A DNA stretch of 63,083 nucleotides, counting the filler. It is 3 parts of 3 records of this genome, joined end to end, with 100 filler letters (N's around TTAATTAATTAA, not from the genome) between each part and the next. Parts side by side here need not be neighbours in the genome. Positions count along the whole stretch, not along the records: positions 1 to 31,531 come from DRR723986_14739; 2 more parts are not named here. One strand, 5' to 3'. Below the pieces are notes generated by a model, which searched no databases, had not been told where the DNA came from, and saw nothing but the letters and a program-made list of their open reading frames with translations. Position numbers and translations under genes: made by a program. Of this stretch, positions 1 through 63,083 are shown piece by piece; position 1 is the stretch's first letter; every line of letters starts with the position of its first letter.

Positions 1-17
1 CCGCGTACCTGCGGAAC
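1..17 (-). CRISPR. Probable truncated first CRISPR repeat (array would lie left of the window)
   Basis: Reverse complement is GTTCCGCAGGTACGCGG: starts GTT, has a CCGC/GCGG stem, and is separated from RT-cas1 by an AT-rich leader-like stretch. Only one partial copy is visible. Confidence 0.4.
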
Positions 18-147
18 AGGCTCTCAGCCTCACCCCCTTGCAAGCAATTGTCAACATGATGATTGAAAACATGTGCTTCCACGAATACTCTCATCAAAGT
101 ATCTATTTTGCCTGATTTTTCATTATCCGTGGAAACATGGTCATTTT
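18..147. promoter_or_regulatory. Putative CRISPR leader / divergent cas promoter region
   Basis: AT-rich compared with the GC-rich cas genes; contains an imperfect inverted repeat CATGTgcTTCCACGaATA (70-87) / TATcCGTGGAAACATG (124-139). Confidence 0.45.
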
Positions 148-2169
148 ATGCCGGATTGCCTGAACACCAACCAGCATTTCGCTGATACCTTCCGCCAGGC
201 GACCAGGTTCGACACGCTGTGGTCCGCCTGGGAAAAAGTGCGAGCCAACAGGGGCGCGGCGGGCGGGGACCGCATCACCGTCGATGCGCTCGACCGGCGA
301 GCCCCGACTGCGCTCTCGCGGCTGTCGCATCAGCTCCGGCAGGGCAGCTATGCGCCCGGGCCTTCCCGACGCGTTCACATCCGCAAGCCGAGCGGAGGCT
401 TTCGGCCGCTGGACATCCCCTGCGTGATCGATCGCGTCGCCCAGGGCGCCGTCGCCATGACCCTGTCGCCCATCCTGGAAGAGCATTTCGAGGACGGCAG
501 CTTCGCCTATCGCCCGGGCCGCTCGGTCGCCCAGGCCGTTCACCGCGTCGCCAGACTGCGGCGGGACGGCTACACCTGGGTCGTCGACGCGGACATCGAA
601 CGCTGTTTCGAACGCATCCCGCACGATCGCCTGCTTCACAGGCTGGAAAGCGTCGTCGCCGACCCGGATCTGATCGACCTGGTGGCGCTCTGGCTGGAAA
701 GCCACGACCGGTCCGGGATAGGTATTCCCCAGGGCTCTCCCCTGTCTCCCCTCCTCGCCAATCTCCATCTCGACGCGATCGACGACGAGATCGAGAAGAA
801 GGGCGTTCGCATCGTCCGCTTCGCGGATGACTTCCTGCTCCTCTGCAAGACGCGGGAACTTGCCGACTCCGCCCTGGCCCATGCCGAGGAACTGCTCATG
901 GAGGCCGGCCTGGAATTGCACGAGGGCAAGACCCGCGTCGTTGCCTTCGACCAAGGGTTCAGGTTCCTGGGTCACGTCTTCGTGCGCTCCATGGTCTGGC
1001 AGGAAGTGTTCCGCGAGGAGGTGCCGGGCGAGGACCTGATCGCTGCGGCCGAAGCCGCCCTGCGCGTGGAAAGCGCAGCTGAAAAACGCGATACGCAGGC
1101 GGATGGCGACGGGGCGGAGAAAAAAGATGCCGAAGGATTCCCGCCCGGGCGCTGGGCTCCTCGGCAAAAGGTCCTTTACGCCGTCGAGCCGGGACGCACG
1201 GTCTATGCAACCGGCGGCACCTTCCAGGTGCGCGACGGCGAGGCGGTCTTGCTGACGCTGCCGCAGCGCTCGGTCGACCGGATCGAACTCGGCAACCACG
1301 TGACGGTCACGATGGAAGCGCTCGACCTGGCCGCCTCGACGGACACGGAGATTGTGCGGGTCAACGGCTACGGCGAGACGCTCGGCCGATGGCAGGGCCC
1401 GGAGGAACGCGACGCGCGACTGCAACTGGCGCAGGCGGCCGCCATTCTGGACCCGGAAAGACGCCGCGGACTGGCACAGCGCCTCGCCTTCGCGCGCGTC
1501 CACAACCAGCGCATCTTCCTGAAGCGGCAGAACCGGACGCGCAAGGACCCGGAAACGGATGCCGTCTGCCTTCAGCTGAACCGGATCGTTCGCAAGCTGG
1601 ACCTCGCCACCCTCCAGGTGGAAGAGGCGATGGGTCTGGAAGGCCATGCCGCCGCGCTCTACTGGCCCGCACTCGGACGCCTAACCGCCGAACCGTGGCT
1701 TTTCGCCAACCGCCGCAGACGACGCCTGAATGCCGACCCCATGAATATCGCCCTCGACGTGCTGTCGTCCCTCTTGATACGCGACATGCACGTCGCGATC
1801 AGCCGCACCGGACTTCATCCGGGCTTCGGTGTCCTGCACACGTCGCAGGATCAAGCGGATGCCCTCTGCTACGACCTGGTCGAGGAGTTCCGCGCGCCCG
1901 TGCCAGAGGCCTGCGTGATGGCGCTGGCTGCCCGAAAGGGACTTCGCGAAGAGCATTTCACGCGCAAGGGGGCCAATCGTTTCCGGATCGGCAGGAACGG
2001 CTACGCCACCCTGGTGCGCTCCTACGAAGCCTGGGTCAACCGCCCGATCACCGATCCCCAGACAGGCGAAAAAACCCTCTGGCGGGGCCTTATGCTCAGC
2101 CAGGCAAGGCACTTCGCCGACTGCTGCCTGACCGGCGAAGCCTATCAACCCTACAAGATGGACTACTGA
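148..2169 (+). CDS. cas1: CRISPR-associated reverse transcriptase-Cas1 fusion (RT-Cas1)
   Basis: N-terminal group II intron-like RT motifs (GAAGGD, RPLDIPCVIDRVAQ, SFAYRPGRS, DADIERCF, GIPQGSPLSPLLAN, RFADDF, FLG). C-terminal Cas1 motifs (MGLEGHAAALYW, GFGVLH, LCYDLVEEFR). ATG at 148 preferred over GTG at 73. Confidence 0.95.
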   Translation: MPDCLNTNQHFADTFRQATRFDTLWSAWEKVRANRGAAGGDRITVDALDRRAPTALSRLSHQLRQGSYAPGPSRRVHIRKPSGGFRPLDIPCVIDRVAQGAVAMTLSPILEEHFEDGSFAYRPGRSVAQAVHRVARLRRDGYTWVVDADIERCFERIPHDRLLHRLESVVADPDLIDLVALWLESHDRSGIGIPQGSPLSPLLANLHLDAIDDEIEKKGVRIVRFADDFLLLCKTRELADSALAHAEELLMEAGLELHEGKTRVVAFDQGFRFLGHVFVRSMVWQEVFREEVPGEDLIAAAEAALRVESAAEKRDTQADGDGAEKKDAEGFPPGRWAPRQKVLYAVEPGRTVYATGGTFQVRDGEAVLLTLPQRSVDRIELGNHVTVTMEALDLAASTDTEIVRVNGYGETLGRWQGPEERDARLQLAQAAAILDPERRRGLAQRLAFARVHNQRIFLKRQNRTRKDPETDAVCLQLNRIVRKLDLATLQVEEAMGLEGHAAALYWPALGRLTAEPWLFANRRRRRLNADPMNIALDVLSSLLIRDMHVAISRTGLHPGFGVLHTSQDQADALCYDLVEEFRAPVPEACVMALAARKGLREEHFTRKGANRFRIGRNGYATLVRSYEAWVNRPITDPQTGEKTLWRGLMLSQARHFADCCLTGEAYQPYKMDY

Positions 2170-2173
2170 CCCG

Positions 2174-2461
2174 ATGGCGAGGCCCGAGCACCTGTTCATC
2201 TTTGCCTATGACGTCGTCAAGGACGGCAACCGCACGCGGCTGTCCTCCATCCTGGAAGACCGGCTGGTCAGGGTACAGAAAAGCGTCTTCGAGGGGCGTC
2301 TGACCTCTGTCAGCGCCAAACGTCTTGCCGAACGCGCCTCGCTGCTGCTCGGGCCGGAGGACTCCCTCAGGGTCTACTGCGTGACGGAGGCGGGGCGCAG
2401 GTCGAGCTTCGCCTTCGGGCCTCAGCCCCTGCCGGAAGCCCAGGAATTCTGGCTGGTATGA
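2174..2461 (+). CDS. cas2: CRISPR-associated endonuclease Cas2
   Basis: 95 aa; FAYDV...R..L...RVQKSVFEG...EDSLRVY signature; 4 nt downstream of RT-cas1. Confidence 0.95.
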   Translation: MARPEHLFIFAYDVVKDGNRTRLSSILEDRLVRVQKSVFEGRLTSVSAKRLAERASLLLGPEDSLRVYCVTEAGRRSSFAFGPQPLPEAQEFWLV

Positions 2462-3360
2462 TCACGCTGTTCCAGCTCGGTCACGACCTCGCCAACCCGC
2501 CGCAGAAAGTGAATGCGGCAACCACCTGCGATCTGTGGATCGTCGACAAGGTGAGGTTCGTCTGCCAAAGGCCGGACGGGCTGAACGACTACCCGGAACT
2601 TCCCGTGCGGATCCGGGGCGGCTTCGGCCGCGCCCTTCATGCGCAACCCACTCTAAGACTGCCCTCCGGCCGCGCGATGCCGTCCGCGGCGGACGTGCTC
2701 TTCTCCCCCCTCTCGCATCGCACCAGAGGGGCTGAAATTCCCAAGCCGTTCGTTCTCCAGACCGAGGTTCACGGACCGCACTTGACGGTCGATCTTCTGC
2801 TCTTCGGCATGGCAGGCCGATGGCTGCAGCCGGCGGCGGACGCGCTCGTGGAAGCGCTCGAAGGCGGCATTGCCCTCTCGCCCGAAGCCAACGCGCTGCG
2901 CGTTCCCCTGCGGGTTCTGGATGGCGGGCTGAGCAGGATCGTCGGCGTGGATCGCGAGCTATCGGGGACGAGCGTGCACCTGCAGTTCCGAACCCCGGTC
3001 AGCGTCCGCAATCAGCAGAAGGCGCGCCTCGATCCGAGGGCCGTGTTGCGAAGCATTCCACGGCGCGCGGCGAGCCTTGCCCGCTGGCAGGGCTTCGAGA
3101 TCAGCGACAACTGGCAGGATCTGGCCGCGGACATCGAGGCCCTGGAGATCACGGACGACAGGCTCATCCCCTATCGCTGGCACCGCTTCACGCAGAACAT
3201 GGGAGGGACTCCCGTTCCGATGGAGGGCCTGATCGGCTCGTTCGGGGCGTCGGGCCAGATGGGAAGGCTGCTGCCATACCTTTCCATCTGCGCCTCGTGT
3301 CACACGGGCAGCCACGCCAGCCTTGGTCTCGGCCGCTATGACCTAGCCGTCTATCCGTGA
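2458..3360 (+). CDS. cas6: CRISPR pre-crRNA processing endoribonuclease Cas6 (RAMP)
   Basis: IRGGFGRAL N-terminal motif, KPFVL, FRTP and C-terminal Gly-rich loop HTGSHASLGLGRY; ATGA overlap with cas2. Confidence 0.88.
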   Translation: MITLFQLGHDLANPPQKVNAATTCDLWIVDKVRFVCQRPDGLNDYPELPVRIRGGFGRALHAQPTLRLPSGRAMPSAADVLFSPLSHRTRGAEIPKPFVLQTEVHGPHLTVDLLLFGMAGRWLQPAADALVEALEGGIALSPEANALRVPLRVLDGGLSRIVGVDRELSGTSVHLQFRTPVSVRNQQKARLDPRAVLRSIPRRAASLARWQGFEISDNWQDLAADIEALEITDDRLIPYRWHRFTQNMGGTPVPMEGLIGSFGASGQMGRLLPYLSICASCHTGSHASLGLGRYDLAVYP

Positions 3361-3421
3361 GGAGCAGCGGCGATGCGACAGCCTCACTTGTCAAGTTCCT
3401 GAAAAGGCGCCCCGACGGAAA

Positions 3422-3613
3422 TTACGTCCAGTCGCGCAGTTCCTCGTCGCTCATTGGCTCGAAGAGCTTCGCGGGCACTTCATACTGCCCCGCGCCGGCA
3501 CCCAGCCTGCGCGCTCTGGTCTTCTCCGCCGATGGCTTCACTGTTTCGGAATGCTTGCTGACTGAGCAATCGACGGAGGCGCCCGCGTTTTCGCCAAGTG
3601 GAGGATTACTCAT
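3422..3613 (-). CDS. Small protein resembling the C-terminal part of Phd/YefM- or DUF2281-type antitoxins
   Basis: 63 aa; GGAG RBS 7 nt before ATG; ends RRLGAGAGQYEVPAKLFEPMSDEELRDW, like the RRxGxxxG..P..F..PL.EEEL..W tail of type II antitoxins. Confidence 0.5.
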   Translation of the reverse strand: MSNPPLGENAGASVDCSVSKHSETVKPSAEKTRARRLGAGAGQYEVPAKLFEPMSDEELRDWT

Positions 3614-3962
3614 TCTTGCACTCCAGTTTCGCCAGCAACCGCCGGGTGCTCACAAGCCTATCTCAGATTGACCGACTGACCAAGTTTCGCTGACGATGCA
3701 ACATGTCCTTCCGGTCAGGATTTCGTAAACATTTCGAATAAAGAGCCTTAGATCACCACTCGCACGGATGCCTTTATCAAAATTCTTGTCAAAGTTTTGA
3801 TGACCGACGCTCAGGGCTCGTCCGTCTTAGTCAGCCAAGCGTTTTCAAATACAGCTGACCAAGCCAAGATCGGCCGCTTTTTCGAAGTTTTAGCACCCCT
3901 ACCCATGGTTTTAGTAGAAGACATGATGTACCTTAAGGATAGTCTGATTATGTGGTGACAAA

Positions 3963-5552
3963 ATGGTAGAAGCGACACATTCACGGCTATTCTCCCTGTT
4001 GTCTTCAACAGGTAATTGCTGGATCAAAGAGCCCCGCAATTGCTCATCTCGGTCGCATTATTCGGCACCAAGTAATATTTTAATTCTGAAATCAAGAATT
4101 TCTATTAGATCTCTTTTTAACTTCACTCTTCTTATCGCCACCCTTTCAATAACTTCGGCCTCGGCGCAGGAGGCCCCGGAAAGCTGGATTTCCATACCCT
4201 TGTCGATTGGCATTAGCGATCTACAGAGCTTTGCGGATCGCGCCCTTCCGAACCCTTTGCACCGCGACAGCTACGGTCGCACCTGTGTCGAACCGCAAGA
4301 GGCCTGCACAAAGGTGCCCGAGTTCCGGGGATTCAAGGTCACCTTCGGGATGCAGTGTGTCGAGGTGTCTCCACGTGTCAACTGCGACATCGAGGAGATG
4401 ATTGAGCGGGAGGGGCCGATACGAATTCGCGGCGACGGACCCGATATCGTTTTTCAGCAGGATATCTACGGCTCAGCCACAGTCACAGGACGCGGCGATA
4501 TCGGTAAGAACATTCGCCAGACCATCCGCGCAAAAGCGGAGATTACCGCGACAGCTCGCCCAAGTCTAAAAAGCGATTGGACGCCGGCTTCGCCAGTGAA
4601 GATCGAATACCGTTGGCTCGAGCGACCGGAATTCAAGCTGTTCAACCTTTTCCCAATCAGCCTTGGTAGCTTGCTCAGCCAAAAGATTGATGCCGAACTT
4701 CCCAATATCGAACAGAACATCCAGGCGCAGATCGCCAGGATCGACTTGCGCGCTGAAGCAGACAGACTCTGGCGCGCGCTGCAGGAGCCAATTGCGATCG
4801 AGTTGTCGGAAGATGCCTCAGCATACCTGCATATCGATCCGTTCTCGATTGGTCTCGACGGTCCGCACTTCGAAAATGGAGCCATATTGGGCCGTCTTGT
4901 GATTGGGCTGCGGGCAACCTTCGACAGCAGCGAATCCGCACAGCTCCCAACGCCGCTACCCAATCTCACCGAGGCTGCCCATAGAGGCGTTTCGTTGCGG
5001 CTTCCCGTCCGCCTCGAAGCCGGCCAGTTGAACGCACTCGTTGCCGACGCCCTGCCGGTAACAATTCCCGTCGAGGGGCCGCTTTCGGGAGACTTGACCA
5101 TCCGCTCAGCTACAGTATCGCTCAACGATAGTACCATGACGCTTGAACTTTCGGTTGAGGGCGCAGGGCTTCTGGCACCGCTGCCGTCCAGCCTTCATGT
5201 GACAACCCGACCCGTTCTGGACCCCATGGCGCAATCCCTCTCCTTCACGGAAATCGAGGTCTCAGCAGCTGAAGAGGCGGGCTTGACCGCTCCGTTGGCT
5301 GCTGCGGCGCTGGCGATGGCAAGGCCGTTTCTTGGAGATACCGTCGAGGTCGAACTCGAACGGCACCTCGCTGCGCTGGGGAAAGCGCTTGAAGCCGCGC
5401 TTAATCGCGATCTGGCGCCAGGCCTGCACATGACGGGAAGCGGAGCCCTGCGGCCGGCTCATATGAAAATCGAAGCAAACGCGATTTCGGTGGAGATGGC
5501 GCTGGATGGAAACGTAAGCGTCACAGGCTTCGATCCTTTGAGGCGACCTTGA
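3963..5552 (+). CDS. DUF4403-like exported protein (start uncertain)
   Basis: Signal-like segment (LLIATLSITSASAQE) at about aa 55-70, then SWISIPLSIGISDLQ and RAEADRLWRALQEPI motifs typical of DUF4403; the true start is probably downstream of 3963. Confidence 0.65.
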   Translation: MVEATHSRLFSLLSSTGNCWIKEPRNCSSRSHYSAPSNILILKSRISIRSLFNFTLLIATLSITSASAQEAPESWISIPLSIGISDLQSFADRALPNPLHRDSYGRTCVEPQEACTKVPEFRGFKVTFGMQCVEVSPRVNCDIEEMIEREGPIRIRGDGPDIVFQQDIYGSATVTGRGDIGKNIRQTIRAKAEITATARPSLKSDWTPASPVKIEYRWLERPEFKLFNLFPISLGSLLSQKIDAELPNIEQNIQAQIARIDLRAEADRLWRALQEPIAIELSEDASAYLHIDPFSIGLDGPHFENGAILGRLVIGLRATFDSSESAQLPTPLPNLTEAAHRGVSLRLPVRLEAGQLNALVADALPVTIPVEGPLSGDLTIRSATVSLNDSTMTLELSVEGAGLLAPLPSSLHVTTRPVLDPMAQSLSFTEIEVSAAEEAGLTAPLAAAALAMARPFLGDTVEVELERHLAALGKALEAALNRDLAPGLHMTGSGALRPAHMKIEANAISVEMALDGNVSVTGFDPLRRP

Positions 5553-6820
5553 TGACGGGAAAAGACGACCATGGGCGCCCCAGCGCAAGTCACTCGGGCG
5601 ATGATGACCAGACTGTCGGGCAGGCCGCCAAAGCCAGACGAACGGGACAGGAGCGCATCCAGGACTTAGCAGAAGAGCACGTCAAAGCCCTTGCCAGGGA
5701 GGCGATCGACGCTTGGCAGGAGGAGCGCGACAAAGCTGCTTTCAAACTATTTGACCGGACGTCCTGGCGGAATGTCAACAGGCTTTCGCTGGGTAGTGCC
5801 GTCGTCGCTGCAGCGCTGGTGTGCTTTGCTGCAGGCTGGGAGTTGTGGAACCCAGAGACCAACGACCTGCTCGGCCTGTTTAACAAGGCGATGGGCACGG
5901 ATGATCACATCTCGTCCGCACTGAAGGCTGAGTATAAAAAAACCGACTTCAAGCGTGCGGTCGGTGATGTGGTGACGCGAAGCTACCTGGAAGACACCTT
6001 AGGCAATGCCATCGAAGGGAAGGTCAAAAAGTTACACGAATCACGCGATTTCGAGACTTTAATCGACGCCTCGCTTGCCAGAATTGCAGAAAAAGAACCT
6101 GGCAGTGGAAACCCGCTTCGTTCGTTTGTCACACATGCAATGCGCGCAGCACCTGTTCTCGCCTTTCATGGTGAAGCGGTTTTCGGCAACCCTCGGACGA
6201 TCACCTTTACAAACAGCGCTTGCAAGAGCCTCCTGGCCTCGGCGGCCCTACCTCCGGCCGAGGGCGAACTCCCACCTCCCCAAGTCGTGGATTCTGAGGG
6301 CGCTGAGGATTTCTGCACCAGCAACGTACCTATTGACTTCTCGGATTCTCTCGACATCCCTTTTCACGCGCGCTTTTTTGACTTGGCCCGTGTCGGTCCG
6401 TCACACGAGGTCTGGATCGTAATCTTCATTGACCGCAAACTGCGCGCGGACGGGAAGCAACTCGCGGATCAGTTGACAGCTGAGAACCACCCAGCCGGCC
6501 TCTGCGTCCTGTACAACGCTGCTGCCAACCATATTGGCGCGCGTTACCGCATCGAGGACGGCCTAATACTTTCGAAGATGGTGACAGCGGGCAACGGCTT
6601 CTGGACGACAAACCTCACGGAAATCCTAAAGGAAAAGGGGATCGGCACCGAAACCGGCAACACCATTGATCCCTCAGAACTGCTACACAGCATCACCATT
6701 AAGTACGTTCGAGATGGCGAGTCCGGCCCATGCGACAATATCGCTCCCACAGCGGATCAGATCATCTCAGTGCGAGCCGTGGTGCTCGTAAACAAGCGAG
6801 CGGACGAGCAACTTAGATGA
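5552..6820 (+). CDS. Hypothetical membrane-anchored protein
   Basis: About 422 aa; one hydrophobic helix (LSLGSAVVAAALVCFAAGW); TGATG overlap with the upstream gene; no family recognised. Confidence 0.75.
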   Translation: MTGKDDHGRPSASHSGDDDQTVGQAAKARRTGQERIQDLAEEHVKALAREAIDAWQEERDKAAFKLFDRTSWRNVNRLSLGSAVVAAALVCFAAGWELWNPETNDLLGLFNKAMGTDDHISSALKAEYKKTDFKRAVGDVVTRSYLEDTLGNAIEGKVKKLHESRDFETLIDASLARIAEKEPGSGNPLRSFVTHAMRAAPVLAFHGEAVFGNPRTITFTNSACKSLLASAALPPAEGELPPPQVVDSEGAEDFCTSNVPIDFSDSLDIPFHARFFDLARVGPSHEVWIVIFIDRKLRADGKQLADQLTAENHPAGLCVLYNAAANHIGARYRIEDGLILSKMVTAGNGFWTTNLTEILKEKGIGTETGNTIDPSELLHSITIKYVRDGESGPCDNIAPTADQIISVRAVVLVNKRADEQLR

Positions 6821-7458
6821 GCCTGCCGACGTCCACACCATTCGATCAGGCATGGAGTTCGGTCGGGACGTTTCTGCTAGCCACGGCGATCGCTATCTAT
6901 TTCTTCCTCACCACCGGCGCCTTCGCGCTCTTTGAAGTTCCCGGAACCCCAATGGATGACGGCAGTGTCGTCGCCTACGCCTATTTCGGCGCACTACTGC
7001 TGAGCGCAGGCTTGATGTTTCTCGCGTTCATCGCTATTGCCGCTGCAGGGGCCGATGACGGACCCGTTTCACCGCCTTGGCCGCGCTTCCGCCCTATCGA
7101 GGACAAAGATTGCCGCCGAGTGCCAGGGCTCGCGATCGTTTCTCTGTTGACCGTGACGCTTGTTCCACTTGCAATTACGATCCTTTGCCTCGTCCGTTAT
7201 GTAAACAAGAGTCGCATCGCAACCTGGCTTCCTCCCGAGGCGCTGGACCACGGCTTCTTCTCCAGCAGGTCTGCGGCGCTTGCTCACTCATGCGAACAAA
7301 GTGCTTGCTTCAGAATGTACCCGGCAAGCGGCGCTCCTGAATGGTTCCTAGCGAGTGACTTAGCGCTGCTTATCATAATTGCTGCCGCTGTTACGGCCTG
7401 GGCATGGCTCGCAGTAATCGTGAGGCGAAGGAAAACCAACAGGAGTGGCCGCACATAG
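6817..7458 (+). CDS. Hypothetical integral membrane protein (about 4 TM)
   Basis: 213 aa with four hydrophobic segments and a basic C-tail; ATGA overlap with the upstream gene. Confidence 0.75.
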   Translation: MSLPTSTPFDQAWSSVGTFLLATAIAIYFFLTTGAFALFEVPGTPMDDGSVVAYAYFGALLLSAGLMFLAFIAIAAAGADDGPVSPPWPRFRPIEDKDCRRVPGLAIVSLLTVTLVPLAITILCLVRYVNKSRIATWLPPEALDHGFFSSRSAALAHSCEQSACFRMYPASGAPEWFLASDLALLIIIAAAVTAWAWLAVIVRRRKTNRSGRT

Positions 7459-7721
7459 GCCAGTCCTTCATGTTGTTACACGCACACCAGTTGAAGCGCC
7501 CAAAAAGGAAATGGTTCCAGCCCTGCGCAATTTGCTTTCGAGCTTGTGAACGGTCAAACAGGGCGCACGAAGGAACAATCTAGGTCGATTCTGGTTAAGA
7601 TCAGCGCAAAAAGGTTTCCACCATAGCTAGACCACAACAAAACGCATACAAAACTTACCTACAATTCGAGACGCAGAGATATTACAAGTCCTTGTTATAA
7701 AACACTTTTATTTGATTTCCG

Positions 7722-7749
7722 GAGAGTTCAAATCTCTCCGGCAGCACCA
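7722..7749 (+). mobile_element. Isolated tRNA 3'-end copy (att-like site of a tRNA-integrated genomic island; likely tRNA-Thr)
   Basis: GAGAG-TTCAAAT-CTCTC-CGGCAGC-A-CCA is a perfect T-arm, acceptor 3' strand, discriminator and CCA, with no tRNA 5' half upstream. IHF-like motifs at 7685-7697 and 7777-7789. Confidence 0.75.
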
Positions 7750-8000
7750 TTTCACATTTCTTCCCGCAAAAGACGCTAACACCTTGAATAGTAAGGTAAT
7801 TGCTGGCGTTCTACAGTCCTCGTTTCGGGTGTATTCCAAGCGCTTATTAAAAGCCTATCTGAGGACTGCATTCTGCAACTCGACGGCGCATGAGCCCTCA
7901 AGGTTCTTCCTTGCGTTCCATTGCCGGAATAACGCCGCAATGCTTGGTTTTATGGGGTAAAGCCCTAGCTAAGCTGCTTGCGAGCTTGTGAGGAAATGCG

Positions 8001-9305
8001 ATGAATGAGAGCCAGACGAAATTGACTGCTGCGGAAGCAAAAGGCCTTCGCACTGCCAAGGAGCTTGAAGCTCATCTTGCTTGGCTGGAAACCTTCACAC
8101 CTGCGGCGCTCGGCGTTCTGGCAATCGCTTCCGGTATCTACACCTACCTGGGTGTGTCCTCTCTGCTGGAGGATACGGGTGCGATGAGTTTCTTCGCGGC
8201 GGTGGCCTATTCCGTCGCCGTGTCAGTCGGGATTTTCGTATTCTGGAGCTACATGCTTCGGCTCATGCCCGCGATGCGCAGTGCGGCGGGTTTCATCGGG
8301 CTTTCGGTTTCAATGCTTGTGGGGTCGGCTGCAATCATTGCCATGTCGAGCTGGCTCAACGCGGCCGCGCTTGCAGGCTCAGCTGCTGTCGAACAGCACC
8401 TGGATACGACAGTCCGCGACTACCAGGCGGCTTTGGAGCAGGCACATGAGATCGCCCTTTCGGGCCAGGCTCTCGGTCGTGAGGTTCAACGTGCAAAGGA
8501 AGCATTCGAAGCACTCGCCCAACAGGAACGCTCCGGCGAGCTCTCAGGCACAGCGGGTGAAGGCGCAGTCTTTCGAGTTCTGACGCAAAAAACAGAAGAG
8601 CTCCAGAACCTTGAGGAGCAGATTTCAGAACAAAAGCCACTGATCGACTCCGCCTTTGCCCGGGGCAACGAAATCCTTGGGCGCATGCGAGCCCTGACGG
8701 TTGCCCCCGGCCCGGTTGAACAAAGGTCGGTCGCGTTTTCGGAGGAAAGCGTGCGTCTTGCCGGCGTTATTGCAAACCTGAACCAGTACTCCGTTGCACC
8801 GCTCGTCGCTCGAGCTGCCGAAGATCTGCCCGCATCTGTTGTTCTTCCCGAACTTGATGGCCGAAACAGCAGCGTTCGGGACGCTCAATCAAGCACCATC
8901 GCATCGGTGTTGAACGCCCTCGACCAACGCAGCCAGACCCTGCGGCGCGCAGCCGATGACGTGCTGGCGTTGGAGCCACCACAGGAGACGGCCTATAATC
9001 CGATCTCAAGCGCCGACGCTGTGATCAGGTACGCAGGCAACTTTGTCCCCTCATGGGCTGGTGCTATCGCGATCGACCTCCTGCCCGCCGTTCTGGTCTT
9101 TGTGGTCGCAATCACCCAGGCATCGATCCGTAGCGGCCGGGATGGGCTGAGCATCGAGGAAACCCTGACGCTCGCAGACCTCAAGGCAGCAATCAATGCG
9201 ATGAAGGATGTCGAGGCTTCGATGGGGGCGGCAGACAAGGAAGTCTTGCGCCGTGTCGCAAATGCGGAAACTTCCGAACCCGCAAACCTGAATGCCGCGG
9301 AGTAG
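8001..9305 (+). CDS. Hypothetical membrane protein with periplasmic coiled-coil region
   Basis: 434 aa; GAGG RBS; three N-terminal TM helices, an Ala/Glu/Gln-rich helical region and one late TM helix. Confidence 0.85.
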   Translation: MNESQTKLTAAEAKGLRTAKELEAHLAWLETFTPAALGVLAIASGIYTYLGVSSLLEDTGAMSFFAAVAYSVAVSVGIFVFWSYMLRLMPAMRSAAGFIGLSVSMLVGSAAIIAMSSWLNAAALAGSAAVEQHLDTTVRDYQAALEQAHEIALSGQALGREVQRAKEAFEALAQQERSGELSGTAGEGAVFRVLTQKTEELQNLEEQISEQKPLIDSAFARGNEILGRMRALTVAPGPVEQRSVAFSEESVRLAGVIANLNQYSVAPLVARAAEDLPASVVLPELDGRNSSVRDAQSSTIASVLNALDQRSQTLRRAADDVLALEPPQETAYNPISSADAVIRYAGNFVPSWAGAIAIDLLPAVLVFVVAITQASIRSGRDGLSIEETLTLADLKAAINAMKDVEASMGAADKEVLRRVANAETSEPANLNAAE

Positions 9306-9311
9306 CACGAC

Positions 9312-10103
9312 GTGTTTTCCGAGCGCCTTGATACGTCGCGGATAACCATTCAGCGCAGCCTGAAGTGGGTTTTGGTCGCCCAGGCGATCTTGGCAGCCTT
9401 GTTGGTGCTCTCGCATCTGCAGGCTCAATTGACCTCGGGGGGTGGCGGCAACGATGCACTGCCGTCCGGACCCACGACACCCGGCGATCAAGTGAGACAC
9501 TACGATCCATCTCGAAGCTTTCCCGACTTCATGCGGACACCCGCCCCGTCGACTGTCAAAATTCCAGGTGACATGCCTCCCAGGCTTCAGTTTGAAGTGA
9601 TCGACAGGGGCGAATTGGGGGAAGCGATTTTCCTGAAGGGCCGGATCTCATCTGGAGACGCCGAACGCTTCACGAGCTTCCTGGCCAGCCTGGAAGAAGC
9701 CCCCAAAGTGGTTTCGCTCCATAGCCCCGGTGGCAATGTGAGTGAGGCATTTGAAATTGGTCGTAGCTTGCGCGCAGCTGAGCTGGATACCACCATGCTG
9801 CCTGGTTTGGTGTGCCTTTCGTCGTGTCCTTACATCTTTGCAGCCGGTGTCAATCGTTCAGCCTCCAAGGATGCTGCCGTAGGCATGCATCAGCACTACT
9901 ATGACACCCCCGGCTACATGCCTGTTTTCCTGGCGGTGGAAGAGATTCAGTACGGCCAGGGGGAAACGATGGAATACCTGATCGAGATGGGTATCGATCC
10001 AGGCCTGATGGTCCATTCTCTCAATACGCCCCCCAAGGAAATCTACATCCTGGTTGAAGATGAGCTTCTCGGCACCCGGCTCGCGACGGAAATCCTGGAC
10101 TGA
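9312..10103 (+). CDS. Membrane-anchored periplasmic protein, COG3904-like (ClpP/crotonase-type fold)
   Basis: N-terminal TM helix; GRISSGDAERF, VSLHSPGGNV, CLSSCPYIFAAG and VGMHQ motifs. Confidence 0.7.
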   Translation: MFSERLDTSRITIQRSLKWVLVAQAILAALLVLSHLQAQLTSGGGGNDALPSGPTTPGDQVRHYDPSRSFPDFMRTPAPSTVKIPGDMPPRLQFEVIDRGELGEAIFLKGRISSGDAERFTSFLASLEEAPKVVSLHSPGGNVSEAFEIGRSLRAAELDTTMLPGLVCLSSCPYIFAAGVNRSASKDAAVGMHQHYYDTPGYMPVFLAVEEIQYGQGETMEYLIEMGIDPGLMVHSLNTPPKEIYILVEDELLGTRLATEILD

Positions 10104-10273
10104 GTGCCGTTCAGCAGAGGCCCATTGACGACCTGGCGGCAAGGCTGCCGCCGTGAACGTCGGGTTTCGGGACAAGATTTCGAGCTGGCAGATGACCGAA
10201 CAGGAGACACCAAGTTGCCAATAATCCAATAGGTGTTAAATGACTGCTTTGGGCCCGATAACACGAGTAAGAT

Positions 10274-10639
10274 ATGAGTCCTGAACTAGAGAGCTTTTTG
10301 CAAGAGCGTGTATTGCCCAGTTATAGGGACATCGTGCTTCGGTTCTGCCGGCAGATGTCCGAGATTGCACCCGAAGCGACACAGCGCATGCGGGGTGGCA
10401 CGGAAAAGTATTATTCAGTGCCAGTTTACAGAGTTAACCGAGACATTGTGGCTATCAGCCCAACCAAAACTGGCGTTACATTTTCATTTACTCATGGCGC
10501 GAGTTTTGACGACCCACATGGATTTCTAAAAGGTTCGGGCAAGAAGTCACGAAATATTCGGGTTTCGAAGATTAGCAACTACCCAACCAACGAGATGGCA
10601 GGCTTCATTAAACAAGCTGTGGCGCTGGACACCGAATAG
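10274..10639 (+). CDS. DUF1801 (YdhG-like) protein
   Basis: 121 aa; VTFSFTHGASFDDPHGFLKGSGKKSRNIRV motif. Confidence 0.8.
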   Translation: MSPELESFLQERVLPSYRDIVLRFCRQMSEIAPEATQRMRGGTEKYYSVPVYRVNRDIVAISPTKTGVTFSFTHGASFDDPHGFLKGSGKKSRNIRVSKISNYPTNEMAGFIKQAVALDTE

Positions 10640-10940
10640 TCTCGGTCCAGATGAACGGCAACTTTCTCCACAAAGTTGCCTATCGTATCGCGTTACGCCA
10701 TCGTCAGACGGCTCCCACAAAACCACCAGCGCATCATTCAAGGGAACCGGCTGCTCACCGACGATGGGGCAAGGCATACTCGGCTGGCAAGGGACAACCT
10801 TCAAACTCAGCCCGGCTTGCCGGAGACATGATACGGACCAAGAAGAGAGTTCCCTGGAACTGTATCAGCGGCGCCGTCCGCGCCGTATGCTTCCAGCCGG
10901 CGTCGAACAGCAGCCACCGGGTCTGAGTCCGCTCCAAAAG

Positions 10941-11831
10941 CTACAGATGCAACTGGCCAGTTGCAGTGAGCACAGCGGAACCGGTCAGTTCAACAGCGTC
11001 AGGGCGCACGAGAATCCGAATATGGCTTTCCCTACCCATACCAACCCCTTGCACGACCGTGAACGTTTCTTGTCCCCCAGCACCGCTGCGGTTGGCCAAT
11101 AACCACCCCAGTGGGCCTGCGGCACTTCCTGTTGCCGGGTCTTCCCGAATGCCTACGGTTGGATTGAAGAAGCGAGCATAGGCTTCCCCACTCTGTTCAC
11201 CAGATGTCGTGAATACATAACATCCTTGCGCGCCGGCACGCTCCAACAGCGGAAGAAGCATGGAGGCGTTAGGCTCCGCGCGGTCAACTTCGTCGCGGGA
11301 AACGAGCCTGACGAGCATATGCGCCGCACCAGTGGAGACCACGACCGCCTCCTGCGGCCCAAGGGCCGGTTCAGTCTTGTCGAGCCCCAGTGCTTCGGCA
11401 AGCGCCTGCAAGTCCCCGACGTCGCCGATATGGCGCGGCATGGCCTGAGACAGGGAGACAGTGGCCCGTCCATTTTCCCGTCCGATCGAAACTGGAAGAA
11501 GCTCGTCCCCCAGTTGCTGAACAAACGAGGTGCGTTCACGTAATTGACCCGTTTCTGCCAACCACCACCAGACACCTAGTGCGTTATGGCCGACACCAAA
11601 CACTTCGTCTCCGGTCGGCGTAAACGATCTAATTCGAAAGTCCGCAGAAGCCTCTGTAGGCGCCAGGACAAATGATGTCTCCGATAAATTGAATTCGACG
11701 GCGATCGCGCGCATCGTGTGCTCGTCCAGGTCATCCGCGTCAGCAACCACAGCAAGAGGATTGCCGCGCAGCGGCCTCTCGGCAAACACATCGACGATCG
11801 CATACTGTTGAATTTTATTCGTGGCATTCAT
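10941..11831 (-). CDS. PhzF-family isomerase/epimerase
   Basis: VDVFAERPLRGNPLAVV, NLSETSFV, RSFTP and EDPATGSA motifs; ATG at 11831 with GAGG RBS. Confidence 0.9.
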   Translation of the reverse strand: MNATNKIQQYAIVDVFAERPLRGNPLAVVADADDLDEHTMRAIAVEFNLSETSFVLAPTEASADFRIRSFTPTGDEVFGVGHNALGVWWWLAETGQLRERTSFVQQLGDELLPVSIGRENGRATVSLSQAMPRHIGDVGDLQALAEALGLDKTEPALGPQEAVVVSTGAAHMLVRLVSRDEVDRAEPNASMLLPLLERAGAQGCYVFTTSGEQSGEAYARFFNPTVGIREDPATGSAAGPLGWLLANRSGAGGQETFTVVQGVGMGRESHIRILVRPDAVELTGSAVLTATGQLHL

Positions 11832-11926
11832 TTGAATTCCTCTCTGTTTTGCGAAGAATTCTCTTGAAAACGCGAGATTTAGCAATCTAATCTATTTCAA
11901 CAGTATTGAGAAAAATTGCAAATCAG

Positions 11927-12808
11927 ATGCCACAACCGTCTCTAAAGTCACTACAGGCAGCGGAAGCTGTAGGCCGTTTAGGCAGTTTGTCGCGGGCGGC
12001 ATCCAGCCTCAATGTGACGCCAAGTGCTGTGAGCCACCAACTACGTCTGCTTGAGGCGCAACTCGAGGTAACGCTGTTCGACAGGACGGATACGGGCTTG
12101 GTTCCCACCGCGAAGGGCAGGTTGCTTTTGCCAAAACTCACGGAAGGGTTTCAGGTGATTTCGGACGGGTTAGCCGAGATAAGCGCCAAGCCTCGACCCT
12201 TGCTTACCGTTTCGTGCGGTCTCGCTTTTGCCGCGCGTTTTCTTGTGCCGCGTCTGGTGAACTGGAACGCGGAACATCCGGATACAGAGATTAGGCTCGT
12301 CACCACCAGCCGACTGGTCGATTTCGATCGGGAAGACATCGACATAGCCATCAGATTTGGCAAAGGCGAGTGGCCGGATGTGAAAACCGAAAAGATCGTG
12401 GACCAGTCGATCGAACTCGTCTGCACTCCTGGCCTCAGCAAAGCATTCCTTGCCCAGGCAACAGCCTCCAAAGTTCCGCTCATAGTTGATGAGCAAAGCC
12501 TTGTTTCCTGGCCCCAGTGGTCTTCCAGTGTAGGCAATAAGTATCTCGACCCTTCCCGACACCCGGTAGTCCGTGTGCCTGACGCGTCACTATCGTACGA
12601 GGCTGCTGTTTCCGGTCAGGGCCTGTGGCTGGCATGGCCTGTTCTGACGCGTGACGCCGTTGCCTCCGGCATTCTGGTGAGACCAGACATTCCGAGATGG
12701 AATGCAAATCTCGGATACTGGGCTGTATCGACAGCATCAAGATGGCGCCGGCCTCAAGTCAGGAAATTTCGCGCCTGGCTGCACCAAACCTGCGCAGCGG
12801 CTGTTTGA
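11927..12808 (+). CDS. LysR-family regulator (GcvA-like), divergent from the PhzF-like gene
   Basis: HTH (AASSLNVTPSAVSHQLRLLE), LVPRL and DIDIAIRFGKGEW motifs. Confidence 0.92.
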   Translation: MPQPSLKSLQAAEAVGRLGSLSRAASSLNVTPSAVSHQLRLLEAQLEVTLFDRTDTGLVPTAKGRLLLPKLTEGFQVISDGLAEISAKPRPLLTVSCGLAFAARFLVPRLVNWNAEHPDTEIRLVTTSRLVDFDREDIDIAIRFGKGEWPDVKTEKIVDQSIELVCTPGLSKAFLAQATASKVPLIVDEQSLVSWPQWSSSVGNKYLDPSRHPVVRVPDASLSYEAAVSGQGLWLAWPVLTRDAVASGILVRPDIPRWNANLGYWAVSTASRWRRPQVRKFRAWLHQTCAAAV

Positions 12809-13076
12809 GGCAGTGGGCATTTCGACAAACCAAAAATGTCGCTGATCTCAATGTGCAGTGCCGATCAGCGAGTATGCGCAGGACACGTTTCCGGATGCGG
12901 TCATGACGAGCTTCATGTTGCAAGACCACTGTTCGGAGAGGCAATGACAAGAATGCCCACTTTGCTGACTGATACTTGCATCGGAAAAAAACGCGTCGGC
13001 TGACAGAGACTGCCCAGGGACTGCCGTCAGTTTTCCGATGGGCACTTTGAGCTGGCCTTGGCCAGAGCAACAAGCG

Positions 13077-13976
13077 TTATTTGCCGGAAGAGACGTCAGC
13101 GACGCAGCGATGGAGATGTCGTGCCAGCGTCGTTGCTGCTGCTTTCGCCTCCTTGTGTTTCGGTCGAACCAGATGGAATGCGCCATCTGGAAACAGCGGC
13201 TGGTCCCGGAACACCGCGAGCTGCCCCTGCCGCAGCAGGTCGCTTGAATTCGAAACCCATCCCAGCATCACTCCCATCCCGGCAATCGCAGCCTGGGTGG
13301 CCTGAACGTAGTTGCTGAACGTCCGGTTGCCCTGCCCGCTTCCGGAAAGGCCCATAGCATCGAAATATTGATCCCACCTCGGCCAGCATTCATCCTCAGC
13401 CTCGACATGCAATAAAGTCGCCTTTGCCAAATCGCCGTTGCCGAGACGCATCATGGCCTCCGGACTGCAGACTGGTATCAGGCGCTCGCGAAACAGAAGT
13501 TCGCTTTCGCCATCGGCCCAGTCTCCGGAACCATAGCGAATGAGTAGATCCGTTTCGGAGGCAAACTGCGGGATCAAGTTCGTGGTCGAGACTTTCACGG
13601 TAATTTCGGGATGCTGGTTATAGAACTCGGCAAGGCGCGGCATCAGCCAATAGGTGCCGGTACAGATGGTACAGGCCACTGTCACTATATTTTGGTCGGC
13701 ACTTTCCATCGCCTTTATATGATCCACCGCCCGCCCGATCTGATCGAATCCGCTCGAAACTCCCTGAAGCAAGATCCGTCCGGCTTCCGTTAACGCGGCC
13801 GGCCGGACCCGGCGATCCAGTAACTTTGTTCCCACGTGGTCCTCAAGATTTCGCAGCGCCTGGCTGACCGCGGGTTGAGTCACGTTCAACTCCGCAGCGG
13901 CGTTCTGCACTCCTCCGGTGCGCAGAACCGCTTCGAAGGTCGTGAGAAGGCGAAGTGGCGGAATCTCGCGCCTCAT
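13077..13976 (-). CDS. LysR-family regulator (GcvA-like)
   Basis: IPPLRLLTTFEAV, AAAELNVTQPAVSQ, WLMPRL and AAIAGMGV motifs. Confidence 0.92.
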   Translation of the reverse strand: MRREIPPLRLLTTFEAVLRTGGVQNAAAELNVTQPAVSQALRNLEDHVGTKLLDRRVRPAALTEAGRILLQGVSSGFDQIGRAVDHIKAMESADQNIVTVACTICTGTYWLMPRLAEFYNQHPEITVKVSTTNLIPQFASETDLLIRYGSGDWADGESELLFRERLIPVCSPEAMMRLGNGDLAKATLLHVEAEDECWPRWDQYFDAMGLSGSGQGNRTFSNYVQATQAAIAGMGVMLGWVSNSSDLLRQGQLAVFRDQPLFPDGAFHLVRPKHKEAKAAATTLARHLHRCVADVSSGK

Positions 13977-14100
13977 TTATATAACCTCATGATTATGTTG
14001 GATTAGAATTTACCATCTTCCAACTATATGATTTTTTTGAAAAAATTAAAACACCGAACGAAAAATTGCTTTCGAAATTCAAACTTGCATAAGCAGAGAG

Positions 14101-14877
14101 ATGTTGATGAGAGAGACGGCTTCCCCTACCCCGACCAAGGAGTTAAACGCGGCCGAGGTTCAGTCCTTGCGGATAGATCTGGCAGCAGCTTTTCGACTGA
14201 CCGTTCTGTTTGACTGGCATGAGTCCGTAGGCAACCATTTCAGTGCCGCGGTTTCCGCGAATGGGACACGCTTTCTGATGAACCCGCGCTCGCATCACTT
14301 TGGCGAAATGCGAGCGAGCGACCTTATTCTTCTCGATGCGGACGACGCGAGCGTGATGTCCCGACCGAATGCGCCCGATCCCTCCGGCTGGACTATCCAT
14401 GGAGCAGTACATCGTCAGTGTCCTGACGCCCGTGTCCTGCTGCATTGCCACCCGCCCTATGCCACTGCACTTGCAAGCTTGTATAATCCGGAAATGCTGC
14501 CCATTGACCAGAACACAGCGCGTTTCTTCGGAAAACTCGGTGTCGACCTGGATTTCGACGGGATCGCCAACGATGCGGAAGAAGGTGAGCGACTGGCTGC
14601 CGCATTCCAAAACAAATGCGCTCTCCTCATGGGAAATCACGGCGTCAGCGTTACCGGCCCTACAGTCGCGGAAGCATTCGAAGAACTGTATTTCCTGGAA
14701 CGCGCGGCCAAGACCCTCGTTCTCGCTTATTCAACGGGACGTTCGCTCAGTATCATGTCCGACGACCTGGCGCAGAAGACAGCCGACGGCTGGCTCCCCT
14801 ACAGAGACCAGGCATTTGCGCATTTCGACTATCTGAAACGGCAACTCGACAAAACGGACCCCTCCTATCGCGACTGA
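14101..14877 (+). CDS. Class II aldolase/adducin-family protein
   Basis: RIDLAAAFR, NHFS, IHGAVH, LLHCHPPYATAL and LLMGNHGV metal-binding motifs. Confidence 0.9.
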   Translation: MLMRETASPTPTKELNAAEVQSLRIDLAAAFRLTVLFDWHESVGNHFSAAVSANGTRFLMNPRSHHFGEMRASDLILLDADDASVMSRPNAPDPSGWTIHGAVHRQCPDARVLLHCHPPYATALASLYNPEMLPIDQNTARFFGKLGVDLDFDGIANDAEEGERLAAAFQNKCALLMGNHGVSVTGPTVAEAFEELYFLERAAKTLVLAYSTGRSLSIMSDDLAQKTADGWLPYRDQAFAHFDYLKRQLDKTDPSYRD

Positions 14878-14911
14878 CAGGAAACAATCATCTTGAAAAT
14901 GGAGAGCTTGA

Positions 14912-15631
14912 ATGACGAAACCTGAGGTTCTGTTCTTCGACGTTCTGGGAACGGTCGTCGACTGGCGCGGCAGCATTGCGGCAGAGGTATCCTCGTTTCT
15001 GGAGCGCAACAACGCAGCGCACATTGACGCCGGCGCGTTGGCAGATGCCTGGGTCGGACGATACGACAGTTCTGTCGAGCCTATTCGCCGGGGTCTGCAA
15101 TCCTTTGCCACATTGGACGTGGTCAACTTGTCTAATCTGGAGGGCACCCTGGAGGAATTCGGGTTGAAAATCTCCGAGTTGCCTCACGCAGAATTTGTCC
15201 ACCTTAACCAGGCATGGCATCGCCTCAAGCCGTGGCCCGATTCCGTGAAAGGGATATCCAACATGAAGGAACGATTTGTCGTTGCTCCGCTGTCGGATGG
15301 GCACACGAGACTTCTGGTGAACATGGCAAAACACGGCGGCTTGCCATGGGATACAATCATTGGTGCGGATATCTCCAGAACTTACAAACCAATGCCGCAA
15401 GCCTATCTGCGCGCCTGCGAGGTGTTGGGGGTAAAACCTCACAATGCGATGCTGATTGCCGCGCACGACTACGATCTACGTGCCGCACGTGAATGCGGGT
15501 TCAAAACAGCCCTCGTCGTCCGCGAGAACGCACAAGATCCGTCTAAAACTGGCGAGCCCGGGTCGAGCGAAGATTGGGATTTCAGCGCAGGCAATCTGAT
15601 CGAGCTCGCAAATATCCTGTTGGCGGCCTAA
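14912..15631 (+). CDS. Haloacid dehalogenase type II (HAD superfamily)
   Basis: FDVLGTVVDWR, AWHRLKPWPD, YKP and AAHDYDL motifs. Confidence 0.88.
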   Translation: MTKPEVLFFDVLGTVVDWRGSIAAEVSSFLERNNAAHIDAGALADAWVGRYDSSVEPIRRGLQSFATLDVVNLSNLEGTLEEFGLKISELPHAEFVHLNQAWHRLKPWPDSVKGISNMKERFVVAPLSDGHTRLLVNMAKHGGLPWDTIIGADISRTYKPMPQAYLRACEVLGVKPHNAMLIAAHDYDLRAARECGFKTALVVRENAQDPSKTGEPGSSEDWDFSAGNLIELANILLAA

Positions 15632-15862
15632 ATCCCCCATGACGACGATCCGAAACGGCCGGCAAGTCGGGCATCTGCTGTCTTGTCGGTCCGTCTCTGG
15701 TTTGCGGTGCTCTTTAGGGCCGCTGGATTGGTGTTCCTGAGCCTCGCACCGGGCTCAAACAGCGAAGGCTGACACTGCAATCACGGGCCGAATTCGGTGT
15801 AAGAGAAGCGCTGCCAGTTCAAAACAATGTTGCTCGGGTATAGCGGGCCAAACCCCATCAGC

Positions 15863-16759
15863 TCACTGCCTCGCCCGAGCAAGGACACCATATTCGCCCC
15901 CATGCGTGACACCGTGATCGATACCCGACAGATACCGGGTCTTGAATTCGGTCACCGTTCCCAGATCCGTCATTTCATAGCCCCGGTCGGCCAGGAAGCT
16001 CTTGATCGTGCCATGGGCGATCCGCCAATGGATGCTTTCGCCTTTCATGCGCAAATAGGCACCAAGCAGGGGCCCGGTGTTGTTCTCCGACGCCTCCAAG
16101 GGCTCCACGCAGGTGCAAACCAACCATGGCGCGGCCCCCTGGGAGAGCGTGACCAAAGTCTCGAGCATCTCGGTAACCTGCTCTTCCGTCAGATAAGCCA
16201 TCACTCCCTCGCAGATATAGAGCGTGGTCCGTTCGGGCTGAAAGCCCGAGAACCCTCCGAGACGAGCGGCCAGGGTCTGCCGCGTGAAGTCCACGGACAG
16301 TTGATGGAGATTTTCCGCGGCTGCCATTCGCTCCCCGAGGGCCTGGGCCTTGGCCGCCCCTGTCGCCGGATGGTCGATCTCGATGAAATTGACTTCGGGA
16401 AAACGTTCGTGCAGGCGCCAGGCCAAGGTATCGAAACCGGCCCCCAGATTGACAACCTGCGTCACCCCTTCTGCCTCGATCGCGGACAGCACGGCGTCCT
16501 CGATGAACCGTTTGCGCAGGGCGTAATGCAGGGTCAGCCCCGGGACCAACAGGGTTTCCATCAAGGGAACAATCGTCCGGAACAGGGCGCTGTCGAGCTG
16601 ACGCAAGCGTTTGCGTCCTTCCTCGGTGGCGGCCAGAATAGTCTGCCCCGCCGTCAGAACATCGTCGGCGACCAATCCCTTGTAGCGGGGCTTTCTCCCC
16701 ACATACAGGAGCCCTTGAAGCACGGCATAGGCCGTGGCGCTCGCTTCATTTTCCTTCAT
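15863..16759 (-). CDS. SAM-dependent methyltransferase, leucine carboxyl methyltransferase (LCM)-like
   Basis: LRKRFIED, QVVNLGAGFDTLAWRL, EIDHP and ICEGVMAYL motifs; start overlaps the NRPS stop. Confidence 0.88.
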   Translation of the reverse strand: MKENEASATAYAVLQGLLYVGRKPRYKGLVADDVLTAGQTILAATEEGRKRLRQLDSALFRTIVPLMETLLVPGLTLHYALRKRFIEDAVLSAIEAEGVTQVVNLGAGFDTLAWRLHERFPEVNFIEIDHPATGAAKAQALGERMAAAENLHQLSVDFTRQTLAARLGGFSGFQPERTTLYICEGVMAYLTEEQVTEMLETLVTLSQGAAPWLVCTCVEPLEASENNTGPLLGAYLRMKGESIHWRIAHGTIKSFLADRGYEMTDLGTVTEFKTRYLSGIDHGVTHGGEYGVLARARQ

Positions 16760-19700
16760 GGTCCGTCCGATCCTCAGTTCTCTGTTCCAGCCAACGCTTT
16801 TCAGCGCTGCCCATGACCTCGTTCAACAAGGTGGCCAAATCGCCAACCCCGGGCTCCTGAAAAAGGGACGAATGGTCCCCTGGCAAGGTGACCCAATCCA
16901 CTGCGCCCGTCCCCGACAGCCATTCCCTGGCCCCTAGGCGGACCATCCATGCGCCCCGGCTTCGCCCGACGAAGGTCATTCGCCCCGACCAGCACGAGAC
17001 CGAATGGGACCGGGCGAGGCGAAGCATGTTCAGCAAGCGGCGGTCATCCGCCAACTCGCCAAATCGGCCATCGCCGGTCCATCGGCCCAAACGATCGAAC
17101 ACCCCCGGCAGCGTGTGCATGATCTCCAGCACCAGGCGCCCCAGCCAGGTCCAACGCGGTCCCAGACTGTCCACCAGGGTCAAGCTCAGCACCGTTACGC
17201 CCCGCTCTTCCAGAACGCGAGCCAGGTCGTGGGCAGGCAATCCACCGATGGAATATCCAAGCAGATGAACCGGCGCACTCTCCGCGAGACGCACCACCTG
17301 GTCGGCGTAGGACGCGACCAGGTCGGCCATGTGCGTGATGGCGGGCTGGTCGAACAAGGCCGGTGGAGCAAGGCAATGGACGGATCTGCCTGGGGGCAGA
17401 ACCTGGGCCAGTCGTTCGAAGGCCATCTCCCCCCGCGTCCCGGGTGCGATGAGGAACAGCGGGGGAGCCTCGCCGCCGGATCGCCGTTGCCGGTGAAGAG
17501 GCCCCTCCCCGGCGTCCAGAGCGCCCTCACCATCAGCGGCCTCCCGGCGCAACAGCATCACGAACTCGCGAACCGTGGGTGCGGCATACAGACTGGTGGC
17601 AGGGACCTTCCGCCCCAGTTCCGCTTCGATCCGCGTCATGATCCGGAGGGCCAGGAGAGAGTGTCCACCGATGTTGAAAAAATTCGCATCAAGGGGAACG
17701 GGAGCCCCTCCAAGTACTTCAGACCAGATGGAGGAAACGGACCGCTCCAAGGGATCCCCTTCATCACCAGCCTCCACGTACGGAGAACCAATAGCGCCTG
17801 CGTCTATGCGATCAGAGTTCCGCGGAGCCGGTAATCTTGCCCGGTCCACCTTGCCGTTACGGGTGAGCGGAAGCGCCTCCAGCCAGCAATAGGCGATCGG
17901 ACGCTGGGCCGGCGGCATGGTCTCCACCAGGACGCCATGCAAGCGTCCCACGGACGGCCTCGCCTGCGGAGCTGCCACGATATAGGCGACCAGTTCCAGC
18001 CCTTCGCCCGTTTCCTTTGGGCGAGGCTCGACGACAACCTCCTTGATGCCCGGCACGGTGCGGAGGCGCGCTTCAACTTCGCCCGGCTCCACCCTTTGGC
18101 CATTGATCTTCACCTGACCATCAAGGCGCCCGGAGAACCAAAGAAGCCCTTCTGCGTCCAGCCAACCACCATCGCCGGTCCAGTACAGAAGCCCCCCATC
18201 GGAAGAAAGGGGATCGGTCCGATAGCGAGCTGCGGATTCTTCCGGTCGGTTCCGGTACCCCAGGGCCAGAGCCGGTCCCCCGACGGCGATTTCGCCGATC
18301 ACCCCGGGCGGAAGCGGCCGCCCCTGGGCATCAAGGACGCGGACCACGGTGTCATCCATCGGATAGCCCACCGCTCCAACCCGGTGGGGCGGCTCGTCGG
18401 TGGCGTCCCAGACGGTGGCGCAAATCGTTGTTTCCGTAGCGCCATAGACGTTGAACAGGCGCGCTCCGGATGTGGCCACCAAACGGTCTCTCAGGGCGGG
18501 GGTCAATGTCTCTCCACCGCAGGTGACGCCGCGCAAGCTTCGACATCCCATGTAGTCGGGATGACTAACCACCTCCCGCAGCATGGAGGGGACGCCCACA
18601 CCGTGGGTGACCTGTTCCTGGACCATCAGCCGGGCGACAGCCCTCGGATCGAAACCCTCCCCTTCAGGGCTGACAACAAGGGTGGCGCCGGTGGTTACCG
18701 CCATCAACGCCTCCTGAACGGAAGGGTCGAAAGCTGGCGAGATGTAATTCAGGACCCGGTCACCCGGACCGACATCCAAACGGCGGCACAGGTCCAGAAG
18801 ACGGGAAGAAAGGGCTCCGTGGGGGAAAACAACACCCTTCGGCCGGCCCGTGGACCCGGACGTATGGAGGACAAAGGCAGGATCATCCGTGGCAACTGCA
18901 CGGATGGAAGTCGCGCGGCCGGTGGGACCCGAGGCGGTTTCGGTTCCCACGGACAGGGTGGGAATGCCCTCCAATTCAGACAGGCAGTCTCGCGTAATCA
19001 CGGCGAGGGGTCGGGCATCGGCCAAGATCTCCGCCACCCGTCCCGGAGGTGCGGCCACATCCATCGGCATGACCGCCAGTCCGGACTCCAGGATCGCCAA
19101 TTGGGCCACGAGTAGGTCCGCCGAGCGGGGTAAAAGCGTCGCGACCAAATCGCCGGGGGTGCCGCCGAACGCCACAAGCCGTTCGGCCAGGGCATCCACG
19201 CGCGCCCAAAGAGTGGCGTTGTCGAGGCTCGCCGCCCCGTCGCGTACCGCCAACCGCTCCGGATGCGCCACGGCCAGACGGCGGGCACGCAGATGCACCG
19301 GCTCGGGGGCTCCCTTTTCCCAGCGCGTGGAGGAAGGGTCTGGGAAGGCCAAGTCAACATCGCCTGGACGGGTATCCGGATCCCGGACCAAGGCTTCCAA
19401 CATCGCCCGGTAGGAGGACTCCAGGCTCGCCGCGGTCTCCTTGCGGATCTGGCCTGGGTCGAAGACCACCATCCCTACGGTACCTTCGGGTGTATCGAAC
19501 ACCTGAAGGTTCACCTGTGACCCATCTTCCATCTGGGGCAGAAGGAAACCCGACGCACCTTCCGCGAGGGCTTCTTTCAGGGTTGCGGCCAGGGGCTGGG
19601 TAAAGACACCATGGCCGAATTGCACCTGGAGATAGGGACCGGGCCCTCCCACCCGTTGCGGATCAACGGCCTCGATGACATTGGGAAAAGGAATTGCCCG

Positions 19701-22700
19701 ACGGTCGAGAAGCTCACCCATCCGGGTATTGAGCTTTTTGGCCAAGTCGCCAAGAGACCAGTCTTCCGCCCCCCTTTCCATCAGCGAAGGCATGACCATG
19801 GGGAGCGGGTTCACCGCGTAACCCACCCCGTTCACGCCGAATGGCCGGATATCGGCCATGAACGTCACTGCCATGGGGCTCGGCGCCCCCAGCCGAACCA
19901 AGGACGCCCACCAGGCGGCCAAATGAAGCGACGCGCGCCCAACACCCAGACGCGCAGCCCGGTCCGCGACCGCCGAGGACAGACGCCGGGACAACGCGAA
20001 ACGGCACGCCGGAAAGTCCGCTGTCGCTTCCCCAGGGACAGGGGCGGGCCAAGGGAGACGCACCGATACCGGGACCTCGTCCAACTCCGTGCGCCAGGCA
20101 TCCATTGCCTCCTCTCGCCCTGGTCCAACCAGGGCCGCCTCCTCCCGTCCGCGCGGATCGGGTGGCGGATCGAACTGGTCGAAGGTGTCCCCCCTCAGGA
20201 GACCGACAAGTTCCTGGGCGAGACGATCCAGGGATCGGGCGTCACACAGAAGATGGTGAATTGCGAGCACGGCAGGGCGCACACCATCGACAACAGGCCC
20301 AAGCACCAGCCGAACGCCCTGACCATCGGTGGGATCCAGAGGAGCCCTGGCGCTGGACCAAAGGCGTGTTTCAAGGGAAGCGATGGCCTCATCCGCCTGG
20401 GCATCCAGGACAACGAGCGATGGTTCTGGCTGGTCCTGAGGAAGGAACCGCGCTCCCCCACTGCCCAACACCACACGGAAACCAAGGACCGGATGCCGCC
20501 GGACCAAGTCCGCAAGGGCCATCTTCACCGTCGAAGCGGAAGGCATACCAGGTAAAAGGATCGGGGTTTGCGTCACCATGGACCACTGCCCCATATCGGC
20601 GAACAGCAACGCCGCCTCACCCCGGCCCAGGGATCGCCCTCCGTCGCCAGTGGGGGCCAGAGCAGAAGAATCGCGACCCGTTTCGGCCCCGGGGTTCAAA
20701 GGTGAGTGGTGTGCGATCCAGGCAGAGACCGCGCCCAGTGTCCCCTCGCGCATCAACGCAAGAGGCGGTGCCTGACCATGGCGGACTTCCAACCACCCCG
20801 CGAGCGCGAGCACACCCAGGGAGTCCAGGCCCAGGGCGAAAAGGGGTTCATCGACATTCAACGAGACACCGCGACCCAGTTGGCCTTCCAACCAACTCTT
20901 CAAATCCTCAACAGGACCAGCGAGGGACGAGCCGTCGGATGCCGGTGGATCGGCATCGACGTCCGTCCAAAACGAGGTCAGCCGACCATTCTTTAGGGCA
21001 TCCCGCATGGCCCCGCGCCGAACCTTCCCACTGGAAGTGCGGATCACCTCCCGCCGGGGAACCAATTCCAAGCGATCCAGCGTGAGGTCCATCTGGCGCC
21101 AAAGGGAGGTGCGAATGGCTTTGGCGACGGCCCGGGCCTCGTCCTCCCCGACCTCCTTGCGCAGACCGGCGACCATCGCAACCCGATCTCCGTCGCCCCA
21201 GGCGAAAGCCGCCTGACACCCCGGTTCCAGCAGGGGGTGAGCTTCCTGGGCCAGTCGTTCCAGGTCCTGGGGATAAAGAACACGACCATGGCGAAGAATG
21301 GCGTCGTCCATGCGCCCCGTGACGAACAGCTCTCCATCGTCCAGGAAGCCCAGATCCCGGGTGCGCAGAAACCGCTCTTCCCCCGGGGGAAAACCATCAG
21401 GACGGACATTCACGTTCTGCGAGGCACCGATATCGTTCCAGTAGCCGGCCGTCACCTGAGGACCGGCAACCCAGATTTCACCCACTAGTCCATCAGGTAG
21501 AACGCCATGCGTTTGCGGATCCACGACCAGAAGGTCCACGGTCTTGACCGGCCACCCCGAGGAGACCAGGGCACTGAAACGCTCTCCATCCTCATTCTCC
21601 GACCTCCCGGCGCGCCGCGCGACCCCACGGCCCAGCCCGACATAGCGGCGAACCAGAGGCAGCGCCCCGGGGCGGGACGTGGAAATGGTCAGGGTTGCCT
21701 CTGCCATCCCGTAGGTTGGATACAGTGCCTCCGCCTTCAGGCCAAAAGGAGCGAAGGCTTCAACGAAGCGGCTCAAGGTCGTCGCACGAACGGGCTCGGC
21801 GCCATTGAAGACAACCTCCAGAGTGGAAAGATCCATCTCCGGCACAGGTCGTCCTTTCGCCTTGGCCCTAGCGAGGGCTTCGACACAGGCATCAAAGGCG
21901 AAGTTCGGTCCGCCACTGACCGTCGCACCGTGGTCTGAGACGGCTTGAAGCCAGCGCAAGGGATCACGAACAATGGTGCTGGGCGGCAAAATGATCGACT
22001 GCCCACCGTTGAGGATGGTTTGAAGAAACCCGCCGAACAGGCCCAAGTCGTGGAAGACCGGCAACCAGGACACACAGATCGACTCGGCATTGAGTGCCAT
22101 GGCCTGGCCTGTCGCCTCGAAGTTCGCCATGATCGCTCCATGGGTAACCGTCACGCCTTTGGGCGTCGAGGTCGACCCCGAGGTATACTGCAGGAGTGCC
22201 AGGTCCCCCTTGTCCGGCCAAGGATCGCCGGAAAAGCCGGCCAAGGTCTCGCCCAGACCGTCGGTTGTCAGGGCTTCCAAATCCGGCCAGGCCGGCATGG
22301 TTCTCCAGGCCGTCTCGGTGAGAAGGTCCGTCAGTTCCCCAGGCACCTCGGCCCCAAGCAGCGGAGCACCCTCGCTCTCCACCAGACCCAGGGCGGGATG
22401 ACAGTCCGCGGCGATCCTCATAAGCCGCTCCCCGGTGATTCGTCGGGGAACGGGGACCGCTACTCCCTTCAGGCGAAGGCAGGCCAGAAAAGCCAGGCAA
22501 AACCCCAGGGTATTGTCCTGGGCAAGCAGAACCCGATCTCCTGCGCGAACGAGCGGAGCCAATCGACCAGCCAAACCTTCCACGGCCCGCCAAAGAGTAA
22601 GAAAATCAACTTCCCGCGCCGTTTGAACCGGGACTGCGGGGAACATCAGCGCAGGACGCGCACCTTGAAGAAGAGCCCAGCTCTTGAGCAAATCAAGACA

Positions 22701-22754
22701 GGTTTGACAATTTTCACCATGCAAGCCGGAATTATTACTTGGCCGTGTGTCCAA
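16746..22754 (-). CDS. Single-module NRPS: FAAL-ACP-C-A-PCP-TE
   Basis: FAAL motifs (LQYTSGSTSTPKGV, SWLPVFHDLGL, GGPNFAF, YGMAEATL, RTSSGK); ACP LGLDSL; C-domain HHLLCD; A-domain HTSGSTGRPKG, YGATE, QVKINGQRVEPGE, LPLTRNGKVDR; PCP FFNIGGHSL; TE GYSIGG and GDH. Confidence 0.93.
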   Translation of the reverse strand: MDTRPSNNSGLHGENCQTCLDLLKSWALLQGARPALMFPAVPVQTAREVDFLTLWRAVEGLAGRLAPLVRAGDRVLLAQDNTLGFCLAFLACLRLKGVAVPVPRRITGERLMRIAADCHPALGLVESEGAPLLGAEVPGELTDLLTETAWRTMPAWPDLEALTTDGLGETLAGFSGDPWPDKGDLALLQYTSGSTSTPKGVTVTHGAIMANFEATGQAMALNAESICVSWLPVFHDLGLFGGFLQTILNGGQSIILPPSTIVRDPLRWLQAVSDHGATVSGGPNFAFDACVEALARAKAKGRPVPEMDLSTLEVVFNGAEPVRATTLSRFVEAFAPFGLKAEALYPTYGMAEATLTISTSRPGALPLVRRYVGLGRGVARRAGRSENEDGERFSALVSSGWPVKTVDLLVVDPQTHGVLPDGLVGEIWVAGPQVTAGYWNDIGASQNVNVRPDGFPPGEERFLRTRDLGFLDDGELFVTGRMDDAILRHGRVLYPQDLERLAQEAHPLLEPGCQAAFAWGDGDRVAMVAGLRKEVGEDEARAVAKAIRTSLWRQMDLTLDRLELVPRREVIRTSSGKVRRGAMRDALKNGRLTSFWTDVDADPPASDGSSLAGPVEDLKSWLEGQLGRGVSLNVDEPLFALGLDSLGVLALAGWLEVRHGQAPPLALMREGTLGAVSAWIAHHSPLNPGAETGRDSSALAPTGDGGRSLGRGEAALLFADMGQWSMVTQTPILLPGMPSASTVKMALADLVRRHPVLGFRVVLGSGGARFLPQDQPEPSLVVLDAQADEAIASLETRLWSSARAPLDPTDGQGVRLVLGPVVDGVRPAVLAIHHLLCDARSLDRLAQELVGLLRGDTFDQFDPPPDPRGREEAALVGPGREEAMDAWRTELDEVPVSVRLPWPAPVPGEATADFPACRFALSRRLSSAVADRAARLGVGRASLHLAAWWASLVRLGAPSPMAVTFMADIRPFGVNGVGYAVNPLPMVMPSLMERGAEDWSLGDLAKKLNTRMGELLDRRAIPFPNVIEAVDPQRVGGPGPYLQVQFGHGVFTQPLAATLKEALAEGASGFLLPQMEDGSQVNLQVFDTPEGTVGMVVFDPGQIRKETAASLESSYRAMLEALVRDPDTRPGDVDLAFPDPSSTRWEKGAPEPVHLRARRLAVAHPERLAVRDGAASLDNATLWARVDALAERLVAFGGTPGDLVATLLPRSADLLVAQLAILESGLAVMPMDVAAPPGRVAEILADARPLAVITRDCLSELEGIPTLSVGTETASGPTGRATSIRAVATDDPAFVLHTSGSTGRPKGVVFPHGALSSRLLDLCRRLDVGPGDRVLNYISPAFDPSVQEALMAVTTGATLVVSPEGEGFDPRAVARLMVQEQVTHGVGVPSMLREVVSHPDYMGCRSLRGVTCGGETLTPALRDRLVATSGARLFNVYGATETTICATVWDATDEPPHRVGAVGYPMDDTVVRVLDAQGRPLPPGVIGEIAVGGPALALGYRNRPEESAARYRTDPLSSDGGLLYWTGDGGWLDAEGLLWFSGRLDGQVKINGQRVEPGEVEARLRTVPGIKEVVVEPRPKETGEGLELVAYIVAAPQARPSVGRLHGVLVETMPPAQRPIAYCWLEALPLTRNGKVDRARLPAPRNSDRIDAGAIGSPYVEAGDEGDPLERSVSSIWSEVLGGAPVPLDANFFNIGGHSLLALRIMTRIEAELGRKVPATSLYAAPTVREFVMLLRREAADGEGALDAGEGPLHRQRRSGGEAPPLFLIAPGTRGEMAFERLAQVLPPGRSVHCLAPPALFDQPAITHMADLVASYADQVVRLAESAPVHLLGYSIGGLPAHDLARVLEERGVTVLSLTLVDSLGPRWTWLGRLVLEIMHTLPGVFDRLGRWTGDGRFGELADDRRLLNMLRLARSHSVSCWSGRMTFVGRSRGAWMVRLGAREWLSGTGAVDWVTLPGDHSSLFQEPGVGDLATLLNEVMGSAEKRWLEQRTEDRTDHEGK

Positions 22755-22977
22755 TTTATTTCTAGCCCCAAGTTCGCCCCCATTATTTTAGACCGGGCGC
22801 CAGCTTCCCCTCGAGAGACAATAGAAAAATATTTGCCTTCCAAAAATGACACTTAGCACATACCCTGCGAATTACGCAGGGCTCATCACAAAATTTCGCG
22901 GGACATCGCACCGCGGATTTTGCTTTCGCAAGATGAATATAATTTCAAGTAAATGTATCCAAAAAAGGTACAAATTT

Positions 22978-23784
22978 ATGAAATTTGATGACAACGTCGC
23001 GATCGAAGACAAAAATCCAAAGAAAGACTTCGATCTGGACAGCAGATGGGGAAACTATATTAAGGCCGGTACGGATTTCCCGGTGGCCCGCAAGATCGAA
23101 ATTGACGAGATGCTCGAACGGGCATCGGCACAGGAGGGCGAGAAAGTCGCCGATTTTGGGTGTGGCGATGGGGCCATCACCCTTCCCCTGGCTGAGGCTG
23201 TGGGACCAGACGGACACGTCACCGCGCTGGACGCTTCAGACGGGATGTTGCGCGGACTGACCCGGCGGATAGGTGATCTCGCTGTAGACGCAGTACATCT
23301 GACCGGACCGGACCTGCCGCTCGCCGATGGCTCCGTCGATCTCGTGACGTCTCTGGCCAATTTCCACCATGTGCCTGACAAGATTCGGCAAGCCCGTGAA
23401 TTCGCCCGGATTCTGCGCCCCGGTGGGCGTCTCGTCATCGGTGACGTGCCCGATAACACCAATATTCAACGTTACTTCGACGGCGCAGTGGACGAAATGT
23501 CCTCCACCGGACACAAACATCGTTTTCTGGACCCTTGGGACGCCGAGTTCATGTGTGCGGAATCGGGACTGACCCTCGTATCCTGGGAAATTCGTCCCGT
23601 TCCATGGATTTTCGCTTCCCCATCCGACGCAGCGCGCTTCCTCCACCTGATCCATGACGCCACCTGCACACCGCAGGAGTGCCTGGACCGTGCACGCCTG
23701 GACCTGGGCTACCACGAGGAACCGGGCCGCTTCCTCCTGTTCTGGAAGTTGTTCTACCTGATTGCCCACAAACCGATCTCTTGA
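22978..23784 (+). CDS. Class I SAM-dependent methyltransferase (type 11-like)
   Basis: VADFGCGDG motif I, LDAS, VDLV and RILRPGGRLVI; ATG at 22978 preferred over 22846. Confidence 0.88.
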   Translation: MKFDDNVAIEDKNPKKDFDLDSRWGNYIKAGTDFPVARKIEIDEMLERASAQEGEKVADFGCGDGAITLPLAEAVGPDGHVTALDASDGMLRGLTRRIGDLAVDAVHLTGPDLPLADGSVDLVTSLANFHHVPDKIRQAREFARILRPGGRLVIGDVPDNTNIQRYFDGAVDEMSSTGHKHRFLDPWDAEFMCAESGLTLVSWEIRPVPWIFASPSDAARFLHLIHDATCTPQECLDRARLDLGYHEEPGRFLLFWKLFYLIAHKPIS

Positions 23785-23859
23785 GGCGCCACCAGGGTGC
23801 GGGCTTTGTTCCCGCCCCGTGCCATACTGTCCCGGCTTCAGCCGTTTTGGTGACCCCCA

Positions 23860-25947
23860 ATGCCCTTGCCCCCCTCCCTCACTCCCGCTGCCCTGCTACG
23901 CGAGATGGACCCTTTCCGGGATCTGCCCGAGGAGGTTCTGGCCCAGTTGGCGGATACCGCGACCTTCCTTACCTCGTCGAGCGCGCCACGATGGCCCGCC
24001 AGGCCACATGACTCCGCGACCACGCTTTTTGAGGGCGAACCGGGGGCGCCTCACACCTTCGCCCCTATCTCACCGCCTTCTGATGGGGAGAGACCATTCC
24101 ATCCGGGATCGATCCTCGCACTCGACAGTCGGACCCTGCGCCGCGCCTATCTGGATGCTCCGGACCTCTTCCGCACCCACCCCTCCCATGCCGCGGCGCA
24201 ATCCCTGCAAAGCCGGGTTTCCGAAACCCTGCGCCATGAAACGGCGTTTCGGAACGCCTCGCCTGAACTGCTCTCCGATCTTGAAACCCGCCTCCCCGTT
24301 CGTGTCCATGCAGGAGGCGAACGTATCTTTTCCCAGGGCGCAACCTCGGAATATCTGTTGATCGTCGTTTCAGGCATGGTTCGCCCCTCCCAGCATCAGC
24401 CTGACGGCGACATCAAGATCTTTTCCCCCCTCGGTTCCGGGGCTGTGGTCGGAGAAATGGGTGTCGTGCTAGGCGACACCCGGGCCGCGGATTTGACCGC
24501 TGTTCGGGATTGCGAATGCCTGGTGATGGATCAAGAGATCTACCGATCCTTGCTCGTCGCCCATCCGATGGAAATAAGCAGGATCCTTGGTGGTGTGATC
24601 CGAGGCCACCTTGTCGCCGCGACTGAACGACAACCACACAGCCATCCCTCGGCCATCGCCATCGTGCCCCTTGATGCACCTGAAAACGCGGTCATGGCAG
24701 CGCATGAACTGCTTCCCGCGTTCACAGCACTGGGGCGCGTCAGCGCCTTGACCAAGGAAGATGGCCTCGCCATGTCCGAGTTTGGCCATGGCATAGAAAC
24801 CGCGCATTTGAATGCTCTTGAGAAGTCCGTCGACCTGCTCCTTTATGTGGCCGACGAGGTCGAGGGAGCCTGGCGCGACTGTTGCCTGCGTCATGCCGAC
24901 CATGTCCTCTTCGTCACCTCTTGGGATGCCGAAACGGCGCTTCGCCCGGTTGAAGTTCAATTTGCCGAGAACAAGACCCATTCCATGAAGCGGCATTCCC
25001 TCCTGGTGCTCCATCCCGCCCAGGCCCCCCGTCCGCATAGAGCCAGGGAATGGCGCGCCGAGCGGGAGAATGCTCCCCAACACCACCTGCGCCTTTCAAC
25101 CCCCGCGGATGCCGGACGAGTGGCGCGGACATTGGTTGGAAAGGCACGCGGTCTGGTCCTGGGAGGGGGCGGCGCACGCGGGTTCGCCCATGTGGGGGTC
25201 ATCCGCGAGTTGAAATCCCGGGGGATTGACGTGGACATGGTGGGGGGCAACAGCATGGGGGCCCTTATCGGCGCCCAATTCGCCAAAGGGGACAGCCCGG
25301 ACGAGATCCTTGAAAACACCCTCGCCCTGACCCGAAAGGGGGAACGCCCAACCCTTCCCCTTGTATCCCTCGTCGGAGGTCGACGGTTTGCACGCTCCCT
25401 GGAGAACATGTTCGAAGGCTTGACCTTCGAGGACCTCTGGACACCCTTCTTCACCGTCGCCTGCGACCTTACCCAGGCAACCACCGAGGTGCTGGACAGT
25501 GGTCCTCTCCATTTCGCAGTGCGCGCGAGCAACTCTCCGGCCGGCATTTTTCCACCAACCTTGAAACGGGGGCATTTGCTGGTGGATGGAGCGATTTTGA
25601 ACAACGTCCCGGTCGACGCGATGCGGGACCGCGTCGGGTCGGGCCAGGTGATCGCGGTCGACGTCAATCCCCGCGAAGACCTGGTCGTCGATGCCTCCCT
25701 GGAACGGTTCGGCCCGCTTGATGTGTTGACCCGCCTGTTTTCGCGCCGGACGGAGAAGCTGCCAACCCTGCCTGAAATCCTGGTGCGTGCCGGCATTGTC
25801 GGCGGTATCGCCCACCGGGACCAAACCAAGGCGATGGCGGACCTCTTGATCGAACCTCCGGTGGGTCGCTTCCCCCTTATCGGCTATGGCCAGGCTCATA
25901 CCATCGCCCAGGTCGGTCAGGATGCCGCGAGAGCGCGATTGAGCTGA
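23860..25947 (+). CDS. cNMP-binding domain / patatin-like phospholipase (NTE/RssA-like)
   Basis: cNMP domain (IFSQG, VVGEMG, RAADLTAVRD); patatin GGGGARG, GNSMG nucleophile and DGA motif. Confidence 0.9.
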   Translation: MPLPPSLTPAALLREMDPFRDLPEEVLAQLADTATFLTSSSAPRWPARPHDSATTLFEGEPGAPHTFAPISPPSDGERPFHPGSILALDSRTLRRAYLDAPDLFRTHPSHAAAQSLQSRVSETLRHETAFRNASPELLSDLETRLPVRVHAGGERIFSQGATSEYLLIVVSGMVRPSQHQPDGDIKIFSPLGSGAVVGEMGVVLGDTRAADLTAVRDCECLVMDQEIYRSLLVAHPMEISRILGGVIRGHLVAATERQPHSHPSAIAIVPLDAPENAVMAAHELLPAFTALGRVSALTKEDGLAMSEFGHGIETAHLNALEKSVDLLLYVADEVEGAWRDCCLRHADHVLFVTSWDAETALRPVEVQFAENKTHSMKRHSLLVLHPAQAPRPHRAREWRAERENAPQHHLRLSTPADAGRVARTLVGKARGLVLGGGGARGFAHVGVIRELKSRGIDVDMVGGNSMGALIGAQFAKGDSPDEILENTLALTRKGERPTLPLVSLVGGRRFARSLENMFEGLTFEDLWTPFFTVACDLTQATTEVLDSGPLHFAVRASNSPAGIFPPTLKRGHLLVDGAILNNVPVDAMRDRVGSGQVIAVDVNPREDLVVDASLERFGPLDVLTRLFSRRTEKLPTLPEILVRAGIVGGIAHRDQTKAMADLLIEPPVGRFPLIGYGQAHTIAQVGQDAARARLS

Positions 25948-26253
25948 ACCGATTCCTGTGCATGTTCCCGCTTTGAGTTTGAGCCCGTCCCTTTAAGGAA
26001 ACGAGCCCCGGAGAACAGGGAAAAGGCTTCGGGATAGCGAAAGTCGATTTCTCATACTGCTGGGATTTCAGGACGAGCTGGAGCGACGATACCGAGGATC
26101 GCTCCACTGTCCCTATTGAACGTAATCCAGCCTTTGGCCGGATGAGGGTCTTGAGCGTCGATCTGGTGTGAAATGCAAGTGAGTTCCACCGCCAGACACC
26201 AGGTAACAAGCGACGCGGCGCTTCTTCCAGCAAGACTTTCTTGCGCGTCGAGA

Positions 26254-27183
26254 TCAGCCTTCCAGGATACGTCTCAGTGAAACAACCGCGGCCGAGGTCC
26301 GGTTTTCAACGCCCAGCTTGCCGAAGATCCGGTCCAAATGCTTGTTCACCGTGCGCGGGCTCATGTCCAGAATGGAGGCGATTTCCTTGTTGGACTTTCC
26401 GTTGGCAATCCAGATCAGGACTTCGGCTTCGCGTTCCGTCAGGTCGAAGGCATCCTTCAGGATTTCGGAAGGCACGCTGTCCGAGACATCCGACACGCGC
26501 AGCAGATGCTCACCCGCGCTGATGTTGCCGGCATAAGTGAACCGCAACTCCCGTCCCTTGATACGGGCAACAATGTCCTCTTCCTTCTGGGCAGCCTTTC
26601 CCTGTGGCAGCAGGTAATGGCGCAGCCAGTCGACGGCAGCTTCCGGCAACTGCCCGGCAGCCGCTGCGTCCTCGGCCGTGCCCGTACCAAGCAGCGCGGA
26701 GGCCTGCGGTGTCGCCCAGCATACGGCACCCGACAGGTCGACCGACATCAAGTAACGACCGGATGCATCAAGTGCGACATGGGCGCTGCGCGAATTCCGG
26801 GCGTTGGAAATATGCACGCGCAGACGGGCGATCAGTTCGTCCGGGTTGACCGGCTTGGTCACATAGTCGACGCCACCTGATTCCAGGCCCCTGACAATAT
26901 GTTCCGTCTCGCTCAATCCGGTCATGAATAGAACCGGCACATCCCGAAGGTCTTCCAGCGCCTTCAGGCGCTTGCTGGTTTCGAATCCGTCGAGCTCGGG
27001 CATGATCGCGTCCATGAGGATCGCATTGGGGATCACGCGGGCTGCGATTTCTATCGCCTTTCGACCGCTTTGAGCCACCAGAACGGTGAAACCGGCTTCC
27101 TCCAGGGCGTCCGAAAGCATGCCCAGGGAAGAAGGTGTGTCATCGACCAGCAGCACCGTCTCGGCCTGACTAGGAGCACTCAT
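26254..27183 (-). CDS. Response regulator, REC + LuxR-type HTH
   Basis: VLLVDD, ILMDAIMPELDG, DYVTKP; C-terminal LTEREAEVL...GKSNKEIA..L..SPRTVNKH; start overlaps the kinase stop. Confidence 0.92.
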   Translation of the reverse strand: MSAPSQAETVLLVDDTPSSLGMLSDALEEAGFTVLVAQSGRKAIEIAARVIPNAILMDAIMPELDGFETSKRLKALEDLRDVPVLFMTGLSETEHIVRGLESGGVDYVTKPVNPDELIARLRVHISNARNSRSAHVALDASGRYLMSVDLSGAVCWATPQASALLGTGTAEDAAAAGQLPEAAVDWLRHYLLPQGKAAQKEEDIVARIKGRELRFTYAGNISAGEHLLRVSDVSDSVPSEILKDAFDLTEREAEVLIWIANGKSNKEIASILDMSPRTVNKHLDRIFGKLGVENRTSAAVVSLRRILEG

Positions 27184-30100
27184 GATCATGTCCGAGCCTT
27201 TCCAGAAGCTTGTCGTATTGGGTGAGATCGAATTCCTTGATGAGACGCCGCATGTGATGGACAAAGTCCGCCGCATGCGGCTCATGCGCCTCGATGTCGT
27301 CGAGTTTTGCCTTGATTCCACGCACATAGCCGATGTCGCTCAGTTGTTTTAGAATCCCGAGGCTCTCTTCCGACGGCAGGCAGGCCTTCTCGAATATCGC
27401 CCTGCCCGACGATCGCAGGCCCTCTGCCGGCGGCGCTGCCGCGGGGTCGTCCGTGCGCCAGACGAGTTTCAATGCCAGCTGAAGCTTGTCCTGCAATTCC
27501 TGCAGCCTCACAGGCTTCACCAGGTAATCGTCATGATAGATCCGGTGCACCGGGTCCCGGCCGCTGTCATCCGCATTGGCCGAAATCATGAAGATGACCG
27601 CATCGCCAAATCCGCTTTCCCGCAGCTTGCGGGCAAGGTCCCAGCCACTCATGCCCGGCATGCTTATGTCGAGCAGAAAGGCATCGGGACGTTCGTCCTG
27701 CACCATCGCCAGACACGAGCGGCCGCTTGCAGCCGCAAGAACCTTGAAACCGAGCGGCGACAGGAAATCCCTGACCAGGGCCCTTTGGGCGGGATCGTCA
27801 TCCACCACCATGATCGTCTGGATCGGACCGTGATACCCGCGAATGCGTTTTTCCGCCCGCCCCGCCTGGATCGGCGCTTCCGCGGCGCTCAAAAGCATGC
27901 GGACCTTGAACGTGCTGCCGGCACCAACCGTGCTTGAAACCTGGATGTCACCGCCCATCACCTCACTCAGGAGTTTGGTGATCGTCAGACCGAGCCCCGT
28001 CCCGGGAACGGCCTCCTTGCCGTCTTCCTCTATGCGTTCGAACGGATTGAAGATCCGCTCGAGATTTTCCGGAGCGATGCCGATGCCGGTATCGACCACC
28101 GCAAATTCGGCAACCTGGCTGTGATAGGACACCTTCAGCTTGACGCTGCCTGTGTCTGTCCATTTGATGGCGTTCGACAACAGGTTGATCAGCACCTGCC
28201 GCAAGCGCTTCTCGTCACCGAACACGAACACCGGAAGGTTTTCGGCAGGCTCGAACAGAAAGCGCAATTCCTTGGCGTCGGTCTGGAGGCGGAACATGTC
28301 GACGGTCTGTGCCAGGAATTCATGCAGGTTGAACCGTTCCCGGTAGATGGTGAGATGCCCGGCCTCGATCTTGGAGATGTCCAGCAGGCCCTCGATCAGC
28401 CCGGCCAGGTGATCGGCCGAATGCTGGATCACCTTCACGGCGTCGCGTCTGTGGGCGGGGATTGCCGGGTCCTTGCGCATCAACTGGGCGTAGCCGGAGA
28501 TCGCATTTAGCGGCGAGCGCAGTTCGTGGCTGATGCCGACCACATAACGGCTCTTGGCTTCGTTGGCGGCCTCCGCGGCTTCCTTGGCTTTCTGCAGCTT
28601 GGCGTCGGTGCGTTTGTGGGCGCGGATTTCCTTCATCAGAAGGCTGGTCTGGCGCCTTGTTTCCTCATTGGCGAACTTCCGGCTCTCGTGGACAAGAACG
28701 AACAGCCAGGCCATGACACCCGAGGTGACCAGCAGAATGAAGAAGACCTGGGTCAGCGCCCTGCCGACCCCTTCGCTGCCTGCCCCCGGCGAAATGGTTT
28801 CCGCCTCGACATAGACAAGCGACAGGATCGCTCCGAGCGAAGCGGTGATCAGGATCATGACACTGAAATAAAGCCCGATCCGGGAGCTCATCCAGCCGGC
28901 GATCCGGTCCGGAAGGATCGAATGAAGCAGAACAGTGACCTGGTCGCCAATGCGTGCTTCCTGTTTGCAGTCATCCTCGCAGCGCGCATCGAGTGAGCAG
29001 CACAGCGAGCAGATCGGCCCCGAATAGACCGGGCAATGCGCCATGTCCTCATGCTCGAACGTATGCTCGCAAATACAGCATTGAATGTCGGGGGGACGCT
29101 CGCCGTCGGGGGTTACAGCCCGTACCGGTTGACGGGCGATATAATATTTGCCGCCGGTCGCGTAGGCGATCAGCGGGGCAAGGAGAATGGCGGTAAACAG
29201 AGCAATGTAGCTTGCCAGCGCATGAGCGGTCTGGCCGAACACCCCGGAATAGGCAATGAGGGCGATCAGGCTCGCCGCGCCCATTGAGCCAAGGCCGACC
29301 GGATTGATGTCGTACAGATGGGCACGCTTGAACTCGATATGTTTCGGGCTGAGCCCAAGCGGTTTGTTGATGACAAGATCGGCAAAGATCGCGCCAATCC
29401 AGGCAACGGCAACAACGGAATAAAGACCGAGCGTGCGTTCCAGCGCCTTGTAGACACCAAGCTCCATGAGCGCGAGTGCAATTGACACATTGAAGACCAG
29501 CCACACCACCCGGCCCGGGTGGCTGTGAGTGAGACGGGAGAAGAAGTTCGACCAGGCAATGGAGCCGGCGTAGGAGTTGGTCACGTTGATCTTGACCTGG
29601 CAGACAATCACGAAGAGCCCTGTCAGGGCGACTGCTACCTCCGGCGTCGTGGCCTTGGTGAAGGCGACCAGATACATGTGCGTCGGTTCGATTGCCTTGT
29701 CCGGACTGAGGCCGCTCTGCAGGGCCAGAACCACCAGGAACGACCCCAGCAGCAGTTTCACCGCGCCGACAAGGATCCAGCCAGGACCTGCCGCCAGAAG
29801 GGCGAACCACCATTTCAGCCTGTGCCCGCGCCGTTGACGCGGCAAAAAGCGCAGGAAATCGACCTGTTCGCCGATCTGTGCGATCAGCGAGAACAGAACG
29901 GCGCTTGAAGCACCGAATAGCAGGAGGCTGAACTGGCCGCCCTCGTCGCCTAGCCGGCCGGAGAAGTTCTGCCAGTCGTCCAGTGGGGCAACGCCCTGCC
30001 AGGCCAGGAAAGCAAACGGCAGGATCTGCAACACGATCCAGAGCGGCTGGGTGTAGATCTGCAGCCGGCTGATCAGGGTGATGCCGTAGATCACCAGCGG

Positions 30101-30583
30101 AATGACCACAAGCGTGCACAGAAGGTAGCCGATGTTGAGCGGCACACCGAGGAACAGCTCCAGCGCCGTTGCCATGATGGCAGCCTCGAGGGCGAAGAAG
30201 ATGAAAGTGAAACTTGCGTAGATCAGCGAGGTCACTGTCGAGCCGATATAACCGAACCCGGCTCCGCGGGTGAGCAGGTCGATATCCACGCCGTATTTCA
30301 CGGCGTGATAGGCAATCGGAAGGCCGGTAATGAAGATGAGCAGGCAGACGACGCCAATCGACGAGACGGCATTCGTGAAACCATAGTTGTAAGTGACGGC
30401 AGCCCCGATCGCCTCAAGGGCCAGGAAGGAAATTGCGCCCAGCGCGGTGTTGGCAACCCAGACCGGAGACCAGCGGCGGGCGCTTTTGGCGGTGAAACGG
30501 AGCGCAAAGTCCTCCAGGGTCTGGTTTGCGACCCACTGATTGTATGTTCTCCGCAGGCGTACAACCCGCTGATGACTACCCAT
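27170..30583 (-). CDS. Hybrid sensor histidine kinase with N-terminal multi-pass permease-like (NCS1/purine-cytosine permease-type) domain
   Basis: About 480 aa polytopic N-terminus, Cys-rich linker, two TM helices, HisKA (SHELRSPL), HATPase (NLLSNAIK, DTGIGI, GTGLGL) and REC (VVDDD, LDISMP, KP). Confidence 0.92.
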   Translation of the reverse strand: MGSHQRVVRLRRTYNQWVANQTLEDFALRFTAKSARRWSPVWVANTALGAISFLALEAIGAAVTYNYGFTNAVSSIGVVCLLIFITGLPIAYHAVKYGVDIDLLTRGAGFGYIGSTVTSLIYASFTFIFFALEAAIMATALELFLGVPLNIGYLLCTLVVIPLVIYGITLISRLQIYTQPLWIVLQILPFAFLAWQGVAPLDDWQNFSGRLGDEGGQFSLLLFGASSAVLFSLIAQIGEQVDFLRFLPRQRRGHRLKWWFALLAAGPGWILVGAVKLLLGSFLVVLALQSGLSPDKAIEPTHMYLVAFTKATTPEVAVALTGLFVIVCQVKINVTNSYAGSIAWSNFFSRLTHSHPGRVVWLVFNVSIALALMELGVYKALERTLGLYSVVAVAWIGAIFADLVINKPLGLSPKHIEFKRAHLYDINPVGLGSMGAASLIALIAYSGVFGQTAHALASYIALFTAILLAPLIAYATGGKYYIARQPVRAVTPDGERPPDIQCCICEHTFEHEDMAHCPVYSGPICSLCCSLDARCEDDCKQEARIGDQVTVLLHSILPDRIAGWMSSRIGLYFSVMILITASLGAILSLVYVEAETISPGAGSEGVGRALTQVFFILLVTSGVMAWLFVLVHESRKFANEETRRQTSLLMKEIRAHKRTDAKLQKAKEAAEAANEAKSRYVVGISHELRSPLNAISGYAQLMRKDPAIPAHRRDAVKVIQHSADHLAGLIEGLLDISKIEAGHLTIYRERFNLHEFLAQTVDMFRLQTDAKELRFLFEPAENLPVFVFGDEKRLRQVLINLLSNAIKWTDTGSVKLKVSYHSQVAEFAVVDTGIGIAPENLERIFNPFERIEEDGKEAVPGTGLGLTITKLLSEVMGGDIQVSSTVGAGSTFKVRMLLSAAEAPIQAGRAEKRIRGYHGPIQTIMVVDDDPAQRALVRDFLSPLGFKVLAAASGRSCLAMVQDERPDAFLLDISMPGMSGWDLARKLRESGFGDAVIFMISANADDSGRDPVHRIYHDDYLVKPVRLQELQDKLQLALKLVWRTDDPAAAPPAEGLRSSGRAIFEKACLPSEESLGILKQLSDIGYVRGIKAKLDDIEAHEPHAADFVHHMRRLIKEFDLTQYDKLLERLGHDHECS

Positions 30584-31024
30584 TGCCCATCACCATCCCG
30601 CCCGCCGGAACCGGCGCGCCAGCCCACTCATTGTGCATCGCATCTATTTTTCATGCACATTTTTGTTCAAGATTTGCGGCCTCCCCCTCGAATTGATCTA
30701 CAACCGCCGATCGACGAACTTCCTAGCAATTTCTATGCCTCATTCAAAAAATATTAAAAAATTTCAATATTCCCATCAATACAAGTCATTCGAATTCAAA
30801 AAATACGAATGACAACTTACCTTAAGATCGAATTTCAGATTTTTGGACTATGAATTTATTCCAAACATGGAAGTCTTTCACATGCAGCAGTGCGGAGAAA
30901 TAAGTCAAATAACCCACAGCAACTGACGCATTGCGGCACTGCACAATTCCAGACGAGCCTTGGATGCATGCGGAGGAGCTTCACGGCGCTCTGCTTCAAC
31001 CTCAACCTCAGAGGGGTCCAGAGA

Positions 31025-31531
31025 ATGAAACGTCTGAAAGACTTGATTGACCACCGGCTGTCTCGCCGGTCCGTGCTGTCAGGCACGGCAGCCGCGGCAA
31101 TGCTGGCCACCGCCAGCACATTTGCACCTGCCATCGCCGACGACGCCAACACGACTGGCCTTGCGGTCACCGAAGACACCGTGAAGGTCGGCATCCTGCA
31201 CTCCGTCACCGGAACCATGGCGATTTCCGAGACCGGGTCGGTACAGGCGGAAAAGCTCGCCATCGACCAGATCAACGCCATGGGCGGCGTGCTTGGACGC
31301 AAGATCGAATACATCCAGGAAGATGGCGCATCCGACTGGCCGACCTTTGCCGAAAAGGCGAAAAAGTTGCTGGTGAACGACAAGGTCGCGGCTGTTTTCG
31401 GATGCTGGACATCCGCGTCGCGCAAGGCCGTTCTGCCCGTCTTCGAGCAGTATAACGGCATGCTCTACTATCCGACCTTCTATGAAGGCCTGGAGCAGTC
31501 CCCCAACGTGATCTACACCGGCCAGGAAGCC
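31025..31531 (+). CDS. urtA: Urea/short-amide ABC transporter substrate-binding protein (3'-truncated by gap)
   Basis: Tat signal [49 protein letters not shown] and YPTFYEGLE motifs. Confidence 0.85.
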
Positions 31532-31631
31532 NNNNNNNNNNNNNNNNNNNNNNNNNNNNNNNNNNNNNNNNNNNNTTAATTAATTAANNNNNNNNNNNNN
31601 NNNNNNNNNNNNNNNNNNNNNNNNNNNNNNN
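31532..31631. other. Artificial contig linker
   Basis: N run + TTAATTAATTAA (stops in all six frames) + N run, 100 nt; genes are cut on both sides. Confidence 0.97.
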
Positions 31632-31788
31632 CTATCCATGATACACCGTCAACAATAACGGCTGTTGCGGGGCCGGATTTCTCAGGGTCGGCGAATGGTG
31701 AGCCCGTACCCAGCAGGATAACTTTCATGTCTGCAATCGCCTGCGATGAACACAGAAGGGCTGCCAGTAGGACACTGATGATTTTCAT
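31632..31788 (-). CDS. Exported MBL-fold metallohydrolase, RNase Z/arylsulfatase-like (N-terminal fragment)
   Basis: Signal peptide then VILLGTGSP...SGPATAVIVDG; truncated by the linker. Confidence 0.7.
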
Positions 31789-31898
31789 CTGTCATTCTCT
31801 CTATAACAAGTTTGGTAATTCTTAGTTTTGCTTCTAATATATTCACAATCTAAAGGTGTTCCATGTGTCATGGTCAACAGTCTTTTAGCATACGGAAT

Positions 31899-32648
31899 TC
31901 ATTGCAGAGCGCTTGGTGGGAAGCCGAATGTTTTACGGAATGTATCGCTAAAGGCAGATCTGGTTTGATACCCCGCCGTATCCGCGGCGTGTTCAATGGA
32001 TTTTCCTTGCGCTAGCGCTTGAAATGCTCGTGACAACAGAATCAACCGCCGCCAGCGGGCTGGTGATAGCCCAGTTTCTTTTTGAAAGACTCTTTCTGCT
32101 GTTCGGCGACTCATCCCTGTGTTCGTATATAGGGTGGTCAACTCTCCTGAGGCCCCTTCGATAAAAAGGTTTGCCAGTCGGCGGGCGCGTTTGTCTTGGG
32201 GTAGGGGTAATTGAAGCATTGACGGGTCTGCATGAAGGACTTCGTCGCAGATTAAGTTGGCTAGTCGTTGCTCAGCCTGGCTGCGCCCATCCAAATATTG
32301 TAGGGCACAAACCCGCAGGATAACTTCATGCAGTAAACCGCTTACCTGAAATACATATCCGGCATTAGTATCGGGGAAAAAATCAGTACGGCAATAGAGT
32401 GTTCTAAGCTTGACTGCTCCCATCATGGTCAGGGAGTGAAGCGAACCGGCTGGTATCCACAGCGCGCGGCGAGGGGGTATGATCCAGATAACGTCAGTTA
32501 CTTTCGCAATGAGCGAGCCAGTTTCCGCATATAGCAATTGTGGCCAGCCATGAGCGTGGCTTGTCTCAGTATACCCAGAAGAATAGTCGACACTCAGCGA
32601 ACGAATAGTAAGGTGCTTCTCATCTTCTATGGTCAATATTTGTCGCAT
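31899..32648 (-). CDS. AraC-family regulator with cupin domain
   Basis: HAHGWPQLLYA, RALWIPAG and C-terminal double HTH (GMSRRTAERVF, GYQTRSAFSDTFRKTFG). Confidence 0.9.
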   Translation of the reverse strand: MRQILTIEDEKHLTIRSLSVDYSSGYTETSHAHGWPQLLYAETGSLIAKVTDVIWIIPPRRALWIPAGSLHSLTMMGAVKLRTLYCRTDFFPDTNAGYVFQVSGLLHEVILRVCALQYLDGRSQAEQRLANLICDEVLHADPSMLQLPLPQDKRARRLANLFIEGASGELTTLYTNTGMSRRTAERVFQKETGLSPARWRRLILLSRAFQALAQGKSIEHAADTAGYQTRSAFSDTFRKTFGFPPSALQ

Positions 32649-32723
32649 TTGCGAACAAATATGACGTAAATTCGTTATATTGCCAATACTTCAAATGATA
32701 TAACCGCCTAAAGGAGAAGCGAT

Positions 32724-33104
32724 ATGCCTAATAAACTAGTCCATTTTGCTATCGAAGCGGATGATGTTGAACGTGCCCGCGGCTTTTACGAAAGCGTTTT
32801 CCAATGGCGTTTTGAGCCTTGGGGTCCACCAGGTTTTTATCTCATACAAGATGCTGGCGTGCACGGCGCATTGCAGCAACGTAGAGAGCCGATGCCTGAT
32901 GGGCGAAAGGGATTTGAATGCTCAATCGCAGTTGATGACCTTGAGGCATCAATCGGTGCGATAAAAACTTCGGGCGGTGCGATATCAGATATTCGCTATA
33001 AAATACCGACAGTGGGCGAGATTGTGGGCTTTACCGATACCGAAGGTAATGATGCCTTAATTGTACAATATGAACCCCAACGACAAAAAGAGCTTGGCCT
33101 GTAA
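32724..33104 (+). CDS. VOC/glyoxalase family protein
   Basis: VHFAIEADDVERARGFY...F.W.F and FTDTEGN motifs; AGGAG RBS. Confidence 0.9.
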   Translation: MPNKLVHFAIEADDVERARGFYESVFQWRFEPWGPPGFYLIQDAGVHGALQQRREPMPDGRKGFECSIAVDDLEASIGAIKTSGGAISDIRYKIPTVGEIVGFTDTEGNDALIVQYEPQRQKELGL

Positions 33105-33131
33105 GCTCAAATTCGGCGGTTAAATTTGAGT
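33105..33131. terminator. Hairpin between convergent genes
   Basis: CTCAAATT (33106-33113) / AATTTGAG (33123-33130) inverted repeat. Confidence 0.5.
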
Positions 33132-33138
33132 TAGGCTT

Positions 33139-33960
33139 CTAGGCAACTCGGTCAATGAAAGCGCGCAGCAGCTGTTCCAGTTTAACCGCGGCGATCGCGC
33201 CGAATTCCATGGTTTCATCATGGGTAAGCTCGCCGCCTGTCATGCCAGCAGCATAATTTGTAATTGAACTAACCCCCACCACATTCATGCCCATATGCCG
33301 GGCGGTCAAACACTCTGGCACGGTTGACATGCCAACAGCATTTGCGCCCATAACCCGAAAGGCTTTGATTTCGGCGGGCGTTTCAAAGTTAGGGCCAAGC
33401 GCCATAAGGTATGTACCCTCATGAAGCTCAATATTATGGTCAGCAGCAGCAGCCTTCAGTTCGCCAGTTAACTGTTTGTCCCACGCTTCTGTAACATCAG
33501 GAAAGCGCGGGCCGAAGCGGTCATCGTTCACGCCAACAAGCGGGTTAATACCAGAGAAATTAATATGGTCAGTAATAGCCATTAAGCTGCCGGGGCCAGC
33601 TTTCTCCATCAGGCTGCCAGCGGCATTGGTTAGTACCAAAATTTCTACGCCTAATGCCCAAAGTACGCGTGTGGCGAAGCCTACCTTTTCCGGCGGGTGG
33701 CCTTCATAGGCATGTGCTCGGCCTTGCATACAAATAACCGGCTTGCCTTCAAGTTTGCCAATAAGCATGCGGCCTGCATGCCCCTCAACTGTGGGCTTGG
33801 GAAAGCCGGGAAGGTCGAGAAACGAAAAAACGGTGGCATCGTCAACCGCGTCAGCCATGCTATTGAGGCCACTCCCTAAAACCATCGCTATTTTAGGAAA
33901 GTCACCCTCAAACCTCTCGCGAATATAACTGGCACAGGCCTGAACTTCTTCGTAACTCAT
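33139..33960 (-). CDS. Purine-nucleoside phosphorylase (trimeric PNP/XapA family)
   Basis: VLGSGL, GHAG, QGRAHAYEG, LTNAAG, GPNFETPAE and VGMSTVPE motifs. Confidence 0.93.
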   Translation of the reverse strand: MSYEEVQACASYIRERFEGDFPKIAMVLGSGLNSMADAVDDATVFSFLDLPGFPKPTVEGHAGRMLIGKLEGKPVICMQGRAHAYEGHPPEKVGFATRVLWALGVEILVLTNAAGSLMEKAGPGSLMAITDHINFSGINPLVGVNDDRFGPRFPDVTEAWDKQLTGELKAAAADHNIELHEGTYLMALGPNFETPAEIKAFRVMGANAVGMSTVPECLTARHMGMNVVGVSSITNYAAGMTGGELTHDETMEFGAIAAVKLEQLLRAFIDRVA

Positions 33961-33982
33961 GTCATTCCCTCACTTAAAGTCT

Positions 33983-34537
33983 TTAAACGTCGATTTCCGG
34001 CAAATCGAGGCCTTTATGCTCCCGGATTTCTTCTTTCGTCATATCGGAAAGCTCATGCGGGAACACCAGCCAGTCATCTGTTTCATGGCAATAAAAATCA
34101 GGCACCAGGTTTGTGACATTTCGCTCGGGCTTATAGTAAACCGTGGCAATTTTTATCACATCTGGTGTGTTGCGGCGACATTTGTCGGTTAGGTGTTCAA
34201 TGGTTGCTGCGATAGAACGACCCGAATCGAAAACATCATCAACAATGAGAAGACTATCTTCAGCGTTAATGTTGTTGACGATATATTCCATGCCGTGGAC
34301 CTTAACCTCTTTTTGTTGCTGCATACCAATGTAGCTGGAGGTGCGAATGGCAATATGGTCGGTATCGACGCCATAGTAGTCCAGAATTTCCTGCACAGCG
34401 ATGCCGGTGGGTGTGCCGCCGCGCCAAACGCCAACAATAAACTTGGGTAAAAATCCGCTTTTAAGAATTTTAAGGCCTAAATCAAACGAATCGTCGAGTA
34501 ATTCCTGCGCAGTTACATATTTTTTAACAACACTCAT
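33983..34537 (-). CDS. Purine (hypoxanthine/xanthine-type) phosphoribosyltransferase
   Basis: VGVWRGG, PRPP-binding LLIVDDVFDSGRS and WLVFPHE motifs. Confidence 0.85.
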   Translation of the reverse strand: MSVVKKYVTAQELLDDSFDLGLKILKSGFLPKFIVGVWRGGTPTGIAVQEILDYYGVDTDHIAIRTSSYIGMQQQKEVKVHGMEYIVNNINAEDSLLIVDDVFDSGRSIAATIEHLTDKCRRNTPDVIKIATVYYKPERNVTNLVPDFYCHETDDWLVFPHELSDMTKEEIREHKGLDLPEIDV

Positions 34538-34542
34538 GTGGT

Positions 34543-35181
34543 TTAAGCCCCCTTGGTTCCAAATAATCTGTCTCCGGCGTCACCGAGCCCCGGAACAATA
34601 TATGCTTTTTCGTTCAAACATTCGTCAATCGAGGCCGTAACCACCGGCACATCTGGGTGGGCCTTCGTGAATGTTTCGATACCTTCTGGTGCAGCTAGTA
34701 GGCACACAAACCTGAGGTCTGCAGCCCCTGCATCTTTCATTTCTTGCACGGCTCTGACCGCTGAGTGGCCCGTGGCCAGCATAGGGTCAAGCACCACATT
34801 GAGGCGGCTAGATATGTCCTTGGGTACTTTGAAAAAATACTTAACCGGCTGCAGGGTCTCTTCGTCGCGCGCCAAGCCTATTTGGCCAACACGGGCGGAC
34901 GGCACCAGCTCCAGCATGGGGCCAAGCAAGCCATCGCCGGCACGAAGAACCGAAATGAAGGTTAATTTTTTGCCCGCTAAAACGGGTGCTTCGGTTGGGC
35001 ATACCGGCGTATCAATCTGGATTTTGCCAATAGGCAGGTCTCGCAGGGCCTCGTAGCCAAGAAACAACCCAATCTCGCGCAGCAGCTTTCTAAACTCTGC
35101 TGTACTGGCTTCCTTGCGTCTAAGCAGTGTTAATTTGTGTTGAACAAGCGGATGATCAACAACCGTTACAGATTTCGTCAT
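34543..35181 (-). CDS. upp: Uracil phosphoribosyltransferase
   Basis: [28 protein letters not shown] and [16 protein letters not shown] motifs. Confidence 0.97.
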
Positions 35182-35249
35182 ACGAACGCTCCCCTCGCGT
35201 GGTGTGAAGGCATTTGATAGTCATTTTGTGAGCGGCTGTCGACCCAATG

Positions 35250-35265
35250 TTGACCAATTCGTCAA
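35250..35265. promoter_or_regulatory. RutR-type operator in the divergent upp/BMP promoter
   Basis: TTGACCAATTCGTCAA, one mismatch to the E. coli RutR box TTGACCAnnTGGTCAA. Confidence 0.75.
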
Positions 35266-35369
35266 AAATGGTTGACCTCTCTTAAATGCTCTGGTTCCCT
35301 TGCACTTGCCGTATTATTGAATGCATAAGACAGCATAGGCATTTTTCCGCCCATGGGGAGCAAAAATTC

Positions 35370-36371
35370 GTGAAAAAATTAGTTATCAGGTTAGCGGCTA
35401 TTATTAGTATTGCTGTGCTGCCTGCCTTTTCTGCAAGTGGTCAAAGTTTTAGCCCGGTTTTGCTGTATGATATTGGTGGCAAGTTTGACAAATCGTTCAA
35501 TGAAGCTGCGTTTCGGGGTGCTGAGCGCTTTAACAAAGATACTGGCATTGCTTTTCGTGACTTTGAACCCAATAGCGAAACCCAATACGAGCAGGCGCTT
35601 AAGCGATTTGCGCGCCGCAAAGCGGACGTTATTGTTGCGGTTGGGGTCGGTTACTCGGTTGCTGTGCGCAATGTGGCCAAAAGATATCCTGATATCAAAT
35701 TTACGGTGATTGATGCGGTGATAGACCTGCCTAATGTGCAATCTATCACCTTTAAAGAAAATGAAGGGTCGTTTCTTGTAGGTATGATAGCTGGCATGTC
35801 TACCAAGAGCGGCAAGCTGGGCTTTATTGGCGGCATGGACATTCCACTTATTGACCGCTTCAAAGTTGGTTACAAACAGGGTGTTGAATTTGTGCGCGAT
35901 GATGTTTCTTTTATAGAGAATTATGTGGGTACAACACCTGCCGCATGGAATGACCCAATTAAAGCGGCAGAGATGGCGCGGTCGCAGTATGCGCGAGGAG
36001 TGGATATCATTTTCTCGGCGGCGGGGCCGTCAGGGCTGGGTGTTATTAATGCTGCAAAAGATAGCGGTACACTCGCGATTGGTGTGGATAGTAACCAGAA
36101 CCATGTACAGCCGGGGTTTGTGTTAACCAGCATGTTAAAGCGTGTTGACTTAGCCGTCGAGCAAGCGATGCATAGCGCTAAAGACGGCAGCTGGACGCCG
36201 GGACACCGCGTAATGGGTTTGCCTGAAGGCGGTGTTGATTATGCCCTGGATGAGCATAACGCTGATCTCATCAGTACGGATATGAAAGCGCGGCTTGAAG
36301 ATGCGAGAGCAAAAATCATCTCCGGCGAAATAATCGTTAGCGACGTAGAGGGCGGCAATTCTGGTCATTAG
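35370..36371 (+). CDS. BMP-family nucleoside ABC transporter substrate-binding protein
   Basis: GGKFDKSFNE, FKENEGSFLVG, IGVDSNQ and LTSMLKRVD motifs; GTG start with GGGGAG RBS. Confidence 0.93.
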   Translation: MKKLVIRLAAIISIAVLPAFSASGQSFSPVLLYDIGGKFDKSFNEAAFRGAERFNKDTGIAFRDFEPNSETQYEQALKRFARRKADVIVAVGVGYSVAVRNVAKRYPDIKFTVIDAVIDLPNVQSITFKENEGSFLVGMIAGMSTKSGKLGFIGGMDIPLIDRFKVGYKQGVEFVRDDVSFIENYVGTTPAAWNDPIKAAEMARSQYARGVDIIFSAAGPSGLGVINAAKDSGTLAIGVDSNQNHVQPGFVLTSMLKRVDLAVEQAMHSAKDGSWTPGHRVMGLPEGGVDYALDEHNADLISTDMKARLEDARAKIISGEIIVSDVEGGNSGH

Positions 36372-36430
36372 CCTAATTGCCAAACCCTTTACGCACGTTC
36401 GTGATCATCGACAAATGGGGATAATAATCG

Positions 36431-37990
36431 ATGACTTTGGCGCCTGCCATAGAAACCAGAGATCTTTGCAAACGATTTGGTGATGTGAAAGCCAATGACA
36501 ATGTGTCTCTTATGGTGGAACAGGGCTCAATTCATGGCATTGTCGGTGAAAACGGCGCGGGTAAATCCACCCTTTTGAAAATGCTGTTTGGCTTTTACCA
36601 GCCCAATAGTGGTGATTTGATTGTAAACGGCGAACATATAGCTTTTGCCAGTCCATCAGATGCTATGGCCGCAGGTATTGCGATGGTGCACCAGCATTTT
36701 ATGTTGGTGGAACCCTTTACCGTTTTGGAAAACATAATTCTTGGCGCTGAAGGCCAAGGGTTGTTGAAGCACGCTTTTGTGGATGCAAAAGCAAAGCTTA
36801 TGGGGCTTGAGCAACAATTTGGTTTTGACCTGCCATTAGATGAAGCGGTTGAACATTTGTCCGTTGGTCAGCGCCAGCGTGTTGAAATTTTGAAGGCGCT
36901 TTACCGGGGTGCAGACACACTTATTTTGGATGAACCAACCGCCGTTTTAACCCCGCAGGAGTGTGATCAGCTTTTTGAACTGGTCAAATTACTTAAAAGC
37001 CGCGGGAAAACCATTCTCTTTGTCACGCATAAATTGCATGAAATTATGGCGGTGACCGACGCTGTCACCGTGATAAGAGGCGGTAAAGTAATTCTGCGCA
37101 CGGATACTTTGGCCACCTCGCCGGATGCACTTGCGGAAGCGATGGTTGGCGCAAAAATTAGCCGTGCGGTTTCGCGCGTTAAAGCCAGCTTGGGTAAACC
37201 GCGAATTCGCTTGCAGAATGTATCTGCAATGTCTGATCGAGGGCATTGCGCACTGGATGATGTTTCTTTTGATTTGTTTGACGGTGAAGTGCTCGGCGTT
37301 GCCGGTGTGGCTGGCAACGGGCAAACGGAACTCCTTGAAATTCTAACCGGCCTTCGCCGTGTTTCATCGGGCTCGGTTAGTTTGTCTGGCTCTGCTATCA
37401 ATTCAGCTGATGCTTTTGTTGATGCCATTGCCTTGCGGCAGGCGGGTGTTGGGCATATTGCCGAAGATCGTTTGAAGTCAGGTGTTGTGGCGTCAATGTC
37501 CGCGCGGGAAAATGCAATTCTCGGATATCAGCGAGAGGCGGACTTTGCCCGCAACGGGTTGATGCGGTTAGGCGCGATTAAAGACGCTGCGAATGATTAT
37601 TTTGAAAGCCAAGATGTGCGGCCGCGTAATCCGGAATTATCAGTTGCGTCTTTTTCTGGGGGTAACCAGCAAAAGCTGGTGATTGCCCGTGAAATTGCCC
37701 GTGACCCGCAAACACTTATTATTGGTCAGCCGACACGCGGCGTTGACATTGGTGCGGTCACCAAAATTCATGATCAAATCACAGCGCTCAGGAATGCGGG
37801 CAAAGCCTTATTGGTTGTCTCAGCAGATTTGGACGAGCTTTTGGTGATTAGTGATCGTATTGCAGTTTTGTGCGATGGCAGGCTGGTTGGCATCATTCCA
37901 ATTGCTGATGCAGACGAGCGCACGATTGGTTTGATGATGGCTGGCACGGTGACTGGCTCTATTGTTGATAACGCGGTGCAAAATCCATGA
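36431..37990 (+). CDS. Nucleoside ABC transporter ATP-binding protein (two ABC domains)
   Basis: GENGAGKST, MVHQHF, LILDEPT, SGGNQQK and QPTRGVD motifs. Confidence 0.95.
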   Translation: MTLAPAIETRDLCKRFGDVKANDNVSLMVEQGSIHGIVGENGAGKSTLLKMLFGFYQPNSGDLIVNGEHIAFASPSDAMAAGIAMVHQHFMLVEPFTVLENIILGAEGQGLLKHAFVDAKAKLMGLEQQFGFDLPLDEAVEHLSVGQRQRVEILKALYRGADTLILDEPTAVLTPQECDQLFELVKLLKSRGKTILFVTHKLHEIMAVTDAVTVIRGGKVILRTDTLATSPDALAEAMVGAKISRAVSRVKASLGKPRIRLQNVSAMSDRGHCALDDVSFDLFDGEVLGVAGVAGNGQTELLEILTGLRRVSSGSVSLSGSAINSADAFVDAIALRQAGVGHIAEDRLKSGVVASMSARENAILGYQREADFARNGLMRLGAIKDAANDYFESQDVRPRNPELSVASFSGGNQQKLVIAREIARDPQTLIIGQPTRGVDIGAVTKIHDQITALRNAGKALLVVSADLDELLVISDRIAVLCDGRLVGIIPIADADERTIGLMMAGTVTGSIVDNAVQNP

Positions 37991-39108
37991 GCGGTTCGGC
38001 GACAAAATTACCCGGCATGCTAGAATCGGTTTTAATGCCGTTACTAAACATTTTGGTGGCGCTGTTAGCCTCCGGCCTGGTGGTGTTAGCACTCGGAGAA
38101 GACCCGGTCGTGGTGATGGGCTTGCTGATTGAAGGGGCATTCGGCTATGAGGAAGCCATCGGCTATACCTTTTATTATGCAACCAACTTCATTTTTACCG
38201 GTCTTGCGGTCTCAGTAGCATTTCACGCGGGGCATTTTAATATTGGCGGCGAGGGACAAGCCATGCTTGGCGGGCTTGGCCTTGCGCTTGCGGTTTTCTG
38301 GCTTGGGGATAGCTCGTCGATTTTATCAGCTTTACTGGCCATTTTTGGTGCGGCGCTGTTCGGAGCAGGCTGGGCGTTTATTCCGGCGTGGTTGCAAGCT
38401 TACCGTGGCAGTCACATTGTTATAACCACGATCATGTTCAACTTTATTGCCTCGGCATTGCTGGCCTACCTTTTAGTAGGGCCGATGCAGCGTCCGGGCG
38501 GGCAAATGCCAGAAAGTAGTGATTTTCCGGAAGGCAGCGCTTTATTGCAATTTCACGAAATGATGCATGCAGTGGGCATTGAGTTTGAACAATCGCCGCT
38601 CAATTTATCGTTTGTTATTGCCTTGGTCGCGGCTTTTGGCGTTTGGTTTTTACTGGCGCGAACCCGGTTTGGTTATGAAATGCGGGTTACGGGCCAAAAT
38701 TCAGATGCCGCTAAATTTGCGGGTATTTCTGTGCCGCGTGTAACCGTGATTGCACTGATGATGTCTGGTGCGCTTGCGGGGATGATGGGGCTTAATGAGT
38801 TGCTCGGCGAACAACTTCGTCTCATAGGCAACTTCACGCTCGGTTATGGCTTCGTTGGGATTGCGGTCGCATTTATGGGACGTAACCATCCTGTTGGTAT
38901 TGTGCTGGCGGCAATTTTGTTCGGCGCGGTTTATCAGGGTGGTGCCGAGATCGGTTTTGAAATTCCCAAAATTACCCGCGATATGAGCGTGGTTATTCAA
39001 GGTTTGGTTATTCTTTTTGCTGGGGCAATGCCGCATTTATTTCGGCGGCCGATTAGCGCTCTCTATGCTCGTTTTTCACCTCGTTCCTCTAATGAGGGAG
39101 AGGCGTGA
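37987..39108 (+). CDS. Nucleoside ABC transporter permease
   Basis: FNIGGEGQ, HIVITTIMFN and GFVGIAVAFMGRNHP motifs. Confidence 0.93.
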   Translation: MSGSATKLPGMLESVLMPLLNILVALLASGLVVLALGEDPVVVMGLLIEGAFGYEEAIGYTFYYATNFIFTGLAVSVAFHAGHFNIGGEGQAMLGGLGLALAVFWLGDSSSILSALLAIFGAALFGAGWAFIPAWLQAYRGSHIVITTIMFNFIASALLAYLLVGPMQRPGGQMPESSDFPEGSALLQFHEMMHAVGIEFEQSPLNLSFVIALVAAFGVWFLLARTRFGYEMRVTGQNSDAAKFAGISVPRVTVIALMMSGALAGMMGLNELLGEQLRLIGNFTLGYGFVGIAVAFMGRNHPVGIVLAAILFGAVYQGGAEIGFEIPKITRDMSVVIQGLVILFAGAMPHLFRRPISALYARFSPRSSNEGEA

Positions 39109-40079
39109 TGGAATTTCTCACAGATATTCTTCTGCTATCGGATTCAACCCTGCGCATTGCGGCGCCGTTAATTCTTGCGGCGCTCGCTGGGTTGTGCGCT
39201 GAGCGCGCGGGTATTGTCGATATTGGCCTCGAAGGCAAAATGCTTGCGGCAGCGTTCGGTGCCGCAAGTGCTGCAGCCGTTACAGGGTCGCCCTGGGCAG
39301 GTTTGTTTGCAGGCATATTGGTTTCTGTATTGCTTGCGCTATTACATGGCTACGTTTCCATTCATCAACGCGGCAACCAGATTGTTTCAGGTATGGCGAT
39401 CAACATTATGGTGGCTGGCCTTGCGCCAACGCTGGCAAATGCCTGGTTTTCGCTGGGGGGACAAACGCCGCTGTTAGATAACGACGCACGGTTTACCGCG
39501 ATTGACCTACCATTTGCTGCTGCGGTGGAAAATGTGCCGCTGATTGGTGCGCTATACAGCGACTTGTTATCAGGTCACTCGTTTTTGACATATTTGGCTT
39601 TTGCAATGGTGCCGCTAGTGACGTGGATTCTCTATAAAACCCGTTTTGGGCTTCGCCTGCGTGCGGTTGGCGAAAACCCTGAAGCAGTAGATACTGCAGG
39701 CATTTCTGTTACATTACTACGATATCAGGCGATGATTATTGCGGGTATATTATGCGGCATGTCAGGCAGTTCGCTCTCCACAGCATTGGGTGCGGGGTTC
39801 ATCCGGGATATGTCGGCGGGTAAGGGCTTTCTTGCCTTAGCGGCAATGATATTTGGCCGTTGGAAACCTGTGCCTACATTACTTGCTTGTATACTATTTG
39901 CTTTCGTTGATGCATTGCAGGGCCGTTTGCAGGGGGTTAGTCTGCCGCTCATCGGCGAAATTCCTGTGCAATTTACTATCATGCTGCCGTATGTCATTAC
40001 CGTGGTTATTTTGGCGGGGTTCGCTGGTAAGATGGCCGCACCAAAAGCCAGCGGCATACCTTACGAAAAGGACCGATGA
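39105..40079 (+). CDS. Nucleoside ABC transporter permease
   Basis: ERAGIVDIGLEG, GLRLRAVGENP and GKGFLALAAMIFGRW motifs. Confidence 0.93.
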   Translation: MMEFLTDILLLSDSTLRIAAPLILAALAGLCAERAGIVDIGLEGKMLAAAFGAASAAAVTGSPWAGLFAGILVSVLLALLHGYVSIHQRGNQIVSGMAINIMVAGLAPTLANAWFSLGGQTPLLDNDARFTAIDLPFAAAVENVPLIGALYSDLLSGHSFLTYLAFAMVPLVTWILYKTRFGLRLRAVGENPEAVDTAGISVTLLRYQAMIIAGILCGMSGSSLSTALGAGFIRDMSAGKGFLALAAMIFGRWKPVPTLLACILFAFVDALQGRLQGVSLPLIGEIPVQFTIMLPYVITVVILAGFAGKMAAPKASGIPYEKDR

Positions 40080-40089
40080 GGTGACTATT

Positions 40090-40518
40090 ATGGATGATGT
40101 TACCATGGAAAAGCTTATTAGTGCGGCGGTTAATGCTCGTAAGCAGTCTTATTCGCCCTATTCAGGCTATGCCGTTGGTGCAGCAGTTTTGAGTGCCGAT
40201 GGGTCGATATATGCTGGTTGTAATGTGGAAAATGCTGCATACCCGCTAGGGTTTTGTGCTGAAGCGAATGCGATTGGTACTATGATTGTCGCTGGAGGAA
40301 GACAGATTGATCATATAGTCGTCAGTGGTCCCATGGGCGATGTTTGCACCCCCTGCGGTGGGTGCCGCCAACAAATACGTGAGTTTGCCAGCTCTCATAG
40401 TACACCAGTAACAGTTTGTGATGCAGGCGGTGCCATAGTAATGGAAACAAACATTGGTGCTTTACTGCCCCATTCTTTTGGCCCGAACAATTTAGACAGT
40501 GCTAAAAAAGCAAAGTAG
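40090..40518 (+). CDS. cdd: Cytidine deaminase
   Basis: YSPYS, GCNVENAAY, CAEANAI and PCGGCRQ zinc motifs. Confidence 0.95.
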   Translation: MDDVTMEKLISAAVNARKQSYSPYSGYAVGAAVLSADGSIYAGCNVENAAYPLGFCAEANAIGTMIVAGGRQIDHIVVSGPMGDVCTPCGGCRQQIREFASSHSTPVTVCDAGGAIVMETNIGALLPHSFGPNNLDSAKKAK

Positions 40519-40529
40519 AAAAAGATTTT

Positions 40530-41870
40530 ATGACAACAACCTTGATACCCCAGGAAATTATTCGCCGAAAACGCGATGGTGAACACCTGAGCGAGGATGA
40601 AATTAGCCGTTTCGTTGAAGGCATAACCGATGGACGCGTTGCTGACAGCCAGATATCTGCGCTCGCGATGGCAATATTCTTTAATGGTATGAACCCCGAA
40701 GAAGGCGCAGCTCTAACCCTTGCTATGCGCGACTCTGGAGACGTTATTGATTGGGTTAAATTAGGTTTTGATGCCGGGGCACCGATTGTTGATAAACACT
40801 CAACCGGCGGTGTCGGCGACAAAGTGAGTTTAATGCTGGCACCTATTGTTGCGGCATGTGGCGGTTTGGTGCCAATGATTTCCGGGCGCGGTTTAGGGCA
40901 CTCTGGCGGCACACTTGATAAATTTGAGTCTATCCCCGGTTATGACCCTTACCCGAGTATCGACAGGTTTGCAGAAATCGTCAAAACAGTAGGATGTTCT
41001 ATTATTGGCCAAACCGGAGAGCTTGCCCCTGCGGACAAACGCTTTTATGCGGTGCGCGATGTAACCGCTACGGTGGAGAGTGTTCCACTCATTACTGCTT
41101 CTATTTTATCAAAAAAGCTTTCGGCAGGCCTGAATTCGCTGGTTATGGACGTTAAGTTTGGTACAGGTGCGTTTATGGATACGCACGCCAAGGCGAAGCA
41201 ATTGGCGCAGAATATCGTTCGGGTGGCAAACGCCGCTGGAACACCAACAACGGCCTTGTTAACGGATATGAACCAAGTGCTTGGCCGCACGGCTGGCAAC
41301 GCTGTGGAGGTTGTTGAAACCATAGAGTTTTTAACCAACCCTAGTGATGCTGATGAGCGTTTGCTTGATGTTACCATTGCGCTGGCTGCGTACATGCTTG
41401 TGCTGTCGGGCATTTCGAAAACGGTGGAACAAGGAACAGCAAAAGCAAAAGCTGCTCTTGAAGACGGTTCAGCTGCCGAAGTGTTTGAAAAAATGGTTGC
41501 CGCGCAGGGTGGTGGGGCTGATATTCTCTCGACATACCAAAGTAAAATTGCGGTGGCGCCTGTGGAATTCTCGGTGGCATGCCCTCAAGATGGTTACGTG
41601 AGCGCGATGGATACACGCGCCATTGGTATGGCGGTTGTGGCATTGGGCGGTGGGCGAACTGACCCGACGGCTAAAATTGATCATGCTGTTGGCTTAACCC
41701 ACATTTGTCAGATTGGCGATGCGGTGTCCGCTGGTGCGCCGATCGCGCGTGTTCGAGCCCACGACGAGGCAAGCGCGGAAATTGCTGCTGCTGCAGTTAA
41801 AAATGCAATCACAATTGGTGAAAAAATGCCTGATCTATCGCCAGTTGTTTCTGAGATTATTGAGGTCTAA
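40530..41870 (+). CDS. deoA: Thymidine phosphorylase
   Basis: [32 protein letters not shown] and [10 protein letters not shown] motifs. Confidence 0.95.
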
Positions 41871-41872
41871 CA

Positions 41873-43087
41873 ATGGCAAGAGCATTTATAATGGTTCTGG
41901 ACAGTTTTGGCATCGGTGCAGCACCGGACGCAGAGAAATTCGGTGATGTCGGTGCCGACACATTTGGGCATATTGCTGAATGGTGCGCGGCTGGTGGCAC
42001 TGGGGATGATAGGCCGCAAGCAGGCCCCCTCAATATTCCCAATATGGTTGCTTTGGGCCTTGGAAAGGCAGCAGAGCTAGCGACGGGAAAGGTGCACCCG
42101 GGCGCGGAATTTGCGGGAGAGGCTTCTGGTTTTTATGCCGCGTGTGCTGAATTGTCTTTTGGCAAGGACACGCCCTCAGGACACTGGGAAATGGCGGGGC
42201 TACCTGTTGAATTTGACTGGGGTTATTTCCCGCCAGAATTTCCAAGTTTTCCCGACAAATTAATAGCGGATTTAATTGAAAGAACTGGTATTCCCGGCGT
42301 GTTAGGCAATAAAGCAGCGTCTGGCACAGTTATCCTCGATGAGCTGGGCGATGAGCATGTAGCAACGGGCAAGCCGATTGTTTACACATCATCAGACAGC
42401 GTGTTTCAGGTAGCTGCTCACGAAGAACATTTTGGCTTAGAGCGCCTGTATGAAGTGTGTGCGGTAGCGCGGGAATTGGTCGACGAATATGAAATTGGCC
42501 GGGTGATCGCACGGCCATTTCTGGGCGAAAACGGTGACTATGCACGCACAGGAAACCGCCGCGACCTAGCAACCCCGCCTCACGGCGATACGTTGCTTGA
42601 TGTTATGGAAGCCGCGGGTAGGGAAGTGATATCGGTGGGTAAAATTGCCGATATCTTCGCTCATCGTGGGTTGACTAAAAAAGTGAAGGCAACCGGTTTG
42701 GAGGGGCTTTTTGATCTCAGCCTAGAATGCCAAAAAACCGCGCTTGACGGCTCGCTTACTTTCATAAATTTTGTCGATTTCGATCAGAACTTTGGACATC
42801 GCCGCAATGTGGCTGGCTATGCTAATGCGTTAGAGTATTTTGACAAACGGTTGCCAGAATTTTTGCAAAATATGCAACCGGATGACCTTGTGATTTTAAC
42901 GGCGGACCATGGGTGTGACCCCACATGGCCCGGTTCGGATCATACGCGGGAGTTCATTCCGTTTATTGCATATGGCCCCAGCTTTAAGACAGGCAGTGGT
43001 GGGCTGCGAGCTAGCTTTGCCGATATCGGCCAAACTATTGCCAAGCATGTTGGCGTGCCGACATTGGCAAACGGAATAAGCGCATAG
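41873..43087 (+). CDS. deoB: Phosphopentomutase
   Basis: [29 protein letters not shown] and TADHGCDPT motifs. Confidence 0.96.
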
Positions 43088-43143
43088 TGGCCAGTGCATA
43101 ACAAGGTTAGAAAGTAATAGAAGTATAACACGGGGAGTGGACA

Positions 43144-43938
43144 ATGCGTTTTCTTACAGTTTTGATTGTGATGCTGGGGCTTATAGCACCATCTGTGTCG
43201 GCTTATGGCCCAACCGGGCACCGCGTTGTGGCAGAGTTGGCGTATAACCATTTGACGCCGGAAGCTCGTAGAGCTGTTGAAGCCATTCTCGGAGACGAAT
43301 TTATGGCCGAGGCGGCAACCATGCCAGATGAAATGCGTTCAAACCCCGATGATTTCTGGAAATTAGAAGCAAGCGTATATCACTATATTAACGTGCCTCG
43401 GGGCCAAACGTATGAAGAAAGCGAGAAGAACCCAGCAGGCGATGCGCTGACGGCGCTTGCAAAATTTACCGATGTTTTAAAAAGTCCGTCATCATCGGCT
43501 GATGAAAAACGCCGGGCAATTTGGTTTGTTGTGCATATTATCGGAGACCTGCATCAGCCTATGCATGTGGGCTATCCAGAAGACCGGGGCGGCAATCGGG
43601 TTGAGCTTGTCTTCATGGAAGAGTTAACCAATTTGCACAGGCTTTGGGATGAACACCTGATTGATCACCGCGACCTTTCATTCACCGAATGGACGCGTTT
43701 TCTTGACCGCAAGATTAAACCAGAAATGGTTACGGAATGGCAAAAAGCCCAGCCTATAGATTGGGTACATGAAGGGCTGGCCATGCGTGATGATATATAC
43801 GCCAATAGTCACGGCATACTGTCTTGGGATTATGTGTACAAATACATGCCCACTATTAAGTCACAACTGTCCAAGGGCGGCATTCGGCTTGCGGGCTATT
43901 TAAACACTGTGTTTGCCGGAAGTGTTGCGCCTGAATAA
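43144..43938 (+). CDS. Secreted S1/P1-family nuclease
   Basis: Signal peptide, then YGPTGH, HYIN, HIIGDLHQPMH, DRGGN and NLHRLWD zinc ligands. Confidence 0.93.
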   Translation: MRFLTVLIVMLGLIAPSVSAYGPTGHRVVAELAYNHLTPEARRAVEAILGDEFMAEAATMPDEMRSNPDDFWKLEASVYHYINVPRGQTYEESEKNPAGDALTALAKFTDVLKSPSSSADEKRRAIWFVVHIIGDLHQPMHVGYPEDRGGNRVELVFMEELTNLHRLWDEHLIDHRDLSFTEWTRFLDRKIKPEMVTEWQKAQPIDWVHEGLAMRDDIYANSHGILSWDYVYKYMPTIKSQLSKGGIRLAGYLNTVFAGSVAPE

Positions 43939-44202
43939 ACACTACCAACTGCCTAGGTTGGTTCACGGAATATACACGTCGGCTGGTCGTTAATTAGCCG
44001 ATTCGGGGTAATTGGGGCGAATCAGCTTAGGATCAAGGATAGCGAAGTTAATTTTACTACTCTTGATATCTTTTTAATCAATTAGCAGGCCGCAATGAGG
44101 CTTGATTTCGAAAGCAGTGTCGCTCAAAGGACGATAAATGTCGCTTTTTAGCAACAGGTTTGCGTTATCTGCCAGATGACACACAACATCTAGTACCGAT
44201 TC

Positions 44203-44218
44203 TTGACAGTTTCGTCAA
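44203..44218. promoter_or_regulatory. RutR-type operator upstream of the TonB-dependent receptor
   Basis: TTGACAGTTTCGTCAA (TTGAC-N6-GTCAA). Confidence 0.65.
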
Positions 44219-44284
44219 AAAACTGAAAAGAATGCCTGATACAAGATGCCGCAAGTCAGCGTTGATGCGGCTTCTCAGCGGGTC

Positions 44285-44300
44285 TTGACCTTTAGGTCAG
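44285..44300. promoter_or_regulatory. Second RutR-type operator upstream of the receptor
   Basis: TTGACCTTTAGGTCAG, followed by an extra half-site TTTGGTCAG. Confidence 0.65.
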
Positions 44301-44422
44301 GATTTGGTCAGTTAAACGCTGGGTTAAGTGTGAAACTTGTTTTGAACCTCGGTACAGAGGGCAATTAGGGGCAGTCGGTAAGACCTGTGGTCTGGCTGCA
44401 CCATTTTAACGGAGCTAAGGGA

Positions 44423-47400
44423 ATGAATCGCCTATTTAAGACTACTTTGTGTAGTGGTGTGGCGTTGGCTGCTATGGCAGCCTCGGTGCCAGCCATTTCA
44501 CAAGAAATTACGTCGACCATTCGTGGTACAGTAACAACACCAGCCGGTAATCCTGCTGCGGGTTATGCTGTCGTTGTGGTTGATACGCGTACTGGTGCAC
44601 GTCAAGAGACGACTACGAATGCCAATGGTAACTTCAGCGTTCGCTCGCTGACAGTTGGTGGCCCATACACAATTCGTGTTACTGGCGGCCAGTATGAAGA
44701 TATTCTTGTAACCGGCGTTAATACTTCGCTTGGTAATACTTCAAACTTTAATCTTGCTCTTTCTGCTGCTCAATCAGGCATCGAAGAGATTGTTGTTGTG
44801 GCTTCTGCTGCATCAGTAACCAATCTCGCAATCGGCCCTGGTACAGCATTTAACCTGACTGAAATTGAATCAGTACCATCTGTTAGCCGACAAATTCGTG
44901 ACGTTATCCGGATTGACCCACGTGTTAACATTGGCCGTGGTTCTGGTGGACAAGGTTTTGGTATCTCATGTCTTGGTGGCAGCAACCGTGTGAACTCGTT
45001 CACTATTGACGGTATTCGTGCTGCTGACCCATTTGGTTTGAACGCTTCTGGTAACCTGTCGCGTAACACATTCCCAATTCCGTTTGACACCGTAGCAGCA
45101 ACATCTGTTGAGTTCTCTCCGATTGACGTTGAATATGGCCAGTTTACTGGTTGTAACATCAACGTTGTTACCAAGTCTGGTACAAACGAATTCACTGGTT
45201 CTGCATTCATGCTTTACACAGGTGACCAGTTCACCGGTGAAGACATTGAAGGTCAAAACCCTGTAACAGCTGACTTCAACAACTATAACTGGGGTGCTGA
45301 ACTTGGCGGCCCAATTATTGAAGACACACTGTTCTTCTACGGCTCGTACGAAGAAACCAGCACTGGCGCTGTTCAAGACGAAGGCCCAATTGGTGGTGGC
45401 TTCCTGAACGAGAGCGGCGTTACTGTTGCTGAAGCTGAGCGTATCCGTAATATTCTTACAACAAGCTACGGCCGTGACCCGGGCGATATTGTTAGAACTC
45501 TTCCTCAAACAAGCCGTCGTTTCTTCGGTCGTATTGACTGGCAGATCAACGATCAGCATCGCTTTGAGGCTTCCTATGGTCGTCTTGAAGAAAACCAGCT
45601 TCTGGGTGACGATATTTCTGGTGGTCGTGGTGAATTTACTTTCCGCGATAACTTCCAGGACCGTGGTTCTGTTTCAGATACTTACTCTTTCCGTTTGTTC
45701 TCTAACTGGACAGACAATTTCTCCACGGAAGTTCGTGCATCACGCAACTCTATTGCTGATATCCAAAGCCCAACTTTGGGTGGTGAGGCGCAAGATGCCA
45801 ACCCGGTTCCACGTATTGCTATTGGCCCGTTCGGTAACGAATTCTTTGGTCAGGACTTTGCATCTGGCCCTGGCGTATTCCGTAGTGCGAACCAGCTTGA
45901 TACACAAATCGACCAGATTAAAATCAAGGCCGATTATGTAACAGGTGACCACACGGTTACTTTCGGTTACGAGCTTGATAGCCTTGACGTATTCAACTTG
46001 TTCATCATCAACGCGACAGGCACCATCCTGTTTGATGATATTGATGCCCTTGAAGCGGGTACAGCACGGCAAATTCGGGCAAATGGTTCCTTCACTGGTG
46101 ATCCAACTGATGCAGCGGCTGAATTCTCTCGCAACATTCACACACTTTATATTCAGGATGAATGGCAAGTAACAGACACCTTCAACCTTGTTGGTGGTTT
46201 GCGGTATGATTTCTACGATTCAAGTGATCAGCCTAATGCGAACCCTGTGTTCCAAAACCGCTTCGGTTTCTCTAACCAACAAGCCTTTGATGGTTTGAGT
46301 GTATTCCAGCCACGTATTGGCTTTACTTGGGAACTTCCTGAAAACTTTGGCGCGACGACGTTAACTGGTGGATTTGCCCGTTTCTCTGGCGGTGATCCAA
46401 CAGTTTGGTTTGCGAATTCGTTCCAGAACTTCGGTGGTGCTATTGGTTTCGGTGACGCACCGGGTGGAATATGTACAGATGCTGACTTGCAGGTTCTGCA
46501 AGGCGGTGGCTTTACAGGTATTCCAGCTTGTGTATTTGCAGAAGCTCAGGCTCAAGCACAAGGCAACTTTGGTGATGTTGCTGCAACAGACCCAGACTTC
46601 AAGCCGCCAAGCCAAGATCGTTTCAGCTTGGGTATTTCACACTACACTGCTGACACTGGCATCGATTTCTTCGATGACTGGCAAGTGAACTTGGACTTTA
46701 TCTACGGCAAAAACAGAAACGCTGTTGATTTCGTTGATCTCAGCATTGCACAAACTGGTGCCACTGCGCCGGACGGACGTCCACTTTACGCTGCCATCGA
46801 CCCGACCTTGGCTGGTTGTAGCGCAACATTGAATGATGATAAGCGTGGATACTCTGGTGTGAGTGCTGATTGTTTCACTGGTGGATTTGGTCAGAATATT
46901 TTGCTTACCAATGCAGCTGATGGCCGCAACGGTGACAACTATTCATTCTCTGCACAGTTTGGCAAAACGTTTGACTTCTCTGACACGGCTTCTTTGAACT
47001 TCCGCGCTGGTTATGCCTTCGCTGATGCTAATGTTGGTAACGCGGGCGGTAGCTCAACAGCTGGTTCAAACTTTGAAGAAGTAACAACATCAGACTTCAA
47101 TAATGTTTCTGTTGCGAATTCACGCTTCACGAACAAGCACAACATTGTTGTTTCTGCGACCTTCAAGGAAGACTTCTTCGACGATTTGACTACAACACTT
47201 GGTGTGTTCTTCCGGGCTCGCTCTGGTCGTCCACTCTCGTTCGTGTTTGATGAAGATACGTCTGAGGATACATTCGGTAGTTCCGATGATGAAGCGAACA
47301 GCTTGCTTTACATCCCAACAGGTCCAACCGATCCGTTGGTTGACTTCTCAAACATCGATACAACTGCTTTCTTCAACTTCATTGAAGAAAACAACTTGTC

Positions 47401-47746
47401 TCAGTTCGCTGGCGGTATTGTGCCAAGGAACTCGTTTGAACAGCCATGGTCTGCTGATATTGACCTTCGCTTCCAGCAAGAGCTGCCAGGCCTTGGTCTA
47501 ACCGACAAAGACCAGTTCTTGTTGTTCATCGATTTTGAGAATGTGTTGAACTTCATTGACAGTGGTGCTGGTATTCAGCGCTTTGTGAACACAAGTAACA
47601 ACGCAGAAGGTATTGATGTGGTAGCGGCTGATATCGTTGCCGGACAGTACGTCTACAGCGATTTCGATCCTGATGCTGTCAACATTGATATCGACTCTGG
47701 TGATACACTGTGGCGTATTAACTTCGGTATCAAATACCGGTTCTAA
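44423..47746 (+). CDS. Oar-like TonB-dependent receptor
   Basis: Signal peptide, N-terminal carboxypeptidase-regulatory-like domain (GGPYTIRV), IEEIVV TonB-box-like segment, INVVTKSGTNEF plug end, GGPIIED.LFF, C-terminal aromatic strand ending KYRF. Confidence 0.92.
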   Translation: MNRLFKTTLCSGVALAAMAASVPAISQEITSTIRGTVTTPAGNPAAGYAVVVVDTRTGARQETTTNANGNFSVRSLTVGGPYTIRVTGGQYEDILVTGVNTSLGNTSNFNLALSAAQSGIEEIVVVASAASVTNLAIGPGTAFNLTEIESVPSVSRQIRDVIRIDPRVNIGRGSGGQGFGISCLGGSNRVNSFTIDGIRAADPFGLNASGNLSRNTFPIPFDTVAATSVEFSPIDVEYGQFTGCNINVVTKSGTNEFTGSAFMLYTGDQFTGEDIEGQNPVTADFNNYNWGAELGGPIIEDTLFFYGSYEETSTGAVQDEGPIGGGFLNESGVTVAEAERIRNILTTSYGRDPGDIVRTLPQTSRRFFGRIDWQINDQHRFEASYGRLEENQLLGDDISGGRGEFTFRDNFQDRGSVSDTYSFRLFSNWTDNFSTEVRASRNSIADIQSPTLGGEAQDANPVPRIAIGPFGNEFFGQDFASGPGVFRSANQLDTQIDQIKIKADYVTGDHTVTFGYELDSLDVFNLFIINATGTILFDDIDALEAGTARQIRANGSFTGDPTDAAAEFSRNIHTLYIQDEWQVTDTFNLVGGLRYDFYDSSDQPNANPVFQNRFGFSNQQAFDGLSVFQPRIGFTWELPENFGATTLTGGFARFSGGDPTVWFANSFQNFGGAIGFGDAPGGICTDADLQVLQGGGFTGIPACVFAEAQAQAQGNFGDVAATDPDFKPPSQDRFSLGISHYTADTGIDFFDDWQVNLDFIYGKNRNAVDFVDLSIAQTGATAPDGRPLYAAIDPTLAGCSATLNDDKRGYSGVSADCFTGGFGQNILLTNAADGRNGDNYSFSAQFGKTFDFSDTASLNFRAGYAFADANVGNAGGSSTAGSNFEEVTTSDFNNVSVANSRFTNKHNIVVSATFKEDFFDDLTTTLGVFFRARSGRPLSFVFDEDTSEDTFGSSDDEANSLLYIPTGPTDPLVDFSNIDTTAFFNFIEENNLSQFAGGIVPRNSFEQPWSADIDLRFQQELPGLGLTDKDQFLLFIDFENVLNFIDSGAGIQRFVNTSNNAEGIDVVAADIVAGQYVYSDFDPDAVNIDIDSGDTLWRINFGIKYRF

Positions 47747-47769
47747 GTTGAACTGACCTAAGAAAATTG

Positions 47770-47799
47770 AACGCCCGGGTCTTTCCCGGGCGTTTTTTT
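47770..47799 (+). terminator. Rho-independent terminator
   Basis: AACGCCCGGG-TCTTT-CCCGGGCGTT followed by a T run. Confidence 0.9.
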
Positions 47800-47904
47800 A
47801 TAAAGATGAAATTTATTTAGAGGCCTAAACCAACTTTGGTATATCCTCTGTTTGCTGAATATGAACGTTTCTGCCCTGATGGTTGAAGCGTTAGACTTTA
47901 GGAA

Positions 47905-48546
47905 ATGGGAATGAACTATCCAGCCGACAATGTTGCCGTTCATAAGGCCAGCATAAGACGCGAGAATGTTGCCAAAATTCTCGATGCCGCCGAAAGTGTA
48001 TTCGCAGAAAAAGGCTTTAAAGGCGCCAGTGTTGGTTTAATTGCTGAACGCGCTAATGTTCCCAAGCCTAATGTCTATTATTACTTTGGTACAAAAGAAG
48101 AATTGTATCGTCGGGTAATTGAAAATGTGTGCTCCGTCTGGCTTCATGCTGCAGACACTTTTTATGAAGGCAATGACCCTAAATCCGCCATTGAAGAATA
48201 CGTCGCGTCAAAGATGGACTTGGCACGTCAGCGACCAAATGGGTCGCGGCTATGGGCTATTGAAATGGCTTCCGGTGCACCGTTTCTTAAAGACTATCTG
48301 GAAAGCACTGTTAAACCTTGGTTGGTTAGCCGGGAACGGGTTTTGGAAAAGTGGATCAAGCAAGAAAAGTTAAAGCCGTTTAATGCGCGGTATTTCTTTT
48401 ATATGGTTTGGGCCACCACGCAAAATTACGCTGACTTTGAGTCACAAATAAACATTATGAATGATGGTGAGCCTCTCTCAGACGAACAGTTCGAAGACGC
48501 GAAGCAGCATGTTGTTCAGATGATTTTAAATAGCACGGGTATTTAA
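47905..48546 (+). CDS. TetR-family regulator, RutR-like
   Basis: ILDAAESVFAEKGF, KPNVYYYFGTKEELY, SRLWAIE and VWATTQNYADF (RutR-type C-terminal domain). Confidence 0.88.
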   Translation: MGMNYPADNVAVHKASIRRENVAKILDAAESVFAEKGFKGASVGLIAERANVPKPNVYYYFGTKEELYRRVIENVCSVWLHAADTFYEGNDPKSAIEEYVASKMDLARQRPNGSRLWAIEMASGAPFLKDYLESTVKPWLVSRERVLEKWIKQEKLKPFNARYFFYMVWATTQNYADFESQINIMNDGEPLSDEQFEDAKQHVVQMILNSTGI

Positions 48547-48597
48547 GCTTCATACCAAGCAATCATGTAATTGTATTAATATGAGTGACTTAACGGA

Positions 48598-50268
48598 CTA
48601 GCGGATCTCTCTTAAAAGGTCGACTGCGGCAGCCCCTAAGCCTTTGTTTGCTTGACTGTCCTTTCGGTTTATGGGTGCCAGGTACCCATTGTTAAAATCA
48701 AAGTCGTACCGACCGTTTGGATTTATAACAGAGAAACCTGACGGAAAGTCATAGCCGCAATTTGCTAGGTATATGGTGTCTGAAGGTCGAGTTTGCTGCT
48801 TAGTCGGTTCTATTGCCGCATAAATTAGGTCTGGGATATCCAGATGCGATTTCGGCATGAAGGTTGGCCTATTAGCGCCAAAAATTAATAAGGGTACTTG
48901 CACTTGTTCTGTGCTCAAACGGCTTGCATGGCCAACGCGGCCGTTCTCAAAAAACTCTTCTCCGTGATCTGATGTAACAATCACAAGCGTATTATCGAGC
49001 GCGTTTGTTGCCTTTAATGCGCTCACAATTTTCTCCAGTTCCGCATCGAATAGACTAACTGCCGTTTCATAGGCTTCCAGCTTTGTCGATGTCGTGTCGG
49101 TAAGTGTGTCGCTGTAGGGATAATGTGTGCCGAAATAATAGGCAAAATGAACACCGGGTGTTTCTGACTGCTGCCATTCGGATAGTTTTTCAATTGTTTT
49201 AGCTGTCACCTCTCGGTCATTTTCTAGCGTGTCTTCACTTTCGCCTATCCATCTGGTTGCCTTTATTGGTATTATTATGTCCGATAGATCATACCAATCT
49301 AAAGACACAGATTCAGCTGTACTAACTTGAAAACCCGCAGCGGCCAGTTCAGAAAATAAGCCGGTTTCAACCGAGCGGTCTCTGGCTGCACCGTAGCGCG
49401 TGGGTAGCTTACCGGTGGCCATGCTATAAAGTGAGAAGTGCGTGCAGTTGGACACGCTGTAGTGATCTAGAGAATAAAACCCATCTTCGGGCGCCGATGT
49501 AAGCGTTGGCGCTAAGCTAGGTTTTTTTCTGATATCAGTTGAGCGAAGACTGTCGGTCACAATCACCAATATATTTGGGATGTTCTCACTATTGCGCTCC
49601 GAAAGGGGTGTCAAAACACGGGGCTTTAGCTCCAAATTCGGGCTTTGAGTATTAACTTTAGAGAGTGAAAAAGGATTTTCGCCGCGTTCTGGAAAAATAT
49701 ACCCCAGTAATTTGTTCGCCTGATAAGGGTGAAGCGTCCAGAAAAATGGCATGTCACGGCGCGCTTGAACGGCTTCGGTTGAGCCATGGTAAAAAGCAAC
49801 ACCGTAAACCAGTTGTGTCGAAGTGAAAGCAATAAGCCCTAGGGCAATTAATCGCGGCACCGATTTTACCGCAATTGATTTACCGAACTTTCGGCTACTC
49901 CAGTATAGCGCAAGGGTAAATGACAAAAGACCACCCCCAAACATCGTTGCGGACACGCCGGTGTTTTGCTTTAAACCGCCCTCTAAAAGTAGGCTTATGA
50001 CAAACCAGTTTAAGTGCAGTCCGGTTAGATATTGGATTGCAATTTCTGCGCTTAATGCAATGACTGCCACAGAAAAAAATAAGCGCCCAATCCGGCGACT
50101 GATAAGCGCAAATAAGTTACGACTAACGACAAATAAGACGACCAGCGCACTAATGTGCCCAACGGTAAGAATAATACTCGTGATGTCAGAAGCAGCTCGA
50201 ATAGCCGCAAAGATAAGGAGCAAGCTGATTGTGCAGATTTCGAACTTAGAAACACGCATTTCAATCAC
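48598..50268 (-). CDS. Membrane-anchored sulfatase-like hydrolase/transferase (YejM/LTA-synthase-like)
   Basis: About five N-terminal TM helices; PNILVIVTDSLR, HYSVSNCT, THYPY and TSDHGEEF...GH motifs. Confidence 0.8.
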   Translation of the reverse strand: MIEMRVSKFEICTISLLLIFAAIRAASDITSIILTVGHISALVVLFVVSRNLFALISRRIGRLFFSVAVIALSAEIAIQYLTGLHLNWFVISLLLEGGLKQNTGVSATMFGGGLLSFTLALYWSSRKFGKSIAVKSVPRLIALGLIAFTSTQLVYGVAFYHGSTEAVQARRDMPFFWTLHPYQANKLLGYIFPERGENPFSLSKVNTQSPNLELKPRVLTPLSERNSENIPNILVIVTDSLRSTDIRKKPSLAPTLTSAPEDGFYSLDHYSVSNCTHFSLYSMATGKLPTRYGAARDRSVETGLFSELAAAGFQVSTAESVSLDWYDLSDIIIPIKATRWIGESEDTLENDREVTAKTIEKLSEWQQSETPGVHFAYYFGTHYPYSDTLTDTTSTKLEAYETAVSLFDAELEKIVSALKATNALDNTLVIVTSDHGEEFFENGRVGHASRLSTEQVQVPLLIFGANRPTFMPKSHLDIPDLIYAAIEPTKQQTRPSDTIYLANCGYDFPSGFSVINPNGRYDFDFNNGYLAPINRKDSQANKGLGAAAVDLLREIR

Positions 50269-50291
50269 TCAGCACACTACCAATTAGATGT

Positions 50292-51617
50292 TTAGCCATC
50301 ACTTACTGCTTTGCTTTCAGCGGAGAGATGTTTCGTTGCCTCTATATCTGCAGGCAACCGTCGGCCGCCTTGCCAGAATAGATATGCCTTTAAGAATACC
50401 ACACTTGCGCCAATCGTCAGTGACAGTCGAAGCCCGTCACTGCCTGAAGTTTCACGAATTATGTCACTAACCGCTCCCACCAAAACAGGGCCTAGGCCCA
50501 AACCAATCAAGTTCAGTACCAAGAAAAGAACAGCAGATGTCATGGCGCGTTTGGTTGGGCTAACCAGTCGGTGAGATACCGCAATAGCGGGCGCTAAATA
50601 CAGTGTACCAGCCACGGCAAAGCAGAAGTATGCGATTAATACGGTGGTGGCATCATTACTGTTAAAAGCCCAAGCGCCAAGCGGGAAAGAAATCACTGCC
50701 GTTATAGCAGGCAGCCAAAGGTACCAACGGGGGTCATTTTTACCCAACTTGTCTGTTAAATAGCCGCCCAGAAAAGTGCCTATAATGCCGCCACCGCCGC
50801 CGGTGACACCGAGCAAAACACCGATCTCTGCAAGGGGCACTTGATGATAACGGATAAGGTAACTGGGCATGAAATTGCCTGTGCCGTAGCTCACAAAAGC
50901 AGAGAGTGCGCATCCTACTGCCACATAAGGAAAACACTTCAGCGCCATAAGGTCTTTGGCTGTTTCGCGTAAAGTAGACTTTTGGCCAGTAGGCTGGCTG
51001 GCTCTTGGCGGTTCTTTAACCGTTAACCAAAGAATGAGCGCCAAAATAACGCCTGGTAGTCCAACGATCAGAAAAGTACTGCGCCAACCGTAGGCTGCAC
51101 CAAGAATGCCGCCGGCAGAGTAGCCGACCAAAACACCAATATATACACCTGCAGAATATACCGCGAGGGCGGTGGCGCGCTTTTTTTCGTCAAATAAGTC
51201 TGAAATCATTGAATGCGCGGGGGGGCTGCAACCAGCTTCACCAATTCCGACACCAATTCGTGCTAACAATAATTGTACAAAGTTCTGGGCTATGCCGCAA
51301 ACAGCGGTCATGCCGCTCCAAATGGCAAGTGCTGCCGCAATAATGTTGCGCCGATTACTGCGATCCGCAAGGCGTGCGATCGGAATTCCGAGAACGGTAT
51401 AAAACAAGGCAAAAGAAAAGCCAGACAAAAGGCCCAGCTGTGTGTCTGATAGCCCTAGTTCTTCTTTAATAAGAGGCTGAAGAACGACCAAAATCTGACG
51501 ATCAATGAAGTTGAAAGTATAGACGACTGTTAGAATGGCGAGTGTGTAATATTTTACGGCAAATGATGTCTCATGTGCAGCCATGTGCGATGGTTTTTGC
51601 GCCATAAATTTCCCCAT
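50292..51617 (-). CDS. MFS transporter (spinster-like)
   Basis: FNFIDRQIL, LADRSNRRNII and RIGVGIGEAGCSPPAHSMISD motifs. Confidence 0.92.
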   Translation of the reverse strand: MGKFMAQKPSHMAAHETSFAVKYYTLAILTVVYTFNFIDRQILVVLQPLIKEELGLSDTQLGLLSGFSFALFYTVLGIPIARLADRSNRRNIIAAALAIWSGMTAVCGIAQNFVQLLLARIGVGIGEAGCSPPAHSMISDLFDEKKRATALAVYSAGVYIGVLVGYSAGGILGAAYGWRSTFLIVGLPGVILALILWLTVKEPPRASQPTGQKSTLRETAKDLMALKCFPYVAVGCALSAFVSYGTGNFMPSYLIRYHQVPLAEIGVLLGVTGGGGGIIGTFLGGYLTDKLGKNDPRWYLWLPAITAVISFPLGAWAFNSNDATTVLIAYFCFAVAGTLYLAPAIAVSHRLVSPTKRAMTSAVLFLVLNLIGLGLGPVLVGAVSDIIRETSGSDGLRLSLTIGASVVFLKAYLFWQGGRRLPADIEATKHLSAESKAVSDG

Positions 51618-51700
51618 TCAATTATGCATTAATTGTATTAATGTCGGCTTCTCCCCAGAAGCTTTCCTGACGATAGTCGAGGTGAGCGCAATTACAAGGC

Positions 51701-51727
51701 AAAAAGGCCGCCATGAAGGCAGCCTTT
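51701..51727 (-). terminator. Rho-independent terminator after the dipeptidase gene
   Basis: Minus strand AAAGGCTGCC-TTCAT-GGCGGCCTTT-TT. Confidence 0.7.
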
Positions 51728-51750
51728 CGTTTGTTATAATAAAGTGATTG

Positions 51751-52956
51751 TTAGTGCGCGGCAGCATACTCTTCAACTGTTCGCCAAACACGCAGCACAT
51801 TGCCAGACAGAATTTTCTTGATGTCGTCTTCGCTGTAGCCACGCTTGAGTAGCCCTTCAACAAGTGTTGGATAGCTTGCAACATCTTTCAAACCAATTGG
51901 AAGGCTATCACCCACACCGTCATAATCAGACCCGACACCAACATGGTCAATGCCCGCAATTTTCACAACGTGATCGAAGTGGTCAAGCACTTCATCCAGC
52001 GTCGCATAAGGATAGGGGGTTGCCTGCGAGTAGGTTGCAGTGAATGCTTCGCGGGCTTCAGGTGTATCCTCAATGCCTTCAGCTTCACGATGAGCTGTAT
52101 AGGCTGCAGCTAGCGTTGGGCGATATTGGTTTGCCGCTTCTGTCACAAATGATGACCCGTAATTGATCATGATAACGCTGCCATTGGTGGCAAGCGCCTT
52201 GATCATGTCATCATCCATGTTGCGTTCAAAGCCGGGTGTGAAGCTTCTGGCTGATGAATGGGATGCGATGACCGGGGCACTGGTTATTTTCATAACGTCC
52301 CAGAAGGCTGCGTCAGACACATGGCTGATATCAACCATAATGCCCAGTTCGTTCATGCGCTTTACAACTTGCTCCCCGAATTCGGAAAGACCGTCCCACT
52401 GGCGTTCCGGGTCATAGGAAGAGTCGGATATTTTGTTAGATTTCGAGTGTGCCAATGTAATGTAGCGAATGCCGCGTTCATGAAAATGATCCAGATTAGC
52501 GAGGTCTCCAAGCAGTGGAGAGCCATTTTCCATACCTAATGGTAGGGCAATTTGGCCATTGTTAAAAGCGGCCTCTACTTCAGCAACAGATTTGGTTACT
52601 GCAAATTTATTGGGTGATTCAGCGGCGATACGCTCCACGATATCAATCATTTTGTCAGCGTGTTCTTTTGCTGCAGGCGTTCCGTCTAGGTCTGCTGGCG
52701 TATAAATAGACATGAACGGGGCATTTAAGCCGCCAGATACTGCGCGCGGATAGTCAAAGTCGCCCGTTTCAGTTGGGCCAGATACATCGTCCCAAACTGA
52801 GTTTAAGCGGTATGGTACATCTATATGGCCATCTACGATAATTGTTTCAGCTGCAATACGATTTGCCATTGCGGTGAAATCAGGTGCCTGCTCTGGTTGC
52901 TCGCTGGAGCATGCAACTACCGCCAAAACAGATAAGCTAGCTAATAATTTTTTCAC
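51751..52956 (-). CDS. Membrane dipeptidase (peptidase M19), probable lipoprotein
   Basis: Lipobox-like VVAC; DGHID, GMENG, VDISHVSD, ASHSS and GSDYDG motifs. Confidence 0.92.
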   Translation of the reverse strand: MKKLLASLSVLAVVACSSEQPEQAPDFTAMANRIAAETIIVDGHIDVPYRLNSVWDDVSGPTETGDFDYPRAVSGGLNAPFMSIYTPADLDGTPAAKEHADKMIDIVERIAAESPNKFAVTKSVAEVEAAFNNGQIALPLGMENGSPLLGDLANLDHFHERGIRYITLAHSKSNKISDSSYDPERQWDGLSEFGEQVVKRMNELGIMVDISHVSDAAFWDVMKITSAPVIASHSSARSFTPGFERNMDDDMIKALATNGSVIMINYGSSFVTEAANQYRPTLAAAYTAHREAEGIEDTPEAREAFTATYSQATPYPYATLDEVLDHFDHVVKIAGIDHVGVGSDYDGVGDSLPIGLKDVASYPTLVEGLLKRGYSEDDIKKILSGNVLRVWRTVEEYAAAH

Positions 52957-53035
52957 GAGTATTCCCCCTTAATGTTTTGTGTGCCTATAAATCGGTAAGT
53001 ACTCGATTTATTCGGTCACCAAGTCCGGAGCAGTG

Positions 53036-53833
53036 TCAGCCTAATAACCAGGTTGCAGTCCGGAACGTTATGAATGATGCACCGTAAGCAAGCGCAAAGA
53101 GGTACGCAACCATAAAGGCAGGCCATTTCCAGCCCCCAGTCTCCCGGCGTGTCACTGCAATTGTTGACAGGCATTGGGGAGCAAATATGAACCAAGCCAG
53201 AAATGAGAGGGCAGTAGGCAGTGACCAAGCGCTGTTTAATACTGATACTAAACCTGCTTCAATCATCGCTTCGCTTCCTGATAGGGAATAAACGGTGCCA
53301 AGGGCTGCAATTGCTACCTCGCGGGCAGCCATGCCTGGCACCAAGGCCACTGATATTTCCCAGTTGAAGCCTATGGGCGCAAATATGACTTCTAACCAGC
53401 CACCAATTATACCAACCAAGCTATAGGTCACTGCTGGTTCTGTGGCTCCTTCTGGTGCGCCGGGATATATGGCCAATCCCCACAAAACAATTGTGGAAAC
53501 CAAAATTATCGTACCGGCACGTCGCAGGAATATGCGTGCCCGCTCATATAAGCCAATAAGAACAAACCTGATGTTTGGGCTTTGGTATTTGGGTAGTTCA
53601 AGAAGGAAGGTGTCTGCCTCACCTTTGGCAACGGTTCGTTTCAATACCGCGGCCATGATAAGCGCCGACAAAATACCAGCCAAATACAACCCGAACATAA
53701 CAAGCCCTTGTAGGCCAATGCCCCAACCCACAGTTTGGTTGGGAATGAATGCTGCAATAATCACGGTATAAACCGGCAGTCGTGCTGAGCAAGTCATAAG
53801 CGGTGCAATTAAAATTGTTGTCAGGCGGTCCCG
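53036..53833 (-). CDS. feoB: Ferrous iron transporter B, C-terminal part (truncated by gap)
   Basis: PLMTCSARLPVY, FLLELPKY, AAREV and PQCLST motifs; frame stays open to the linker. Confidence 0.92.
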   Translation of the reverse strand, partial: RDRLTTILIAPLMTCSARLPVYTVIIAAFIPNQTVGWGIGLQGLVMFGLYLAGILSALIMAAVLKRTVAKGEADTFLLELPKYQSPNIRFVLIGLYERARIFLRRAGTIILVSTIVLWGLAIYPGAPEGATEPAVTYSLVGIIGGWLEVIFAPIGFNWEISVALVPGMAAREVAIAALGTVYSLSGSEAMIEAGLVSVLNSAWSLPTALSFLAWFIFAPQCLSTIAVTRRETGGWKWPAFMVAYLFALAYGASFITFRTATWLLG

Positions 53834-53933
53834 NNNNNNNNNNNNNNNNNNNNNNNNNNNNNNNNNNNNNNNNNNNNTTAATTAATTAANNNNNNNNNNN
53901 NNNNNNNNNNNNNNNNNNNNNNNNNNNNNNNNN
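53834..53933. other. Artificial contig linker
   Basis: Same 100-nt N/TTAATTAATTAA/N spacer as 31532-31631. Confidence 0.97.
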
Positions 53934-54995
53934 CCGTTCGAACGGGATACAATTGCGCGCATCTATTCGATGACTAAACCGATCACTTCGGTCGGGGTCA
54001 TGATGCTTGTCGAGCGCGGGCTGTTCACGCTGGATACGCCGGTCTCGGAATTCATTCCGTCTTTCAATGACATGCGAGCCCTTGTTCCAGGGGCTGCAAA
54101 CATTGATGAGGCTGCTCCATGTTCGACACCGACCGTGCATCAGCTTTTGACCCATACCAGCGGCTTAAGCTATCCTTTTAATCCCGGTGTCCTCGCCCGC
54201 GCAATGGAGGAACAGGATCTGGTCTTCAAGCCACGCGGTGGCACTTTGACCGAACAAGCTGATTTGGTTGCCGCTTTACCGCTGGCTTTCGAACCGGGTA
54301 CGCGGTGGGAATATTCGGTCAGCATCGATATTCTCGGGCGCATTATCGAAGTCGTATCTGGAAAATCCCTCGATCAGTTTTTTAAGGACGAGATTTTTAC
54401 GCCTCTCAGCATGGTCGATACTGAATTTAGTGTGCGAGAACAAAATGGTAATCGGTTCGCCTCACTCTATACCCCGCTTGAAGGGAACGCCATGGCCCTG
54501 AATGCGGCCCAGACCGGTGGCTCAACATTGCGCCTTGCGGACGAAGCCGGAAGTTCCCCGTTTGAATCCGCAACAGTGTGGTCGGGCGGTGGCGGGCTGT
54601 TGGGAACAATAGATGACTATATGCTGTTTGCAGAAATGCTGCGGCAAGGGGGTAAATGTGCCGGAGGGCATTTGCTCAGTCCCAAAACTCTAGACTTCAT
54701 GATGCGCAACCATCTGCCCGGTGACATCGCATCCATGGGACCGCAGAGCTTTGCCGAGCAACCGATGGAGGGCATGGGCTTTGGGTTGGGCGGCGCGGTC
54801 GTGTTAGACCCAGCGCGCGCGCGATGCCCCGGCAGCATTGGCGATTTCAGCTGGGGCGGCATGGCGTCGACCTTCTTTTGGATAGATCCTGTACTCGATT
54901 TGTCCGTTGTCTTCTTCACGCAACTTTCCCCCTCCAGCAGCTACTCCTCTCGCGCAGAGCTCAAAGCCCTTATTCACGGAGCCTTTTTAACATGA
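53934..54995 (+). CDS. Serine hydrolase, beta-lactamase/esterase family (5'-truncated)
   Basis: Frame open from the gap: RIYSMTK (SxxK), LLTHTSG, PGTRWEYS and WGG motifs. Confidence 0.9.
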   Translation, partial: PFERDTIARIYSMTKPITSVGVMMLVERGLFTLDTPVSEFIPSFNDMRALVPGAANIDEAAPCSTPTVHQLLTHTSGLSYPFNPGVLARAMEEQDLVFKPRGGTLTEQADLVAALPLAFEPGTRWEYSVSIDILGRIIEVVSGKSLDQFFKDEIFTPLSMVDTEFSVREQNGNRFASLYTPLEGNAMALNAAQTGGSTLRLADEAGSSPFESATVWSGGGGLLGTIDDYMLFAEMLRQGGKCAGGHLLSPKTLDFMMRNHLPGDIASMGPQSFAEQPMEGMGFGLGGAVVLDPARARCPGSIGDFSWGGMASTFFWIDPVLDLSVVFFTQLSPSSSYSSRAELKALIHGAFLT

Positions 54996-56953
54996 CCGAC
55001 CTTCGCCCCATTCTGTGGACACCAACAAAAGAACGCGCGGACAGCAGCCGTATGGCTGAGTTTATAGAGTGGCTCGCACGTACCCGCGAGTTGCAGTTCA
55101 ACGATTACCAAGAGCTTTGGCAGTGGAGCGTAACCGACTTAGACGGGTTTTGGTCTGCGATCTGGGAATTCTTCGGGGTACAATCCAGCGCCCCGCATGC
55201 GGCTGTTTTAGCAGATCGCAAGATGCCCGGCGCAGTCTGGTTTCCCGGTGCAAAAATCAACTTTGCACAGCAAATGTTGGTGCACGCCGCCAAGTCTCCG
55301 AATGAACCATGTCTGATTGTCCAGTCTGAAACATTTGGCAGGTCTGAGCTAACTTGGGGCGAATTAACAGCACAGGTCGCGAGTGTTGCCCAGCATTTGA
55401 AATCCATGGGTGTTGCGCAGGGCGATCGGGTCGTGGCGATCCTGCCAAACACCGATACCGCCTTTGTTGCCTGTCTTGCGACGGCCAGCATCGGAGCGAT
55501 CTGGTCCTTGTGCGCGCCTGACATGGGGCATGTCGCGATCCTGGACCGTTTTCGCCAAATCGAACCCAAAGTTCTGATTGCACAGGATGGGTATGTTCAT
55601 GCGGGCAAAATGATTGATCGGTCCGAGGTGATCGAAACGATCAGAACTGGCTTGCCAACGCTACAGAACACCGTGCTGGTGCCGGTGGTCGCAGAAGTTA
55701 GCGAAGGTGTACAGGCATGGTCCGATTTGACGCAGACAAAGGCCGAGCTTGAGTTTGCTCAGGTGCCTTTTGATCATCCTCTATGGGTGGTTTATTCTTC
55801 TGGAACTACAGGCAACCCGAAACCGATTGTCCATGGGCATGGCGGCATCTTACTTGAAGGAAGCAAACAGTCCCTGCATCAAGATCTAAAGGCTGGGGAT
55901 CGGTTTTGTTGGCTTACATCATCGGGTTGGGTCATGTGGAACGCCCAATTTGTCGCGCTGGGGCAGGGTGCCTCGGTGTTGATGTATGATGGGGCTCCGA
56001 ACCACCCGGACATGATGACCGTCTGGCGCAGTGTGGCACAGGAACGAGTCACCTATTTCGGAGTTGGCGCGGCTTATGTCACGATTTGTGCCAAAGCCGG
56101 GATCCGACCTTGTTATGAACTTGATCTGGGCGCTCTCACCTCACTGGGCACAACCGGGTCGCCTTTAACGTCGGACGGGTATGACTGGATCTATGATGCT
56201 GTGCGCGCGGACATTTGGCTTGCGCCGATCTCTGGCGGGACAGATTTTTGTGGCGCATTTGTTGGGGGCAATCCTATGTTGCCTGTGCGTGCAGGGGAAA
56301 TGCAATGTCGCGCGTTGGGTAATGCCGTTCGCAGCTTTGATGTGCATGGCGCTGAACTGATTGGGCAAGTTGGCGAACTGGTGTGCACAGAACCGTTACC
56401 ATCGATGCCTTTGTTCCTTTGGGGGGATGAAGACGGTCAACGGCTTTACGAAAGCTATTTCGATACATACCCGGGGATTTGGCGGCACGGAGACTGGATT
56501 GAAATCACCGAAGAAGGAGGGTCAGTGATCTATGGCCGGTCTGACGCGACGATCAACAGACAAGGCCTGCGGTTAGGTTCTTCTGAAATTTATCAAGCGG
56601 TCGAAGGGTTGAGCGAGGTGTTGGATTCCCTCGTCATTGATCTGGAATTCCTCGGTCGTGATAGCTTTATGCCACTGTTTGTGGTGCTGGCTGAGGGGGA
56701 AAAGCTGGATGATGCGATGAAAGTCAAGATAAACGGGGCTATTCGCGAATCCGTGTCCGCCCGGTTTGTGCCCAATGAAATCATTCAGATCCCCGAGGTT
56801 CCACGCACAATGTCAGGTAAGAAGCTGGAGGTTCCGGTGAAAAAGCTGCTATTGGGCGGAGATCCTGCTAACGTCGTCAACCGGGACTCGATGGTGAACC
56901 CAGACAGTTTTGATACATTTGTCGACTATGCACAGGCATTGAACAACACATGA
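54992..56953 (+). CDS. Acetoacetate-CoA ligase
   Basis: YQELWQWSV, YSSGTTGNPKPIVHGHGG, SGGTD, GRSDATINRQG and SGKKLEVPVK motifs; ATGA overlap. Confidence 0.92.
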   Translation: MTDLRPILWTPTKERADSSRMAEFIEWLARTRELQFNDYQELWQWSVTDLDGFWSAIWEFFGVQSSAPHAAVLADRKMPGAVWFPGAKINFAQQMLVHAAKSPNEPCLIVQSETFGRSELTWGELTAQVASVAQHLKSMGVAQGDRVVAILPNTDTAFVACLATASIGAIWSLCAPDMGHVAILDRFRQIEPKVLIAQDGYVHAGKMIDRSEVIETIRTGLPTLQNTVLVPVVAEVSEGVQAWSDLTQTKAELEFAQVPFDHPLWVVYSSGTTGNPKPIVHGHGGILLEGSKQSLHQDLKAGDRFCWLTSSGWVMWNAQFVALGQGASVLMYDGAPNHPDMMTVWRSVAQERVTYFGVGAAYVTICAKAGIRPCYELDLGALTSLGTTGSPLTSDGYDWIYDAVRADIWLAPISGGTDFCGAFVGGNPMLPVRAGEMQCRALGNAVRSFDVHGAELIGQVGELVCTEPLPSMPLFLWGDEDGQRLYESYFDTYPGIWRHGDWIEITEEGGSVIYGRSDATINRQGLRLGSSEIYQAVEGLSEVLDSLVIDLEFLGRDSFMPLFVVLAEGEKLDDAMKVKINGAIRESVSARFVPNEIIQIPEVPRTMSGKKLEVPVKKLLLGGDPANVVNRDSMVNPDSFDTFVDYAQALNNT

Positions 56954-56963
56954 GGTCGACCCC

Positions 56964-57833
56964 ATGACAGTGGCGGAACAGAAACTCCTTGATCTTTTGG
57001 ACATCGAGCAACTTGAGGTCGATCTGTTCCGCGGACAAGGGTCGGGTGGGGAAACACCTACCCGGATCTATGGCGGACAAGTTATTGCACAGGCATTGGC
57101 TGCCGCGTATCACACGGTGCCTGATCGCTTGTGTCACTCACTGCATGCCTATTTCATTCGGCCGGGTGATCCATCAATTCCGGTGATCTATTCGGTCGAT
57201 CGTGCGCGAGACGGCGGTTCATTTACCACCCGGCGGGTGGTTGCGATCCAGCATGGAAAACAGATTTTGAACCTGTCTGCGTCGTTTCACATCGAAGACA
57301 ATGGGTGGGATCATCAACATTCGATGCCTCCAGTTGCTGAACCTGACGCCCATGCAACACGTGAAACGGTCCGGGATCGATACCTTGATCGCATTCCAGA
57401 AAAGTACAAATCAGAATTTTTGCGGCAACGCCCAATTGAGATACGAGAAGTTGACCCGCTTGATCTGTTCGATCCAAAGCCCAGCGACGACGCGCATAGC
57501 CTTTGGTTTCGCATGGCGGCCGCAGCTGGCAAAGATCCGAAGTTGCAACATATTTTGTTGGCTTATGCCTCGGATATGGCTCTGCTCAGCTCCGGCCTGC
57601 GCCCCCACGGGCTAAGTTGGTTTACCCAACAAGTGAACGGTGCGAGTCTGGACCATACAATGTGGTTTCATGCGCCGATCGCGTTTAATGATTGGCACCT
57701 TTACACGATGGATTCCCCTTGGACGGGGCGCGGTCGAAGTTTCAATCGGGGTTCAATTTATTCTCAAGACGGCACATTGGTCGCAAGCGTGGCGCAAGAG
57801 GGGCTCATGCGTCCGCAAAAGCCCCGCAGCTGA
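56964..57833 (+). CDS. tesB: Acyl-CoA thioesterase II
   Basis: YGGQVIAQAL, HSLHAYF, RDGGSFTTRRV, AYASD, SLDHTMWFH and QEGL motifs. Confidence 0.92.
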   Translation: MTVAEQKLLDLLDIEQLEVDLFRGQGSGGETPTRIYGGQVIAQALAAAYHTVPDRLCHSLHAYFIRPGDPSIPVIYSVDRARDGGSFTTRRVVAIQHGKQILNLSASFHIEDNGWDHQHSMPPVAEPDAHATRETVRDRYLDRIPEKYKSEFLRQRPIEIREVDPLDLFDPKPSDDAHSLWFRMAAAAGKDPKLQHILLAYASDMALLSSGLRPHGLSWFTQQVNGASLDHTMWFHAPIAFNDWHLYTMDSPWTGRGRSFNRGSIYSQDGTLVASVAQEGLMRPQKPRS

Positions 57834-58604
57834 TTAAAGCGTACCGCCAAATTGGCGATTCAGCTTGCGCATCCCGCCAAGCCAACGATCGTAATCGGCT
57901 GTTTTCATGCGCATATAATCCAAAACTTGGGGATGCGGCAACACAAGGAAACGCCCATCCCGAATGGCATCGACACAGGCTTGTGCAACAGGTTCCGGCT
58001 CAAGCATTCCATCCAATGCGGCGACTGACTCTTCATGGCCTCGTGTCATCTCAGAGCGAACCGCCTGAGGGCATAGGACGGAAACACCGATCCCATCATC
58101 AGCATGTGTCATTGCCAACCATTCAGCAAGACCTACGGCGGCATGTTTGGTCACGCCATACGGCGCTGCACCCACCTGGTTTAACAATCCAGCCGCCGAT
58201 GCCGTATTCAACAAGTATCCACCGCCACGAGCTGTCATCAACGGCACAACATGACGCGCCGCCCAAACGTGAGACATGACATTGATGTCCCAGATGCGCT
58301 GCCAATCCTCATTTGGGGCTTCAACCCCACCGGTGGTCAAAATTCCAGCGTTTGAACAAAACAGGTCAATCGGGCCAATTTCAGCCTCGACATGATCAAT
58401 CAGGTTTTTGATTTCCGCTTCGATTCCAACATTGACGGCGAAACCAACACCGCCAATTCCTTCGGCGCAGGCCATCGCGCCGTCCGCGTTGAGATCCGCA
58501 CAGACAACACATTTAGCTCCTTCTTGCGCAAACTTCTCAGCCAGCGCTTTGCCGATGCCACTTGCGGCGCCTGTGACAACAACGATCTTATCTTTTATTT
58601 CCAT
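57834..58604 (-). CDS. SDR family oxidoreductase
   Basis: TGAASGIG, SNAG and YGVTK catalytic motif. Confidence 0.92.
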   Translation of the reverse strand: MEIKDKIVVVTGAASGIGKALAEKFAQEGAKCVVCADLNADGAMACAEGIGGVGFAVNVGIEAEIKNLIDHVEAEIGPIDLFCSNAGILTTGGVEAPNEDWQRIWDINVMSHVWAARHVVPLMTARGGGYLLNTASAAGLLNQVGAAPYGVTKHAAVGLAEWLAMTHADDGIGVSVLCPQAVRSEMTRGHEESVAALDGMLEPEPVAQACVDAIRDGRFLVLPHPQVLDYMRMKTADYDRWLGGMRKLNRQFGGTL

Positions 58605-58613
58605 TTCAGTTCC

Positions 58614-59378
58614 TTACGTCCACATGTTCGACCCGCCACAGACGGTCAACGCCTGTCCGGTCATATATCGACTGGCATCCGAGGCCAGAAAAACGGCCAC
58701 TCCGGCCAAATCATCGGGGTCACCTAAGCGGCGCATTGGAATGTCATTCTTGATGCGCTTTTCGACCTCAGGATTTTCCCAAAGCGCGCGTGCAAAATCA
58801 GTGCGGATCAAGCCGGGACATATTGCATTGCACCGGACACCGGATGGCCCAAATTCAGCGGCAAGATTTCGCACCAGTCCGATGAGCGCCAGTTTGGACA
58901 TCCCATAGGTGCCTAACGTTTCCGAGGCCTTAAACGCGCCGATTGACGCCGTGAACATCATTGATCCACGTTGGCGGGAAATCATGTCCGGGGCAGCCAA
59001 TTGCGCCAGCCAGAGGTTCGCCTGAACATTGCTTGCCATTGTCTTTTCATAAGCATCGTCAGGGATCTGTGACGTCGGGCCATAATAGGGGTTCACACCC
59101 GCATTGCCGATAACAATGTCCACCGGCCCCGCGCGCTGATGCGTTTCGGTTATAAGGTTGGCCAGGTCCTCTTTTACCCCGGCATTACAGGCGATTGGGA
59201 TCGCGCGTTCCGTGCCAACAGACTGATTAATTTGCTCAGCGGCCTTATCCAGTGTGGATTGAGTTCGGGCAGAGATGACAACCTTTGCGCCATGCTGCGC
59301 AAGGCCCTGCGCCATGGCCAATCCCATGCCTTTGGATGCACCCGTTAAAACTGCAATCCGTCCTGTTAGGTCAAACAT
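58614..59378 (-). CDS. SDR family oxidoreductase
   Basis: TGASKGMG, NAG, YGMSK and NAICPG motifs. Confidence 0.92.
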   Translation of the reverse strand: MFDLTGRIAVLTGASKGMGLAMAQGLAQHGAKVVISARTQSTLDKAAEQINQSVGTERAIPIACNAGVKEDLANLITETHQRAGPVDIVIGNAGVNPYYGPTSQIPDDAYEKTMASNVQANLWLAQLAAPDMISRQRGSMMFTASIGAFKASETLGTYGMSKLALIGLVRNLAAEFGPSGVRCNAICPGLIRTDFARALWENPEVEKRIKNDIPMRRLGDPDDLAGVAVFLASDASRYMTGQALTVCGGSNMWT

Positions 59379-61074
59379 TTTGTGTCCCACTTATGTGGGA
59401 AGCCAAACATGCCGCGCGGATAGTACGGCGATCTATCTTATCTGTGGCACCACGGGGCAGGGGGTCATCTTGCACCCACAAATGCTCTGGGATTTTGAAG
59501 CGAGCGATATGATTGGACAAATATTCATATATTTCGGTTAGGGTTACTTTGCTTCCTTGAGACACCTGCAAAGACGCACCGACGACTTCGCCCAAACGAT
59601 CATGTGGAACCGAAAAAGCACAGGCCTCCAGAACGTCTGGATGCTGATGGAGTGCACCTTCGACATCCAGACAGGCGATGTTTTCACCACCGCGTATAAT
59701 GATGTTCTTTTTGCGATCAACGATTGTGATAATCCCAGCCTCATCAATCCGCGCAAGATCGCCAGTATGCAACCAACCGTCGCGCAGTGTTTGCAACGTT
59801 TCCTCGGGTTTGTTCAGATAGCACCGCATGTTGGTGACGCTTTTGACAACCATTTCGCCAACCTGACCGTCAGGCACCTCGTTCCTGTCGTCATCTAGAA
59901 ACTTTACGTCCTGAAGCGGTGGATATAGCCGACCCGTTGCGTCCGGGTTGTCGATATATTCTTGACCCGCCAGACCAATTCCCAAAGCGTTGGTTTCAGT
60001 CATTCCCCAGCCAGTTCCAATTTCAGATTGAGGGAACATATCTGCCAGTTCTTGTACCTGAGAGGCTGGTCTTTTGGCGCCTCCGGACAGAACGGATTTC
60101 AATGTTTTCAATTGATTGCCGCGGGATGCTAGCCTTAGATCCGCCGATTGCGTAGGAACGCCAACAAAGCGCGTGACATCTTCCTTTTCAATTAGGCTGA
60201 CGGCTGTTTCTGCATTCCATTTGTCCATAAGCACGACTTTTGCACCTGCAGGCAAGCTGAGTAAAAAGCCCGGATGTGAGGCCGTGACATGGAACAACGG
60301 AGTGGTGATGAGCGTCACAGGTCGCGGTGCTGGTGCAGCACCGTCTTCAGGGGGGGTAATCAGCGGTGCGATCACTGCTTGCAACAGCCAGCTGAACACC
60401 GCATTGACTGCACCACGATGGGTCAGCGCCACGCCTTTTGGGGCACTTGTTGTCCCAGAAGAGTAAATAATCGCATAATCACTGTCAGGATCGATTGGCA
60501 TGTCGGGCCATGATACATCTGCATCCGGCGTTAACATTTCGTGATAGTGCTGTGTCGTGCGGGCGCCCCGGATCCCAACCAATGTCAAATTGCGTCGAGA
60601 AATCAAAGGCTCAAGGCGTTCAGCTCGCGTAGTATCCGCAAAAATTAGTGTCGCACCTGTATCTGCGAGCGCATAGTCCAGCTCTTCGGTTGTCCACCAG
60701 GCATTCAACAGGACAGCAACAGCACCTATCGACCCAATCGCCATCTTCAAGATCAGAAATTCGGGGCAGTTCTGCATTGCTATAGCAACGCGATCGCCTG
60801 ATCCGACTCCGAACTCTTCGCTAAGATTCTGCGCTACACATTTGATATCATGACAAAACTCATCATATGCCCACCGTTCGTTTCCGAAAACTAGGTAATC
60901 TGCCGAACCTTCGCCTTGTGGAGCTCGGCTGGCTTGTAGCAATGCGCGCAGATCAGAAGGGATGTTTTTAAAAACACGGTAGGTCACGCCATCAACGGAT
61001 TGCTTATCCGTTTCAAACATTGGATCGGTTTCAAGAACCTGCGCTACGGCGCTGTTCACTGAAAGGGCTGTCAT
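59371..61074 (-). CDS. Class I adenylate-forming enzyme (long-chain acyl-CoA synthetase-like)
   Basis: YSSGTTSAPKG, GWGMTE, WLHTGD and IIRGGENI motifs. Confidence 0.92.
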   Translation of the reverse strand: MTALSVNSAVAQVLETDPMFETDKQSVDGVTYRVFKNIPSDLRALLQASRAPQGEGSADYLVFGNERWAYDEFCHDIKCVAQNLSEEFGVGSGDRVAIAMQNCPEFLILKMAIGSIGAVAVLLNAWWTTEELDYALADTGATLIFADTTRAERLEPLISRRNLTLVGIRGARTTQHYHEMLTPDADVSWPDMPIDPDSDYAIIYSSGTTSAPKGVALTHRGAVNAVFSWLLQAVIAPLITPPEDGAAPAPRPVTLITTPLFHVTASHPGFLLSLPAGAKVVLMDKWNAETAVSLIEKEDVTRFVGVPTQSADLRLASRGNQLKTLKSVLSGGAKRPASQVQELADMFPQSEIGTGWGMTETNALGIGLAGQEYIDNPDATGRLYPPLQDVKFLDDDRNEVPDGQVGEMVVKSVTNMRCYLNKPEETLQTLRDGWLHTGDLARIDEAGIITIVDRKKNIIIRGGENIACLDVEGALHQHPDVLEACAFSVPHDRLGEVVGASLQVSQGSKVTLTEIYEYLSNHIARFKIPEHLWVQDDPLPRGATDKIDRRTIRAACLASHISGTQNV

Positions 61075-61368
61075 TCTAACAGCTCTTTGAAATCCAAATG
61101 TGGAGTTGTTGCAGTAATAACAGTCATGACACGTTCTCCCCAGACGTGGTGATCCCGAAAACAAGCGGACCGTTTCTGTTTCAAAGCGTAGTCATCAAAG
61201 CATATTCTGCCAATACTGCTGATCCAAGTGACGTTGGGCCACATTGTGGTATGTAATATTTTACATAATCATGATTATACGAAGAGTGAATGTGGTTTAA
61301 GCACAGTTGAAACTAGGAAGCGACTTTTCCTCTATCCTACTGGAAAATATGGGTAGCAGTTCAAAAAA

Positions 61369-61700
61369 CTTGCTGAGCTAAATCTAACTGATCTGCGCAC
61401 GATCAAAGATCTTTTGCATAGAACGGTCAAAGTGACTGAGATCGCACGACAGATAAACCGTCATCGAGCAACCGTGTACCGTGAGAGTAAGCGCAGCGTT
61501 TTCAAGGATGAAGAGCACCAGCTAAATGGCTAGTCTCGAATATTGGCGCTGAAGTCGGCAACCGAACGGCGTGTACGGCGGCGCAAACTGGTGCGAATAC
61601 CTAAGCTCCGAGAGGCCGTGATTGATCGGCTCCAAGAAGGTTTGTCTCCTGAACAAATTTCTGGTCATCTAAAACTTGAAGGTCACGCAAAAGTCACCTC
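61369..61700 (+). pseudogene. IS30-family transposase N-terminal remnant
   Basis: Reads LAELNLTDLRTIKDLL..EIARQINRHRATVYRE.KR (HTH), an in-frame TAG, then RRRKLVRIPKLREAVIDRLQEGLSPEQISGHL; no DDE domain follows. Confidence 0.8.
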
Positions 61701-61710
61701 TCTTCAGCAG

Positions 61711-62829
61711 TCACGTATGGGGTTTATAGCGAAGCTTCAGAAAATATGACTCATAAAACCGAAAACTCAATTCAGCGATGAAAATGGAAATAGCACTGTA
61801 AACAAGGAAGATCAGCCAACCTTCTTGCGTGCCAAGTTTGGCTAACCCGATGGTGGCAATGTGCAATCCGATCAAGTGGTACAGGTAAACTCCATAGCTT
61901 ACCTCTCCTACACGGATAAACGGAGGCCATTCAAAAACGGAACGCAGATGGTGGTCTTCGCGGATCACAATGCTGGCCAGACAGCACGCCATTGTTAGAT
62001 GCAAAATAAGGTTTGGCCACCCTGTCATATCCTCTGGCAAGGTTTGGATAAGGATAATCAGTATACTAAACATCACTGGGCTCGACCATTTGGAGCCGAA
62101 TACAAGTGCCAGACGCCAAAAATATTCGTGTTTATGCAATAAAACTGCCAACCCAGATCCAATGAGAATCGGAGCGTAAGTTGCTGTAAACATTTTGAAA
62201 ACCAATGGGTGAAATTCCAAAGGTTGAATTCCAACCAGACGCAATGTCCCAGTTACCGCAACAAGGTTGAGTGCAATTAACCCAATAAGAACTGGCAAAA
62301 TGGCGCGGCGTGGAACCAACAACAAGAGCATTGGCCAGACCAAATAGTACTGCTCTTCCACTGACAATGACCAAGTCGGTGCCAACATGGGAATATCCTC
62401 GACTAGAAAATTGGATAGGAAGAGATAGTAATAGGGAACCAACTCAAGGAATTCACTCATCCCCTTGATACCAATGTAATAAAACGAGATTGCAGATACG
62501 ACCAGAAAGTAAACCGGGACGATGCGCAAGATCCTACGCCAGTAGAACCCCTTAAGCGAAAACCGCCCCGCGCGTGCCTCTTCACGCAGTAGTAAAGTCG
62601 TTATCAAGAAGCCGCTGAGAACAAAGAAAAAATCTACCCCCAGAAAACCGCGGGTCAAGGCCTTTGGCGGGTCAGAGAGCTGTGTCCAGATTGGCGCGTG
62701 ATGCCACAACACAGCAAAAATGCAAAAGAACCTGAGGCCGTTAAGACTGCCGAAAAACCGCACCTTAAGATACTGATCATGATCAGGGTAAGATGACGTT
62801 CGCGCTTGGCTGATTGTATCACTTGTCAC
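61711..62829 (-). CDS. Acyltransferase family 3 (OafA-like) membrane protein
   Basis: LNGLR, GVDFFFVLSGFLI, RRILRIVP, WSLSVEEQYY and SYGVYLYH motifs. Confidence 0.92.
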   Translation of the reverse strand: MTSDTISQARTSSYPDHDQYLKVRFFGSLNGLRFFCIFAVLWHHAPIWTQLSDPPKALTRGFLGVDFFFVLSGFLITTLLLREEARAGRFSLKGFYWRRILRIVPVYFLVVSAISFYYIGIKGMSEFLELVPYYYLFLSNFLVEDIPMLAPTWSLSVEEQYYLVWPMLLLLVPRRAILPVLIGLIALNLVAVTGTLRLVGIQPLEFHPLVFKMFTATYAPILIGSGLAVLLHKHEYFWRLALVFGSKWSSPVMFSILIILIQTLPEDMTGWPNLILHLTMACCLASIVIREDHHLRSVFEWPPFIRVGEVSYGVYLYHLIGLHIATIGLAKLGTQEGWLIFLVYSAISIFIAELSFRFYESYFLKLRYKPHT

Positions 62830-63009
62830 AGTTCGTGTTTCATCCTGCCCGGTCTGGTGACGCCATCATTAATTGAAGCGCTGAGCCTATGCTATGGCGT
62901 TGTTATGCCCGGTGTCATCTCCCCAACCCAATAAGGTGTTATTTTTGCTTGTAGATGTGGTGCAATGGCCTTGTAACCCCGTCTGCAACTCTGTAACACA
63001 CATCGTGTT

Positions 63010-63083
63010 GCGGGTATGGTGTAGTGGTAGCGCGCCGGCTTCCCAAGCCTGAAGTGCGGGTTCGATTCCCGCTACCCGCTCCA
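63010..63083 (+). tRNA. tRNA-Gly (CCC)
   Basis: GCGGGTA/TACCCGC acceptor stem, anticodon loop TTCCCAA, T-arm GCGGG-TTCGATT-CCCGC, encoded CCA; one mismatch in the anticodon stem. Confidence 0.95.

Follow-up and report, generated by a model that had tools for sequence, protein, structure and literature searches.

To our knowledge, RNA is not known to enter CRISPR arrays in nature by any route other than modules that carry a reverse transcriptase (RT) fused to Cas1, and transcriptional recorders are built on such RT-Cas1 modules. In the literature examined, cellular uptake of spacers has been investigated for RT-CRISPR clades 6, 8 and 12 as well as for modules linked to type VI (PMC6821258, PMC11662929). 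For the alphaproteobacterial lineage, the same literature describes only that the RT of a related type VI-A protein is active in vitro (PMC11662929), and no report on the activity of any clade-7 type III module was found in it. Clade 7 is described as (Alpha, Delta)proteobacterial, with RT-Cas1 fusions in 12 of its 13 records (PMC5541045).

The clade 8 Cas6-RT-Cas1 proteins of Marinomonas mediterranea MMB-1 and Thiomicrospira (6dd5, 7kft/7kfu) share with the locus reported here a group-II-intron-like RT-Cas1 that works with Cas2; their hosts are gammaproteobacteria and their Cas6 is the N-terminal domain of the polypeptide, whereas Cas6 of the present locus is a separate protein. The type III-D system of Vibrio vulnificus YJ016, for which RT-dependent uptake of RNA spacers has been reported, likewise has an RT-Cas1 fusion without fused Cas6, and its effector cassette and adaptation operon are transcribed in opposite directions; it differs in belonging to clade 6, in having two Cas2 proteins and a YADD motif, in placing cas6 among the effector genes rather than after cas2, and in carrying arrays on both sides of the adaptation operon (PMC6821258). 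The RT-Cas1-Cas2 module of Fusicatenibacter saccharivorans, linked to type III-D, used as a transcriptional recorder (PMC6821258) and named in the initial annotation of the present locus, belongs to the Firmicutes clade 12 and is likened to the present locus by description, not by sequence. Plasmid AZO_p2 of Azospirillum lipoferum 4B carries annotated cas1-cas2-cas6 genes beside cmr genes; a literature search for RT-Cas1 in Azospirillum retrieved no paper. Clade 7 and A. lipoferum share with our locus an RT-Cas1 fusion without an N-terminal Cas6 domain, an alphaproteobacterial host, and the order RT-cas1, cas2, cas6; an array lies just upstream there and probably here too.

The locus lies at the left end of a window of 63,083 nt, the whole stretch of DNA analysed, which consists of parts of three records of one genome joined end to end with filler (positions 1 to 31,531 come from DRR723986_14739). 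We consider it likely that positions 1 to 3360 are the spacer-acquisition end of a type III CRISPR-Cas locus. This locus would belong to the RT-Cas1 lineage of Alphaproteobacteria, in all likelihood Toro's RT-CRISPR clade 7, and would have been acquired horizontally by a marine bacterium, probably one of the Kordiimonadales, in whose chromosome it sits. Its array, and probably also the operon for a type III effector, would lie past the left edge.

Domain organisation of the RT-Cas1, Cas2 and Cas6 proteins

Table 1. Features of the module and its borders (positions along the window)
Feature	Position (nt)	Strand	Remarks
CRISPR repeat, 3' 29 nt of 37 nt (by + strand), leader-proximal	1-29	-	crRNA read on the minus strand
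Leader and divergent intergenic region	30-147		conserved among relatives
Leader-proximal motif TCACCCCCTTGCAA	30-43		within leader
TTGTCAA	48-54		within leader
Leader box 1, TTCCACG	77-83		within leader
Leader box 2, CGTGGAA	128-134		inverted copy of box 1, directly ahead of the RT-cas1 ATG
RT-cas1 fusion gene	148-2169	+	673 aa; Pfam, NCBIfam and PADLOC matches
RT domain	379-978	+	within RT-cas1
FADD motif	820-831	+	within RT-cas1; residues 225-228
RT-Cas1 linker	~1000-1180	+	residues 285-345
Cas1 domain	1174-2028	+	within RT-cas1
Cas1 catalytic codons	1639-1641 (E498), 1837-1839 (H564), 1873-1875 (D576), 1882-1884 (E579)	+	
cas2	2174-2461	+	95 aa; Pfam CRISPR_Cas2 2e-14, TIGR01573 1.9e-09, PADLOC Cas2 1.1e-15
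Stand-alone cas6	2458-3360	+	300 aa; Pfam PF10040 1.7e-10, PADLOC Cas6 9.6e-29
Module end, no recognisable gene	3361-3962		two small ORFs without Pfam match
DUF4403 protein gene	3963-5552		next gene past the module

The initial annotation had described an intact RT-Cas1/Cas2/Cas6 module, and the Pfam, NCBIfam and PADLOC matches together with the alignments bear this out: RT-Cas1, Cas2 and Cas6 are all of full length, and both domains of RT-Cas1 keep their catalytic residues (Table 1). In RT-Cas1, Pfam RVT_1 covers residues 78-277 (E 1.2e-38) and Cas_Cas1 covers residues 343-627 (E 4.3e-57), and homologues span 97-100% of the protein. The RT belongs to the group II intron type and lacks the maturase portion found in such introns, as indicated by RVT_1, by the PADLOC RT model (1.3e-89) and by NCBIfam group_II_RT_mat (TIGR04416; 2.4e-83, model positions 2-274 of 353), the last with a score of 280 bits that falls under the cut-off of 300 bits. 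NCBIfam cas1 (TIGR00287) matched at 4.9e-52, and Cas1_IIIb was the best of the subtype-specific PADLOC models (1.2e-84, residues 14-598). The N-terminus begins 17 residues ahead of the conserved RT block and holds no Cas6 domain; the linker, initially called acidic, is mildly so, with 14 D+E vs 9 K+R among its 61 residues.

In an alignment of 22 sequences, the RT aspartates D147 and D149, residues A226, D227 and D228 of the FADD motif, and the Cas1 residues E498, H564, D576 and E579 are all invariant, in keeping with the retention of the Cas1 E/H/D-E motifs noted before. FADD had been regarded as a departure from YADD, but F is the commonest first residue of the [Y/F]ADD motif across 120 RT-Cas1-family hits (F in 82, Y in 36, unmatched in 2), and the active Cas6-RT-Cas1 of Thiomicrospira also carries FADD (PMC8102632). 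The same Thiomicrospira protein is the nearest solved structure to RT-Cas1 (7kft, E 2.7e-53), with an identical RFADDF motif.

The tight coupling of the three genes claimed at the outset was found as a gap of 4 nt between RT-cas1 and cas2 and an overlap of 4 nt between cas2 and cas6 (ATGA, with the cas6 start over the cas2 stop); among 38 related loci with enough flank, 20 have a cas6 that follows cas2 within 1.5 kb. Cas2 is 65% identical to that of the relative L083. The product of the third gene is a Cas6 as judged by its profile match, its predicted double ferredoxin-like fold and its glycine-rich loop. The top-ranked PDB fold matches of its AlphaFold model (pLDDT 90.9) are Cas6 endoribonucleases (best 6fjw, E 5.4e-10), and the C-terminal loop reads GSHASLGLGRY, with G284, G290 and G292 invariant in an alignment of 16 homologues. 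A PDB sequence search with the single Cas6 protein gave no hit, and the Cas6 profile gave only E-values of 0.03-0.18; the relationship to the Cas6 of clade 8 is distant (profile E 0.17-0.18 to 6dd5 and 7kft, fold ranks 24 and 43). Complex prediction with the RT part (residues 1-335) and Cas6, in which the alignment was unused, returned 0.00, 0.81 and 0.00 in its runs.

Phylogenetic position of RT-Cas1

In the tree, RT-Cas1 of the window falls inside a 24-row clade (SH-aLRT 99) in which every row with a taxonomic label is alphaproteobacterial and which stands apart from a mostly gammaproteobacterial branch and from group II intron RTs, in agreement with the alphaproteobacterial type assigned earlier. 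Within this clade, the protein groups with that of L083 in a 13-row subclade (SH-aLRT 99) and with that of L086 in a 19-row clade (100); these two loci, both III-D, are the only typed members there. By taxonomy, architecture and our own tree, the alphaproteobacterial lineage in which the protein nests is probably clade 7 of Toro.

The best database match is only 57% identical. The A. lipoferum RT-Cas1, a member of the same 24-row clade, shares 47% identity with the window protein, 98% of which is covered by the match, and its locus has type III-B cmr genes, whereas the nearest typed relatives of the window are III-D. A search of genome contigs with the single RT-Cas1 protein found no relative, and an alignment-based search returned, among the matches listed, mostly group II intron RTs. 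The module is a member of a published lineage, and its architecture is already annotated in RefSeq genomes. When it had been put forward as a variant with a separate Cas6, the separate Cas6 was correctly recognised, but such an arrangement was already public in A. lipoferum 4B AZO_p2 and fits clade 7.

A partial repeat and a conserved leader at the left edge

Inspection of the DNA upstream of RT-cas1 revealed, in the first 147 nt (GC 43.5%), the end of a repeat and a leader that the initial annotation had missed. The 29 nt at the left edge align with whole repeats of relatives, e.g. those of L124 and L017, which end in ...CAGCC or ...TAGCC right before the same leader motif, and the repeat is 37 nt long in most related loci. 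Since the window starts inside the leader-proximal repeat, the first 8 nt of that repeat, the remaining array and any effector genes would lie past the left edge. These 29 nt of one repeat are all that is seen of the array in the window, which holds no spacer, second repeat or effector gene: Tandem Repeats Finder, a repeat search and a k-mer scan detected no array, and no second copy with up to 3 mismatches was present (shuffles matching, 0 of 100). A match of the 12-nt repeat-head motif at 54560 was at chance level and was discarded, and the 29-nt sequence had no exact match in metagenome contigs or in viral contigs. Read as minus-strand RNA, the repeat of the relatives shows a UCCGC...GCGGA hairpin with a tail of 7-8 nt (AUUGAGAC/AUAGAAAC), and the CCGC...GCGG stem is kept in the fragment of the window. 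The degenerate repeats of the relatives are those at the distal end of the array.

When aligned at the repeat end, 34 leaders gave the consensus TTACCCCCTTGCAA. A TTCCA box starts at +46 to +48 in 25 of these 34 leaders, vs a mean of 0.86 and a maximum of 4 in 500 shuffles. The second TTCCA copy lies ~101-103 nt further when direct (at +146 to +150 in 16 loci) or ~51 nt further when inverted (at +96 to +99 in the window, L084 and L086), and the box sequence co-varies within loci. An RNA hairpin between boxes 1 and 2 was rejected as a candidate, being present in the MFE fold with a z-score of -0.34, no better than shuffles. Over positions 1-4000, a promoter scan found no sigma-70-like promoter and Rfam gave only a chance-level viral element (E 0.4). 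A literature search on RT-Cas1 leaders, integration host factor and type III systems returned no title concerning a TTCCA-box leader. Speculatively, and with little confidence, we suggest that the clade may carry an apparently undescribed leader signal, composed of the TTCCA box 46-48 nt from the first repeat and its second copy, which could be a docking or bending signal for the RT-Cas1-Cas2 integrase or an operator coupling array transcription to RT-cas1 expression; the coupled stand-alone Cas6 could, in the same scheme, be a trans-acting subunit of the RT-integrase, taking the role of the fused Cas6 domain in clade 8.

That only a fragment of a single repeat is visible, and that the flank at 3361-3962 holds no gene, would also fit a decaying remnant whose non-functional genes were left after loss of the array and effector. 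This explanation is highly improbable in view of three ORFs that are full length against their homologues, the conservation of every catalytic residue and of the gene overlaps, and the retention of all family leader motifs at the right spacing; moreover, the repeat stops at base 1, which resembles a window or assembly break rather than a deletion.

Related loci and the expected effector

Of the 35 related loci with at least 480 nt of upstream flank and a covered RT-Cas1 N-terminus, 34 have an array that ends no more than 500 nt away from the RT-cas1 match on its upstream side. Effector typing covered 20 related loci with at least 7 kb upstream: six are III-B (tblastn for L002, L003, L004, L098 and L105, RefSeq annotation for L081), four are III-D (tblastn for L083, L092 and L093, PADLOC for L083 and L086), and ten are untyped, these having been screened by tblastn with two query sets only, which divergent effectors may escape. 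In the typed relatives, the effectors lie on the far side of the array. The initial annotation had envisaged an effector beyond the array, as is the case for the III-D and III-B effectors of these relatives, but the relatives place the array upstream of RT-cas1 and not downstream. Its remark that no interference genes follow the module is true for the window: 46 further ORFs contain no Cas family, Cas13 included (PADLOC, 1e-5), tblastn with the Cmr and III-D effector proteins of the relatives yielded nothing, and no cas10 or RAMP (cas7/cas5) gene is present in the window, which ends before the side where the relatives carry them. An adaptation-only module, the other option raised at that time, cannot be concluded from a window that starts inside the leader-proximal repeat, since relatives carry effectors beyond it.

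The locus may instead be a stand-alone adaptation module, made up of leader, array and the three genes RT-cas1, cas2 and cas6, that has no effector of its own in cis and would serve a type III system encoded at another site of the genome in trans, or none; we hold this to be unlikely. It would be in line with the finding of Silas et al. that effector subunit genes are missing from about half of RT-cas loci, often with the array kept, and with the autonomous, horizontally mobile module that they propose (PMC5513706), as well as with the partial or unknown effector of 7 of the 13 clade-7 records (Table 1 of PMC5541045). Three relatives with at least 7 kb upstream (L005, L106 and L124) gave no effector hit by tblastn, and the module forms a GC island (66.0% at 148-3360 vs 55.8% at 3361-16000 and 53.7% in the rest of the window), a contrast that also speaks for the preferred reading. 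Against it, the effector operon lies just past the array in 10 of the 20 long-flank relatives, including both typed subclade members, and the tblastn screen of the untyped loci may have overlooked divergent effectors; furthermore, a cas6 within the operon implies the production of crRNAs for an effector of some kind.

Alphaproteobacterial Cas13a loci have recruited RT-Cas1 and Cas2 from relatives that belong to clade 7 (Toro et al., PMC6753606), and the RT-Cas1 of Rhodovulum kholense has RT activity in vitro (PMC11662929), which raises the alternative of an adaptation module that works for Cas13a in a type VI-A system, of the kind termed 'VI-A/RT1' in alphaproteobacteria. We consider this very unlikely: VI-A/RT1 modules are described as RT-Cas1 plus Cas2, whereas the present locus has a cas6 in translational coupling with cas2; repeats of this family are shaped like Cas6 substrates, a hairpin with an 8-nt tail; typed relatives carry type III genes only; and no cas13a gene was found beside the module among the 46 window ORFs, the left side of the window ending inside the repeat. 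For the type III effector expected past the left edge in the preferred reading, the nearest relatives favour III-D, and III-B is possible.

Genomic surroundings and host

Downstream of the module, the small ORFs at 3357-3671 (+) and 3422-3613 (-) match no Pfam family. Weak PADLOC hits to mad2, mad3 and mad8 were not taken as a MADS system: mad3, mad8 and five other weak hits correspond to an ABC-transporter ATPase at 36431-37987; the ORFs of the mad2 hit and of two more weak PADLOC hits were not located on the window. Ten ORFs, eight of them between 3963 and 12805, had no PADLOC match. The thymidine phosphorylase encoded at 40530-41870 shares 72-74% identity with proteins from named Kordiimonas and Kordiimonadaceae, and from this one marker gene the host is probably a marine Kordiimonadales bacterium.

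Two public DNA runs contain matching sequence, with shares of 0.08 and 0.06. Three pieces of 166-283 nt from the first run and one of 203 nt from the second are identical to the window, while the other pieces of the second run are matches of 19-24 nt; no piece from either run reaches the left end of the window. No RNA sequencing run with the module sequence was listed.

Proposed mechanism and significance

The layout that we propose for the locus consists of an array running leftward, the leader at 30-147, and RT-cas1, cas2 and cas6 running rightward. By analogy with characterised homologues, RT-Cas1 with Cas2 would capture RNA or DNA fragments and integrate them at the leader-repeat junction; the RT, through D147/D149 and the FADD motif, would make the DNA copy. 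The array would be transcribed from the leader on the minus strand, and Cas6 would cut at the base of the 3' hairpin of each repeat, leaving an 8-nt handle for a type III complex. Uptake of RNA-derived spacers by this module, as well as its use as an RNA recorder, is plausible on the same analogy.

As a genomic finding the locus is ordinary, its lineage being published and its architecture annotated in RefSeq. Because only the in vitro RT activity of a related VI-A protein has been reported for the alphaproteobacterial lineage in the literature examined, a full-length, catalytically complete member with its leader would be a reasonable subject for studies of RNA recording by this lineage and of the need for a separate Cas6.

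A catalytically complete RT-Cas1/Cas2/Cas6 adaptation module

The RT-Cas1 protein encoded by the first gene of the operon carries a group-II-intron-like reverse transcriptase domain (RVT_1, residues 78–277, E 1.2e-38) and a Cas1 domain (residues 343–627, E 4.3e-57), both assigned with Pfam. With NCBIfam, the cas1 equivalog passes its cut-off and an intron RT/maturase model covers the RT part only, under cut-off; the best subtype-specific PADLOC model, Cas1_IIIb, spans both domains (1.2e-84). The RT aspartates D147 and D149, the FADD motif (residues 225–228) and the Cas1 residues E498, H564, D576 and E579 are all retained, and they are invariant across a 22-sequence alignment of the family. The product of cas6 was identified through profile matches and a conserved glycine-rich loop, and its structural model (pLDDT 90.9) returned Cas6 endoribonucleases as the top-ranked PDB fold matches. 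Together with the tight packing of the genes, these findings confirm the intact module described in the initial annotation. The operon is a full-length adaptation module, complete in its catalytic residues and equipped with a leader; its mechanism, any RNA uptake included, is predicted from homologues.

Features of the window, with coordinates
Feature	Position	Strand	Description
CRISPR repeat, partial	1–29		last 29 nt of the repeat
Leader-proximal motif	30–43		TCACCCCCTTGCAA
Inverted TTCCA-box copy	128–134		CGTGGAA; 14 nt before the RT-cas1 ATG
RT-cas1	148–2169	+	673 aa; RT and Cas1 domains in one reading frame
cas2	2174–2461	+	starts 4 nt past the RT-cas1 stop
cas6	2458–3360	+	start overlaps the cas2 stop via ATGA
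DUF4403 protein	within 3963–10103	+	529 aa; E 1e-51; directly after the CRISPR module
NRPS	16749–22754	-	2002 aa; two AMP-binding and two PP-binding stretches, Condensation, Thioesterase
Three-domain protein	23860–25947	+	695 aa; cyclic-nucleotide-binding, NTE-type P-loop-like and patatin phospholipase domains
tRNA-Gly(CCC)	63010–63083		gene end is the last base of the window

The FADD motif, which had been singled out as a departure from YADD, is indeed present, but it is not a peculiarity of this protein: among the 120 best database matches the first position is F in 82 and Y in 36, with two falling outside the pattern. Moreover, the enzyme from Thiomicrospira, which has an FADD motif, performs primer extension (Wang et al., PMC8102632). 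Its RFADDF stretch is identical to that of the window protein in the HMMER alignment, and its structure (7kft) was the best solved match to RT-Cas1 (E 2.7e-53).

Genomic setting of the module

The module has a GC content of 66.0%, whereas the rest of the window stands at 53.7%; the value drops directly after cas6, and this contrast fits a horizontal acquisition of the module. The remainder of the window consists of chromosomal housekeeping genes, including those for nucleoside transport and salvage, LysR regulators, acyl-CoA synthetases, a hybrid histidine kinase and a TonB-type receptor. The thymidine phosphorylase is 72–74% identical to proteins of Kordiimonas and Kordiimonadaceae, and its identity to unnamed proteins reaches 92%. 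Downstream of the DUF4403 gene, four plus-strand ORFs within 3963–10103 (423, 213, 434 and 263 aa) gave no match in Pfam or PADLOC.

The window is a GC mosaic, ranging from 44 to 67%. The NRPS gene lies in a second high-GC stretch (64–66% over 17–21 kb), and a tRNA-Trp called by ARAGORN at 19479–19571 is probably false, as it falls inside the NRPS ORF. A long stretch of lower GC (44–53%) extends over 30000–54000, with positive GC skew over about 35–44 kb; it holds a nucleoside cluster comprising a PnrA-like binding protein, an ABC ATPase, two permeases, thymidine phosphorylase and uracil phosphoribosyltransferase. PADLOC matches to mad3 (1.5e-33) and mad8 (2.2e-14) were rejected as cross-matches from the ABC-transporter ATPase at 36431–37987 (+); a mad2 match (4.4e-19) was also found among the window ORFs.

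A partial CRISPR repeat and a probable array upstream of RT-cas1

The initial annotation overlooked the partial CRISPR repeat that occupies the left edge of the window, upstream of RT-cas1. This repeat aligns with the 3' part of the repeats of related loci. In the alphaproteobacterial relatives, an array of 37-nt repeats ends 150–300 nt upstream of the RT-cas1 match, and the array end lies at most 500 nt upstream of RT-cas1 in 34 of the 35 related loci in which the N-terminus is covered and the upstream flank reaches 480 nt or more (the exception being locus L092). In relatives, degenerate repeats sit at the distal array end, and the repeats, read as minus-strand RNA, fold into a 3' hairpin behind which comes a tail of 7–8 nt, such as AUUGAGAC. 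The repeat alignment, the position of the degenerate repeats and the minus-strand hairpin thus indicate that the array is read away from its leader towards the left, in the opposite direction to RT-cas1. The copy within the window is the leader-proximal repeat, the site at which incoming spacers would be inserted.

No second copy of the repeat was found anywhere in the window, which by this reading starts inside the array. Both window ends, the CRISPR repeat and the tRNA-Gly gene, look like contig or assembly breaks at repeated sequence. The 29-nt repeat had no exact match in metagenome and viral collections, and the two public sequencing runs that contain window sequence share only four short identical pieces with it, none at the left end.

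Conserved elements of the leader

To the right of the repeat lies the leader (30–147), whose leader-proximal motif matches the family consensus TTACCCCCTTGCAA. The leaders of 33 loci and the window (n = 34) were aligned at the repeat end, with the starts of eight loci adjusted by hand and locus L005 left out for want of a definable repeat boundary. Common to them are the leader-proximal motif and, near +19 to +27, a TTG..AAG element. In 25 of the 34 leaders a TTCCA box begins at +46 to +48 from the first repeat (shuffles: mean 0.86, maximum 4), and 16 loci carry a second, direct TTCCA at +146 to +150. The window and the related loci L084 and L086 have a shorter intergenic region, with the second copy in inverted orientation at +96 to +99. 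The 7-nt box pair of the window is by itself not significant (29 of 100 shuffles); those of L086 and of two further relatives, L001 and L002, are (0 of 100 shuffles each). The box sequence co-varies within loci; examples are the direct pair of 14 nt in L002 and the inverted pair of 12 nt in L086. Folding of the leader boxes into an RNA hairpin was no better than chance when compared with shuffles. For the function of the TTCCA boxes, the candidates that first suggest themselves are a regulator site or a motif contacted by the integrase.

Placement within an alphaproteobacterial lineage

Near identity to a characterised system, which would have removed the novelty of the module, does not apply: the best of 2080 database matches to RT-Cas1 is 57% identical, and the named matches come from Rhizobium, Roseomonas, Rhodoplanes, Azospirillum and other alphaproteobacteria. 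In a tree of RT-Cas1 proteins that uses group II intron RTs as its outgroup, the window protein falls in a clade of 24 rows (SH-aLRT 99), in which every taxonomically labelled row is alphaproteobacterial, separate from a branch of mostly gammaproteobacterial and other RT-Cas1 proteins. Within it, the window belongs to a 13-row subclade with L083, its closest metagenomic relative (SH-aLRT 99), nested in a 19-row clade with L086 (SH-aLRT 100).

In the definition of Toro et al. (PMC5541045), RT-CRISPR clade 7 is (Alpha, Delta)proteobacterial and 12 of its 13 records are RT-Cas1 fusions; the same authors later present its members as mostly III-D-linked and as the source of the type VI-A/RT1 adaptation modules (PMC6753606). 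Judged by taxonomy and architecture, the window RT-Cas1 fits this description well and would probably belong to clade 7. The characterised systems fall elsewhere, MMB-1 in clade 8, F. saccharivorans in clade 12 and V. vulnificus in clade 6 (PMC6821258). The operon is placed in a published alphaproteobacterial lineage; the window edge truncates it within the predicted array.

Stand-alone Cas6 and a predicted effector beyond the array

The gene order RT-cas1, cas2, cas6 recurs among relatives. With the window's Cas6 as query, 20 of the 38 related loci with at least 1300 nt after cas2 have a Cas6 match on the same strand within 1.5 kb downstream of cas2; a further five have one elsewhere in the locus and 13 gave no match. 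In sequence, the window Cas6 is distant from the Cas6 domains that are fused in clade 8 proteins (profile E 0.17–0.18). In clade 8, the domain is reported both to be required for acquiring spacers from RNA and to affect the activity of the RT (PMC8102632).

The statement that no interference genes follow the module holds within the window: PADLOC assigned no Cas family to the 46 further ORFs at 1e-5, and tblastn with the Cmr and III-D proteins of relatives gave no match. In the relatives, the effector sits on the other side of the array from RT-cas1. The locus of Rhodobium orientis (L004) reads cmr1-cas10-cmr3-cmr4-cmr5-cmr6-csx16, then the array, then RT-cas1-cas2-cas6, and plasmid AZO_p2 of Azospirillum lipoferum 4B has annotated cmr genes together with cas1-cas2-cas6. 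Among 20 relatives with at least 7 kb of upstream sequence, six were typed as III-B and four as III-D, the two tblastn query sets leaving the other ten untyped.

In two relatives that were left untyped, large RAMP-type proteins stand in place of a recognisable cmr or III-D set. In L082 (Tistrella mobilis pTM1), RAMP superfamily-annotated proteins of about 545–754 aa lie beside the array at 2481–9284; in L084, proteins of 561, 734 and 908 aa lie beside the array at 551–7861, with a weak RAMPs match only in that of 734 aa.

The RT-Cas1, Cas2 and Cas6 proteins of L083 are 55%, 65% and 39% identical to those of the window, respectively. Both L083 and L086 encode Cas10d, Cas5_IIId and two Cas7_IIId proteins on the minus strand, beyond the array. 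Since these two III-D loci are the sole typed members of the window's 19-row clade, a III-D effector, predicted to lie off the window, would be the first guess for the partner of this module.
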